From: a virus
Direction: 5' to 3' (one strand)
Length of the DNA: 39,990 nucleotides
Virus record (IMG/VR): IMGVR_UViG_3300045988_107676
Location: 1-39,990 of that record
The notes beneath the pieces were generated by a model. That model did not search any database. It worked only from the letters and a program-made list of their open reading frames with translations, and was not told where the DNA came from. Positions 1-39,990 of this stretch are shown here, piece after piece (within the stretch, counting starts at the first letter, position 1; every line of letters starts with the position of its first letter). The position numbers and the translations under genes are program-made.

Positions 1-119
1 CTCGGCTTTGTTGCCAATGGCACCCAGAGCTTGGTGGTATCAGAGGGAGGATTTGTACCGTAATCAATGTTGAGTTTTACCCCCCCCCAGCTGGTAACAA
101 TTGGATTGCCATAAATTAC
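1..119. repeat. Terminal overlap copy A (identical to 39872..39990)
   Basis: Read base by base: ctcggctttgttgccaatgg...ttggattgccataaattac occurs at both contig ends. Confidence 0.95.
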
Positions 120-121
120 GC

Positions 122-1876
122 TCATGCTGTTACCTCCGTAATCGTAACCTGTACTGTTATGTCTGCGCTCGGCTTATCGCCAATGCATTTGGCCGTAATC
201 GTTCCGTTATTGTTCTCCATCCATATCGCAGATGTGCCGCTGTCGATGAGTACGCCGAGGGAGGTAGCGTCCATTTGGATGTCTACCTTGCTGTTGACGG
301 TGATGCCGCTGATGGTTACCGTCTGCGAAAGGTTGCTCCAAGATGCAGTCGGTAAAGTAACCGAAGCCCGCTTGACCTTGCAAGCATTGATGGCAGTCTG
401 CTGGGCGGTGGAAACAGGCTTATTCATGTCCGATGTGTCATCGACACTCCCAAGACCCACCTGCGCCTTTGTAACCCCGTGAGGGTTGGATTTATCGGTC
501 ACATGGGTATACGGAGCCTGTTTTACATTGTCTACATTGCCAAGGCCCACTTGCGTTTTGGTTACTTCGTGGGGGTTGGTTTTATCTGCAATGTGGGAAG
601 GAACCGCAGCAAGGGACGAATTGAATGCCGTCTCCGTACCGATGTACCCGCTTTCTACTGCGGTTTGGTATGCGGACTTGCCGTCTGCACCAGCAACACC
701 AGCGGGGCCTTGCGGGCCTTCGGGGCCTACTACTCCCTGTGGCCCCTGAATGCCCTGCGGGCCTTGTGCGCCGTCTCTCCCTGCCGGGCCTGTCGCTCCT
801 TCCTTCCCCTGCGGTCCCTGAATACCCTGCGGGCCTTGCGGACCGATGGGGCCTTGCAATGCGCCGACACTCACCCAATCGTTTGCGGTCTCGCTCCAGA
901 TGTAGCACTCGCCGTTCTCACGGACAAAGTACATCTTGGTATCTCCGTTCGGGATTGCATTCTTGAGAGCCGCTACGGTCGGATAGCTGTCCTCGATATA
1001 CAGGCTGGTTCCGTCTTTCCCTGCGGGGCCCACGGGGCCTTGCGGCCCAACAGGCCCTTCAGGGCCCTGCACGCCCCTCGGCCCTTCCGCACCAGTAGCG
1101 CCGGGGTCGCCCTTCTCACCATTTGGGCCTTGGATGCCTTGGATGCCCTGTAAGCCCTGCGGGCCTCTTGCGCCCTGTGCGCCCTGTGCGCCCTGTACGC
1201 CCTGCGGGCCTTGCGGGCCTCTCACGCTGACGGACTGCGGAGCAATGGCGGTGTCTTGGATGGTAAAGGACATGATGCCGTTTGCGTCCACGCTCGGTAC
1301 GATGACAGGCCCTGTTGCACCGATGTCGCCCTTGTCGCCTTTCTCGCCCTGTACGCCTTGAGGGCCTTGGTCGCCCTTGTCGCCCTTCAAACTGGTGATG
1401 ATGGTCTGCGTTCCATCGTCCGAGACAACACCGTTCGTGAATTTCATGCGGCTGCGCTGCGGAGCGATCGTGCCGTCAGGCTTAACGATGACATGGCCGG
1501 AGGAGCCGGTCGCTTCCCATACCACGCCGTCTTCGCTCGTCTCAAGCACCTTATCGCCGTTGAGACGGATGTATTTCACATTGCCGGAGATGAGTCTTTT
1601 CTCAAGTTCGGCCTGCACCGTGCTGGCCACGCCGTTTGCATCAGCAGCTCCTACACTCGCAGCAGCGGTCAATGCCTTGAGCGCATCCACAAGGCTGTTG
1701 TACGCAGGGATGACGACCTCACGCACAACCGCTTCTACCGAGTATTGCATCTCGCTGGCAGAAAGGTTCGGGGTGGTATCCTGCCCGATTACACCGACTC
1801 TTTCCCCAGCGCTATCAGTAAATATCGCATCCTTGGTATACTCGTTCCCATCGGATGCTTTGATTTTCTCAAACAT
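122..1876 (-). CDS. Collagen-like tail fibre protein
   Basis: 584 aa with three long uninterrupted Gly-X-Y blocks (for example GPQGPQGVQGAQGAQGARGPQGLQGIQGIQGPNGEKGDPGATGAEGPRG...). It has two NPH-x-VTK-x-QVGLG-x-VD fibre repeats. An AGGGGG RBS lies upstream, and it sits after the tail-body genes. Confidence 0.85.
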   Translation of the reverse strand: MFEKIKASDGNEYTKDAIFTDSAGERVGVIGQDTTPNLSASEMQYSVEAVVREVVIPAYNSLVDALKALTAAASVGAADANGVASTVQAELEKRLISGNVKYIRLNGDKVLETSEDGVVWEATGSSGHVIVKPDGTIAPQRSRMKFTNGVVSDDGTQTIITSLKGDKGDQGPQGVQGEKGDKGDIGATGPVIVPSVDANGIMSFTIQDTAIAPQSVSVRGPQGPQGVQGAQGAQGARGPQGLQGIQGIQGPNGEKGDPGATGAEGPRGVQGPEGPVGPQGPVGPAGKDGTSLYIEDSYPTVAALKNAIPNGDTKMYFVRENGECYIWSETANDWVSVGALQGPIGPQGPQGIQGPQGKEGATGPAGRDGAQGPQGIQGPQGVVGPEGPQGPAGVAGADGKSAYQTAVESGYIGTETAFNSSLAAVPSHIADKTNPHEVTKTQVGLGNVDNVKQAPYTHVTDKSNPHGVTKAQVGLGSVDDTSDMNKPVSTAQQTAINACKVKRASVTLPTASWSNLSQTVTISGITVNSKVDIQMDATSLGVLIDSGTSAIWMENNNGTITAKCIGDKPSADITVQVTITEVTA

Positions 1877-1879
1877 AGG

Positions 1880-3784
1880 TTACCCCCTGTACTTCTTCGT
1901 TTCTCTGTACTCTACTGCGATGTTCTCGATGCCGAAGGGCTCTGCATTTGCATTGGAGAACCTGAAGCGCACCTTGTCGAGGTTTCGCATATCCAGCTTC
2001 CTGCCCAACACCTTCGGGGTCGTATCCGTACTCCATGTCCACTTCGACCAGTCGATATCGTCCCACGAGAAGAATCTCGCCGTCCTCGCATCGGTCAGAA
2101 TGTCGATCCACTTGCCGCTGCACATTGCAGAGGCGTTTACGCTCGTTCGCACAAACGCAGACAACCTGCAGGCAAGATAGCGGAAGTGCTTGCTGGAATA
2201 GAAGGTCTTTCCATCGATATCGGGAGTCTCCCATTGGCACATAACAGGCTTCATGGTCGTCCCGTCCAAGGTATCGTTGTAGGATGCGGTCGTGGTCTCA
2301 TCGGTGCAAAATTTACACACCTTGCCGTCAGCAGTACCAAAATACAATTCGCCGTTGCTGTCCCATATCACCCTTGCGGGGATACCGGTGAGATAGAAGC
2401 ACTCGTACTGATAATTGGAGTATGGCTCTCCCTGCTCATAATGCTTCTGTAAGAGGTCGAGGACATAGACCCCACTTCCTGCTGCGATGAAGTAAAAGTC
2501 TTTGTGTAGGCAAGCGTAGGCGTTCAAAATGTCGTTCTCGGCCAATAGCTTCGGGTTGATGTAGAAGCTACGGCTCTGCACATATCTTTCGCCTGTCACA
2601 TCGGATGCGGTCAAGGCAAATATGCCTGTCGAGGAAAGGAACAAAGGCTCGTTATCTGTCGGCACGAAGCTATGCGCTGCGATGGCGCCATGCCCCGTGA
2701 TGACATTACCGGTCTTGAAGGCAAAGGTCTCAATGGGGTTGCCCAGCTCGTCTTTTTCGGTTATGGTCGAGCCTGTGCGGACATAGACTGCGCCTGTGGT
2801 TCCGCTTTTGTGCGCTGCAATCCTGTCGCCCACGATGGAGTAGCCTACGATGCGCTCGCTGTCCTCGCCCAAGATTGAGTAGGATAGGTCGGAGAAGTAC
2901 GAGAAATCATTCTGCGCCGACCAGAAGTCACGGTTCTTGAAGTTCGGGTCGCCTGTTACGAACAGCCTCGTCCCGGTCTCGCCGTAGACGATACAGGTAT
3001 CGCAGTTCGTGATACGGCTGCGGCTCTCGCTGCGGTCTTTGGATGCGGTTATATATACATTGTCTGCGCCTGCAAGAGGAGACTTCCCAGGAGCGGCTAC
3101 GAATGTCACGGTGCCGCTGGTGCGGTCTACAGTAAAGTCGGTAGTCTCCACCTTGTCTACGAAGGAACCGTCAGCTTGCAATATCTTTGCCGTTACAGGC
3201 TCGTTATTCAGGTTTTCGAGGGAAAGTTGAAATGTGGTGGAGGTCGCCGTCTTTTCTCCTACATAGAAGCTCTCCGTCCATTTGTCGGACATGAGGTTGA
3301 TGTCCTCGTAGGTGATGCCGCCTGTACCGTCAGGGTTCTTGTTGATGACGATCCTCGGCACATATGCCGTTTCGGATACATTCGCCACCTTGAACGTCCC
3401 GTCATGCGTTACCTTGTAGTAGTGCTTCCCGTCCAGCAGGTACAACGCCTTGTCGAAGTTCTTTGCTACCGAGAAGGCATCGTTCATGTCAGAGGAGATG
3501 AGTTCTATACCTGCGTACAGCTTCGTGCCGGCATGGATGATATCCACACCGTCAAGGGAGTAATGGCCGTTGATGCGGCCATCGTATTCATTGGTTTTGT
3601 AAAAGCCCAAGCGCTTGCGGACTCGACCGGGAGAGGAACGGATCATGTTCTCGCAGTTCGGGCTTCTGCGGGGGTCGATGTTCGTTGCCCCGCTTGAAAA
3701 GTCGCAGCCGTAAAAGTCGTTGATGACTACGCTGCCGGTCTCCATCGCTTTGGTGCTCGGAAACCGCATGGAGGAAAATTTCAT
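1880..3784 (-). CDS. Large virion structural protein (putative tail body/nozzle-like); family not recognised
   Basis: 634-aa ORF with RBS AAGGAGGG, lying between the head genes and the fibre genes. The function is positional inference only. Confidence 0.5.
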   Translation of the reverse strand: MKFSSMRFPSTKAMETGSVVINDFYGCDFSSGATNIDPRRSPNCENMIRSSPGRVRKRLGFYKTNEYDGRINGHYSLDGVDIIHAGTKLYAGIELISSDMNDAFSVAKNFDKALYLLDGKHYYKVTHDGTFKVANVSETAYVPRIVINKNPDGTGGITYEDINLMSDKWTESFYVGEKTATSTTFQLSLENLNNEPVTAKILQADGSFVDKVETTDFTVDRTSGTVTFVAAPGKSPLAGADNVYITASKDRSESRSRITNCDTCIVYGETGTRLFVTGDPNFKNRDFWSAQNDFSYFSDLSYSILGEDSERIVGYSIVGDRIAAHKSGTTGAVYVRTGSTITEKDELGNPIETFAFKTGNVITGHGAIAAHSFVPTDNEPLFLSSTGIFALTASDVTGERYVQSRSFYINPKLLAENDILNAYACLHKDFYFIAAGSGVYVLDLLQKHYEQGEPYSNYQYECFYLTGIPARVIWDSNGELYFGTADGKVCKFCTDETTTASYNDTLDGTTMKPVMCQWETPDIDGKTFYSSKHFRYLACRLSAFVRTSVNASAMCSGKWIDILTDARTARFFSWDDIDWSKWTWSTDTTPKVLGRKLDMRNLDKVRFRFSNANAEPFGIENIAVEYRETKKYRG

Positions 3785-3795
3785 GCTCTCCCTCC

Positions 3796-4653
3796 TTACA
3801 TCATGTATACTGTCTCGATGGTCTGATGCTTCTCCACATCTTCATCGGTCATCGCTCCGACCAGCTCGGCAAATCTGCCTGTGAGGTACTGATTGAGGAG
3901 CAGCGTCTCGTCTATCCCGCTTGTGGCATCAATCGCCAGTCGCAGCGGAACCAAAGGCACTGCCTTCGGCTCTACTTCGATCTCCGCAGAGCCGGGTGCG
4001 CCGGAAAGGGTCGTGTGCCTGTGCTTGTACTGGATGTCAAACTGCCCACGATAGTGATAAGGGATGGCGATGTGGTATTCGTCCAGCCTCCGATAATCGG
4101 AGAAGTCACGGAAGGTCACGCCATCGCCGGAGAACAGGATCTTCACGAGGCCGTTCATCTGCTCCGGAAGCTCGTACCTGTCCCAAGGCGTGTGTTCGGG
4201 GATGTTTTTCGATGGGTAATCATAATACCCTGCATTCCGCACCCAGAAGGGGTACTCGGAGGTGATGCGGATACTGCCCTTGAACGATCCCGAAAACCGC
4301 TTGAAGGAGTCCTCATCGATGGCCTGTGCGACTCCATCAACAGACATCCTCGCATGGCCTGTAATTTCAAGCGAATATGCTTTTGCGTCCGCATTGGAGA
4401 AGGTATACTCCTCGCCTGGATAAAAGCTCTTGCAGGGGAAGAAGCTCCCCTCCATGCATTTGGGAGGCGACTGGACGATGCTCACGGATTTGATGATGGG
4501 GAATTGGGACTCCACCATCGCAACAGCACCGTCCAGCAGGTGTTCCATTCTGTCCTTGTAGTCGGCGATAAAGCCGTTGCTTGCCGCTGCGCCGTTTACG
4601 GTCGCTTCATCCAGCCACCGCAGCGCACCGTTGATGGCATCGTTCTTGTTCAT
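3796..4653 (-). CDS. Virion structural protein (putative head-tail adaptor); family not recognised
   Basis: 285-aa ORF tightly packed between the small post-capsid gene and the 634-aa protein. Assignment is by position only. Confidence 0.4.
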   Translation of the reverse strand: MNKNDAINGALRWLDEATVNGAAASNGFIADYKDRMEHLLDGAVAMVESQFPIIKSVSIVQSPPKCMEGSFFPCKSFYPGEEYTFSNADAKAYSLEITGHARMSVDGVAQAIDEDSFKRFSGSFKGSIRITSEYPFWVRNAGYYDYPSKNIPEHTPWDRYELPEQMNGLVKILFSGDGVTFRDFSDYRRLDEYHIAIPYHYRGQFDIQYKHRHTTLSGAPGSAEIEVEPKAVPLVPLRLAIDATSGIDETLLLNQYLTGRFAELVGAMTDEDVEKHQTIETVYMM

Positions 4654-4657
4654 TCAA

Positions 4658-4903
4658 TCACCCCATGTATCCTGCTTCTTCAAGAATCCGGGCGACTTCT
4701 TCGGGCACATCGACCCATTCGCCACGCTTGATCTGATAGGTATAGCCGTTGATACACACAGGCACTACGACATCTTCTTCGTTCAGCTGGTCCTTCGGCA
4801 GACGGATGCGTACCTTCTTGCCCTTGGCGAGTTCTTCTCCGGTCTCTTTTTCTACGATCTCTCCGATCATGTCGGGGTTGTCGGTCTTTTTGATGTTAGC
4901 CAT
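4658..4903 (-). CDS. Small head-associated protein (hypothetical)
   Basis: 81-aa ORF with an AAAGGA RBS, immediately downstream of the capsid gene and its hairpin. Confidence 0.45.
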   Translation of the reverse strand: MANIKKTDNPDMIGEIVEKETGEELAKGKKVRIRLPKDQLNEEDVVVPVCINGYTYQIKRGEWVDVPEEVARILEEAGYMG

Positions 4904-4924
4904 ATTATGTCCTTTCTGTAAAAG

Positions 4925-4950
4925 AAGGGAGGGGCGTTACCCCCTCCCTT
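4925..4950 (-). terminator. Strong GC hairpin after the major capsid gene (attenuator or mRNA stabiliser)
   Basis: AAGGGAGGGG / CCCCTCCCTT form a 10-bp stem with a 5-6 nt loop, followed on the minus strand by CTTTTAC. It begins 9 nt after the capsid stop. Confidence 0.6.
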
Positions 4951-4958
4951 GTATTTGG

Positions 4959-5888
4959 TTAGGCAGAAGCCATGGACTGAATGCAGACCATCGCCAGCTC
5001 CTGCAGGCGAACGGAAACTGCCATTGCCTTCCAGCCGACAGAGGCACGCTGGTTAAGCGGGTCATCGGTGCCGGCAGAGCCGGTGGGCTTGATGATGATT
5101 TCGGGCTTGGAGGAGCCGTTGACATCCACCACGCCGTAAGCATCCTTGCCTACGATGAGGGTCTTGTGCAGAGTCCCAGCACTGGCGGTCTTGGTGTCGG
5201 TGGGGCACATGGTGGTCAGGATGAAACGGACGCCATGGATGCGGCCGATCTCGCCCTTCATGATGTTCTCGGCGCCGTTGTACTTGGAGATGTCCTGCCA
5301 CAGGGCATCGTTCTGCAGGTCGTAAGCGACATCAGGATCGCAGAAACCGATGTAATAACCGCCCTCTACAGGCTCGGCGTTGTTGTTCCGCAGGGTACGG
5401 ACGGCCTTCTTGATCTCCTCGCTGTTGACTACCTTTCCGGCAGCGATGGCAGAAGCGGAGGCAGCACCACCGGCGTACTGCTGGGAAGTGCCACTGAAGA
5501 TGACATCCGCACAGCGGGTCTCAAGGGTCTTGGCGGCATTTTCGCCCATCAGTGCAGCGGCCTCGGTCAGGACGGGGTCGATGCCGACCATACTGATCTT
5601 GTCGGACATACAAACCCAGTTGCCCTCCTGCTTCACGGTAGCGGTCACAGCGGTGATGGACAGGTTGTCGCCGTCAGGGGTCACGCCCTCGGTCAGGGAA
5701 TTCGCAGGGACATCAAGGGAGTTAAAGCGGCGGAAGTTGATGTTGTCGCCCTTGTTCTTCGGCATGGGGCGCTTCTGACCGTACTTCAGGAAGGTCAGGT
5801 TGGGCAGCAGCCGGGACAGCAGGGTGCGGTCGTAAAAGGTTCTCTGTTCAGCGGTAAGATTACCGTAAGTCTGGGTAGTAGTAGCCAT
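4959..5888 (-). CDS. Major capsid protein, N4-gp56-like (HK97-fold) family
   Basis: The sequence ...FYDRTLLSRLLPNLTFLKYGQKRPMPKNKGDNINFRRFNSLDVPANSLTEGVTPDG... matches my memory of the N4-gp56 capsid family pattern. It follows an acidic scaffold gene. I prefer the ATG at 5888 (MATTTQ...) because the GTG at 5900 overlaps the AAGGAG RBS. Confidence 0.85.
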   Translation of the reverse strand: MATTTQTYGNLTAEQRTFYDRTLLSRLLPNLTFLKYGQKRPMPKNKGDNINFRRFNSLDVPANSLTEGVTPDGDNLSITAVTATVKQEGNWVCMSDKISMVGIDPVLTEAAALMGENAAKTLETRCADVIFSGTSQQYAGGAASASAIAAGKVVNSEEIKKAVRTLRNNNAEPVEGGYYIGFCDPDVAYDLQNDALWQDISKYNGAENIMKGEIGRIHGVRFILTTMCPTDTKTASAGTLHKTLIVGKDAYGVVDVNGSSKPEIIIKPTGSAGTDDPLNQRASVGWKAMAVSVRLQELAMVCIQSMASA

Positions 5889-5903
5889 AGTTTTATACAC
5901 TCC

Positions 5904-6605
5904 TTAATTTCTTAATTCCCCCCGGAGTGCAGCTTGATACAGCTTTTCAAAGTCTTTGTCCGACATCTTCATGTAGTCGGCTTCGGTTTCTGGGCTTTCG
6001 CCCGTCAATGCTCCGGGAGATGCTTGTGCGTTGTTGTTGATTCTTCGGAGCGTGTCTTCCTTTGCCTTGTTTGCAGCATCGTTGGCGAGGTCAAAATAGC
6101 TGTTCGCCAGAATTGTGTTGAACGCTGCATCCACGCTGCAGGGCGTCCCCTGCTGTGTGCAGTAGTCCATCAATTCAACCACTTGGTCTTTGAGCTTCGT
6201 GAATGTCTGCCCTCTTACAGGGTCAGCCTCCAGCTCTCTCATGCGCTCATTGCTCCGCAGGCGGGCAATCTCCGCTTCCAAGGATTGGTTTCGGTAAGCT
6301 GATACGGGGTCGGTTTGGCCGTCCTCGTCCAGCCGCTGCATCGCAACAAAGGCTTCGTACTCCGCCTTTGTGGTGATGGGTCTGTCATTGTCGTAATGGT
6401 TGGTCAGGCCCATGCTACGTACAAAGTCGTCCACGCTCTTTTGGGATGCTTCTTTGATTCTCCGTGACACACGCTGTGTCTCGGTGATCTCCGGCTCCGG
6501 CTCTGTTTCCAGCTCTACCTCCGGCTCGGTTTCCTCTACTGCGGGAGAGGAGTCGATATCTTCTTCGATATCTTCATTTGCAGCAGTCATGATTTCTTCG
6601 TCCAT
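5904..6605 (-). CDS. Scaffolding protein (putative)
   Basis: 233 aa with a highly acidic Glu/Pro-rich N-terminus and a helical, charged remainder. It lies between the portal and capsid genes. Confidence 0.55.
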   Translation of the reverse strand: MDEEIMTAANEDIEEDIDSSPAVEETEPEVELETEPEPEITETQRVSRRIKEASQKSVDDFVRSMGLTNHYDNDRPITTKAEYEAFVAMQRLDEDGQTDPVSAYRNQSLEAEIARLRSNERMRELEADPVRGQTFTKLKDQVVELMDYCTQQGTPCSVDAAFNTILANSYFDLANDAANKAKEDTLRRINNNAQASPGALTGESPETEADYMKMSDKDFEKLYQAALRGELRN

Positions 6606-6663
6606 AAATTCCTTTCTGTGGCGAGGTTCGGTTTGTTCCGTTTAGCAGCCACTTAAAAATTGG

Positions 6664-6840
6664 TTATCCCTCAAAGGGGTTGGTCACATAGGTCGGTGTC
6701 CTGTTGGTGCATTTGGGGTTGATGCACTCCAATTGCAGCTTGATAAATGCCTTGGTCTCCGTGTCGGGGGATTTGTCCCCGGTAAAGGACAGGTATTTGC
6801 CTGTGATCCGCATCTCTGCCTTACAGTTTGGGCACAGCAT
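6664..6840 (-). CDS. Small zinc-ribbon protein (58 aa, below the ORF-track cutoff)
   Basis: My own translation: MLCPNCKAEMRITGKYLSFTGDKSPDTETKAFIKLQLECINPKCTNRTPTYVTNPFEG. GGAGG lies 9 nt upstream, and the ORF overlaps the portal 3-prime end by 20 nt. Confidence 0.5.
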   Translation of the reverse strand: MLCPNCKAEMRITGKYLSFTGDKSPDTETKAFIKLQLECINPKCTNRTPTYVTNPFEG

Positions 6841-8524
6841 TGTTACCGCCTCCTTTGTACTTGTCTAACGGGGTTGGGGCTTTCGGGATATCGGGCAATG
6901 GCACGTCGCCTACTCCCGAAACGCTCTGCAGCCCCTCGATGTTTTCTTCGGGTACTCCGGGCATCCCCATCGGGGTCGGCTGCATCTCACGCATCCGTTT
7001 GAATTTTTCCTTAAACGGCGCAACGTTGGGGTCGGACAGCTCGATGTACTGGTCGATTGTGATATCTCCTCGGTCAAGCATCTTGTCCAGCGTTGCCTGT
7101 GCCAGCACCGCAGAATACTCGGACGAAGCGCCGACATCCACCTGCAGGTCAAAGTCGTACATGGCGTAGTCAGTACCCGTAAACGCTCTGCCTGATACCT
7201 CGTCCCCCATCTCAATGACGATTTCCCTCTTGTCGGAGCAGTATGTTTTGAAAAACTCCATCCAAATGCGGCCGATCTCCTTAACTGCGTGCCAGTATCT
7301 GCGCTGAATCTCGTTGACAGGGGTCTGCGCTTGGTTTTGCAAAGCAATGATTGCGGATGCTGCCATGTTTGCACCCAAGGACTCTCCGGTCGTTACCTCG
7401 GTCGTGCCTGTTACTACACGGGTCAGGTCGATCATGTCGTTGCTGACCTGCGTAGCAGCAGACGAAAACGCCGGAGGCTGCAGGTACGATATCCCGCCGT
7501 TGGAGTAGTCGGTGACGATTTCCCCCGGCTCGTTGGTTAGCGGCTGTCTGATAGCACCCGGCTTTGCCACGATTTTCGGGAAGCCCATCTGCTGGATGGC
7601 CAGCGCCTGCATCCCATACATAAAGTTGATGAGCTTTTGGTTGGGGATAAGCCCCTCGATTTCGCCGATGCCGTAAAAACAGGCTTTACGCAGTTTCCAG
7701 TTGAGCGCCGCCACAGGGTACAGCTTGATGCGGACGGGGCTGCCCTGCGGGGTAAGCGGTACTGCTTTGCATATCTCCACGCTGCGGGTCGCTTTATCAA
7801 ATACGACCTCACCGTTCTTGCGGTAATACTTGGTCAGCACCGTGGCCTTTTCGTTTTCCTTGCCGTCCAGCTCAATTCTCTCGGCCTGATAGGTGCTTGC
7901 ATCCTCAAATTCATCGGGGCAGATGTTTGCCGCCTTTTCTGCCGGCAATCCCCTGTCCTTGGCCATCTTGCGTACAGCGCCCAATTTGAGCCGCTGGGCG
8001 ATGATGAGATAGTCCTGCTTCTGCACATCCCGGAGCTGCGGGTTGGCTACAAAAAAATTGAGAGCATCCACGGTTTCCCCACGAAGCTCCCCCACATATT
8101 TGTCGCCCGTAACGCTGGTGTCCCAGTAAAAGTGCCAGATGCCTGTGCCGTTGGTCGCTGCATCGTCACACGCCTCGTTGCACAGTTTGTCCATGTCTGC
8201 CCTATCCCAGATCGTCCGCGCGTATTCGGTGCAGTTTTCTGCGGCGTCCTGGTGCATCTGGTCAAGGATCTCATCGCCCGTTGCGCTGCCCTGCCGGTAG
8301 ACGATGCTGACAGGCTGGTCAAGCACGCTGGAGCGCTTGCTGCGGACGATCATGTCCACGATGTTAAGGACGGGTCTCGGCAGGTTTTTGGTGCGCTCGG
8401 TCGCTTGCGGCCACTGGTCTCCCTCCTTAAATCGCACAAAGGTCGGGAATTTGGTGCTAAAGCCCATCTTGTTGTGGTACGCTACACCCTCTCGGTATAG
8501 TGTCCACAGGGTTACATCACTCAT
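6821..8524 (-). CDS. Portal protein
   Basis: 567-aa ORF just downstream of terL with a GGAGG RBS. Size and position are typical of a portal. No motif was verified by search. Confidence 0.75.
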   Translation of the reverse strand: MSDVTLWTLYREGVAYHNKMGFSTKFPTFVRFKEGDQWPQATERTKNLPRPVLNIVDMIVRSKRSSVLDQPVSIVYRQGSATGDEILDQMHQDAAENCTEYARTIWDRADMDKLCNEACDDAATNGTGIWHFYWDTSVTGDKYVGELRGETVDALNFFVANPQLRDVQKQDYLIIAQRLKLGAVRKMAKDRGLPAEKAANICPDEFEDASTYQAERIELDGKENEKATVLTKYYRKNGEVVFDKATRSVEICKAVPLTPQGSPVRIKLYPVAALNWKLRKACFYGIGEIEGLIPNQKLINFMYGMQALAIQQMGFPKIVAKPGAIRQPLTNEPGEIVTDYSNGGISYLQPPAFSSAATQVSNDMIDLTRVVTGTTEVTTGESLGANMAASAIIALQNQAQTPVNEIQRRYWHAVKEIGRIWMEFFKTYCSDKREIVIEMGDEVSGRAFTGTDYAMYDFDLQVDVGASSEYSAVLAQATLDKMLDRGDITIDQYIELSDPNVAPFKEKFKRMREMQPTPMGMPGVPEENIEGLQSVSGVGDVPLPDIPKAPTPLDKYKGGGNNAVPKL

Positions 8525-8525
8525 A

Positions 8526-8642
8526 TCAATCCTCCGGGCCGTTAAGCCACTCGCTGAATATCTTTGTTGCGTACTGCTCCTGCGCCTTTGGATCGTCCCC
8601 TAACGCCCACAGGATCAGGCGCTTGAGCCATCGTCTTACCAT
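8526..8642 (-). CDS. Small ORF between terL and portal (38 aa)
   Basis: MVRRWLKRLILWALGDDPKAQEQYATKIFSEWLNGPED. Its ATG overlaps the terL stop (ATGGTAA), and its stop lies 1 nt before the portal ATG. Confidence 0.4.
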   Translation of the reverse strand: MVRRWLKRLILWALGDDPKAQEQYATKIFSEWLNGPED

Positions 8643-9979
8643 ACCTGATACCCTCCTTGTTCTTCGGGCTGCCGCAGCTCCGGCGGCAGCTTGTACTTTG
8701 TAACCGGCGGCTGTCCCGCATACGGTCTCCCGCTGCAAAAATACCTGATTGCATCAGGTGCATGGGTCAGCTCGTGCGGCTCTGTCGCTACATCGTTAGG
8801 CTTGTGGTCATCGTACTGGACCATCGGCAAGCACCTGATGACATTGCGGCATTGACGGAAAAACCGCAGCCCTGCGATCCTCGTCTTGTCGCCGGTTATG
8901 ATATCTCTGCTGTCCCTCGGCTTGAGCCACTCGTGTACATCCTGCCAGCCGTTGATACGGTCGTTGTCCACTTTAACCAGCGGAATGTCCTGCTCCATAA
9001 ATATATCTGCCACGCTGCGGCCTGTGTCGTTACGCCTGTTCCACAGGTCGGGCGGTGCAAGCCATTGCTCGATCTTATCGTCTCCGTTGGCCTCCTTGAT
9101 ACGCATGGCGGCATCGGAGGCAATCAGCCCTGACTCGTATATCTCTCGGTACACATAGCCGTTGCCATCTCCGTCAATGGCGATCCAGTATCCGGCCAGC
9201 ATATCAAGGCCGTAGTCCATGGCAAAGTAGCGTCTCCACCAGTCTGGTATCTCTATGGGGTCTATCACATGGATATCGTCACGCCACTCTGCAAAATACT
9301 GACCTGCAAACACATTCCAATCGCCATCCAGCCATGCCCGGCGCATATCCTCCGGTAGGGTCTCCAGCATCCGTACATAGTCTGGGTCCTTATCCACCAA
9401 AACCTTGTTGTCGTACACCTTGGCCGGGATAAACTCGTAGTCTTCTGGGTTTTCCGCCGCCGTATAGTCCCGGTCGATAAACAGGCGCTTGACCCACGCA
9501 TGGCCGACTCCGCCGGGGTTGCAAGTCAGATACATCCGGTGGGGGAAGTCGTTGGCTCCACGGTTACTGGCCACCAAGTTGTTGTACATAAACTCGGTAA
9601 ACTGTGTTGCCTCATCGAGGAACATGATGTCGTACTCTTGTCCCTGGTACTGCAGCACATCGGCCTCGGCGGCGCAGTATCCAAACCAGATGCGACTGCC
9701 GTTTGGAAATATCATCGCTTTTTCCGAGTCCCGATAGGTTGCTATATCGGGTTCTAAAACTTTGCGCAGCTCCAGCACATGGTTTCGCCACAAATCTCCG
9801 TACGTCCGGCGCAGGATCAGTATCTTGATGCCGCTATAATTAACGGCAAGCATGGTGGCCTTTGCCCGCACCACCCAGCTCTTACCGCCGCCTCTGGCGC
9901 CGCCGTAACACACCCTGCGCTTTTCCGACAGCAAAAACTGCTCCTGCTTGGGATTCGGTGTGCCTAAATTGACCGTCAT
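8636..9979 (-). CDS. terL: Terminase large subunit
   Basis: Walker A-like motif GGARGGGKSW near the N-terminus, and 447 aa in length. Its start overlaps the terS stop as ATGA, and it is followed by the portal gene. Confidence 0.9.
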   Translation of the reverse strand: MTVNLGTPNPKQEQFLLSEKRRVCYGGARGGGKSWVVRAKATMLAVNYSGIKILILRRTYGDLWRNHVLELRKVLEPDIATYRDSEKAMIFPNGSRIWFGYCAAEADVLQYQGQEYDIMFLDEATQFTEFMYNNLVASNRGANDFPHRMYLTCNPGGVGHAWVKRLFIDRDYTAAENPEDYEFIPAKVYDNKVLVDKDPDYVRMLETLPEDMRRAWLDGDWNVFAGQYFAEWRDDIHVIDPIEIPDWWRRYFAMDYGLDMLAGYWIAIDGDGNGYVYREIYESGLIASDAAMRIKEANGDDKIEQWLAPPDLWNRRNDTGRSVADIFMEQDIPLVKVDNDRINGWQDVHEWLKPRDSRDIITGDKTRIAGLRFFRQCRNVIRCLPMVQYDDHKPNDVATEPHELTHAPDAIRYFCSGRPYAGQPPVTKYKLPPELRQPEEQGGYQVW

Positions 9980-10299
9980 TTGGCATACTCCTTGCCATCG
10001 CCCAGCACGATCTCGATTTTGGGTATCTCGCCACCCAGATCAATCGGCTGATTGGCCTTGCCGTATACTCTGTCTAATACGGTTTCAGCGCACTTTACCC
10101 TCGTTTCGGTTTTCTCGTTTGTGTTGTTTAGGGTATCCACCAGCAGCTTGACCGCCGCAGGAGTCGCCGCTTTCAGCATCGCTTTGGCGTCTTCTGGGAT
10201 TTTCGGTCTGCCGTTTGGGTTCCTGCACTCGCCTTTTTTGGCCGGCTTCAGGTTCTCCCACCCTTTGTTGTACCCTTTTTTACTTTTGGTATCTGCCAT
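9976..10299 (-). CDS. terS: Terminase small subunit (NPNGRPK-type)
   Basis: The basic N-terminus carries the motif CRNPNGRPK, which is typical of small terminase / DUF5681-like proteins. I prefer the ATG at 10299 (MADTKSKKG), which has GGGAGG 8 nt upstream. Confidence 0.7.
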   Translation of the reverse strand: MADTKSKKGYNKGWENLKPAKKGECRNPNGRPKIPEDAKAMLKAATPAAVKLLVDTLNNTNEKTETRVKCAETVLDRVYGKANQPIDLGGEIPKIEIVLGDGKEYAK

Positions 10300-10371
10300 C
10301 TTCGGCACCTCCCTTCGTTTTCTTCCCGCCCTATCCCTCCCGGTGTCTACTATGCCGGGCTACCATATATG

Positions 10372-11160
10372 TCACCACACCACCGTGATACGCTTGTCGC
10401 CGTGCTTATTGCACCCTAACAGCAATGTCTGTGGCTGCTCTGCATCGCTCTCGCTGCTGGGGAGTAGCATCTTGCGTGCTGCGTAACCGCCGTAATGCTG
10501 CCATGCTGTGCAGCTTACTACGACCAATTGCTTTGTAGTCACCTTATTGTTTTTGCTGTCTACCACGATCTTTTTGGGCTTGGATACCGTCCCTTTGTGG
10601 GTATGCCCTACTATCAATGCGTCAATGCCCTCGATGGTGTTTGCAAAGCGCTCGTTGCGATTGACTGTTGCACCTGTGTAGATCCCGCCGCCGGAGCCGT
10701 GTGTAACCGCCATCGTGTAGGTCACCAGCGATGTATCCCTGTTGGTGCGTGTCCCAAGCTGTAGCTTGACAAATGCCACATCCTCTGCATATCTGTCCTC
10801 CAGATCCAGCTTGCACATGATGTCGCCCATAATGTCTTGGTCGGTGTCCTTGGCCGTCCTTGCCTCGTGATTGCCAGATACAGCACACAAAATCTTGTTT
10901 TTGATTGGTGTCAGCATCTCCACCATCAGCTTTTTTTGCTCCCTCGGCCGCAGATAGTCCTCAAACGGGCTGCCTGCGGCATGGCGGGTATTGTTGTTGA
11001 TTAAATCCCCGCCGAGGATCACATAGGCGTCCTCCGCCTCCACCCGGCGGCAGAAGTTTTCCCATCCTGCTTTGTCGTGCAGGATGCTCCCAAGATGCAC
11101 ATCCGATACGGGATATATCTTTGCGGCCTTCCCCGGCAGCCTGTGGCATATCAACTCCAA
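10372..11160 (-). CDS. Calcineurin-like metallophosphoesterase
   Basis: Canonical motifs occur in order: DVHLG, GGDL, GNHE, GHTH. It has a TTG start with AAGGAGG 8 nt upstream. Confidence 0.85.
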   Translation of the reverse strand: MELICHRLPGKAAKIYPVSDVHLGSILHDKAGWENFCRRVEAEDAYVILGGDLINNNTRHAAGSPFEDYLRPREQKKLMVEMLTPIKNKILCAVSGNHEARTAKDTDQDIMGDIMCKLDLEDRYAEDVAFVKLQLGTRTNRDTSLVTYTMAVTHGSGGGIYTGATVNRNERFANTIEGIDALIVGHTHKGTVSKPKKIVVDSKNNKVTTKQLVVVSCTAWQHYGGYAARKMLLPSSESDAEQPQTLLLGCNKHGDKRITVVW

Positions 11161-11243
11161 TGGTTTTACCTCCTTTTGTGCAATATGCTAAATTTTCCTT
11201 TTGAACTTTGTGCATTATAAATTGAAATCAACGCCGTTTTGTG

Positions 11244-11272
11244 TTGACAAATGTATATACACGTGATATAAT
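11244..11272 (+). promoter_or_regulatory. Consensus sigma-70-type promoter with extended -10
   Basis: TTGACA (11244..11249), an exact 17-nt spacer, then TATAAT (11267..11272) preceded by TGa. It lies about 40 nt upstream of the ATG at 11312. Confidence 0.8.
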
Positions 11273-11311
11273 AAAGACAGTAAAGGAAGCCAATCACAAG
11301 GAGGAACAAAC

Positions 11312-11578
11312 ATGGAGATTAAGCTTAAATCTTGGTTCTACGACAAGACCGAGGATACCGCCAAGGCGTACAATGTGTTCATCGACTACACCCGCAGAAA
11401 TCCCGACCTCGGGACCAGATACGAAGAGGACGGCTGTGTTTTCGTAAACGTTGAGGAAGTTCTCGGCGAGAGCGAAAAAGCGATGAAGGTTCGCCTTTCT
11501 TCCGGCGCTATCGACGGCTCCGTAAAGGGATGGACCACTTGGATCCCCAAAAGTGTATTTACAATCGTTGAAGATTAA
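11312..11578 (+). CDS. Hypothetical protein, first gene of the opposite-strand cassette
   Basis: 88-aa ORF with AAGGAGG 7 nt upstream. The C-terminal pattern is SEKAMKVRL...GWTTWIPKS. No family was recognised. Confidence 0.7.
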   Translation: MEIKLKSWFYDKTEDTAKAYNVFIDYTRRNPDLGTRYEEDGCVFVNVEEVLGESEKAMKVRLSSGAIDGSVKGWTTWIPKSVFTIVED

Positions 11579-11590
11579 GGAGGCATAACA

Positions 11591-12031
11591 ATGAACAAAA
11601 CAGAAATCATTCATGTAAGAGTTTCAGAGGGAACGAAAAACGCGCTTTCTGCACTCGCTGAAAAGGAGGGTTGTACGATGTCGGCAGTTATCGAATCTCT
11701 GATTGAGCAGGCAGCAGAAAAAAGCAGGAATGTCCGTTCAGAGGCTTGCGAGAGAATCCGGAAGAGCTGCCTTGCGAGAATTGAAGAGATCGAAGAAAAC
11801 GCGGTCCCTGCGAAAGATTGGGACGAAGCATATGGCATGTATAGGTCGAAGGATCTTTACCAAAGTCGATTAAAGCTCTGCGACATCTTCGACAATCTCA
11901 CAGACAACGAAGTCAAGCGCTTATCCGAGATTCCGGCATATGAAACCAACTGCGTTTCCGTAAAAGATATCAAGCAAAAATATGGGCTGTCATGGTCAGA
12001 CATCGACTTTTTGAGGAAACTATCTTGGTAG
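11591..12031 (+). CDS. Ribbon-helix-helix (CopG/Arc-like) N-terminal domain protein with an unknown 100-aa C-terminal domain
   Basis: IIHVRVSEGTKNALSALAEKEGCTMSAVIESLIEQAA fits a beta-strand/helix/helix RHH pattern. TAAGGAGG lies upstream. Confidence 0.65.
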   Translation: MNKTEIIHVRVSEGTKNALSALAEKEGCTMSAVIESLIEQAAEKSRNVRSEACERIRKSCLARIEEIEENAVPAKDWDEAYGMYRSKDLYQSRLKLCDIFDNLTDNEVKRLSEIPAYETNCVSVKDIKQKYGLSWSDIDFLRKLSW

Positions 12032-12040
12032 CCACGCAAC

Positions 12041-12076
12041 AAAAAAGAGCAGGCAGAAATGCTTGCTCTTTTTTGT
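12041..12076. terminator. Bidirectional rho-independent terminator
   Basis: AAAAAAGAGCAGGC-agaaat-GCTTGCTCTTTTTT: a 9-bp stem with one G-U pair, flanked by an A-run and a T-run. Confidence 0.75.
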
Positions 12077-12218
12077 GTCCCCATGTAAAATGCCGAAGCC
12101 AAAACTGCGGGGAAAGTTTTTGTCAAGGAGGTTTTTGAAAAATAGAGAATGTGTGTTTGACCACACTATTATTATACACTATGTTAGCCGTAATTTTTTC
12201 CCGAATTTGTCCCAAGAT

Positions 12219-12659
12219 TTACAGCTCGGTCACACCGTATCGGCAAATGGTGTATCTCTTGATGGCCTCGTCCATCCTGCGGTACAGTTCCGACCTGCTG
12301 ATGTGCAGCTCGTCACACAGTCTGTCGACGGCATTGTATTCCCGCCGCATGACGGCCACCTCAAGTATCCTGCGCTGCTGGTCGGTCAAGATCGACAGCC
12401 CACGATCCATCTGCCGCACTTGCCACTTAACCAGCTCATGGTTGACGGTTAGGTTGTCCCGATTGCACATGGCGTTTATAATGCGTTCCTCGGCAGTTGA
12501 GCTGCCGCCCTGTACAGGTGTTGCGTCCATTTTGGGTGACCTGATGCCCTCCATTCTGGCGGTCAGCATATCGATCTCGTCCTGCAGGCTGTCGATGGCC
12601 ATGAGCTTTTCGTAATACCTGCCAAGCTCCCACTTGCAAGCCTTTTTGTAGTCTGTCAT
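12219..12659 (-). CDS. ArpU/RinA-like late-gene transcription activator (sigma-70 region-4-like HTH)
   Basis: The C-terminal sequence LTDQQRRILEVAVMRREYNAVDRLCDELHISRSELYRRMDEAIKRY looks like sigma region 4. It is the last gene of the early block, before the packaging genes. Confidence 0.55.
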   Translation of the reverse strand: MTDYKKACKWELGRYYEKLMAIDSLQDEIDMLTARMEGIRSPKMDATPVQGGSSTAEERIINAMCNRDNLTVNHELVKWQVRQMDRGLSILTDQQRRILEVAVMRREYNAVDRLCDELHISRSELYRRMDEAIKRYTICRYGVTEL

Positions 12660-12913
12660 TCATCTCCCTCCTCCATCGCCCGTTTGATGGCGTCTGCGTT
12701 TTGCTCCATAATTTCCAATGTAATATCGCTTTGTATGGCGCTCGCAAACATCGCTTTGTCTTGGGTGTCCGAGTTCCAGTAGCCCGTCATTGTGTATCCG
12801 TCTGGCTTTTTTATGGCAATACAGATCGCCTCAACATTATTCTCGGTCAGTGTCCTTATAGCATCTTCGAGCCATGGTGCATACGGCAGCTTTGTAATGT
12901 CTTCGCTTTTCAT
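12656..12913 (-). CDS. Hypothetical protein
   Basis: 85-aa ORF with a GGAGG RBS. Its start overlaps the upstream stop as ATGA. Confidence 0.6.
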   Translation of the reverse strand: MKSEDITKLPYAPWLEDAIRTLTENNVEAICIAIKKPDGYTMTGYWNSDTQDKAMFASAIQSDITLEIMEQNADAIKRAMEEGDE

Positions 12914-13197
12914 TCCACTTTGTCCTCCTTCCTAATTCCTGATTTACAAAACCATTCCTCCGAAACATCGATGCAGTTTTTCTTACAATATTCCCATCTA
13001 TCCACCACGTTATCGCCGGAGTCGAAATATTTGCAGTCTTTGCATCTGACCACCGGCACCGCATCAACAGCTTCCTCCGCCAGCATCTTCATCCACTCAC
13101 AGTCGGCAGGCTCACAGTCCATTCCCGGATACATTCTGTCGCAGATACTACAGATAATATCCACTGCAGTTTCATTTTTGATGTATGGCTTAATCAT
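12910..13197 (-). CDS. Small Cys-rich protein (VVRCKDCKY module), paralog set member d
   Basis: I prefer the ATG at 13197 (MIKPYIKNE...), which has AAGGAGG upstream. It contains CSIC, CEPADC, VVRCKDCKYF and FCKSG. Confidence 0.6.
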   Translation of the reverse strand: MIKPYIKNETAVDIICSICDRMYPGMDCEPADCEWMKMLAEEAVDAVPVVRCKDCKYFDSGDNVVDRWEYCKKNCIDVSEEWFCKSGIRKEDKVE

Positions 13198-13501
13198 AGA
13201 CAGCCTCCTTTTCGTCCATAGTCGCTCCGCAATGGGGGCAAAAATTGGAACGCACTTTGTTCTTTCGGTTGCACACGGAGTAATCCTCTCGCCATACATT
13301 CTTGTGGCAAACAGAACAATACACCCCCGCATTGGCGCAATCGGTCAACGATACCCAATGTCCATGTTCAATAGGCTTCATAACAACGAGCTGCACATTG
13401 GAGATGGGCATTTCATTTATAGCTTTTATCAAATCGCGATCCCGGCAGTCGTACAGTGCAAGCACATCCTTGACATGCTCTTTAAGGACATATTCGCCCA
13501 T
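13190..13501 (-). CDS. Small Cys-rich protein (zinc-ribbon C-terminus FCPHCGATMD), paralog set member c
   Basis: I prefer the start at 13501 (MGEYVLKEHVKDVLALYDCRDRDL...). The N-terminal module is shared with the next gene upstream. Confidence 0.6.
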   Translation of the reverse strand: MGEYVLKEHVKDVLALYDCRDRDLIKAINEMPISNVQLVVMKPIEHGHWVSLTDCANAGVYCSVCHKNVWREDYSVCNRKNKVRSNFCPHCGATMDEKEAVYD

Positions 13502-13757
13502 TTTCTTCACCCCTATCCATTTTTTCTCCATAGCTGCAAAAGTCTTCCAGCGTAATTTCCATATCGCTAACATTACAAATCAAAAATCCATTAGAATTAA
13601 CAGTTGCATTTGCAAGATACTTGCAGTCCTTACACCGCACTACCTGCATGACATCCGCATCAGCAGGGATACAATCGACTATCTCCAGCAAATCCTTGTC
13701 GCATCCGTACCTCTCAAGCAGTTCTTTTAGCAGCGCTTTGTCTATGTATTCAGCCAC
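13482..13757 (-). CDS. Small Cys-rich protein (VVRCKDCKY...FCSYGEKMD), paralog set member b
   Basis: The probable GTG start at 13757 gives (M)AEYIDKALLKELLERYGCDKDLL, which parallels member c. The start is uncertain. Confidence 0.5.
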   Translation of the reverse strand: MAEYIDKALLKELLERYGCDKDLLEIVDCIPADADVMQVVRCKDCKYLANATVNSNGFLICNVSDMEITLEDFCSYGEKMDRGEENGRICP

Positions 13758-13917
13758 TTTCTGTACCCCCATCCATCTTTGCACCGCAGTTTGGGCAATA
13801 GTCCGTGATCCTTCTTGCATTTGTACCTTGACCACGTCGGTATCTGGCGAACGGCATCCACATCCCACAGCTCGTACACTGCGGAGTATCTGCTTCGTAT
13901 ACTCTCCATTCTGCCAT
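13750..13917 (-). CDS. Small zinc-ribbon protein (CTSC...YCPNCGAKMDGG), paralog set member a
   Basis: The ATG at 13917 (MAEWRVYEADTPQC...) has GGAGGG upstream. Confidence 0.55.
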   Translation of the reverse strand: MAEWRVYEADTPQCTSCGMWMPFARYRRGQGTNARRITDYCPNCGAKMDGGTESG

Positions 13918-13919
13918 TG

Positions 13920-14300
13920 TCAGCCCTCCGGTTTCCACATACCATCTCTGGCGCCCTTTCCGCTGGAAACCATATCGCGCAGGTACTTAATGTCTTGTTC
14001 ATTAAGCCCTAATATATCCGGCTCCCCATCGCTGTTGATGCCTTCCTTTAAGAAAACAATATCGCCTAAAATTACATTTCCGTGGTAGTCCACTCCGTAC
14101 AAGAAACTGCCGAAGCTGTTGATCGGGAGACCAAGAATCATTCCTTCATCATTTACAACCATGCAGTAAGGGCGCTTCAAGCGCACAGGGCGGACAATCT
14201 CAATCCACCCTCCAACAGCATCGCCAATGCTCCGGTGTGCAGGCTCTGAAAACTCCTGCACCCGCATCTCGCCATTTGTTGTGATTACTATTCCTTTCAT
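13920..14300 (-). CDS. DUF3846-like protein
   Basis: 126 aa. MKGIVITTNGEMRVQEF...MVVNDEGMILGLPIN...GDIVF resembles my memory of the DUF3846 pattern. It has a GGAGG RBS. Confidence 0.45.
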   Translation of the reverse strand: MKGIVITTNGEMRVQEFSEPAHRSIGDAVGGWIEIVRPVRLKRPYCMVVNDEGMILGLPINSFGSFLYGVDYHGNVILGDIVFLKEGINSDGEPDILGLNEQDIKYLRDMVSSGKGARDGMWKPEG

Positions 14301-14437
14301 TACTCTACCTCCTGCATCCAGAACTCGCGACTACAACCACCACACACACGATTCGTGCAATTCACGTATCTGCTCCGGTAATCAGCAGAAACGTGTTTTG
14401 GGCATATCTCCAAGCACCCGAATTTGTCAATTTCCGC

Positions 14438-14653
14438 CTACGGCCACTGCTCCAGAAACACACTCTGCCGTGTCTTTTTTGGATGCTCCTTCGCCCACTT
14501 TTCCACGATATTCACAGCGTTCTCTGCGTCAATATCATGCATATGGTCAATGCGGCAATCATCAAATCCATCGGCATTAGCCGGGCAGGCTTCACACTCC
14601 TCATAGCTTTCACACATTCTCTTTGCTTCCTTTATAAATTCCAGTGCATCCAT
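14438..14653 (-). CDS. Hypothetical small acidic Cys-containing protein
   Basis: 71-aa ORF with an AAGGAGGG RBS. Confidence 0.6.
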   Translation of the reverse strand: MDALEFIKEAKRMCESYEECEACPANADGFDDCRIDHMHDIDAENAVNIVEKWAKEHPKKTRQSVFLEQWP

Positions 14654-14797
14654 GTTATCCCTCCTTTACCGACAGATTGTCGTTTTTAGCCACGCCTTTA
14701 CCACAGGAAAAATGCGGTTGGACGACCCCGGAGATGTTCCCTTTGGAACACTCTCCATAACAGTCGGAAAACATAAGATACCGGCATTCCCGACATT

Positions 14798-15022
14798 CTA
14801 TTTTGTTTGCACCCATTCAGCACCTCCAAAATTCTCAAGATAATAATTCTTTCCGTCCTGCCAGCCTTTGTAGTAGGCGGCTTGTTCTCGCTCCGCAGCT
14901 TCTTCGGCGGTCACCGCCGCCTGTGCCATCGCCTGTTGTGCCAATATGTACTGCCACCCCATGTACCACAGCACAAGCCCTGCAAACACAACGATCAAAA
15001 TTACCGCAAGCCAATGCTTCAA
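14798..15022 (-). CDS. Small membrane protein
   Basis: 74 aa with one N-terminal TM segment (WLAVILIVVFAGLVLWYMGW). Its TTG start overlaps the upstream stop. Confidence 0.5.
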   Translation of the reverse strand: MKHWLAVILIVVFAGLVLWYMGWQYILAQQAMAQAAVTAEEAAEREQAAYYKGWQDGKNYYLENFGGAEWVQTK

Positions 15023-15621
15023 TATCCTTCCCCCCTAAAGCCGAAAAATTTTGTCACTTTGGGGATCGTGTCGAGCAGCTTGCCGTCCACGGTCACCAGC
15101 GCAGCGTAGCCACGGCCAAGCCAGCCCTTGCGCCATATCTCTCTGGCCTCGTAGTAGTCGACATTCTCCATGCGGTCGTTTGTCTTCCCGCAGATGCGGA
15201 TCTCGATGTCGATTTTCCCCGGCTTCCGCTTGATGCGGTTCTCAACCTTGTTGTACTTTCCCTCGGACACGGCCTTTTGGTAGCAGACCTTGGAGCAAAA
15301 CTTCGCCGCTTCATGGCCGTAAAACTTCTTCCCGCAGTATCCGCAGGTCACCTCTACCATGTTCCTTTGTGCGCTTTTCCTTGCGTACTCCGACTTCATC
15401 TTTCGCCCGCACTCTTTGCAGTACATTGCCTTCGGGTTTGCCGTTCCTACAGGCTTACCGCACATCTTGCACGGCCTGTTCTTGTCACGCTCTACTCCGC
15501 ACTTGACGATAGTCGACCGGACGGAGCTTTGCTTGATGCCCAATATTTCTGCGATTTCCTTGTTCGACTTGTTTTCCCGCACCAGTCTTTCAACCAGCGC
15601 AATCCTCTCCGCTGACGGCAT
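15019..15621 (-). CDS. HTH (LuxR / sigma region-4-like) plus multiple zinc-ribbon protein; putative transcription regulator
   Basis: The N-terminus carries ENKSNKEIAEILGIKQSSVRS, followed by CKMC...CKEC and CGYC...CSKVC pairs. I prefer the ATG at 15621, which has a GGAGGTGGAGAGG RBS. Confidence 0.45.
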   Translation of the reverse strand: MPSAERIALVERLVRENKSNKEIAEILGIKQSSVRSTIVKCGVERDKNRPCKMCGKPVGTANPKAMYCKECGRKMKSEYARKSAQRNMVEVTCGYCGKKFYGHEAAKFCSKVCYQKAVSEGKYNKVENRIKRKPGKIDIEIRICGKTNDRMENVDYYEAREIWRKGWLGRGYAALVTVDGKLLDTIPKVTKFFGFRGEGY

Positions 15622-15742
15622 CCTCTCCACCTCCTGGCGCTTTTCTGATTCTCTCCACGGCAGCGTTCCACCGCCGGGTGAATTCCTCCCTCTCCTGTTG
15701 GGTCATGTGGTCTTTCTCTTTTTTGGCATCTTCTGCTATCAT
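15590..15742 (-). CDS. Small ORF (50 aa, below the ORF-track cutoff)
   Basis: MIAEDAKKEKDHMTQQEREEFTRRWNAAVERIRKAPGG... Its ATG overlaps the rusA stop as ATGA, and GAGGAGG lies upstream. Confidence 0.35.
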   Translation of the reverse strand: MIAEDAKKEKDHMTQQEREEFTRRWNAAVERIRKAPGGGEDAVSGEDCAG

Positions 15743-16098
15743 CCCAATACCTCCTCGATTGTTATTTCCGTCCTCGGATTTTGTCTGTCATACTCTCCCC
15801 GAAGCCTTAATTCCACATGGTCAAAGCTGTCATCTGCTATAACGCCTCGGTCGGTCAGGCCATCCATCAGCATCTTGCCGTTGTAGTTGTCGGGATCGTG
15901 CCGATGGCGTGTTGGAAAGTAGTAGGTGATGGTCACTATGGCCTTGTCAATCGGCTTTTGTTTTTTGCAGTACGCTCGCATCAGGCCAATCCATCTATGT
16001 TTTTCAGCACGGTACTCCCAGCCATTCATCCGTCCTGCATACTTGTTCAGCGATGGCGGAATTTCGGGGATTGTGATTTTCACTTTTCCACCCCGCAA
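15739..16098 (-). CDS. rusA: RusA-family Holliday junction resolvase
   Basis: The sequence shows PPSLN...RHRHDPDNYNGKMLMDGLTDRGVIADDS, a RusA-like acidic catalytic pattern. The true start may be the GTG at 16083, which overlaps the methylase stop as GTGA. Confidence 0.75.
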   Translation of the reverse strand: MRGGKVKITIPEIPPSLNKYAGRMNGWEYRAEKHRWIGLMRAYCKKQKPIDKAIVTITYYFPTRHRHDPDNYNGKMLMDGLTDRGVIADDSFDHVELRLRGEYDRQNPRTEITIEEVLG

Positions 16099-16895
16099 AC
16101 TTCTTGCAGCGTGATTTGGTCTTTTATGCTTTCAAGCCCTGAAAGCATCTCATCTTTTGCTCGTTGATAAATTGCTTTGTCAACCTCGAATCCGTATGCC
16201 TTTCGCCCAATTTCGGCAGCAGCCCGAAGCGTTGACCCGCTTCCTGCGCATGGATCTATAACCACATCTCCGGGGTCAGTGAAGATCTCGATCAGGCGCT
16301 TCAACACAGCAATCGGCTTTTGTGTTGGGTGTATTTTAGGGTATTCTTTTCGGTTATCTCTCTCCCACGGGAACCAGTCAAAAACCATATGTCCCTTACC
16401 GTCATCACCTGCATTCCGAAATTTTGGGAGTTTATCACGATAAAGAACAACCGCAAATTCCGTTGCACCAACAATCTTCATATTTGCTTTAAGAACCTGT
16501 GCCGAATAGTTTTTGCAGAAAAAAAGAGGGTAAGATTTTACAAATCCATACTGTTTTCCGCACTCTATTACCGTTTGCATTTGTTCAAAAGCGCAGAATA
16601 CGATCATAGCAGGCGCCGTGCCTTTTTCCTTTGGCTCTTTAACAAGCATTTTGCTGCAAAAATGCATATACTCCGGGATTTTGAATTTTCCATCTGTATT
16701 GAAAAAAGCGCTTTTTGCAAGCCTGCTCTCCCCGTTTTTGTTGTTACCTCCCTCATACCACATCGGATTGCTTGCATACGCATCAACCCCGATGTTGTAT
16801 GGAATGTCAGCTATAACAAGCTGCGCCTTTGGAATGTTGTACCGCTTGTAATTTTGAAAGTTATCGTGGTACAACTCCGCCACTATGTTGCTCAT
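16080..16895 (-). CDS. Orphan DNA methyltransferase (N6-adenine or N4-cytosine, beta-class order)
   Basis: The catalytic DIPY (DPPY-type) motif is near the N-terminus and the AdoMet motif VIDPCAGSGST near the C-terminus. There is no adjacent restriction endonuclease. Confidence 0.85.
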   Translation of the reverse strand: MSNIVAELYHDNFQNYKRYNIPKAQLVIADIPYNIGVDAYASNPMWYEGGNNKNGESRLAKSAFFNTDGKFKIPEYMHFCSKMLVKEPKEKGTAPAMIVFCAFEQMQTVIECGKQYGFVKSYPLFFCKNYSAQVLKANMKIVGATEFAVVLYRDKLPKFRNAGDDGKGHMVFDWFPWERDNRKEYPKIHPTQKPIAVLKRLIEIFTDPGDVVIDPCAGSGSTLRAAAEIGRKAYGFEVDKAIYQRAKDEMLSGLESIKDQITLQEVCGVEK

Positions 16896-17470
16896 AATGC
16901 ATTCTCCTCCATCGTCCGCTGCGCCAGCGCAATGTCAAAGCTCGGTAGCTGGTTCGCAGCGTTTGTCAGCTTCTCTCGGATTTCCGATGGCATTGCAGCC
17001 AGCCGTTTTTCGGTCTCCATCCTTGCCCTGTAGCATCGCAGGAAGTTTGACTGTACAACCGTCTGCACCGTCCCTGCATCCATCATCGCCCACTCACGGA
17101 GCTGTGACGGATGGCCTACAAGCCGTTGCAGCGTCTCCGGCAATGCAGCAAATTCCTGCTCGCTGCCGTAGCCTCCGTTTCGCAATGCTTTTGAAATCAT
17201 CGCCCACGCTTCGCCCTCTGTCAGCTCGGCGGGCTTACTGACCTCGCCGATGGATGCGATAATCGCCCCGATGTGCGGAGGGAAACCCTTTTGATCTCCT
17301 GCGATGTGTGCTTTGACTGCCGCTGCGACCAAGTTCGCAGGATAGTCTGCAAGCATCTCCGACCACAGGTTTACCACAGCTTCGGCATCCTGCCGTTTCA
17401 TGTCTCGGTAATAACCGGGGTATGCAGCCTTCAAAATCGACATGACAGCAAGGGTTTCAGAACGGGTCAT
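16892..17470 (-). CDS. Replicative helicase loader (G39P-like)
   Basis: The start at 17470 gives MTRSETLAVMSILKAAYPGYY...W...L.DYP...PPHIGAII, resembling the SPP1 G39P N-terminal pattern. It follows the replisome organiser. Confidence 0.5.
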   Translation of the reverse strand: MTRSETLAVMSILKAAYPGYYRDMKRQDAEAVVNLWSEMLADYPANLVAAAVKAHIAGDQKGFPPHIGAIIASIGEVSKPAELTEGEAWAMISKALRNGGYGSEQEFAALPETLQRLVGHPSQLREWAMMDAGTVQTVVQSNFLRCYRARMETEKRLAAMPSEIREKLTNAANQLPSFDIALAQRTMEENAL

Positions 17471-18122
17471 GCTCTCCCTCCTCTCGCAGCATTTGCAAAA
17501 ATACATTGTCGGTCCCACCAGCAGACTTGTCGCCTTTCAACGGGTATACATCCTGCCAGCAGCGCTTAACGCTCTGATCGAGAATAAGCCCCTTTGTGTG
17601 GTTGTCCCCCGGTGCCAGCCGTTCCAGCTCATTCAGGATCATCTTTGCGGCCCGATCAGTGAGGGGCTTTTTGATTTTCTTGCGCATCTCACAAAAGCCG
17701 TTCCAGTTCTCCATCAAGGCTTCCGGGACATCCACACGCCCCCTTGGGGGGGTAGGGGGGGTATTATTCCCGGAGGGAATATTTTCTTTGTCTTTGTCAT
17801 TGTCATTGTCATTGTCTTTGTCTTGGCTTTTCTGGGTTTTTGAAAAACCCACTGGGTTTTTTAGGTTGACTTGGGTTTTCTTCGGCCTACCGCCCTTGGA
17901 ACCGTTTTCCCTGCTTGTTTTGGCTCTTCCTTCGCATTCAGCAGCCATCCGGTCTATTTGCAACTTTGCTACCGGCCATATAAAACGCTCGTTTCCCCGG
18001 AAGTCGGGGGCTGCGCCCGTCTCTGCATATTTCAGCATAGCCGTGAACAGCCGCCCTCTCTCCGCATCTCCGAGTTCCTCCATGGCATCTGCAAAGTCTG
18101 TAAAGACTTTAAGGTACTTCAT
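17457..18122 (-). CDS. Replisome organiser / DnaD-like replication initiation protein
   Basis: 221 aa with the N-terminus FTDFADAMEELGDAERGRLFTAMLKYAETG, a central low-complexity linker and a C-terminal DnaD-like helical part. It contains internal DNA repeats (see the ori candidate). Confidence 0.55.
   Translation of the reverse strand: MKYLKVFTDFADAMEELGDAERGRLFTAMLKYAETGAAPDFRGNERFIWPVAKLQIDRMAAECEGRAKTSRENGSKGGRPKKTQVNLKNPVGFSKTQKSQDKDNDNDNDKDKENIPSGNNTPPTPPRGRVDVPEALMENWNGFCEMRKKIKKPLTDRAAKMILNELERLAPGDNHTKGLILDQSVKRCWQDVYPLKGDKSAGGTDNVFLQMLREEGEHDPF
17739..17880. promoter_or_regulatory. Candidate replication origin inside the organiser gene
   Basis: Within about 140 bp are two G7 runs (17746..17752, 17755..17761) and six GTC[AT]TT hexamers (17790..17825). 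There is also a 17-bp perfect palindrome GGGTTTTTgAAAAACCC (17834..17850) and three TGGGTTTT iterons about 20 bp apart (17833, 17853, 17872). Confidence 0.35.
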
Positions 18123-18162
18123 GGGTTGTCCTCCTGTCGCTTTTTACTGGGAAGCGTAACCC

Positions 18163-18558
18163 TCAATTAAAAGGGAGGTCGTTCTCGTCCTCGATTTGTT
18201 CAAACTGGTCTGTTTTGACCTCTGCGGGCTTTTCGGATGCGTTGGTGGTGTTCTTGCTTCCGCCAAACAGAACCTCCTCTGCGATGATTTCTGTGGCCGT
18301 GCGCTTGTTGCCGTCCTTGTCCTCATAGCTGCGGACTTCGATGCGGCCTACAATGGTGATAAGGTCACCCTTTCCGAACCACTGGTTCACGAATTCGGCG
18401 GTCTTGTTCCATGCTACAATGGGGATGAAGTCGGTCTTCTCACGGTCACGGCTTCGGTCTACGGCGATGGTAAAGCCGCACACGCTCTTGCCGCTGTTGG
18501 TCTGCTTCAATTCGGGGGCTTTCGTCAGCCGCCCATTAAGGATTGCTTTGTTCAGCAT
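18163..18558 (-). CDS. ssb: Single-stranded DNA-binding protein
   Basis: OB-fold N-terminus MLNKAILNGRLTKAPELKQT...FIPIVAWNKTAE and a canonical acidic tail ending DENDLPFN. Confidence 0.9.
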   Translation of the reverse strand: MLNKAILNGRLTKAPELKQTNSGKSVCGFTIAVDRSRDREKTDFIPIVAWNKTAEFVNQWFGKGDLITIVGRIEVRSYEDKDGNKRTATEIIAEEVLFGGSKNTTNASEKPAEVKTDQFEQIEDENDLPFN

Positions 18559-18890
18559 TCTGTTTCCTCCAAATAGTTTGTGTAGAATTCCTCCCGGAAC
18601 ATCGGGATCGTGAAATCGTAGTTGTCAATACAGGCTTGCTCGCCCAGCCGGTGCAGCAAGTCCATCACCTCTGCGCAGCCGTGTGCGTGTGTCAGGTGGC
18701 ATGGCGTGTGGCAAAGGGACACCCAAAGCCCCATGCGCTTGCTTTTGCTCCTCATTGCGTTGCCGAAGATTTCGTGCCGGTCGAGCTTTACGCCGGAGCG
18801 CTGGCACAAAAAGCACTTGGATGTGTCGGCCTGTACGATGCTCGGTGCGTATCCGTTTCGGTCAAGCTCTGCGCCCCATTCGTTTTTCAT
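18552..18890 (-). CDS. Cys/His-rich phage protein (HNH-like or zinc-binding, recombination-associated)
   Basis: Contains CFLC...HEIFG...LCHTPCH..H. The ATG at 18890 overlaps the upstream stop as ATGA. The family was not verified. Confidence 0.3.
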   Translation of the reverse strand: MKNEWGAELDRNGYAPSIVQADTSKCFLCQRSGVKLDRHEIFGNAMRSKSKRMGLWVSLCHTPCHLTHAHGCAEVMDLLHRLGEQACIDNYDFTIPMFREEFYTNYLEETEC

Positions 18891-19423
18891 TTGCCCCACT
18901 CCTCCTTCAGCAGCGCCAGCTCTGCGGGCGTTGCGGTCTCAATGCCCTGCTCTTTGCAATCCTCAACGATGAGATCGATGAGCCGAGACATCTGCGCTGT
19001 GTCATATGTGCTTGAGCCGTAGTACAGGATCACATTCGTACATCCGGGCAGCTTGCTCGGAAATGCATCCGTCAGCCAGCCGAGGCCATGAAGTCCCCAC
19101 GCCTCCTGCAGCTCGCCCGCTGCATCCGACTTTAGGCACACGATGCTGTTCACGCCCATCTCCCGCACATAGTGTCGGTAGATTTCGTCTCTCGGCCTTC
19201 CGAGCGCTTCGGATAAAGCGCCGATAAGCACCCAGCAGTACGCATTGGCATCGAGCGACCGCCTGTTTTTTACCTCGGCCAGCTCTGCGGAGTATTTCTT
19301 GCCAAGCTCCATGCTATTGAGAAAAGCCTGTGCGGCTGCGGCATCCTTTGTGTACAAGATGATGCCGTAGCCGTTTCGGTCTTTCGTCCAGTCTGCGGTC
19401 TCAAACCGCATCTTTGTTTTCAT
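18887..19423 (-). CDS. NinB/Orf-like recombination mediator
   Basis: NRRSLDANAYCWVLIGALSEALG parallels the lambda NinB segment NRSLDQNRKLWACLGDVS, and a later SSTYDTAQMSRLIDLI segment also fits. I prefer the ATG at 19423, which has a GGAGG RBS. Confidence 0.55.
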   Translation of the reverse strand: MKTKMRFETADWTKDRNGYGIILYTKDAAAAQAFLNSMELGKKYSAELAEVKNRRSLDANAYCWVLIGALSEALGRPRDEIYRHYVREMGVNSIVCLKSDAAGELQEAWGLHGLGWLTDAFPSKLPGCTNVILYYGSSTYDTAQMSRLIDLIVEDCKEQGIETATPAELALLKEEWGK

Positions 19424-20003
19424 TCTTTTCGGCCTCCTTCTCTGCTGCAAAGGCTTTCTTCTGGCAGTCGGGGCAGAGCTTGCGTCCGAACCGCTGCTCG
19501 CTGTATGCGGCAATCTCCTTTACAGGCCAGTTCTCGCCGTTGCGCTTCTTGATGCTGACGATCTGTTTCTTGCAGTCGGTGCAGAATTCAACAGGGTCGG
19601 GGACTCGTTCAGCATCCTCCGGCAAATCCTCCCCTGCGTAGATGTACAGGCCGAGGCCGTGTCTGGCACAGGCTTTGGTCAGCGACCGTTGGATGGCCTT
19701 GTTGACATCAAAGGATGTGACCTTGCTCTGCGGGATGGATTGGTTTTTGTAGTCCATGACAGGCAGGTACTCGATATGCTCGATGCCGTTGACGGTCACG
19801 CCTGTCTTTACCCAGCAGGTCTGACCATCGGTGTGGTAAAACCATCCCGCCTCGTTCTCGTAGATGGTGTAGGTCGCATCAGGATAACGCTTCTTCACCT
19901 CACCCCACGCAAACGCCCACGCAAGGTACGAAAGGCCGTTCTTCTTCTCGATCTTGTCGGAACAGTCGATGCTGTTTAGCTCTCTGAAATAGTTGGTCTC
20001 CAT
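19401..20003 (-). CDS. Single-strand annealing protein (Rad52/Sak-like, DUF1071-type) with a C-terminal zinc ribbon
   Basis: The signature GLSYLAWAFAWGEVKKRYPDATY is typical of Sak/DUF1071 annealases. The C-terminus carries CTDC...CPDC. Confidence 0.6.
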   Translation of the reverse strand: METNYFRELNSIDCSDKIEKKNGLSYLAWAFAWGEVKKRYPDATYTIYENEAGWFYHTDGQTCWVKTGVTVNGIEHIEYLPVMDYKNQSIPQSKVTSFDVNKAIQRSLTKACARHGLGLYIYAGEDLPEDAERVPDPVEFCTDCKKQIVSIKKRNGENWPVKEIAAYSEQRFGRKLCPDCQKKAFAAEKEAEKNENKDAV

Positions 20004-20012
20004 GTTTCCTCC

Positions 20013-20288
20013 TTAATACGATCTGATATACCGTTCTGCTTCCTCGAAATGCTTGTCCCCAGCGGCGTCGTAAGCGTCAATCTTCTTGATCTCACCCGCT
20101 TCGTATTCATCGAGGTATTCTTCAAAGTGGTCATCGATGCATTGGTCGCAGGCAATGATCTCATCATCCCACTTGCGTACATAGATGTCGCTGTGGATTT
20201 CCGCTTTGCAGACGGGGCATTCCAGATGGAGCCAGTCCATGTAGTCGTCCGGCCAGATAGCATCCGGCACATAAGGTATCTGGGTCAT
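20013..20288 (-). CDS. Hypothetical acidic protein with CPVC...CDQC
   Basis: 91-aa ORF with a GGAGAGG RBS. Its start overlaps the upstream stop. Confidence 0.55.
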   Translation of the reverse strand: MTQIPYVPDAIWPDDYMDWLHLECPVCKAEIHSDIYVRKWDDEIIACDQCIDDHFEEYLDEYEAGEIKKIDAYDAAGDKHFEEAERYIRSY

Positions 20289-20866
20289 GCCTCAATCACC
20301 TCTCCATCCACAAGTTTATAAAACACGCCGGGCTTTATGGCCTCCCCGTCCACCTTTACCGCACGAACCTCTTTAATTGGGCGGGTCTCACCGTCCCAGA
20401 CACCCCTATCGGTTAGGACAAGCCAGCATCCAATGGCGCCGGATGCCTTACTATCAAATCCGGTGACGATTGCAATAGACTCCTTTCCATCGACGGTTGC
20501 AGCGCTCTGGTAGCCGGTGTTGGTTGCAGCGCTCTGGTCGCCGGTGTTGGTTGCAGCGCTCTGGTCGCCGGTCTGATTGTCGCTGCTTTCGGCTCTTTCC
20601 TTTATGTACTCAACCGCAGCTTTTGCAATACCAGCGATACCGATCTCCGCCCGGAGCTTTATTTTCGTTCCGGCTCGCTTGCTGTCGCCTTTTGCTTCGT
20701 CTGTCACCCCGTCAAGATCGGCCTCGAAAAACCGATTGCCTGCCGGGGGATAATAGCCAAACACATCAAGAGGATACTCGCAGCCGTGGAATCCCTTCTC
20801 GCACAGTTCCGCTTCCTCCTCCACATATTCTTTGCCAAGATCGAATTGGAAGCCTCGGCACTTCAT
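20285..20866 (-). CDS. DUF7666-like protein with tandem 9-aa repeats
   Basis: The N-terminus MKCRGFQFDLGKEYVEEEAELCEKGFHGCEYPLDVFGYY matches my memory of a phage family. The middle carries TGDQSAATN x about 3. Confidence 0.5.
   Translation of the reverse strand: MKCRGFQFDLGKEYVEEEAELCEKGFHGCEYPLDVFGYYPPAGNRFFEADLDGVTDEAKGDSKRAGTKIKLRAEIGIAGIAKAAVEYIKERAESSDNQTGDQSAATNTGDQSAATNTGYQSAATVDGKESIAIVTGFDSKASGAIGCWLVLTDRGVWDGETRPIKEVRAVKVDGEAIKPGVFYKLVDGEVIEA
20496..20572. repeat. 27-bp tandem repeat, about 2.85 copies (in-frame, coding)
   Basis: The unit is gttgcagcgctctggt[a/c]gccggtgttg, at 20496..20522, 20523..20549 and 20550..about 20572. Confidence 0.9.
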
Positions 20867-21261
20867 ATCTTTATCGGTTCCCTTGTAGACGATCGCTTGA
20901 CATCCCTCCCTTTATCGTGTATAGTTATGGTGGTAGTTGGGTCTCCGTCTCTGACGGGGGCCTTTCTTTTTTTGTACTCCTCCTGCTGTCTGCGGATACA
21001 CCGCAGCACCCAATTTGAAAAGTTCCCGTAGCCCATCTCGATGAGCTGCCTGCGGAATTCCACCATGTCCACAAATCCATTGGGTACGCAGACGTGGAGG
21101 TTATAAACATCCCGCTTTGGCCGCTTCTTCGAAATCAGCGCCTGCGCTTCAGGTGTCCGCTTAACACCGTAGTATTCGGGGCGCTTGCACATACTGTCGA
21201 GTGGCTTCGAGTAGCCGGGAAAAACTCTTCTGATGGCTTCGATGCGCTCGTTCTGTGTCAT
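20863..21261 (-). CDS. Hypothetical basic protein
   Basis: The ORF is open to 21270 (GTG). I prefer the ATG at 21261 (MTQNERIEAIRR...), which overlaps the upstream mini-ORF stop as ATGA. Confidence 0.5.
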   Translation of the reverse strand: MTQNERIEAIRRVFPGYSKPLDSMCKRPEYYGVKRTPEAQALISKKRPKRDVYNLHVCVPNGFVDMVEFRRQLIEMGYGNFSNWVLRCIRRQQEEYKKRKAPVRDGDPTTTITIHDKGRDVKRSSTREPIKI

Positions 21262-21368
21262 CCGGGACACACCCCCATCAATATGACCATCCAGCCGACC
21301 ATGCTGGCCAAGGCCATGAGCATATACAGGGCTTCCTTCAGAAACTCGATCACTTCTTTACGCTTCAT
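21258..21368 (-). CDS. Mini-ORF, 36 aa, single TM segment
   Basis: MKRKEVIEFLKEALYMLMALASMVGWMVILMGVCPG, with AGGAGGA 5 nt upstream. It is below the ORF-track cutoff. Confidence 0.4.
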   Translation of the reverse strand: MKRKEVIEFLKEALYMLMALASMVGWMVILMGVCPG

Positions 21369-21591
21369 CTTTGTCCTCCTCATAGGGCAGTTCGGGGATT
21401 GGAGTCCACCAAGTAACATTGAGTGCGTAGTCGGTGCAGTCCTCGTTAACGTTGAAAAGCTGATACTTTGTCATGAAGTGCGTAATCATGAAACTGCCGG
21501 GGGACGTCATGCACAGGTAGTTTCCGTCCTTCGAGGGCTTGACCTCGGATGCTTTGAACCATTGAATGAAAGTGTTGTGGGTGAAATTCAT
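21358..21591 (-). CDS. DUF551-like protein
   Basis: The C-terminal VTWWTPIPELP resembles the DUF551 hallmark (VTHWMPLPEPP). AAGGAGG RBS. Confidence 0.45.
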   Translation of the reverse strand: MNFTHNTFIQWFKASEVKPSKDGNYLCMTSPGSFMITHFMTKYQLFNVNEDCTDYALNVTWWTPIPELPYEEDKDEA

Positions 21592-21601
21592 ATTATCCTC
21601 C

Positions 21602-21811
21602 TTAACTTAACCATCTTGCGAGGCTTGCTGCCGAAATAAAGTAGTTGCCTCGTTTGCTTGTTCTCTTTAACGGGATGTCACTGCTCATCAGTTGTCGGTA
21701 GCCCATCCCTGTGTACTGCGAAACCTCTGTGAATGAGAGGATTTCCTTGCCGGGGAACCTGTCCATCAAGCGTTCGAGGTTGTCCCGGTAGCTCTCCTTT
21801 TCTCTCGGCAT
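21602..21811 (-). CDS. Excisionase-like / HTH_17-type DNA-binding protein
   Basis: LSFTEVSQYTGMGYRQLMSS...GNYFISAASLARWL fits the AlpA/Xis-type winged-HTH pattern. It is the second gene of the early operon. Confidence 0.45.
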   Translation of the reverse strand: MPREKESYRDNLERLMDRFPGKEILSFTEVSQYTGMGYRQLMSSDIPLKRTSKRGNYFISAASLARWLS

Positions 21812-22008
21812 TATCCTCCCTCCTTTTCCTTGATAAGCTCGTCCAGCGCAGCCATGAACCGCTGTTCTGCTCCCTTTGGGTTTCTGTGGCCGTTAAGGAC
21901 CATGCAGACATACGCTTTCGTCACGCCGATTTTCTCTGCGACCTGCGTCAAGGTTATCTTGTTGTTGTGCATCTTGCCGACCATGTCGCCAGTCCATTGT
22001 GCAGGCAT
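21811..22008 (-). CDS. Cro-like XRE-family HTH regulator
   Basis: HTH ITLTQVAEKIGVTKAYVCMVLNG. The ATG at 22008 has GGGAGG 9 nt upstream. It is divergent from the repressor gene. Confidence 0.7.
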   Translation of the reverse strand: MPAQWTGDMVGKMHNNKITLTQVAEKIGVTKAYVCMVLNGHRNPKGAEQRFMAALDELIKEKEGG

Positions 22009-22262
22009 CCAAACTATCCTCCCTTCTATAAGTTTTTGTTGCAAAAGTTTACACAAAGTGATATCATATTATTGCGAAGAACATGAATATTTGGCATCCG
22101 GGATGCCCGCTTTGTGTTGCACTTGTTGCCCCATAACCACATTGTACAGTAAACAAACGCAACAATCAATAGAAAAGTGTTGCCTTCGTTTACTTTCTCC
22201 GTTTTGCACAAAAAGGTGGTGTTGCTTTTGTTCTACATTAACTATGTTGCGTTGTGCAACAA
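22009..22262. promoter_or_regulatory. Divergent immunity (genetic switch) region with iterated operator-like motifs
   Basis: The hexamer TGTTGC occurs six times on the plus strand (22037, 22115, 22124, 22178, 22220, 22245). It occurs twice inverted as GCAACA (22159, 22256). There is also a 15-bp perfect palindrome GGCATCCgGGATGCC (22093..22107). Confidence 0.6.
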
Positions 22263-22545
22263 AATAGGCAAGTCCCCGTCTGCTGTTGCAGAAGAAATGG
22301 GGTTTATGCGTTCCGTTGTTACACGATGGAGCAAAGGTTCCGTACCAAGGCAAGCAACACTCCAAAAGGTCGCCGATTACTTCGGCATCACCGTTGACGA
22401 GCTTTTGGGTAAAGGAAAACAGCCCACCGAAGGTGAGCTGTCCGGGATCCGGAAAGACCTTATGGATTTCGCAGATACTTTGACAGATGAGAAAATTGAG
22501 AAATATCTTCGTCTAATGAAAACTTTAGAATCCGAAGATATTTAA
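22177..22545 (+). CDS. CI-like XRE-family repressor
   Basis: HTH INYVALCNKIGKSPSAVAEEMGFMRSVVTRWSKGSVPRQATLQKVADYFGITVDELLG. The true start is probably a GTG/TTG at 22216..22228, after AAAAAGG. Confidence 0.8.
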   Translation: MLPSFTFSVLHKKVVLLLFYINYVALCNKIGKSPSAVAEEMGFMRSVVTRWSKGSVPRQATLQKVADYFGITVDELLGKGKQPTEGELSGIRKDLMDFADTLTDEKIEKYLRLMKTLESEDI

Positions 22546-22668
22546 CAAGCTGCTCGTCAGACATCCGTTCCACCGCCTTTTTGAATTCCTCCTTTTTCTC
22601 CATTGGTGTTCCTCCTCTTTTGTCGATTATTGTCAAATAAAAATCCTTCCAAATTCAGCATGTATTTG

Positions 22669-22764
22669 GTACAATTCAATTGTAACAAATTGCATGACCA
22701 ATGTATACTGACAAATGTTGCGGTTTGGGCGTCAAATTTGTCATGTTTTCCTGACAAATGTGTC
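22669..22764. promoter_or_regulatory. Second regulatory region: promoter-like element plus TGACAAAT repeats
   Basis: A 15-bp perfect palindrome TACAATTcAATTGTA lies at 22669..22683. A promoter-like TTGTAA (22680)-18 nt-TATACT (22704) follows. CTGACAAATGT occurs at 22708 and 22751, with an inverted copy (ATGACAAATTTGAC) at 22731..22744. Confidence 0.45.
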
Positions 22765-22791
22765 TGGTTCCAAAAAACAGGAGATGAGTTT

Positions 22792-23202
22792 GTGAGTTTT
22801 GACGAAGATAAGAATTGGGAAAACTTTTTGCTGGAGGTGGCCGAAAAACGGCAGGAGCAGGGTATGACCCACAAGGACTTGGCCGACAATGCCGGGACGG
22901 TTGAGAGGACGATCTCACGGTTGCTTTCGGAGCCGACAAAAAATCCAAGCCTTTTTCTCGTTGCTTCCGTCTGCCAAGCGCTGCACATATCTCTCGACAA
23001 GCATTTCGTGAAGGAAGTCTATACCAAAACAGACAGCCAAAGCAGCGAAGAAATGATAGAGGTTCTGAAAGAGCAGGTGCGTCAGCGCAGGAAGCTATCC
23101 AAAACACTCTTTGCAGTTATTTTTGTCCTGCTGGCAATGATGATTTTATACCTCGTCCTAATCGATGCAAATAACCTTAACTACGGTTTAATTCGGGGTT
23201 AA
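22792..23202 (+). CDS. Membrane-anchored XRE-type HTH protein
   Basis: The GTG at 22792 has AGGAGA 8 nt upstream. HTH MTHKDLADNAGTVERTISRLLS. A C-terminal TM segment TLFAVIFVLLAMMILYLVLI is followed by a 12-aa tail. Confidence 0.65.
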   Translation: MSFDEDKNWENFLLEVAEKRQEQGMTHKDLADNAGTVERTISRLLSEPTKNPSLFLVASVCQALHISLDKHFVKEVYTKTDSQSSEEMIEVLKEQVRQRRKLSKTLFAVIFVLLAMMILYLVLIDANNLNYGLIRG

Positions 23203-23280
23203 GAACAGATGTTCGTTACGAATATAATCGTACACAGGCAGGTGTCCAATAAAAAGGGCTGACATAGGGGGCATGGGAAG

Positions 23281-23583
23281 ATGAAAAGATTATTTATTGC
23301 TTTAGCTGCGCTTCTATTGCTTGGCGGCTGTGGAAGCCAGCGGGCGAGTCACGGAGAGGACTTTTCACCATGCACAATCTGCGGAAGACTTACAGGAATA
23401 GATGAGCTTACGGATATTGGATATAATGATGAGTATCTATGCAAAGACTGTTTAGAAAATAGAACATTCCTGTGCGACTATTGCGGGAGGAGATATCCTT
23501 TTGAAGCGATGATGAGCGAAAACCCAACATATTGTGAGTTCTGCTTCAGCGGGTTTGTTGACTATGGGGCAGATAGCTTATAA
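23281..23583 (+). CDS. Lipoprotein with four CxxC pairs
   Basis: Signal peptide plus lipobox: MKRLFIALAALLLLGGC. The mature part carries CTIC, CKDC, CDYC and CEFC. Confidence 0.75.
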   Translation: MKRLFIALAALLLLGGCGSQRASHGEDFSPCTICGRLTGIDELTDIGYNDEYLCKDCLENRTFLCDYCGRRYPFEAMMSENPTYCEFCFSGFVDYGADSL

Positions 23584-23634
23584 GTAAAATACCGCCCCCG
23601 GCAACGAGGGCGGTTAATGATAGGAGGAGAGAAA

Positions 23635-24495
23635 ATGCAAAAAGATTTAGGGATGAAGTGGCTAAAGGTTTGCAAAATACTTTGGCTGATTGGGGCTGCT
23701 ATTAGTCTTTCTTCTATTTGGTTCACACTCATATGCTTCGCTACCGTGTTTAGTGCATTTCCTGCATATATTGTGATCTGCATAGCATTGTGCCTCGTCA
23801 ACTCATTTCTTACCGTTCTGGCGTACACTGCAGTCAGCAGTTTCTGTGCTTCTCGTTTCAAGTACATAATTGCGTTGTTTGCTATAGCGCCTATTTCGGC
23901 AGGGGTGAATGCCTATGGTGGTGTAATTATGGCGGACCTAGTCACAAAACTTGCGGTGTCTGGCGTCTATTTCTTGATTACCGCATTAGCATGGTCGTTG
24001 CCAAATATCATATACTTTATGCACAGAAAGCACCTATTTACAGGGGCGGATCCAGACAGCGATACAAAAGCCCCACTTACTCCTGACGCCAGAGAAGAAA
24101 GCAAGGTGGAGGAAGATGCGCCGAAGCATGTGGGGGAAGTTCAAAGGGTAAAAGTCACGCCAATAAGAGTTTCTCCGGGAAAGTCAACAGATAAGAAAAA
24201 CGCAACGGCAGAGAGCGCAAAGAATAAAAAGAATATTCTAACATATTCGCTTGCCGCTTTGTGCCTTGCCCTCGGCATTTTGTGCGTTTATCAGGGAATA
24301 CAGATAGCTGATCTCACGGGGAAGGCGCTCCCGTGGGAGACAAATAGAACTGTTCTCGTTACAGCGTATGGTTATGTGGACAGCAGGTATCATAACGGGA
24401 ATTGCGCCTTGAGCAAAAAGAATGTGATGAGAAAGATGTCGGAAAAGGAAGCCATATCGAGCGGGTATAAAAAGTGCCACGCTTGCTTTGGTTGA
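23635..24495 (+). CDS. Polytopic membrane protein with a C-terminal Cys-motif domain
   Basis: The ATG at 23635 follows AGGAGGAGAG. There are four N-terminal TM segments, a charged linker and a fifth TM. The C-terminus reads YVDSRYHNGNC...EAISSGYKKCHAC. Confidence 0.7.
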   Translation: MQKDLGMKWLKVCKILWLIGAAISLSSIWFTLICFATVFSAFPAYIVICIALCLVNSFLTVLAYTAVSSFCASRFKYIIALFAIAPISAGVNAYGGVIMADLVTKLAVSGVYFLITALAWSLPNIIYFMHRKHLFTGADPDSDTKAPLTPDAREESKVEEDAPKHVGEVQRVKVTPIRVSPGKSTDKKNATAESAKNKKNILTYSLAALCLALGILCVYQGIQIADLTGKALPWETNRTVLVTAYGYVDSRYHNGNCALSKKNVMRKMSEKEAISSGYKKCHACFG

Positions 24496-24510
24496 TGGAG
24501 GCATACGAGG

Positions 24511-25629
24511 ATGCTCTGTAAGAAGTGCAAAAAGGAATTACAGGATGATTGGCTCTACTGCCCTTGGTGCGGTTTGAACGCAAAAAAAGACTCACGCAGG
24601 GCGATATCGCAGCGAAAAGACGGGACATACCAAAAAGCAATCACAATTGATGGGAAGCGCAAGTATTTTTACGGGAGATCAGAAAAGGATGTCATAAAGA
24701 AGATTGCAGAATTCAGCAGGGAGGCGGAGGATAAGCGGTCTGCTGCATTTGCCGTATATGCCGAAGCGCTGGAGCAGTCTTGGGACAACCTCGCATACAA
24801 TTCCCTTCGAGGGTACAAGCCTGCGCTCGTGCGATGTGTCGCTACGTTCGGGAAAACGCCTGTCGCAGACATCACGCCGATGCAGGTGAAGGGTTTCCTC
24901 GATAAGGTTGGAAAGACATTCTCGCAAAAAACCGTGAACACGCAGAAGAACATAACGAGCCAAGTGTTCGACCTCGCCATCCTCGCCGGGGACATACAAG
25001 TGAACCCTGTTGCAAACATCAAAGCGACCGGGAAGAAAACAAGCGGGCGGGAAGAAGCATCGCAGGAGGATCGGGAAAAGATCGCAGCCCATTGGGACGA
25101 TTGCGCCGTATCACGACTTGGTTACTTCATTATGATGACCGGGCTTCGTGTTGGAGAAGCACTTGCTCTGCGATACGAGGATATCGACAGGGATAAAAAC
25201 CAAATCCATGTTACGAAAAGCGTATACTATGTCGGCACTACTCCGAACATAAAAAAGCCAAAGACGGACGCAGGGGTCAGGACGGTATTCCTCCTGCCGG
25301 ATGTCGCAGAACGATTCAATGGGAAGAATGGTTACATCTTCACGAATGAAAAGGGAGAAATCCTTCGAAGCAATGAATCGTCCCGCAATTGGAGAAAATG
25401 GTGTAAAAATTACGGAATATGCTGCACATTCCACCAGCTTCGGCATAGCTTCGCAACATCTTGCTGCGAGGCAGGGATTGACAAAGCCGTTGTCCAAGGG
25501 ATGATGGGGCATTCCTCCTACATCGTGACGGAAAAGTACACCCATCTGCGTGACAAAATGTTGGAGGATGCACAGGCCAAATTTACTACATCACTTTTAC
25601 ATCACACGGATGCAAATACAAAGCAATAA
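24511..25629 (+). CDS. int: Tyrosine recombinase (phage integrase) with an N-terminal zinc ribbon
   Basis: CKKC...CPWC at the N-terminus. Catalytic signature: LRVGEALAL(R), HQLRHSF (H-x-x-R), and GHSSYIVTEKYTH (H...Y). Confidence 0.92.
   Translation: MLCKKCKKELQDDWLYCPWCGLNAKKDSRRAISQRKDGTYQKAITIDGKRKYFYGRSEKDVIKKIAEFSREAEDKRSAAFAVYAEALEQSWDNLAYNSLRGYKPALVRCVATFGKTPVADITPMQVKGFLDKVGKTFSQKTVNTQKNITSQVFDLAILAGDIQVNPVANIKATGKKTSGREEASQEDREKIAAHWDDCAVSRLGYFIMMTGLRVGEALALRYEDIDRDKNQIHVTKSVYYVGTTPNIKKPKTDAGVRTVFLLPDVAERFNGKNGYIFTNEKGEILRSNESSRNWRKWCKNYGICCTFHQLRHSFATSCCEAGIDKAVVQGMMGHSSYIVTEKYTHLRDKMLEDAQAKFTTSLLHHTDANTKQ
25583..25601 (+). repeat. Direct repeat copy 1 (candidate integrase arm-type site)
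   Basis: ttactacatcacttttaca matches 25771..25789 (ttagtacatcacttttaca) at 18 of 19 positions. It lies inside the int 3-prime end. Confidence 0.6.
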
Positions 25630-25678
25630 ACAGCAATAAACGCAAAGTATCGAAATGGAGAAAAGCCGCATAAACAAA

Positions 25679-25706
25679 GGAAAACCCCGCATTTCTGCGG
25701 GGTTTT
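25679..25706. terminator. Rho-independent terminator downstream of int (also follows the tRNA-like end on the other strand)
   Basis: AAACCCCGCA-tttc-TGCGGGGTTT is a 10-bp perfect stem, extendable, followed by TCCTTT. Confidence 0.75.
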
Positions 25707-25709
25707 CCT

Positions 25710-25734
25710 TTGGCGGAGATGGAGAGATTCGAAC
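25710..25734 (-). other. attP core candidate: 25-nt 3-prime end of a tRNA gene (fragment, not a functional tRNA)
   Basis: The minus strand reads AGTTCGAATCTCTCCATCTCCGCCA. This parses as T-loop TTCGAAT, T-stem CTCTC, acceptor strand CATCTCC, discriminator G and CCA. The upstream sequence does not form the rest of a cloverleaf. Confidence 0.7.
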
Positions 25735-25770
25735 TATAAATAAACATAGTGTTCAACAGCGGTTTCTCCA

Positions 25771-25789
25771 TTAGTACATCACTTTTACA
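25771..25789 (+). repeat. Direct repeat copy 2 (candidate integrase arm-type site)
   Basis: See copy 1. The two copies flank the tRNA-like core at a spacing of 188 bp. Confidence 0.6.
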
Positions 25790-25841
25790 CACCGCTATCT
25801 CTTATCCTCGGTGTTTTGCGTATGCGTTGCACAGTAAAATA

Positions 25842-25863
25842 CCCCCTCCAGTTACGGAGGGGG
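25842..25863 (-). terminator. Rho-independent terminator of the late operon / giant gene
   Basis: CCCCCTCC-agttac-GGAGGGGG is an 8-bp GC stem located 8 nt after the giant-gene stop. It is followed on the minus strand by TATTTTAC. Confidence 0.7.
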
Positions 25864-25870
25864 CATCTCT

Positions 25871-28800
25871 TTACCACACCTTCTCTGACACTCCGAGTGC
25901 CTCGTACAAAAGGTGCTTTTGCTTTGTGCTTGCGCCGGGAACGGCCTTATCGATAGCGGCCTTCTTTTTGCGGCTGGAGGACAGTTGGATTGTCTTCCCA
26001 TCGCCGTCTTTGTCGCCTGTGATCCCACGGGCTGCGAAGTATGCGGCGTAGTATTGGTCGTAGGTAACGCCCTGTGCGACATACTCGGCTGCCTTTTCTC
26101 CGACATCCTTGTTGTATGTCTTTAGTGCGTACTCTGCACCGAACGCCTTGCGGTTTGCTTCGCGCTTAACAACATCGCTGTCTGCACTTCCGATGCTCTT
26201 TGCGGTTTCCTCGTAGGTGCCAACGGTCAACAGGGCTTTTCTATAAATCTCGTTACGCAGCTCCAGCAGGTCACGAGCCTCGCTCATCTTCTCCTTGCGG
26301 GTCTTTTCGCCGCTGTTGTAGATTTCCTTGAGCTGCTTCGTGATTTCGGATGCAGCCTTGCTCTGCTTATACAGGTAGGAGTAGGTTGCATCATCGGCTG
26401 CTGTCGCAAGCTCGGTCTCCTTTACCTGCTTTGCTTCGTCCAGCGCATCATAGAAGTCGCTGCCCAGCCGGTTCTGCCGGACGCTATCTACCACGAAAGC
26501 CTTTACCACCGCAGGGACATCTGCTTTCTTGGAAAGCGTCGGAAGCAGCCAGTCACCGATAAAGCCGGAATACTGGTCGATCAGGTAATTGACCTTCTTC
26601 GGGGAAAGCCCCTCGATGCCGTTCTTACCGTGTCGTGTAATCTCACCGAGCCAAATGGAGAACGCATCGGTGCTTTCATCGTATTGCAGATAGTCAGGCT
26701 TTTCCTCCATGTAGCTGGAAACGATGTCGCCGCCGTACCAGGTCTTATTGGTGCTCATCGCAGTAATACCGGCGAAGATATTGTTGGTCAGCGGATTGTT
26801 CGGTGCGATCTGTTCGATGGCAAAGGACGGATAATTTGCGAATGCGCTGCTTGCCGGTTCTCCCTTCAGCCAGCGCCACATCCGATTGGTGAACGCCGTA
26901 ATGACGGATGGCTCACGCCCCATCGGGATCTTGATAAACTTGTTATCTCCGACCTTGATGAGGATGTTGCTGTCCTTCATGTAGTTGGAAAGCTCCTTGT
27001 AGTCATCGTCCTCTTTCAGCCCGTCATAAAGCAGACCCATGATGATTGCCGGGGCTACACCGTTGATGAGCAGCCGAGAGATAAGCTGACCGATTTCCTT
27101 CCAGCCGCGCCGGTCAATGACATTGCGGATGTTCTTGGAAAGGCCCTGCATACCGGGGTTGAAGAAAGGAACAAGGGACGCATTCAGCTTGCGAGCCGCA
27201 AAGCCGCCACGGCCGAAGTTCGTTGTGATGTCCGCTGCGTTATAGAGCGCCTGCTGAACATCGCCTGTGTCTTCCATCGTGCTAATAAATTCAGCAAGGC
27301 GGGGGTACTGCTCGACCGCTTCATTGGCAAAGGAGAGGATGTCGATTACTCTATTCAACCCACCAGCCACTTTATCGACTGCACCGTTCTTGAAATGGTG
27401 GCGGTCGGAAAGCCCCGTCTTTGGGTCATAATAGGTAGTTCCTTTTCCGCCCATCGCCTGATAGAGCTGCCAATACTTCCCGTTCGTTGCGATTTCCTTT
27501 ACGGCCTTGCCGTAGTTCTTAATGAATGCGGCATTGCTGTAATGGGTAAAGTACAATGCAGACTGTGCATCACGGACGAAATTTCGCACGATGAATACAG
27601 GGTTCCATTGCGTGACCAGCTTCTTGAATGTGCTGTTGATGGAGCGCAATGCTTTCATTCCAAAGGAATTGGATTGCTCAATGGGTCTAAACCCATCGGC
27701 CATTGCTTCGCTCATGTGCAGAGTAACCGGTTTGCCATCCACCCAAATGCGCAGCGTGTTCTTGAGGTTCTCTGCGGAATCCGCATCAAGGTCAACGAGA
27801 TCGCCTTCCTCTGTAACACTCTGAATGTATTCCGAGATATCACGGGTAGTATCCATTGCATCTTCATACAGCATATTGCCCAGAATGTTCTTCTTGGCTG
27901 CGGAGAAGGTCTGCAAGGTCTGCCTGGCAATACTGTCGATCAGCGGCATGATATCCTGGTTGCCACCTTTTGCGGACTTGATGGTGCTGTTCACCGCAAC
28001 GATGTTGGGGTTGGAGTAGCCGCCGGAGGTGCTGGGCATATCGCGGTAGGTGGGAACATAGTGCGGATACAGTTCCTTCATGTACTGTGCCATATCGGCG
28101 CTAACGAGTCCTCCCTGCTTTCGCACCTCCATCAATCCGTCAAGGTAGGCATACACATCCTTTGCCCACTTCTCGAATTCTGGGTGTGCCTCCAGAAGGG
28201 CTGCGGCAGCGGCCCGGCTGTCGTCTGCCGTAACCTTGCTGCCGAATACAGGCTTGTCAAACTGCTTTTCAGCCCATGCCTGCAGTTGCTTATACCGCTT
28301 TGCAGCATCGATCTGTTCCATGGTGTATGTCTTTGTAAGGGAAGCATCTTTGCCTGCGGCTGTTGCAATGTTCTCATCGGTCATTTCCGCAAAGCCTTTG
28401 ACTTTCTTGTTCAGTTCCTCACGGAATGCCGATAGCACCTTCTGTGCTTTTTCACGGACGCTCATGCGGTCAACATTGTGTTCATGCAGGAGGTATGTGT
28501 AGAATTCCTTGGTCAGCCCCGCCTTTTCAGCAGGCTCAAATACCTGCATGAGGTTCTTATCGCTGATTTTCACACCGTTCAAATCGTACTGCCCGGCGCC
28601 GCCAATGGAATACTGCGCCGCCGCAGCTGCCTGCCCGACATTGTTCGCTGCATACATGATTCTGCTGTCGCCGACTTCGTTCCCGAATCGCTCCAGTTCG
28701 TCCTTGGTGTTAATCCATTGGCGCTTGAAGGTTCTCCAGCTTTCAGCGATTTTTGCCTTAAAAGTCTCCTTGCCCTTATTCGGCATTTCGGTCAGAACCT

Positions 28801-31800
28801 TGGCAACATCTTCCGTAGTGGTGGATTTCTGTTCCGCCGTCCTCAATCGGGCTTTGCTCTTTGCTCTGTCTTCCTGCACCACACGATCGATGCGATCCTG
28901 CTGGCGTTTCCGATTGTATTCATCCTTTGCTTCGGACAGCTTTTCGTTGTACTTGTCCCGCATCTGCAGATTGTTCGCACGGAGGTCGGCACGGTATTGC
29001 TTGGCAAGTGCATCATATTTCGCCATGAATTCTGCACGGGCCTTTGCTGCCTTCTCTCGCTCTTTAGCAGCTGCTATTTCGGTGAGGAGTTTCGTCTCTG
29101 CATCACGCCAGCGGTCATTCATCTTCGCTTCCGCAGTTGCCTGCTGGCGATAGTCAGCAAGCTGCTGACGGATATTCTTCACCTCGGCTTGTGCAGCCTT
29201 TAGCTCATCGTTTGCTTTCTCGGTTGCTTCGGAAACAACCCTGTCGATGTCGGCCATGTACTGGGCATCTTCCATGAGGGAGTAGCTGCCTTCGGATTTC
29301 TCCTTCAGGAAGCGGTCAACAATGTCGTGTGCGACAGGGAGTTTTCCGTGGCCGCCTTTGTACTCGCTCAACATCTTGGCATTGTAGGCATCATCGAAGA
29401 CAGGTTTGACTGCTTTCTGCGGGGCGCCAACCCCATCGTTGTTGTACATCTTGTAGTCGATGAGCAGTTTCCAGTAGCCGGGATACTCGGTGAGGCTCTT
29501 ACCCTCATACATTACTTCAGCAAATTTGGGTGTGCGACCGTCAGCTCTGCACTTCTCAAGGTAAATCTGTGCGTTCTCATCGCCTGTCTTGCTGAAGTCC
29601 CAATATTCAGCCGGGTCATAGTTTTCGATCTTCGTGCCAGCTTTCTTCTCGTTCTGATAGTCCGTAAAGTCCTCATACCATTCAAGACCAAGGGACTTAT
29701 ACAAGGAGGCGCTCCAGCTCGATTTGTGGAACGGGATGATGAAGTCGATCTCTGGATCAGACATCGCAGTGACGATATGCTTTACATTCTTGCCGACGAG
29801 AATGGTACCAACATTTTCGCTGAAGCGGGGGTCGTTGCGAATTGAAAAAGCCTCATAAGCAGGCATTCCTTCTACATCGTCAAAAATAAGTTTCCCATTT
29901 GCGTCCACCCCATCTCCTTTTGCGATAAGCGAAAGGTTGATTTTGATGCCAGTGCGCCCCATTGCTCTCGCAAACGAAGGGACTTTCGTGTACGCCTGAC
30001 CTTTTAAGCCCATCGAGGCCATATCGTACACAGCTTGCATCATATCGATGAGGTGGGGAACCTCAAAGTCAGAGAAGGATTGGATGCGAAGCCCACCATG
30101 GGAGTTCCGGCGGCTCACCTGCCCCTTTGTCATGTTAAGGATCTCACCACGGTAATCCGTCCGTGTCTCTATCATCTTTGGCTTCTGCTGCCCTCTTGCA
30201 TTCATATAGGCATTGAATGCCTTATAGACTTCTGGATGCTCCGCCTGCAAACGGTCAATGCCTTCTGCGGTCACGAGATCCGCAAGGGTGGGGGTAAACC
30301 CTTTCTCCGGATAAACGAACCGATTCGGGTCACTGTTTTCTATCCCCTTGCTGGTTGTAAGATCCTTTGTCTGCCCGGAAGCATTCACCTTCTTTATGTT
30401 TGCGCCTTCCGCCTGCGCTTTTCTGTACTGCTCAACAAAGCCCTCGGATATTGTAGAGAATTCCCTTCTTGTGGACTCTACGTAGCAAATGCCGCAAGCT
30501 ACCTCGTACCCGGAATCCTTCATGATTTCACGGAGGTGTACGAAGTCTTCGCTTGTAAGAGGGGTATTCGGAAGTGCAGATTGGATTGCGTCCATCGTGC
30601 CGGAGAAAAGAAGCCGCTTTGCGCACAGCGTGGAAAAATCGAGGCTGAAGTCATATTCAGAGTTTGGCTTCAAGGATGTATTGTTGCGGTTGGCCTCATA
30701 ATCAAGCCGCGCCTTGTCATCGCCGATAATAGCTGCCACGCTATAGACGGACTTAATCCAGTCCGTTGCCAACTGAACAGAAACGCCGGTTGCCTTCGCA
30801 AGTCTTGTTGCATACTTGACCTTGTCCGTACCAAGTTCGCTTTCACTCAACGACATGAGGGAATACCGGTTGGGAGCCGCAGACCCTTCTCCTGTCACGG
30901 CTATTCCGATATCTTCGTACCCTTCCGGAAGGGCAATATCAACATCGCCGTTTCCAACAATTTTGACCTTGCTGGAATCCAATAATGCATCTTCTTTTGC
31001 GGAATACTCACTATCCATTGCAGAAGCATCCATGAGGGAGTAGCGGATATCCTTGCTTTCGGTTGGAGCGGTATTGTCAATGTTCTTAAATTGACTACTG
31101 TCAAACGCCACATACACGGTGGCGTTATCATATTTGCCCTCTACAATGTATCCGTCATAACCAAGCGTGTTTCGAGCCGCTTCAAGAACGGTTCCGGAAC
31201 CTGCTCCGCCGTTTGCAATCTCCGCAAGGATTTCGCTATCACTATCGCTATATTCCATAGCTGCCTTTACGGTAGCATCCAGCGCACGGTTATACCATGT
31301 TTTTGAAGGGTACCCAATACCGCCGGCAGGGTCGTAATTCACAAGCACTTCATCACCGGTCGGGTCAACAGCCTGCAAAAGTTTTTTTACTTCTGCCCTT
31401 GTCAGCGTAATCTCGCTATCGCTCAACGGCTTTTTGATATCAAGGTACCCCTCAAGGAGTTGTCCGCCGTCCTTTTGGTAGCCCTCTGCCATCGGCTTGT
31501 AATCAGTGAAATAGAAGCCTTGCCCCTCGGAACTGCCATGCTGGGACATGAAATCGGGGGAAAACTCGGTGAACACCGCAGGGCTACCATGATATACAGG
31601 TTTCAACCTGCCCTCTGCGTCAACGACTTTGGAGCCGAAGAAATACTCCCGCTGCTCGGCAGTAAGCTCCCTGCCAGTACTGTCCATTGCCGGGATATCC
31701 ATAAGGGAATGTTTCCCGCCAGCATACTTCCCAAGGCCCAGTTGTTCCAGCGTCTTTTCGCCGCCTTGGCGCTTCGGAGGGGTTATCCCCTTGCTTTCGA

Positions 31801-34800
31801 GAATTTGTTCTACGTCGCTGTCGGAAAGAATGCGGTTTACCTTCATCGCGCCAGTGATGAGCCACGGCACTGTGTCCGGGCGCGGGTTTGTCCGGTATTT
31901 ATAATACCCATCGACAGGGAGTTTCGGCAGACCAGCAAGGGAGTGTTGGAACTTCCCGGACTTCGTATAGCCGTAGGACATTGCTTCCTCTTGGTAGTCA
32001 ATATCTGCCGCAACAAGGCACTCTGCCCAAACAAAGTTTGAAGGGAATAACTCTTTCTTCCCGGTTTCCGGGTTGAGCCGATCGAACTGGTTTGCTACCG
32101 GTACTTCGCCAAGATGCCAGCCCGGTCTAAAAGCAAGGCTTCCGCTTCCACCCTGTGTTCCTTTACCACCAGCCTTAACCTGCATTCGACCGGTTTTGCT
32201 GTCCGGTGCGCGCTCCCCGATATCCGCATTAAGCCACACGCCAACCGGGGTATCTTCCGCATTTGGGTTAGCGACCATCGGGGGATAGAGTTTTCCATCC
32301 TTCACGACAAACACCTTATACCCCAAAACGGTTTTCTCGGGAGGTGCTTCCTCTCTGATGGAGTACTTCACATCCTCACCGATTGCCGGGTCTGCAAATA
32401 TGTTTCTCGCCCCATCTTCCATACCGTCAATCAAAGCCCGCTGCGCTTCGGATAGCCTGTTATAGGCTTCCTGTGCAGAGGGCTTTCCTTTTAGCTTTTT
32501 GAGGATACGGTTCAAGAAACCTCTAATGCCGGTGGCGGCTTCCGTATTTCTTGCGCCGATGTACTCCAGCATATCCCGGCTGCCCAAAAGATCACCGCTG
32601 ATATCGGCAGCGACTTCCTCCGCAGCTGCATTCGGGTCAAGCTCAATCCCATTGCGCTCGTACAGTTCGGTTTTGGCATTCATCATGCCCTTTACCATAT
32701 CGGCATAGTCTGGGTTCTCTACCAGCGTATCAATCAGCCCGGAATACTTGCTATCAGCTACAAGGTCGTGAAACATCTCATGCCCGAAAGTAACCATCAG
32801 CGGATCGCGGGAATTGATGTTGACATAAATGGTGCCATCCGGTGCGCGATAGCCATTGGTCAGTCGGTACTGCCCATTGACCTGCACCGCACCCTCAAAC
32901 CACACGATAGTCTTGCCAAGGTATTTCGCAGCGCCTTCGACCGCATTGACTGCGGGTTTCTTGCTGTTCGGGATTTCAGCTTTCTTATAGCCAATCTCGG
33001 TATTTCCGCGCACATCGGTATTGGTGATTTCACGCACATGGCGTTTGCCGTCTATATCGATATCGGTGTTCTGCTCGATGGACAGCCAGCGTTCCAGGCT
33101 CTCCTGCTCAAGCACATCGGCTTCCGCTTCCGCTTTGGCTTCCAGTTCGGCAGTCGCCCTTTCTGCCGCTTCGGTCATGCGCTCCGTGTACTCTGCTTCG
33201 GATACGACCTGCTTTCCTGTTTCGCCCAGCTTCTTGGTCGCCACCTCGATGGCAGCAATATCCGCGGCAGGGTTCCCTGTGTACTCAATCCCTGCCAGCT
33301 TTGCAAAGGACTCTCTCGCAGCAGGGTCGTTGTAAACCTTCTGCGCTGCGCTTTGGTTTGCAGGAGCGCCTTGAATTGCGCTGTTGTAGGCGACTTCCCC
33401 TGCGTTGGCAGGATTATCTACCATCTGCGAAAAAGCCTGTTCTACGCCATCCTGTGCTGTTCTAATAGCAGCTTCCTTCTGCTTACTGAAAACCTCGGTC
33501 ATAACCGATTCGGGAGTGGGTTTTACACCCAATGTTTCCGCAGCCTGGACGATGGCGTTGGCGTTGTTCATCATGGCCTTCAGCTCTCGGATGGACAGCT
33601 GTGTGATATCCCCTTGGATTTTGGAGAGGCCGCTTTCCGCATCGAAGGACTGGTTCGCCTCGAACAGTCTGCCGAGCATCTGGGGGGTGGGCTTCTTCTG
33701 CGCTTCCGCTGCATAGATGGCAGGGGCTGTGCCTTCGCCCTTGCTCAAGCCTTCCTCGATCTGCTGCTGTACTGCAGCGGGGGATTTCTTGAGGGTCTTG
33801 CCCAAGCGGTTATAGTTGACGGCTCGTGTCGTTGCGTTCGCACCGCCCAAGACGCCACCTGCGAGAGCGCCGAGGAGCATATCGTACCAGATATTGTCCA
33901 TCTCATCACTTTCGCCTGTAAGGGCTTTTTCGATGGCGTAGTTCACGGCATCTTCGAGGCCCTCCTCCACGCCTTCAGCCAGGGAGTCACGCAGCAGCTT
34001 GCCGCCGACAGAATTGGCGAATGCGTACAGTGCGGGGTTCTCCGTGACGAGTTTCTTTTGGAGAGCCTGCCCGACCTTGCTGTCCCATGCCTTGCCGTAG
34101 ATACCGCCGAGCTGCTCGGAGCCGTATGCCGCAAGCCCTGCGCCCATTGCAAGTGCAAACGCCATGTTCGGGTCGTCATACTTCTCCGTGGCTTCAACGA
34201 ATTTGTTTCCCGCAGCGGAGGAGGACATGAAAATCAGACCGGCCTGTGAGCCGGGCGCAACGAGATTGAGTGCAAGCGAAGGCGCCATGTTGAAGATGGT
34301 ATTGCCGAGCTGGAGACCAAGCCGTTCCAAGCCGTGTGTGCTTTCCACATTGCGCTCGTGACGGATCTCTGCCTTGGTCTTATAGTCGAGCATCGGAACC
34401 TTGCGCTCCGTTTCGATACCGGAAAGTTTCTGCGCTTCAAGGCCGTTCATGCCGCTGTCGATGAGCTGCTTTGCCTTCCACGCCTCCTCTCTGCCGGGGC
34501 CGTTAGCATAAGCAGCCATCATCGCTGCGTTCTGCCCAAAGGACTGGAAGGCGTTCTGTATGCCGGAAAGAGCCATGTCCCCCGCCTTGAAATGATTGTC
34601 GTTGGGGTTATAGTCCTCAAGCTCCTCCATGTTCTTTTGGGTCTTATATGCAGACCGGGCGTTTTCATACTGGTATCCGAGTTCGGATGCAATATCCCGC
34701 TGCTCCTTCGCCTGCTGCTGCATATTCCCTGCACGGCTGTATGCGCCAGCTTTGATGAGAGCATCGTCACGCTGCTTCTTCAGCGTATCGACGTTCTGTT

Positions 34801-35020
34801 TCATGGTTTCGCTTTCGGGCTTCCTCGTAACGCTTTCCGGCTTCATCGCTGCGCTTTTCTGCTTTGCCGGAGGAGCAGGAACGCCCCTTGCAGGTTTTGC
34901 GCTGTAGTTGAGGTAGTTCCTCTCCAGCTCGGAGGCAGTAAGGCCGTATTCTGTTGTGCCGTTATTGTAATTCTGTTCAAGTTCCTCGGCTGTGTAGCCG
35001 TAAGTTTTTTCTTTGCCCAT
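25871..35020 (-). CDS. Giant multidomain polyvalent-type protein (about 3,049 aa) with zincin metallopeptidase and ART-like modules
   Basis: The ORF is uninterrupted, and the ATG at 35020 has GGAGG 5 nt upstream (the ORF is open to 35035). HEMFH lies at 32768..32782. VYHGS...GQGFYFTDY lies at about 31046..31708. A Cys motif ACGICYVES lies at 30473..30499, with a long coiled coil at about 28830..29230. Confidence 0.85.
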   Translation of the reverse strand: MGKEKTYGYTAEELEQNYNNGTTEYGLTASELERNYLNYSAKPARGVPAPPAKQKSAAMKPESVTRKPESETMKQNVDTLKKQRDDALIKAGAYSRAGNMQQQAKEQRDIASELGYQYENARSAYKTQKNMEELEDYNPNDNHFKAGDMALSGIQNAFQSFGQNAAMMAAYANGPGREEAWKAKQLIDSGMNGLEAQKLSGIETERKVPMLDYKTKAEIRHERNVESTHGLERLGLQLGNTIFNMAPSLALNLVAPGSQAGLIFMSSSAAGNKFVEATEKYDDPNMAFALAMGAGLAAYGSEQLGGIYGKAWDSKVGQALQKKLVTENPALYAFANSVGGKLLRDSLAEGVEEGLEDAVNYAIEKALTGESDEMDNIWYDMLLGALAGGVLGGANATTRAVNYNRLGKTLKKSPAAVQQQIEEGLSKGEGTAPAIYAAEAQKKPTPQMLGRLFEANQSFDAESGLSKIQGDITQLSIRELKAMMNNANAIVQAAETLGVKPTPESVMTEVFSKQKEAAIRTAQDGVEQAFSQMVDNPANAGEVAYNSAIQGAPANQSAAQKVYNDPAARESFAKLAGIEYTGNPAADIAAIEVATKKLGETGKQVVSEAEYTERMTEAAERATAELEAKAEAEADVLEQESLERWLSIEQNTDIDIDGKRHVREITNTDVRGNTEIGYKKAEIPNSKKPAVNAVEGAAKYLGKTIVWFEGAVQVNGQYRLTNGYRAPDGTIYVNINSRDPLMVTFGHEMFHDLVADSKYSGLIDTLVENPDYADMVKGMMNAKTELYERNGIELDPNAAAEEVAADISGDLLGSRDMLEYIGARNTEAATGIRGFLNRILKKLKGKPSAQEAYNRLSEAQRALIDGMEDGARNIFADPAIGEDVKYSIREEAPPEKTVLGYKVFVVKDGKLYPPMVANPNAEDTPVGVWLNADIGERAPDSKTGRMQVKAGGKGTQGGSGSLAFRPGWHLGEVPVANQFDRLNPETGKKELFPSNFVWAECLVAADIDYQEEAMSYGYTKSGKFQHSLAGLPKLPVDGYYKYRTNPRPDTVPWLITGAMKVNRILSDSDVEQILESKGITPPKRQGGEKTLEQLGLGKYAGGKHSLMDIPAMDSTGRELTAEQREYFFGSKVVDAEGRLKPVYHGSPAVFTEFSPDFMSQHGSSEGQGFYFTDYKPMAEGYQKDGGQLLEGYLDIKKPLSDSEITLTRAEVKKLLQAVDPTGDEVLVNYDPAGGIGYPSKTWYNRALDATVKAAMEYSDSDSEILAEIANGGAGSGTVLEAARNTLGYDGYIVEGKYDNATVYVAFDSSQFKNIDNTAPTESKDIRYSLMDASAMDSEYSAKEDALLDSSKVKIVGNGDVDIALPEGYEDIGIAVTGEGSAAPNRYSLMSLSESELGTDKVKYATRLAKATGVSVQLATDWIKSVYSVAAIIGDDKARLDYEANRNNTSLKPNSEYDFSLDFSTLCAKRLLFSGTMDAIQSALPNTPLTSEDFVHLREIMKDSGYEVACGICYVESTRREFSTISEGFVEQYRKAQAEGANIKKVNASGQTKDLTTSKGIENSDPNRFVYPEKGFTPTLADLVTAEGIDRLQAEHPEVYKAFNAYMNARGQQKPKMIETRTDYRGEILNMTKGQVSRRNSHGGLRIQSFSDFEVPHLIDMMQAVYDMASMGLKGQAYTKVPSFARAMGRTGIKINLSLIAKGDGVDANGKLIFDDVEGMPAYEAFSIRNDPRFSENVGTILVGKNVKHIVTAMSDPEIDFIIPFHKSSWSASLYKSLGLEWYEDFTDYQNEKKAGTKIENYDPAEYWDFSKTGDENAQIYLEKCRADGRTPKFAEVMYEGKSLTEYPGYWKLLIDYKMYNNDGVGAPQKAVKPVFDDAYNAKMLSEYKGGHGKLPVAHDIVDRFLKEKSEGSYSLMEDAQYMADIDRVVSEATEKANDELKAAQAEVKNIRQQLADYRQQATAEAKMNDRWRDAETKLLTEIAAAKEREKAAKARAEFMAKYDALAKQYRADLRANNLQMRDKYNEKLSEAKDEYNRKRQQDRIDRVVQEDRAKSKARLRTAEQKSTTTEDVAKVLTEMPNKGKETFKAKIAESWRTFKRQWINTKDELERFGNEVGDSRIMYAANNVGQAAAAAQYSIGGAGQYDLNGVKISDKNLMQVFEPAEKAGLTKEFYTYLLHEHNVDRMSVREKAQKVLSAFREELNKKVKGFAEMTDENIATAAGKDASLTKTYTMEQIDAAKRYKQLQAWAEKQFDKPVFGSKVTADDSRAAAAALLEAHPEFEKWAKDVYAYLDGLMEVRKQGGLVSADMAQYMKELYPHYVPTYRDMPSTSGGYSNPNIVAVNSTIKSAKGGNQDIMPLIDSIARQTLQTFSAAKKNILGNMLYEDAMDTTRDISEYIQSVTEEGDLVDLDADSAENLKNTLRIWVDGKPVTLHMSEAMADGFRPIEQSNSFGMKALRSINSTFKKLVTQWNPVFIVRNFVRDAQSALYFTHYSNAAFIKNYGKAVKEIATNGKYWQLYQAMGGKGTTYYDPKTGLSDRHHFKNGAVDKVAGGLNRVIDILSFANEAVEQYPRLAEFISTMEDTGDVQQALYNAADITTNFGRGGFAARKLNASLVPFFNPGMQGLSKNIRNVIDRRGWKEIGQLISRLLINGVAPAIIMGLLYDGLKEDDDYKELSNYMKDSNILIKVGDNKFIKIPMGREPSVITAFTNRMWRWLKGEPASSAFANYPSFAIEQIAPNNPLTNNIFAGITAMSTNKTWYGGDIVSSYMEEKPDYLQYDESTDAFSIWLGEITRHGKNGIEGLSPKKVNYLIDQYSGFIGDWLLPTLSKKADVPAVVKAFVVDSVRQNRLGSDFYDALDEAKQVKETELATAADDATYSYLYKQSKAASEITKQLKEIYNSGEKTRKEKMSEARDLLELRNEIYRKALLTVGTYEETAKSIGSADSDVVKREANRKAFGAEYALKTYNKDVGEKAAEYVAQGVTYDQYYAAYFAARGITGDKDGDGKTIQLSSSRKKKAAIDKAVPGASTKQKHLLYEALGVSEKVW

Positions 35021-35040
35021 GATACCTCCAAACATAAAGG

Positions 35041-35775
35041 TTATTTGTCAAGCCCCATTCCGATGAATTTAAGCGCATCTGCGTGAGAAAGGCCGGTTCT
35101 GCGCGCTTTGTTGTAGGCTTCCTGCTGTGCCTTCTTGTATGCTTCGTTCTCCGTAGTGTAGGACTTTACTCTCGGTGCGTTCTGCAAACCTGCCGTGTAG
35201 CTGGCCTGTGCATTCATCTTGCCTGTCTGCGGGTCTCGGTTCGCATTCACCATATCAAGGTATGCACGGCTCACGGCATCGGAGTAGTCGCTGTCACCTT
35301 CGGCAAGGCTTCTTGCATAGCGGTTGTTCAGCCTGACATAGGATGTTTCTGCAAGGCCGCCGTTGATCCCCTCACGAGCAAGCTGCCCCGGCATATTCTT
35401 GAGTGCCATCTCCTTGGCGATGTACGCTCTGCGTGCGTTGTCCTCACGGTTCTGTGCCGCCAGTTTCTTCTGCTCGTCATACATCTGCTGGTTGTATGCA
35501 AGGAGCTGGTCGTAGGCCGCAGTCTGTGCATCGAGCTGGGCTTTCAGCGAGGCAAGATACTGATTCCGCTCGGAGCTGTCATAGCCCGTGCGACTTGTCG
35601 GTGTCTTCCGCAGTTTGTTCTGTGCGGCGACTGCATCAGCTACAAGGTTCACCCAAGAGTCGTCCTTTTTCCCTACTTGGCTGCCGCTGCCCGCAATAGC
35701 GTTCGCTACACCGCCGCCGGCACGTGGTTTGCTTCCACCGTCATTCACCATGTTCATGTTGCTTCTATTCGCCAT
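35041..35775 (-). CDS. Hypothetical Gln/Ala/Asn-rich protein (possible internal virion protein)
   Basis: 244-aa ORF with an AAGGAGGGG RBS, one nucleotide after the amidase stop and immediately before the giant gene. Confidence 0.6.
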   Translation of the reverse strand: MANRSNMNMVNDGGSKPRAGGGVANAIAGSGSQVGKKDDSWVNLVADAVAAQNKLRKTPTSRTGYDSSERNQYLASLKAQLDAQTAAYDQLLAYNQQMYDEQKKLAAQNREDNARRAYIAKEMALKNMPGQLAREGINGGLAETSYVRLNNRYARSLAEGDSDYSDAVSRAYLDMVNANRDPQTGKMNAQASYTAGLQNAPRVKSYTTENEAYKKAQQEAYNKARRTGLSHADALKFIGMGLDK

Positions 35776-35776
35776 A

Positions 35777-36484
35777 TTACCCCTCCTTCGCCGCCGTATC
35801 GTACTGTTCGATGGCGGCTAAAATTCTGCCACGCAACGCCTGTGCGGATGCGTGTTCGGTTCTGTACTTCTCTTTGATTTCTTCCAGCTCGGCAAGAAGT
35901 TTGTCATAGTCGGTCTGCGGTTTTTCTTCCTCTTTGTAGGTCACGCCGAACCAGTCGCATACACCTTTGCAGAGTGCCTCGGCAATGCGCTTTTTGTTTT
36001 GCACAATCCAAATAGCATCCTGTCCGTTGTCATGGAATGCGATTTCGGGATAGATGGAAAGCATGGGGGTTCTGCCGATCTCGTAAAACTCGTCCTTCTG
36101 ATAGACCCCTCGGTGGGTGTTCCGGGGGTAAATCTCCATCAGTCTGCGGTAGACCATTTGGCAGGCCCTGTCGCTGATGCCTCCGGCTCTGCCGTAGCGC
36201 AGGACGGTCGGCCCCTGTGCAGTCCCTTCTTTCAAGGTGGCCGTGCTTGCGTTGGTATGGATGGGCATATGGAGGTTGGATTGCAAAGCGATGCTTTCGG
36301 CCACTCGCTCCTGCATCGTCTTGTCGGGGGATGCGACCATCACATCAAACCCGCAGCGGGTGAGAGCCTCGGCGCAATAAGCGCCGATCTCTACACACAC
36401 GTCATGCTCGTACACACCCGGAAAGCCGTAGTACGGGGCATGGGGAGCCGGTCTGCGTTCGGGGGAAAGATACACTTTAGGCAT
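35777..36484 (-). CDS. N-acetylmuramoyl-L-alanine amidase (Amidase_3-like endolysin)
   Basis: Pattern KVYLSPE...E...PIHTNAS...YPEIAFHDN, consistent with the zinc ligands and catalytic Glu of type-3 amidases. It follows a holin-like gene. Confidence 0.8.
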   Translation of the reverse strand: MPKVYLSPERRPAPHAPYYGFPGVYEHDVCVEIGAYCAEALTRCGFDVMVASPDKTMQERVAESIALQSNLHMPIHTNASTATLKEGTAQGPTVLRYGRAGGISDRACQMVYRRLMEIYPRNTHRGVYQKDEFYEIGRTPMLSIYPEIAFHDNGQDAIWIVQNKKRIAEALCKGVCDWFGVTYKEEEKPQTDYDKLLAELEEIKEKYRTEHASAQALRGRILAAIEQYDTAAKEG

Positions 36485-36803
36485 CTTTCACCACCTCCTC
36501 AAGAGGGAATTCCTCCTCTTTGACCTTTTTAACCATGCCGGTAGTTGCTGCATCATAAGTACCGCCGGCAGCCAAGGCCACGATAACCGCATTGAGCAGG
36601 CACAGGATAACGCCCTGCACCGTCAGCTCGGCTCCCGTAAACGCTTCTGCGCCCACGAGGATGAGTGCGGACACGATATAGGCCAATAGGTTAGTGTTGA
36701 TGTTCCGCAGGGGAGTCTGCTTCAAAAACTGGGTGATGATGGTGACCATCATGACTGAACCTGCGTAAGTACCGAGGGAAGTCCAAGTTACAAATTCGTT
36801 CAT
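36477..36803 (-). CDS. Holin (three predicted TM segments)
   Basis: 108 aa with TM-like stretches GSVMMVTIITQFL, LLAYIVSALILVGAEAF and VILCLLNAVIVALAAGG plus a charged C-terminus. It overlaps the amidase start. Confidence 0.6.
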   Translation of the reverse strand: MNEFVTWTSLGTYAGSVMMVTIITQFLKQTPLRNINTNLLAYIVSALILVGAEAFTGAELTVQGVILCLLNAVIVALAAGGTYDAATTGMVKKVKEEEFPLEEVVKDA

Positions 36804-36805
36804 TG

Positions 36806-37063
36806 TTATGCTCCTTTCTTCTGTTCGAGGTTGGTTACTCTTTTGGTGAGGGCGGTTGTCCGTTCCTCCAAGATGGGAATTCTCTCCGCAAAGTCGTTGT
36901 GCCGTCTTACCTCTCTTGTCAGCTCGTCCAGCTTTTCATTGGTCACGGCTCGTTCGATATCTGCTTTGTGGTCACGCTCCATGTTGCTTTTGTTGTTTGT
37001 TATGACTACGGCAGCGACCGATGCGATGCCTGTGACGATTGCGACAATGACGCTCGGCTCCAT
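36806..37063 (-). CDS. Membrane-anchored coiled-coil protein (lysis-associated?)
   Basis: 85 aa with an N-terminal TM segment VIVAIVTGIASVAAVVI and then a charged helix. It lies directly upstream of the holin. Confidence 0.45.
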   Translation of the reverse strand: MEPSVIVAIVTGIASVAAVVITNNKSNMERDHKADIERAVTNEKLDELTREVRRHNDFAERIPILEERTTALTKRVTNLEQKKGA

Positions 37064-37067
37064 AGGC

Positions 37068-37226
37068 TTATACCCCCGTATACACAGTCTCCACCAGCAA
37101 GGTCAACTCGCTGTACTCGTCATCGGTCAGACGATTACACGCAAAAAACACATCCAGTTTGTTCTGCGCTTCGTCAGCAGTCTTGTAAAACTTCTTCTCA
37201 ATCAGCTTTTTCATCATTTTGTACAT
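37068..37226 (-). CDS. Small XkdX-like protein (52 aa, below the cutoff)
   Basis: MYKMMKKLIEKKFYKTADEAQNKLDVFFACNRLTDDEYSELTLLVETVYTGV, with GGAGG 9 nt upstream. The resemblance to XkdX-type post-fibre proteins is weak. Confidence 0.35.
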   Translation of the reverse strand: MYKMMKKLIEKKFYKTADEAQNKLDVFFACNRLTDDEYSELTLLVETVYTGV

Positions 37227-37353
37227 TGTTGATTACCTCCATATCCTCTTGGTATTTTTCTTCAACTGCATCAGCTATAAGCTGTAACAGTTCGTTCACT
37301 TCGGCTTCCTGCTTTGCTTTTACTTCTTTTGCTTTTTCAGTGTAATAGCCCAT
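37198..37353 (-). CDS. Small acidic ORF (51 aa, below the cutoff)
   Basis: MGYYTEKAKEVKAKQEAEVNELLQLIADAVEEKYQEDMEVINNVQNDEKAD. Its ATG directly abuts the upstream TAA. Confidence 0.4.
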   Translation of the reverse strand: MGYYTEKAKEVKAKQEAEVNELLQLIADAVEEKYQEDMEVINNVQNDEKAD

Positions 37354-38694
37354 TTAGTTCACCCCCATAATGTTAAGAGCGTTGAGCGCATCTGCCGTAA
37401 CCGATGTTCCATCAACCAATTCCCATTGAGATGTTGCGCTGTTATAAATGTATGCACTTTGCCTATCAGCATAGTTAGCATCATTCCCAAGCCACACACT
37501 TTCAACATCGCACATTACCTCTGCATCTTTGCTTTTTACTAATGCAATTTTATTTTTTGGTATAAACGCCTCTTGAATAAATAAAACATCCTTGTCAAGA
37601 ATTGTTTTTGGAGTAACCTTTAACACCGATGTATCGTTGGCAGAATTTGATATAAAGAATATGGAGTTTCCATATGCTCCACAGGCACCCATTCCTTGAT
37701 ACTCTTTATTTGTTATTTGTCCAACATTTTGAATTGTCTCTGTTGCTGGGTCGAAAATACAAAGATAATTGTATTTTTCATATGTAGAATCTGGCTGGGC
37801 AGAAATCATATAAATTTTTCCAGCAAAAAGACACGCCGAAATACATTGTCCAGCATGGGGCAAGACGGCCGGCAAAACAGTAGTTGCGTTGTCGGCTATG
37901 CTATACTTAACAATCTCATTCGTAACACTGCCTACATCACCACTTTCAATGGTTTTCCTTCCACCAAATAAATACACTGTATTGCCGACTGGAACTGCTG
38001 CCATAGAACTACTTCTTTTTGGTAATGTAGTGCCGTATGTCGCAGAGTCTTGAACAGTATCATATATCCAAACAGTGTTATAGCTGCCACTGCCATTTGT
38101 CGCAGAATACCCGCCGCCAAACTGATACACCTTCTTGTTCACTATTACAGACTGCATCCATCCAATAGTGTTCCTTGCAAATTTTGAGCTTGTGCCAAGC
38201 TGTGTGCCAGTTCCAGAAGACAAATCAAACTTAACAGCACCATTGTACCAAATGTTGTCCGAAGTGTTTATCCCACCATTTATGTATGCAAACCCATCAC
38301 TTATGGCAACGGAAGAATATTCAACACCTATCGGTGACTGACCAACATATTCCATTGTATTTGTTTCCATATTGTATCGTAAAAGATATGGTAACCTTCC
38401 ACCAATACAGTAAATGTATTTTCCATCAACAAAATATCCAGAACTTAATCTACCGTTTTTGGTTTTTAACACGTTTGCCTGCGCAGCTTGAGATGATGCC
38501 ACTCCGTTTACCATCGTTATTTCTTCATGCATATTATCGCCATATGATAACACAGTATCGGCTTTAACCTTATCCGGCTTCTTCGCCAGCGGAACCCACA
38601 GCTTACTTGTGTCTGCGGGAGGTGTGGAGCCAAAGTAGATGTTCAAATCAGCTCCACCGCCACCCAGCGTAATGGGATTTCCTAAAATACTCAT
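37354..38694 (-). CDS. Kelch-like beta-propeller fibre / receptor-binding protein, paralog 2
   Basis: Repeated Kelch-type strands: KYIYCIGGR, GFAYINGG, KKVYQFGGGY, NTVYLFGGR, GKIYMISA. The N-terminus (MSILGNPITLGGGG.DLNI...KLWVPLAKKP) and C-terminus (...ALNIMGVN) are shared with the neighbouring paralog. I prefer the ATG at 38694. Confidence 0.7.
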   Translation of the reverse strand: MSILGNPITLGGGGADLNIYFGSTPPADTSKLWVPLAKKPDKVKADTVLSYGDNMHEEITMVNGVASSQAAQANVLKTKNGRLSSGYFVDGKYIYCIGGRLPYLLRYNMETNTMEYVGQSPIGVEYSSVAISDGFAYINGGINTSDNIWYNGAVKFDLSSGTGTQLGTSSKFARNTIGWMQSVIVNKKVYQFGGGYSATNGSGSYNTVWIYDTVQDSATYGTTLPKRSSSMAAVPVGNTVYLFGGRKTIESGDVGSVTNEIVKYSIADNATTVLPAVLPHAGQCISACLFAGKIYMISAQPDSTYEKYNYLCIFDPATETIQNVGQITNKEYQGMGACGAYGNSIFFISNSANDTSVLKVTPKTILDKDVLFIQEAFIPKNKIALVKSKDAEVMCDVESVWLGNDANYADRQSAYIYNSATSQWELVDGTSVTADALNALNIMGVN

Positions 38695-38718
38695 ATTCAC
38701 CCTTTCCGGGGTGAGTAT

Positions 38719-39990
38719 TTAGTTCACCCCTAATATATTTAGTGCGTTCTGCATATCCGCTACATAGCTTTCACCCGAAAGAGATTTCCATTTGAGGTCT
38801 TTGCTATCGTAAAGGTATGCGTTTGTTAATTGTGCGATATTGTTACTGTCCCCAAGGTAGGCATTGATTACCTTAACCTTAAAGTCAGTATCTTTGGATT
38901 TAAGTGCTGTCCACAGTCCATCGTAGCCGTAGTCCTCTTGGAGGAACAGGTGGTTGCTTGTGAGGGGAGAGGAGACCGTAAATGTATGAACATTACTTGC
39001 ATAACCAACAATATACCACTTATTGTTCGCAAACCCGACAGCGGAATATGTGACATTTTCTGCAAAGGTATTATTAAGTTTTTCTGCCGTCAATGTTTCT
39101 AAATCAACCTTAACGATGCCATTCCTGTATAGTGTTGAAGCAGAGCCAAATATATAAGCATATTTTCCTTGACGAATTGCTCTACAAGTGCTATTGATTT
39201 CATACGGAAGAATTTGTACTTGCTTAAATTCACCTGTTTTTATGTTGTAAACCTGCACATGTTTTGAAGGGTCGTAGGAAAAGGCTGTAATTCCACCGAA
39301 AACATATAGGTTGTCACCACTCGCAACGCATGAAGAGTTATATGTGTTTTGCGCTGCATTCGGAAGACTCCCTGAAAATACAAAATCGTCAGCAATCGTA
39401 TCATAAACAGCAACAGAAGATTCATAGGAGTTTCCATATCTTGTGCCCAAAAGATAAATTTTTGTGCCGTCGACACATCCGCTTAAAAAATAGCCGCCGT
39501 TCGTAACTGGCCAAGAAAGGTTGTTCAGGCTAATGTATGAAGCATTGTTTGTTGTTACATCATACTTTGCAACTCCACTGGGAAAAAACATATATATTAT
39601 GTTTCCAACAGAAAACGATGGCTGATTTTTGTAAACAGAAAAAGCGTTTATGCTTGTATCTAACGGCAAAGTTACCTTTTCTCCTGTGGTTACATCATAT
39701 CTGACAATAAGCTCTACATAGGAACCAACATAAGGTTGCGGGGCAAACACATAATTACCGTACTGACAGTAGCATGGTGTATTCATTTGAAATGTGTTAT
39801 ACCCTGTTCCAAACGGAGCCAACGCAGGAATTTCGTTCCCAAAAGCTAACGCAGGACTACACTCCACAGCACTCGGCTTTGTTGCCAATGGCACCCAGAG
39901 CTTGGTGGTATCAGAGGGAGGATTTGTACCGTAATCAATGTTGAGTTTTACCCCCCCCCAGCTGGTAACAATTGGATTGCCATAAATTAC
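38719..39990 (-). CDS. Kelch-like beta-propeller fibre / receptor-binding protein, paralog 1 (runs off the window end; true start at 125..123 across the circular junction)
   Basis: Motifs NIIYMFFPSG, TKIYLLGTRYG, DNLYVFGG and KYAYIFGS, with a C-terminus ending ...ALNILGVN. The in-frame extension through 39990, then 120..125, gives MSVIYGNPIVTSWGGVKLNIDYGTNPPSDTTKLWVPLATKP, homologous to the paralog 2 N-terminus. Confidence 0.75.
   Translation of the reverse strand, partial: VIYGNPIVTSWGGVKLNIDYGTNPPSDTTKLWVPLATKPSAVECSPALAFGNEIPALAPFGTGYNTFQMNTPCYCQYGNYVFAPQPYVGSYVELIVRYDVTTGEKVTLPLDTSINAFSVYKNQPSFSVGNIIYMFFPSGVAKYDVTTNNASYISLNNLSWPVTNGGYFLSGCVDGTKIYLLGTRYGNSYESSVAVYDTIADDFVFSGSLPNAAQNTYNSSCVASGDNLYVFGGITAFSYDPSKHVQVYNIKTGEFKQVQILPYEINSTCRAIRQGKYAYIFGSASTLYRNGIVKVDLETLTAEKLNNTFAENVTYSAVGFANNKWYIVGYASNVHTFTVSSPLTSNHLFLQEDYGYDGLWTALKSKDTDFKVKVINAYLGDSNNIAQLTNAYLYDSKDLKWKSLSGESYVADMQNALNILGVN
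39872..39990. repeat. Terminal overlap copy B (identical to 1..119)
   Basis: Same 119-bp string as 1..119. It could be an assembly closure overlap or a short direct terminal repeat. Confidence 0.95.

Follow-up and report, generated by a model that had tools for sequence, protein, structure and literature searches.

Exclusion and defence genes, such as those for Sie2009, Ltp, SieA and PdpSau, sit between the repressor and the integrase gene, and the morons of lambdoid phages are cargo units composed of a promoter, a gene and a terminator. BcrR has an XRE-type HTH and four transmembrane segments (TMs), and ToxR and CadC possess periplasmic domains. The Ada N-domain is normally regarded as a sensor for DNA repair inside the cell. 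A known and widespread class of transmembrane transcription regulators carries HTH domains; the HTH is the commonest DNA-binding domain of the class, and BcrR of Enterococcus faecalis is listed among these membrane-bound regulators (PMC10269533). Lactococcal Sie2009, Ltp of S. thermophilus TP-J34, SieA of P22 and PdpSau of S. aureus are prophage exclusion or abortive-infection membrane proteins (PMC10127798).

The temperate phages that infect uncultured Bacillota of the gut are abundant, and little is understood about them. The stretch of DNA analysed here at its full length (the window) comprises, in 39,990 bp, the complete genome of a temperate phage with a P22-type portal, and its host is probably a member of the Bacillota. 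In one genome belonging to the same GTDB phylum, a tRNA-Ser(GGA) has a 3′ end identical to the attP core, and tRNA-Ser is probably the integration site. A scan of genome contigs for the host returned only a 'Helicobacter pylori' contig, taken as a contaminant phage contig, and an Absicoccus MAG. The features around the repressor-integrase interval are the following.

22460 to 22603, minus strand: orf47m, 47 aa from an ATG at 22603, with GGAGG 7 nt upstream, divergent from g1.
22669 to 22765, no strand assigned: divergent promoter-like sites and three operators, recognised by repeats, promoter-like motifs and enrichment.
22792 to 23202, plus strand: g1, 136 aa from a GTG start with GGAG 8 nt upstream, a tail-anchored XRE-family transmembrane transcription regulator.
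23199 to 23248, no strand assigned: left border of the cargo slot, a Cheo/LexA-box-like palindrome, AGAACAGATGTTCG, at 23202-23215 within overlapping promoter-like sites.
23281 to 23583, plus strand: g2, a 100-aa lipoprotein cargo with four CxxC pairs and two predicted Cys4 sites.
23591 to 23614, no strand assigned: right border of the cargo slot, the GC-rich hairpin ACCGCCCCCGGCAACGAGGGCGGT, with a T-run after it on the minus strand only.
23635 to 24495, plus strand: g3, a modular membrane protein of 286 aa with five TMs, ending 15 nt before the integrase start.
24511 to 25629, plus strand: tyrosine integrase (Phage_integrase, 86 bits; phrog_1, E=1e-56).

Like the genes for Sie2009, Ltp, SieA and PdpSau, g2 and g3 combine this genome position and strand with small envelope-anchored products, g2 being a lipoprotein like Ltp and g3 a membrane protein like SieA or PdpSau, and their distribution is mosaic among related phages. 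Unlike those proteins, neither shows sequence similarity to them. Searches of PADLOC, PHROGs and GenBank phages gave no similarity to known exclusion or defence families, the only matches in PADLOC and PHROGs being a generic HTH for g1 and the signal peptide of Cor for g2. An earlier reading of the sequence alone (the sequence-only reading) had described three envelope products of no named family, AT-richer than their flanks, and both points were borne out, with a GC content of 0.42-0.47 over 22200-24600 against 0.50-0.56 in the flanks. All three genes lie on the lysogeny strand, and the interval is, as that reading had supposed, the accessory (moron) side of the lysogeny module, here in a family of ~39-kb temperate gut phages with independently exchangeable parts.

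Distribution of the three genes among related phages

The sequence-only reading had taken the three genes as one cassette, in which the tethered HTH would serve as transducer, and their co-occurrence in related prophages had been set beforehand as the test of that view. We compared the window with 28 related loci and MT839912, and none of these 29 carried all three genes. Presence per gene was 17 for g1, 11 for a close g2 homologue and 24 for g3, counts that overstate the independent observations because many of the loci are near-identical and only about 12 arrangements are distinct. The sole DNA match in GenBank phages was an unannotated faecal contig with g1 and without g2 or g3. The recombinase is exchanged as well, a serine recombinase replacing the tyrosine integrase in L002-L006, L009, L020-L022 and L025.

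That the genes form a single envelope-located sensing or exclusion system, with the membrane-tethered HTH as its regulator or transducer, is very improbable, even though they are adjacent on one strand, all encode envelope products, have an operator array upstream of g1, and include a pair, g1 and g3, that is found together in 12 of the 28 relatives. The co-occurrence set as the test is missing throughout. A close g2 homologue is found only in phages that lack g1 (11 of 28, each time with g3), and g1 and close g2 stand together in the window and in no relative. In addition, g3 is present without g1 in 11-12 loci, and g1 without g3 in MT839912 and in L026 and L030, where the slot hairpin is directly followed by the integrase gene; in L029, which has g1, a g3 match was not found. 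The promoter-like element and operators that the sequence-only reading placed ahead of the genes were confirmed for g1 but not as their sole promoter, and the three do not simply make up one unit under a single promoter, because g2 has its own promoter-like site (23199-23228) and a conserved hairpin (23591-23614) parts it from g3.

Judged by these sequence comparisons, g1, g2 and g3 are three independently swapped accessory modules and not one three-part system. The reading we prefer, at a probability of about 0.6, is that g1 acts as an autoregulator, g2 is the cargo of a fixed slot and g3 a shuffled envelope protein, that g2 and g3 serve as exclusion cargo, and that the modules are independent. 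The locus provides an alignable map, on which an optional tethered-regulator module is followed by a cargo slot with defined borders, a membrane protein of shuffled domains and an exchangeable recombinase; with its help, related prophages can be annotated and candidate genes for exclusion or defence collected.

The tethered regulator g1 and its operators

By joining an N-terminal cytoplasmic HTH and a TM in one polypeptide, as BcrR and ToxR/CadC do, g1 falls among the transmembrane transcription regulators, which are defined by a DNA-binding domain and a TM in the same protein. HTH_3 (PF01381) matches residues 17-69 with 32.2 bits against a cut-off of 23, and it is followed by a juxtamembrane helix, a single strongly hydrophobic segment at residues ~104-124 and the 12-residue C-terminal tail DANNLNYGLIRG. 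The TM was called from a hydropathy scan with a 19-residue Kyte-Doolittle window (maximum 3.19, within residues 100-130), and the architecture is the one that the sequence-only reading had described. Conservation along the protein is highest in the TM and tail, with LYLxLIDAxNxxYGLIR invariant in 10 sequences at identities down to 48%, and a chromosomal homologue only 28% identical retains IDxxN...GWFRG.

In contrast to the four TMs of BcrR and the periplasmic domains of ToxR/CadC, g1 has a single C-terminal TM, and it lacks a sensor domain because only 12 residues would be extracytoplasmic; the polytopic four-TM sensor part of the BcrR type is absent. It does not belong to RodZ, as HTH_25 was absent at E<=1 and so was the C-terminal domain. 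Also unlike BcrR and ToxR/CadC, g1 is encoded by a phage, inside the lysogeny module and next to a lambda-like triple operator. No phage-encoded counterpart, that is, a membrane-tethered regulator in a lysogeny module, was found in the literature searched, and this phage-borne transmembrane XRE regulator with its triple operator is one of two uncharacterised pieces of the locus. Genes resembling g1 are recurrent beside recombinases in many gut phages.

The three 14-bp operators, of the TGACAAAT/TTGTCA type, lie at 22709-22722 (O1), 22730-22743 (O2) and 22752-22765 (O3) with a spacing of 21-22 bp, and together they cover both divergent promoter-like sites (plus strand, TTGTAA-18-TATACT; minus strand, TATACA-17-TACAAT). 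In the window, TGACAAAT occurs seven times against 1.55 expected, a number reached in 0 of 100 shuffles; three of the copies fall in 22709-22759, and over the whole genome the longer 13-mer form of the operator clusters solely at the array upstream of g1. The same triple array is present upstream of the g1 homologues of L026 and L027; the HTH of L025 has no more than 45% identity, and there CCCC-N-GGGG palindromes replace the array. Operator type co-varies with HTH type across these three loci, the array being retained by phages whose HTHs are similar and exchanged where the recognition helix is a different one. The three operators between g1 and the divergent orf47m are most likely the binding sites of the cytoplasmic HTH of g1, and g1, held at the membrane, would repress both itself and orf47m; its most likely role is that of a local autoregulator. 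A role as the main prophage repressor was rejected, as g1-less relatives keep the rep/cro switch, whose operator motif, TGTTGC, is unlike the g1 operators.

The 3′ part of orf47m is antisense to the 3′ end of the repressor gene and overlaps it. Its product is 39% identical to that of the ORF at the same place in L030 over 46 aa (E=4e-9) and 39% identical over 23 aa to an ORF of L026, and it has no family match in Pfam, PHROG or PADLOC. Two functions were considered and dropped for these small minus-strand ORFs. As SinI/SinR-like mimics of the repressor C-terminal helix, they gave no BLASTP alignment at E<=100 in two pairs, and the resemblance of orf47m to the repressor tail in the window is an antisense artefact of an inverted repeat; as excisionases, they would not be expected to vary independently of the integrase type, which they do.

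A larger role for this pair seems unlikely, namely that g1 and orf47m form a second immunity or induction switch in which the tethered repressor silences an antirepressor-like orf47m and adds an envelope signal to SOS. The divergent pair is conserved in L030 (45% identity for g1, 39% for orf47m), the three operators overlie both promoter-like sites, and the TM and tail are what g1 conserves best. A Pfam profile search showed that the main repressor has no peptidase domain, and because of this it would need an antirepressor, as known from 186 Tum and the Gifsy phages. Moreover, in g1-less relatives the minus-strand promoter-like site that carries the LexA-like box is directed towards the small ORF, and a minus-strand hairpin inside the repressor gene would terminate the small-ORF transcript. 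The trigger could be the removal of g1 by intramembrane proteolysis upon envelope stress or phage attack, or SOS-driven antisense transcription from the LexA-box promoter. However, orf47m belongs to no family and shows no detectable similarity to the repressor tail, the type of small ORF follows the type of repressor C-tail and not g1 (in L027, g1 stands beside the second ORF type), g1 is missing from many relatives, and the proteolysis step is purely hypothetical. Such a switch would be compatible with autoregulation by g1, and it says nothing about g2 and g3. Somewhat less probable still is the bolder proposal that g1 is the founding member of phage membrane-tethered lysogeny regulators, with the three-operator switch silencing orf47m and with envelope damage or a phage removing g1 to cause induction; if true, g1 would give an SOS-independent, or an SOS-and-envelope 'double-lock', induction route.

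The cargo slot and the lipoprotein g2

The lipoprotein with the LLGGC box and four CxxC pairs reported by the sequence-only reading was confirmed. The signal of g2 reads MKR-LFIALAALLLL-GG-C17, with LGSC or LCSC in relatives; LGGC fits the PROSITE PS51257 rule, though the canonical box is L-[AS]-[GA]-C. Exactly four CxxC pairs follow (C31/34, C54/57, C65/68 and C85/88), and these may bind zinc, such that the lipoprotein would expose a small domain with two zinc ions (4 x CxxC) on the outside of the membrane. DUF4428 in Pfam matches mature g2 weakly (E=2e-4, below the cut-off), and the similarity to Cor is confined to the signal peptide (residues 1-20, E=0.007). The AF2 model had a pLDDT of 64.5, and its fold search returned weak matches, all of them two-zinc fingers, with a best E of 0.074 and none at E<1e-3. 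The mature part of Ltp consists of tandem HTH-like repeats, whereas mature g2 is a Cys4 x 2 domain without any HTH match in Pfam and without such repeats.

A homologue of g2 with 151 aa and 79% identity fills the same slot in g1-less relatives, and TM-anchored versions, 28-31% identical, are encoded in L010 and L018. Among relatives, the slot holds at least seven different cargoes between identical borders, comprising CxxC lipoproteins of 100 and 151 aa, a 183-aa lipoprotein, a 101-aa polytopic protein, a 302-aa protein, a pair of 116- and 174-aa proteins, and a 100-aa protein paired with a YHYH protein. We propose that g2 belongs to a wide range of small proteins, exported or membrane-bound, that alternate in a fixed slot, which would extend from a LexA-box-like promoter to a GC hairpin.

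The left border comprises two overlapping promoter-like sites, TTAAGA-18-TATAAT at 23199-23228 on the plus strand and TGGACA-16-TATATT at 23248-23221 on the minus strand. The palindrome within them matches, at the sequence level, a Gram-positive LexA (Cheo) box, GAAC-N4-GTTC, overlapping a promoter. The arrangement [GA]AAC-N4-GTT[CT], 7 nt and TATAAT is in place in all related loci that cover it, except L025, in which neither border element was found. At the right border, ACCGCCCCCGGCAACGAGGGCGGT is conserved in related loci with one loop-base variant and stands directly before the RBS of g3, or before the integrase gene where g3 is absent. Compared with the morons of lambdoid phages, the slot here is fixed, its borders are conserved, and the cargo genes are interchangeable and AT-richer; it differs from them in that, on the left, overlapping face-to-face promoter-like sites enclose a LexA-box-like palindrome and in that the hairpin on the right has its T-run on the opposite strand only.

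The membrane protein g3 and the possible functions of g2 and g3

The true start of g3 is most likely the ATG at 23635 and not 23617, because relatives all start with MQKDLG. As the sequence-only reading had stated, g3 is a 5-TM protein ending in H-x3-C...C-x2-C: four N-terminal hydrophobic helices (N-module A) are followed by a 75-residue charged linker, which has an invariant K-V-x-P core within a KVKVxPxR-type motif, and then by TM5 and the tail ...RYHNGNC...GYKKCHACFG (module X, H-x3-C-x23-C-x2-C). All four combinations of N-modules A and B with C-modules X and Y exist (A-X, A-Y, B-X and B-Y), the alternative Y module resembling a TM and coiled-coil Rz-like profile (phrog_89, E=1.7e-5). No homologue of g3 was found among GenBank phages, and its AF2 model (pLDDT 53.6) gave only noise in the fold search, with GPCR and SNARE helices and a best E of 0.36.

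Concerning topology, the positive-inside rule alone would place the tail in the cytoplasm, because it is net basic (10 K/R against 5 D/E). However, both N-modules have an even number of TMs after a basic N-terminus, in L025 a signal anchor with an acidic/Pro-rich stalk precedes the tail domain, and domains of the same type are found in the lipoproteins P0127, P0129 and P0130. The predicted topology is N-in, with a cytoplasmic linker and an extracytoplasmic tail.

A search of 1.84 billion sequences with the tail found multi-repeat proteins at E 6e-5 to 7e-4, of which P0127-P0130 exceed the whole-protein cut-off of PF02805 (Ada_Zn_binding) by their summed repeats only; in g3 itself, PF02805 gave no match at E<=1. 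The single tail sequence found nothing in the PDB, and the profile of the tail family matched only Ada N-domains (1ADN, E=0.0026), aligning the His with Cys38 and the three Cys with Cys42, Cys69 and Cys72. By its sequence pattern, the tail appears to be a remote relative of the Ada-N zinc domain in which His replaces the methyl-acceptor Cys, and it may bind zinc. It shares with the N-domain of E. coli Ada (PF02805; 1ADN/1EYF/1U8B) the ligand pattern X-x3-C-x23/26-C-x2-C, with C-x3-C-x26-C-x2-C in Ada against H-x3-C-x23-C-x2-C in g3, and the '(E)A..GY/F.pC..C' helix-knuckle. The His at the Cys38 column is invariant in 20 members of the family, and because it takes the place of the methyl acceptor, no methyl transfer is expected. 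Unlike the Ada domain, the tail type of g3 is predicted to be extracytoplasmic, standing alone behind a TM helix or, often, in tandem repeats in lipoproteins; this His-Cys3 zinc module, predicted to be displayed outside the cell, is the second uncharacterised piece of the locus. We propose that g3 is made together with the integrase and presents the Ada-N-like module outside the cell, where relatives would display a coiled coil instead.

Most likely, g2 and g3 are cargo located in the envelope that serves exclusion or surface conversion. Under the preferred reading, they would be envelope-located superinfection exclusion or anti-phage cargo acting at adsorption or DNA entry, each of them alone and not as a complex. 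If what they do is ordinary exclusion, the locus makes a useful entry in the catalogue but no surprise. The LexA-like box at the slot promoter fits exclusion less well, since the cargo could be SOS-induced and not made in the resting lysogen. This box bears on a different proposal, which we regard as doubtful, that g3, and perhaps the cargo, acts in lytic growth after SOS induction, by excluding or inactivating progeny or secondary infections at the dying cell or by a part in lysis timing, and would not act in the resting lysogen. The palindrome is kept at the slot promoter whatever repressor or g1 type the locus carries, and in two Bacillota genomes linked with this group of phages comparable boxes precede lexA. 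The integrase, to which g3 is translationally close, is an enzyme required at induction, and the Y-type C-module resembles Rz-like proteins with a TM and a coiled coil. On the other hand, the lysis genes are far away, at 35.0-36.8 kb, and spanins would be pointless in a host that is probably a monoderm member of the Bacillota. The orientation of the LexA-controlled promoter is ambiguous, and read-through from the repressor promoter could express g2 and g3 in lysogens, as no convincing plus-strand terminator was found between repressor and integrase.

It is also possible, though still rather unlikely, that g2 and g3 are surface proteins of lysogenic conversion that aid the host in metal, eDNA or teichoic-acid binding, adhesion or competition. 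The cargoes of the same slot include a His-rich YHYH protein and generic lipoproteins, tandem copies of the Ada-like domain are present in ordinary lipoproteins of bacteria, one of which also contains a fused CsgG/FlgO-like domain, and PADLOC gave no defence-family match. Yet the swapping of an exposed part on a constant membrane base is a pattern of exclusion genes, and the rapid exchange of exposed modules on such a base between repressor and integrase appears to follow it.

Mosaic organization of the lysogeny block

At 39,990 bp the virus record is complete; it has direct repeats at its termini, and nearly all of its genes lie on the minus strand. It encodes a P22-type portal, a terminase, Kelch-repeat fibres, an Amidase_3 endolysin and a 3,054-aa polyvalent protein. 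The lysogeny side is a plus-strand block (22177-25629), which is AT-richer: its GC content is 0.42-0.47 versus 0.50-0.56 in the flanks.

Features of the lysogeny region
21811-22056, Cro-like gene, divergent from the plus-strand block
22177-22545, plus, XRE repressor
22419-22441, minus, hairpin inside the repressor gene: ACAGCTCACC-TTC-GGTGGGCTGT, then TTTTCCTTT
22460-22603, minus, orf47m, small ORF divergent from g1, strong RBS, conserved as a protein
22792-23202, plus, g1, membrane-tethered XRE HTH protein
23202-23215, left border palindrome AGAACAGATGTTCG, with TATAAT at 23223-23228
23281-23583, plus, g2, CxxC lipoprotein
23591-23614, right border, GC hairpin
23635-24495, plus, g3, 5-TM protein
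24511-25629, plus, tyrosine integrase
25710-25734, attP core

The attP core exactly matches the 3' end of a tRNA-Ser(GGA) gene in one Bacillota genome and an Absicoccus MAG contains a g1 homologue (45% identity), so the host is probably a monoderm Bacillota.

The sequence-only reading had tentatively joined g1, g2 and g3 into one envelope-located cassette and had named missing co-occurrence in related prophages as a refutation. Its description of the three proteins, their shared strand, their AT-richness and the promoter-like element and operator-like repeats upstream of g1 was confirmed, but a three-gene system was not, as the trio recurs in 0 of 29 related loci, which came from viral contigs and metagenome scaffolds, from two genomes and from a single GenBank contig. 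Homology searches returned 73 relatives of g3, 49 of g1 and only 2 of g2, and gene presence tabulated by tblastn revealed about 12 distinct arrangements. A 151-aa g2 homologue (79% identity) precedes g3 only in g1-less phages (L002-L006, L009, L017 and L019-L022), while g1-bearing relatives carry other cargo in its place: a 183-aa lipoprotein, a 101-aa polytopic protein, a 116-aa TM-anchored 4xCxxC protein with a 174-aa membrane protein, a 100-aa CxxC protein with a YHYH His-rich protein, or a 302-aa anchored protein. Two loci (L026 and L030) are without g3 and have the integrase directly after the cargo, and in many relatives a serine recombinase replaces the integrase. The locus is best explained as a mosaic accessory region: g1 would act locally as an autoregulator tethered to the membrane, while g2 and g3 would be separate pieces of envelope cargo, with exclusion or defence as their most likely role.

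In three metagenome scaffolds (L004-L006, locus ends ~7673-8215), the serine recombinase has 543 aa versus 557 aa and the contig stops ~0.5 kb on, whereas the phage junction to a giant gene is intact in L002 and L003, which suggests that these variants have their attP inside the recombinase gene, at its 3' end.

g1, its putative operators and the opposing small ORF

In the g1 product (136 aa), an HTH_3 match above threshold is followed by a single, very hydrophobic helix near the C-terminus and then by a tail of 12 residues. The TM helix and tail are its best-conserved part (LYLxLIDAxNxxYGLIR is invariant), and a chromosomal homologue of 28% identity has the same layout and keeps an IDxxN...GWFRG tail, indicating that the anchor is functional rather than incidental. 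Membrane-bound HTH regulators are an established class (PMC10269533), and our literature search found no described phage lysogeny regulator of this kind.

The TGACAAAT motif occurs 7 times in the window versus 1.55 expected, with three copies at 22709-22759. Three 14-bp sites of the TGACAAAT/TTGTCA type, spaced 21-22 bp, overlap divergent promoter-like sites upstream of g1. The same array is found in L026 and L027 (g1 57-65% identical), and other palindromes stand upstream in L025 (45% identical, different recognition helix). We infer that g1 would bind these three sites.

In every relative a small ORF on the minus strand, preceded by a strong RBS, converges on and overlaps the repressor 3' end (L002 ~4180-4290, L026 ~5677-5810, L027 1762-1905 and L030 4640-4795). 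The ORFs are of two unrelated types (MEKKEEFKKAVERMSDEQ... and MKELTKEETRFIELMRQHPEN...), and which type is present tracks the repressor C-tail type, irrespective of the integrase type and of whether g1 is there. The product is a candidate antirepressor. Profile searches gave orf47m no family match; the small-ORF products as a whole belong to no family either, and no similarity between them and the repressor was detectable. The likeness of the repressor tail to orf47m in the window was rejected as an antisense artefact, because an inverted repeat at the end of the repressor gene (AAATATCTTCG...CGAAGATATTT, 22498-22545) codes 'KYLR...EDI' on both strands. The hairpin inside the repressor gene probably ends the small-ORF transcript, which would explain why the 'EKQPTxxGELS' linker it encodes is conserved among otherwise diverse repressors; the same element scored terminator-like in L002 (4118-4092).

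The cargo slot and its borders

Two conserved borders flank the variable cargo genes. The left one, [G/A]AAC-N4-GTT[C/T] followed after 7 nt by TATAAT, contains a palindrome that has the form of a Gram-positive LexA (Cheo) box. Promoter-like sites of both strands overlap each other around this box; where g1 is missing, relatives score for the minus-strand site alone, which faces a small minus-strand ORF. The box stays the same where the phage repressor and g1 differ or are missing, which argues for a host factor as its predicted reader over a phage regulator, and two genomes of Bacillota tied to the phage group have similar boxes upstream of lexA. The right-border hairpin, with a T-run on the minus strand only, directly precedes the g3 RBS; in g3-less loci it directly precedes that of the integrase.

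A second exact GAAC-N4-GTTC (GAACCGCTGTTC) at 21856-21867, within the Cro-like gene, may be coincidence (0.57 expected by chance in the window). The same slot borders, with g1 at 93-94% identity, occur in a 23.6-kb contig labelled Helicobacter pylori (NZ_JAHXLB010000019.1, L029), most likely a contaminating gut-phage contig instead of an H. pylori prophage.

Predicted envelope cargo: g2 and the modules of g3

The g2 product (100 aa) carries four CxxC pairs behind a lipoprotein signal that closes with LLGGC. Three diverged versions of this CxxC domain were seen, each membrane-anchored, and an AF2 model of modest confidence gave only weak fold matches, all to two-zinc fingers. Predicted extracytoplasmic Cys4 sites could plausibly fit the reducing surroundings of a strict anaerobe.

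All relatives open g3 at MQKDLG, placing its predicted start most likely at 23635. Four hydrophobic helices open the protein; a charged linker of 75 residues and a fifth TM come next, and the tail carries the motifs YH-x3-C and GY-x2-C-x2-C. The linker, with an invariant K-V-x-P, and the fifth TM are constant among relatives, which combine two N-modules (A, four TM; B, two TM plus coiled coil) with two C-modules (X, zinc tail; Y, coiled coil) in all four ways, X being in the minority (window, L007, L023 and L025). Since the TM number is even in A and B, X is also found behind signal anchors and lipoboxes in other proteins, and Y resembles Rz-like TM plus coiled-coil proteins, the C-module is predicted to lie outside the cell, with its net positive charge as a caveat.

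Searching 1.84 billion representatives with the 57-residue tail found 7 proteins, four of them secreted or lipoproteins with 2-10 tandem vYv..g.YH...C...GY.pC..C copies. As these repeat proteins exceed the Pfam Ada_Zn_binding whole-protein cut-off and Ada N-domains were the sole PDB matches of a 20-unit profile (1ADN, E=0.0026), the tail is probably a distant Ada-N-type module predicted to bind zinc. It has His in the column of the methyl-acceptor Cys38, and its three cysteines line up with Cys42, Cys69 and Cys72 of Ada. Ada's chemistry suggests that an extracellular module of this type may bind a phosphodiester polymer, either DNA or teichoic acid.

In L025, a diverged phage with a B-X type g3, the gene between repressor and g1 (1384-1884) encodes a separate 166-aa signal-anchored protein with an acidic/Pro-rich stalk and an Ada-like YHxxGC...CxxC domain (PF02805, E=0.01), giving two Ada-like domain copies in one lysogeny module.

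Follow-up and report, generated by a model that had tools for sequence, protein, structure and literature searches.

The window, i.e., the whole stretch of DNA analyzed here, comprises 39,990 nucleotides of the virus record IMGVR_UViG_3300045988_107676 and represents a temperate short-tailed phage of human gut source. The contig ends form a 119-bp terminal direct repeat, and the genome is therefore circular with a length of 39,871 bp. On the minus strand, a single unbroken ORF (25871..35035, 3,054 codons counted from the first ATG) was found, and 22.9% of the genome is occupied by this one gene for a 3,049-aa protein. The features of the locus are as follows.

24511-25629, plus strand, integrase gene, downstream of the giant gene
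25711..25734, minus strand, attP core (24-mer) between the giant gene and the integrase gene, equal to the 3' end of bacterial tRNA-Ser genes
25842..25863, minus strand, intrinsic-terminator hairpin with an 8-bp G+C stem and a T-rich run, immediately past the stop codon of the giant gene
25871..35020, minus strand, giant gene (3,049 aa, product P0001), start ATG at 35020 with a ribosome-binding site
35025..35029, minus strand, Shine-Dalgarno sequence GGAGG with a 4-nt spacer to the ATG of the giant gene
35041..35775, minus strand, gene for a 244-aa protein without family match, directly upstream of the giant gene
35777-36484, Amidase_3 gene, upstream of the giant gene
36477-36803, holin-like gene, upstream of the giant gene

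The ATG at 35020 was chosen as the better start because GGAGG precedes it and the gene callers agree, their product P0001 (3,049 aa) being 100% identical to the ORF read from this codon; the in-frame ATG at 35035 would lengthen the protein by 5 residues. The terminator hairpin reads CCCCCTCC-N6-GGAGGGGG and is followed by the T-rich run. Thus the uninterrupted ORF of about 9.15 kb, the good ribosome-binding site and the GC-hairpin terminator described in an earlier sequence-only reading were each located, and its estimates of about 3,050 aa and about 23% of the genome agree with the values given above.

The genome encodes a P22-like portal, a terminase and a capsid protein and is of the podovirus type. 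As the sequence-only reading had stated for tape measure and tail tube genes, family searches of the genome found no tape measure, tail tube or sheath gene, and no candidate ejection protein other than the giant protein was present; several small structural ORFs carry no assigned function. The giant gene is the final cistron of the late/lysis operon: the upstream gene ends at 35041, about 20 nt from the giant ATG, and both genes are therefore placed in one operon. The gene for the 244-aa protein stays adjacent to the giant gene in relatives, and its product is possibly a partner or chaperone of the giant protein. The attP 24-mer was an exact tRNA-Ser 3' end in 13 of the 16 metagenome loci checked by pattern search, no complete tRNA was found in the window, and around attP the Rfam models detected terminator-like hairpins only. 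Together with the holin and amidase genes upstream, the tRNA-Ser match upholds the placement of the giant gene after the lysis genes and beside attP. This placement had been called unusual, a view that was not sustained, since giant genes in podoviruses regularly close the late operon. In a 184-kb contig that carries an integrated relative, the giant gene likewise stands at the prophage end; the relative L005 integrates at a different site, and alignment of its prophage end with the region 3' of the giant gene revealed no att site in common. A scan of genome collections yielded just two loci, from Angelakisella/Oscillospiraceae MAGs, and assignment of the host to the Gram-positive-type Oscillospiraceae is accordingly tentative.

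The last gene ahead of attP is the classic position of morons and lysogenic-conversion genes, and the protein carries toxin-type domains (ART and zincin, described below), so that a non-virion product acting in the lysogen or in the late cytoplasm as a toxin, superinfection-exclusion or host-modifying factor was considered. This explanation is regarded as very unlikely, since the gene shares the orientation of the late operon, follows its neighbor at the short distance given above with its own ribosome-binding site, and encodes an LPD38 domain common to virion-proven proteins within a core that matches giant proteins of their phage groups, whereas neither a signal peptide nor a secretion domain was seen in family searches.

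The giant protein was divided into the following modules.

34343..35020, minus strand, N-terminal region (aa ~6-231), helical by sequence, no family match
33581..34342, minus strand, hydrophobic module (aa 232-485) with three Gly/Ala-rich stretches
32354..33058, minus strand, predicted gluzincin metallopeptidase module (aa 660-894) with HExxH and ExxAD
32354..32365, minus strand, junction YSIR (aa 891-894), N-terminal arm/cassette B
31700..32353, minus strand, cassette B (aa 895-1112), phrog_30118 match (function unknown)
31700..31711, minus strand, junction HSLM (aa 1109-1112), cassette B/ART cassette
31031..31699, minus strand, ART cassette (aa 1113-1335), Pfam ART-PolyVal over aa 1139-1325
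31031..31042, minus strand, junction YSLM (aa 1332-1335), ART cassette/linker
30854..31030, minus strand, short acidic linker cassette (aa 1336-1394), YSLM at each side
30854..30865, minus strand, junction YSLM (aa 1391-1394), linker/cassette D
29273..30853, minus strand, cassette D (527 aa, aa 1395-1921), unclassified enzyme-like domain
29273..29284, minus strand, junction YSLM (aa 1918-1921), cassette D/C-terminal arm
28832..29272, minus strand, charged, coiled-coil-like helical stretch (aa 1922-2068) with which the constant C-terminal arm begins
26183..28285, minus strand, conserved C-terminal core (aa 2251-2951, about), almost wholly alpha-helical
26522-27010, minus strand, Pfam LPD38 (aa 2676-2838), inside the C-terminal core

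The whole protein gave no matches to PDB sequences or NCBIfam. Its N-terminal region (aa ~6-231) is weakly conserved even between close relatives. A weak Pfam SLT match (aa 132-190, E 0.033) suggested a lytic transglycosylase at the N-terminus, similar to JC1 gp69; this was dropped because the AYANGPG-like motif varies in close relatives and the profile's catalytic half is unmatched. In the hydrophobic module, the Gly/Ala-rich stretches noticed earlier near the N-terminus were located, starting at aa 243, ~289-293 and 386, and the protein has no further uncharged Gly/Ala-rich stretch of at least 17 aa; none of the three reaches the Kyte-Doolittle threshold used, and their hydrophobicity is moderate. 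The module is retained at the same relative position in distant giant proteins and is proposed to insert into the membrane. LPD14 was rejected for this module (E 0.16, not significant).

The metallopeptidase-type module contains VTFGHEMFHDLV at aa 748-759, with HEMFH at 32768-32782, and EEVAAD (ExxAD motif; E807, A810 and D811) at about 32603-32620. It is 96-98% conserved between close relatives, and across 12 homologous modules of 18-26% identity the only invariant columns are those of HExxH and ExxAD (H752, E753, H756, E807 and A810). An HExxH motif is thus accompanied by a conserved third-ligand Glu within a homologous module, as in a gluzincin, and the module is a putative peptidase. Of 150 distant giant proteins, 98 to 134 carry a homologous module, whose relative position in the chain is constant. 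PDB alignments to M13 PepO/neprilysin placed both motifs in register with a non-significant E of 0.04. Pfam MPTase-PolyVal was matched neither by the whole protein (E<=0.1) nor by the aa 690-900 segment (E<=10), and was absent from the best-matching families listed for the 12 homologous modules (E<=1). The zincin motif first seen at this position therefore belongs to a conserved module of metallopeptidase type, which the MPTase-PolyVal profile does not match.

The ART cassette matched Pfam ART-PolyVal (PF18760) with E 6e-22 and 79.3 bits against a gathering cut-off of 31.2 (86.9 bits for the segment alone), and carries the motifs VYHGS (aa 1147), GQGFYFTD (aa 1171) and LLEGY (aa 1193). Over 67 homologous cassettes, H1149 is present in 66, Y1175 is Y or F, and D1294 is retained in all 67, whereas E1195 within LLEGY is retained in 48. 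The Glu of LLEGY is hence doubted as the catalytic acid, and D1294 is the more likely third catalytic residue on this column comparison. Of the H-Y-E ADP-ribosyltransferase proposed earlier, the family assignment held and the Glu in LLEGY probably gives way to an invariant Asp; the cassette is a putative H-Y-D ADP-ribosyltransferase. Cassette B, which was found in only part of the relatives, has no Pfam or LPD family.

Cassette D contains four invariant Cys residues (C1471, C1514 and C1517 of the ACGICY motif, and C1829); the motif ACGICYVES (aa 1513-1521, 30473-30499), which had been picked out from the sequence, is part of this conserved domain. Its structure model is confident and shows a beta/alpha core. 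Cassette D had no Pfam, PHROG or PDB match: its profile retrieved coiled-coil noise only from PDB sequences, and Foldseek with the model found nothing in the PDB at E<=1e-3 and one uncharacterized viral homologue in BFVD. A radical-SAM or Fe-S (beta/alpha)-barrel enzyme was rejected, as the domain has C...CxxC...C and not CX3CX2C, and radical-SAM and TIM-barrel entries appeared in the non-significant tail only (best E 0.5 in PDB, 0.3 in BFVD). The domain occurs in 2,227 protein clusters; none was found in PLSDB plasmids, and the sole match in GenBank phage records was marginal and partial (Moorella phage MTATph1, 86 aa, E 7e-5). Cassette D is widespread yet undescribed in databases, and it may be a cysteine-rich enzyme domain of metal or Fe-S type. 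The expectation that most domains would prove undescribed was borne out.

In the C-terminal arm, the charged coiled coil reported near 28830..29230 was located at aa ~1930-2068. More than 1,000 C-terminal residues had been described as motif-free, which did not hold: Pfam LPD38 (PF18857) was matched with 124 bits against a gathering cut-off of 27 (E 1e-35, profile positions 1-173 of 189) within a larger conserved core that also contains a hydrophobic helix at aa 2648-2670. The core (aa ~2284-2979) has homologues in the C-terminal part of giant proteins (2.8-3.2 kaa) encoded by Stx phages and by Ralstonia GP4-like (Bcep22-like) phages, and it also matches ORFs of Vibrio VvAW1, Thalassomonas BA3 and Bacillus Palmer; all these matches lie between E 1e-9 and 5e-18. 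Homologues of the core are often annotated as 'DarB-like antirestriction'. The core profile matched nothing among PDB sequences. The AlphaFold model of the core is of low confidence (pLDDT 60, pTM 0.32), for which reason its Foldseek list, which held no structural match, is meaningless; with a model both poor and matchless, the core was not linked structurally to T7 gp14-16 or to the ejection proteins of P22.

All 121 close relatives retain both arms, with 62-95% identity in the N-terminal one and 87-98% in the C-terminal one, and between the arms about 10 cassette families are gained, lost and reordered, resulting in more than 20 middle architectures even when 13-residue spacer segments are ignored. 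Judged by sequence motifs, the variable cassettes are mostly ART-PolyVal variants in appearance. The breaks between relatives coincide exactly with a short [YH]S[LIVM][MQR] motif, which is present at every cassette boundary.

Since cassette identity across strains from similar samples is as high as 88-99%, and the ART cassette stands directly beside the linker cassette only in the present architecture, the giant ORF might have been assembled by joining cassettes of co-occurring strains. Such a chimera is extremely improbable: a second assembly contig (39,926 bp) encodes the identical 3,049-aa protein, the contig circularizes through its 119-bp overlap, the frame is unbroken over 9.15 kb, and the sequence common to the junctions is just 12-16 nt, which is below the usual assembler k-mer size.

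The junction motif itself admits different explanations. It could be a 12-nt recombination microhomology, or it could be a C-terminal cap inherited along with each domain. That it is a recombination or linker feature in an uncleaved polypeptide, with the zincin directed to host proteins or peptidoglycan peptides, is quite possible, if somewhat short of an even chance. The breakpoints fall exactly in the 12-nt motif and its codons are nearly uniform, the Ser codon being TCC at 5/5 junctions; N4 vRNAP and some plasmid polyvalent proteins transfer unprocessed (PMC5512222), and the authors of the phi24B study suggest peptidoglycan degradation by a metallopeptidase domain (bioRxiv 10.64898/2026.04.10.717836). 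Against a purely nucleotide-level or linker role, synonymous changes at the junctions (TAC/TAT, CTC/CTT) leave the amino acids unchanged, and a related motif, with the wider-family consensus D-I-R-Y-S-x-R-D, occurs at domain ends in proteins too diverged for DNA homology. In distant proteins, [YFH]S.[RKM] lies within 40 aa of the C-terminal end of the D domain in 72 of 130 and of its N-terminal end in 42 of 130, versus 4.5% of random windows, and [YFH]S.[RKM][DE] is enriched 2.4-fold versus shuffled sequences, the sequences behind these counts being mutually related so that their independence is overstated. The latter pattern also co-occurs with the zincin, being about 4-fold denser in zincin-carrying proteins. 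In the Stx-phage homologue P13374 ORF78, no repeated junction motif was found, and this protein was undetected by narrow HMMs built from close relatives.

A bolder combination, in which the giant protein is a phage polyprotein self-cut at a punctuation motif and cassette D founds a new family of metal- or Fe-S-dependent enzymes, is put forward as doubtful. There, [KR]-[YH]-S-[LI]-[MR] may serve both as the recognition site of the built-in gluzincin and as the joint of cassette exchange, a strain-specific effector set may be freed after injection, and cassette D, whose 2,227 clusters are confined to giant proteins of uncultured phages, may have anti-host or anti-defense activity.

Several unrelated domains (ART-PolyVal, LPD38, gluzincin, D and B) are joined in one polypeptide encoded by a phage beside packaging and late genes (terminase, P22-like portal and capsid gene), and the giant gene thus belongs to the known polyvalent class and is not a new kind of system. 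Segment-wise Pfam searches, which matched ART-PolyVal (79 bits vs 31) and LPD38 (124 bits vs 27) and left MPTase-PolyVal unmatched, agree with the polyvalent type proposed from the sequence. As in the phage-type polyvalent proteins described previously (Iyer et al. 2017, PMC5512222), a very large chain carries ART-PolyVal, the phage-specific LPD38 and a zincin, is encoded among late genes of a portal-terminase phage and shows extensive domain mosaicism; unlike them, it has a zincin unmatched by Pfam MPTase-PolyVal and the domains D and B outside Pfam and LPD families. Text searches of PMC5512222 found no mention of a conserved inter-cassette junction motif.

Among the closest known proteins are the giant LPD38 proteins of podoviruses, which are likewise 2.2-4.5 kaa long, take about 20% of the genome, stand last in the morphogenesis operon and accompany a P22/933W-type portal. 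P13374 ORF78 and GP4 gp68 matched the C-terminal core directly (22-24% identity, E 1e-9 to 1e-18); for gp47 of the Stx phage phi24B, gp69 of the Burkholderia phage JC1, Bcep22 gp75 and PTXU04_00025 of an E. coli phage, LPD38 is shared according to the describing papers, P13374 ORF78, a close homologue of phi24B gp47, being the direct match. N-terminal of aa ~2260 there is no sequence relation, those proteins carrying LPD5/LPD1/MuF-C or methylase, helicase and lytic-transglycosylase domains, and their hosts are Gram-negative in contrast to the apparently Gram-positive-type Oscillospiraceae here. Prophages phi1 and phi4 of Clostridium clostridioforme LM41 have an LPD3-like 8-kb ORF at the 3' end, for which a role in protecting incoming DNA was suggested without domain dissection (PMC11318856); compared by description only, they are alike in being gut Clostridia prophages with about 20% of the genome in one ORF at the prophage end.

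Very large putative ejection proteins are recognized in short-tailed phages (PMC8402733). Mass spectrometry revealed gp47 of phi24B (2,811 aa, LPD38) as an abundant virion protein that could not be seen by cryo-EM, and the authors of that study propose it as the ejection protein (bioRxiv 10.64898/2026.04.10.717836). For JC1 gp69 (4,515 aa, LPD38), 51 peptides were detected and the virion MS score ranked second (PMC9144972), and PTXU04_00025, in which LPD38 is the sole annotated domain, is needed for infection to be efficient. By analogy with these LPD38 proteins, found in virions or needed for efficient infection, we infer that the present protein is delivered into the recipient cell alongside the DNA. 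It is probably a virion-packaged, DNA-co-injected polyvalent protein that also acts as the giant ejection protein of this temperate short-tailed phage, in line with the packaged and ejected multi-effector suggested by the sequence-only reading.

A narrower role as accessory anti-defense cargo, packaged and injected as P1 DarB is and dispensable for DNA entry, with small unrecognized proteins penetrating the envelope, is unlikely. It would suit the 'DarB-like antirestriction' label routinely given to homologues, the predominance of ART-type effectors in the variable middle, which suggests an arms race, and the presence of the 244-aa protein and the functionally unassigned small structural ORFs. 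P1 DarB is indeed alike in being a large, capsid-packaged and injected protein that protects the phage at entry, provided that packaging also occurs here. However, its N6-adenine methyltransferase and SF2 helicase domains gave no Pfam, NCBIfam or PHROG match in the giant protein, to which the 'DarB-like' label is inapplicable; both arms are present in 121/121 relatives while the effectors vary, a better fit to a structural core; and PTXU04_00025, annotated with LPD38 alone, is needed for efficient infection.

For the ejected polyvalent protein, the following course is proposed, in which packaging, ejection, cleavage and all enzymatic activities are what we infer. The protein would be synthesized late as the product of the final cistron of the structural/lysis operon, taken up into the procapsid via its constant parts, and released through the portal and tail before or with the DNA. 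The envelope and membrane would be bridged with the help of the three Gly/Ala-rich hydrophobic helices in the N-terminal arm and of the hydrophobic helix in the LPD38 core, and the exchangeable middle cassettes (the H-Y-D ART, cassette D and cassette B) would reach the host cytoplasm. The gluzincin, which nearly every protein of this architecture contains, would most likely cut at the [KR]-[YH]-S-[LI]-[MR] junctions between cassettes, and by such cuts the effectors would be freed as separate proteins. T7 gp14/gp15/gp16, P22 gp7/gp16/gp20 and the N4 virion RNA polymerase offer parallels in capsid storage, tail exit, and a trans-envelope path or enzyme delivery, as proposed here; in the present phage the functions would be fused in one chain. 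PDB sequence searches revealed no similarity to T7 gp14/15/16 or P22 gp7/16/20, Foldseek of the low-confidence core model was also matchless, and no Pfam or PDB sequence match to a single-subunit RNA polymerase domain of the N4 type was obtained.

Within the known polyvalent class, the enzyme modules of this protein are exchanged like cassettes between near-identical phages, with breaks at one short motif. Giant polyvalent proteins fill a fifth of many small phage genomes, and more than 100 near-identical gut phages whose giant proteins differ just in the cassettes between constant arms constitute a natural experiment. With candidate cleavage sites and a candidate protease now defined, autoprocessing, as long hypothesized by Iyer et al., becomes directly testable. 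The constant arms point to the delivery machinery, and the large unclassified enzyme-like domain D is flagged for biochemistry.

The phage genome was complete and circular (39,871 bp), the contig being read as a closed circle because of an exact 119-bp terminal direct repeat at 1-119 and 39872-39990. The giant gene (25871-35020, minus strand) made up 22.9% of this genome and lay in a single unbroken ORF (25871..35035, minus strand). GGAGG stands 4 nt ahead of its start ATG at 35020, which independent gene calls also chose (product P0001, 3,049 aa, 100% identical). An 8-bp G+C hairpin (25842-25863) followed directly after the stop codon, and then a T-rich run. The motifs picked out in the protein by the sequence-only reading were all found at or very near where it had placed them. 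A chimeric assembly as the origin of the giant ORF is highly improbable, being argued against by a second assembly contig (39,926 bp) that codes for the identical protein.

A protein search gave 805 homologues, and the best 120 of these came mostly from contigs of ~9-45 kb, including many near-complete genomes of 37-40 kb and a few prophages in longer contigs. Two arms were common to the query and these best 120 (121 proteins), one N-terminal (aa 1-894, 62-95% identical) and one C-terminal (aa 1922-3054, 87-98% identical). Between the arms, modules were present in some proteins and missing from others, and their order could also change, as in the close homologue P0002, in which cassette D (the ACGICYVES module) precedes the ART cassette, whereas the order is ART then D in the query. 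Splitting of the proteins at the short motif [YH]S[LIVM][MQR] yielded ~10 cassette families in the middle and more than 20 architectures, even when 13-residue spacer segments were ignored. Judged by sequence motifs, the variable cassettes were mostly ART-PolyVal variants with different inserts, with others containing MuF_C or LPD3.

The junction motif was present at every boundary in the query (aa 891, 1109, 1332, 1391, and 1918), its left flank always derived from the upstream cassette and its right flank from the downstream one, and the unit shared at the junctions at the DNA level was only TA[CT] TCC CT[CT] ATG. The motif could be a recombination joint only, in a protein that stays uncleaved, and this reading carries a substantial chance of being correct. 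In 150 distant giant proteins sharing domain D, a related motif, D-I-[RQK]-[YF]-S-x-[RK]-[DE], was observed 141 times vs 59.6 +/- 7 in shuffled sequences (2.4-fold), the core [YFH]S.[RKM] lay within 40 residues of the C-terminal end of the D domain in 72/130 and of its N-terminal end in 42/130 (random windows, 4.5%), and the density of the related motif was 0.33 per 1,000 aa with the zincin vs 0.08 without it (p = 0.006; smaller group n=14), all these statistics being drawn from interrelated sequences, so that independence is overstated. For polyvalent proteins, an embedded peptidase was previously proposed to act in autoproteolysis, with no sites defined (PMC5512222). Release of the cassettes at the junction motif by the gluzincin of the N-terminal arm is plausible, and we hold it tentatively.

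The zincin module (aa 660-894, with HEMFH) was 96-98% conserved among close relatives, and an alignment with 11 modules of distant giant proteins (18-26% identity) left just five columns invariant, H752, E753, H756, E807, and A810. They correspond to HExxH together with ExxAD, the signature of gluzincins. No match was obtained with the Pfam MPTase-PolyVal profile, the family pointed to by the sequence-only reading, and in this the module differs from that family; among PDB sequences, M13 peptidases came nearest, with both motifs aligned in register, at an E of 0.04 that is not significant. A search with a diverse profile recovered the module, always in the N-terminal third, from 98/150 distant giant proteins in the first round and 134/150 in the second. 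Upstream of it, aa 232-485 contained the protein's only three uncharged hydrophobic stretches of at least 17 aa, and three successive profile rounds recovered this hydrophobic module from 14, 75, and 115 of the 150 distant relatives, its relative position being constant; the later rounds carry some risk of profile drift. Since the hydrophobic module and gluzincin were present in 115-134 of the 150 vs 19 with an LPD38-type C-terminal core, the N-terminal architecture would be the more general hallmark. Other C-terminal arms must exist among these proteins, and perhaps serve other virion types.

Two Pfam families were detected above threshold, ART-PolyVal (aa 1139-1325, E 6e-22) and LPD38 (aa 2676-2838, E 1e-35), which upholds the earlier assignment to the phage-type polyvalent proteins; scanning of ten segments singly gave nothing significant beyond these two. 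PHROGs matches were phrog_30118 at aa 905-1084 and the giant-protein family phrog_14770 at aa 2287-2934. In 67 distinct ART cassettes, H1149 and D1294 were essentially invariant, and E1195, in the LLEGY segment that had been taken as part of an H-Y-E module, was not; the triad is more likely H-Y-D. In some relatives (the close homologues P0090 and P0099) two different ART-type cassettes occurred in one protein, and in P0090 Pfam matched ART-PolyVal over two stretches. Owing to different inserts, the ART-like cassettes of relatives ranged from 152 to 449 aa, a range that suggests diversified target specificity.

Searches of Pfam, PHROGs, NCBIfam and PDB sequences returned no match for cassette D (527 aa, aa 1395-1921). 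When 1.84 billion cluster representatives were searched exhaustively with HMMER, 2,227 homologues passed E<=1e-3, of which 1,115 also passed E<=1e-30, and the best 150 of the 2,227 were nearly all 1.1-4.7 kaa long and 46-62% identical over domain D. Four cysteines (C1471, C1514, C1517, and C1829) were invariant, together with many polar residues at strand ends (e.g., GGLRxQSFSDFE and IPFH). AlphaFold returned a confident model with a repeated beta/alpha core (pLDDT 86, pTM 0.84). Foldseek matches to it in the PDB were no better than E 0.5, a weak tail consisting entirely of TIM-barrel and radical-SAM enzymes, and BFVD gave one uncharacterised viral protein only (E 3e-20). Domain D was not found in PLSDB plasmids; the one match among GenBank phage records, in Moorella phage MTATph1, was marginal and partial. 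The cassette reads as a putative, unclassified metal- or Fe-S-binding enzyme domain and appears undescribed so far.

In tblastn against 50,697 phage records, only aa ~2284-2979 matched (21-24% identity, E 1e-9 to 5e-18), and the matches included C-terminal parts of giant proteins from short-tailed phages, namely Stx phages (P13374 ORF78, 2,806 aa), Ralstonia GP4 (gp68, 3,224 aa), Vibrio phages VvAW1 and FGH, Thalassomonas BA3, and Bacillus Palmer. Through this core the giant protein also belongs with the podovirus LPD38 giant proteins. Alpha helices were predicted for almost all of the core, among them a hydrophobic one (aa 2648-2670) that precedes an acidic DDDxxYxELSxY motif; the core's model was of low confidence (pLDDT 60), and comparison with solved proteins gave no match by sequence or, with this low-confidence model as the query, by structure. 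LPD38 was listed as phage-specific (PMC5512222), and very large putative ejection proteins have been noted for short-tailed phages (PMC8402733). The LPD38-class protein gp47 of phi24B was detected by mass spectrometry as an abundant virion component, is not in the cryo-EM map, and has been proposed as an ejection protein (10.64898/2026.04.10.717836), and the LPD38-class JC1 gp69 gave the second-strongest virion MS signal (PMC9144972). Beside these virion data, a moron product that stays outside the virion is quite improbable for the giant protein. LPD38 is the sole recognised domain of PTXU04_00025, on which efficient infection depends; a role as dispensable anti-defence cargo is considered unlikely here.

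The late genes were all on the minus strand, in an order that wraps around the contig ends and finishes with the giant gene.

Late genes in order, with the adjoining small-terminase-like ORF and integrase
9976-10308: small-terminase-like ORF, between the metallophosphoesterase gene and the large terminase
8636-9979, minus strand: large terminase, first in the late-gene order
6821-8524, minus strand: P22-like portal
minus strand, between portal and capsid: scaffold-like protein, 233 aa
4959-5900, minus strand: capsid, followed by small structural genes
minus strand, between the small structural genes and the fibre: virion protein, 634 aa
122-1876, minus strand: collagen-like fibre, 584 aa, collagen-repeat
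38719-39894 and 37354-38700, minus strand: two adjacent Kelch-repeat proteins, tail-fibre region
minus strand, between the Kelch genes and the holin-like gene: 85-aa ORF
36477-36803, minus strand: holin-like protein
35777-36484, minus strand: Amidase_3 endolysin
35041-35775, minus strand: 244-aa protein, helical, Gln/Ala-rich, directly upstream of the giant gene
25871-35020, minus strand: giant gene
24511-25629, opposite strand to the giant gene: tyrosine integrase, beyond attP

Tape measure, tail tube, sheath and recognisable prohead protease genes were not found in the genome, and the virion is accordingly taken to be of the short-tailed type. A calcineurin-like metallophosphoesterase gene (10372-11160, minus strand) lay just upstream of the terminase genes. 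Collagen triple-helix repeats were prominent in the fibre, which matched PHROGs tail/tail-fibre families (best E 4e-58). The Kelch-repeat beta-propeller pair lay in a low-G+C stretch (0.41-0.42 vs ~0.53) and probably represents recently acquired receptor-binding proteins; in L005, the locus of a close prophage relative, the part examined had no called Kelch gene. At 5126-7917 of L005, upstream of the lysis genes, a radical-SAM enzyme adjoined a small protein that matched 'tSAM_targ_Cxxx_rpt' faintly, which looks like a RiPP-like maturase/substrate pair within the phage tail module. The 244-aa protein had no Pfam or PHROG match, and its counterpart always adjoined the giant gene upstream (244 aa in the relative's locus L006, 257 aa in L005); its candidate roles are those of a partner, a chaperone or a second internal protein.

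Downstream of the giant gene, the 24-mer at 25711-25734 (minus strand) coincided exactly with the 3' end of bacterial tRNA-Ser genes (GGA/CGA type) in 13/16 gut-metagenome loci checked, and no whole tRNA was present in the window. This 24-mer is an attP core, and integration into a tRNA-Ser gene should be expected. The interval from attP to the integrase gene's end contains a strong G+C hairpin (GGAAAACCCCGC-N-GCGGGGTTTTCC, 25676-25708) that resembles a terminator working in both directions; Rfam gave terminator-like partial matches only. One relative is integrated in a bacterial contig of 184 kb, and there the giant gene comes last among the phage genes, ahead of host uvrA and uvrB. Genome-collection matches were MAGs of Angelakisella and Oscillospiraceae only, other related sequences came from human gut metagenomes, and similar 8-kb ORFs have been described at prophage ends in gut Clostridia (PMC11318856).

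The giant protein is unlike DarB in domain content and is not of the N4-type vRNAP class. Its layout of arms and cassettes, in which a defined motif marks the junctions, appears undescribed so far, as does the near-universal N-terminal gluzincin and hydrophobic module in a large uncultured-phage family. Its packaging, ejection and cleavage, like all its catalytic activities, are what we infer, and the best explanation is probably a packaged giant protein injected together with the DNA. The constant arms would serve to incorporate it into the capsid and to take it across the envelope or insert it there, the middle would be a swappable effector payload, and the built-in gluzincin may free the cassettes at the junction motif.
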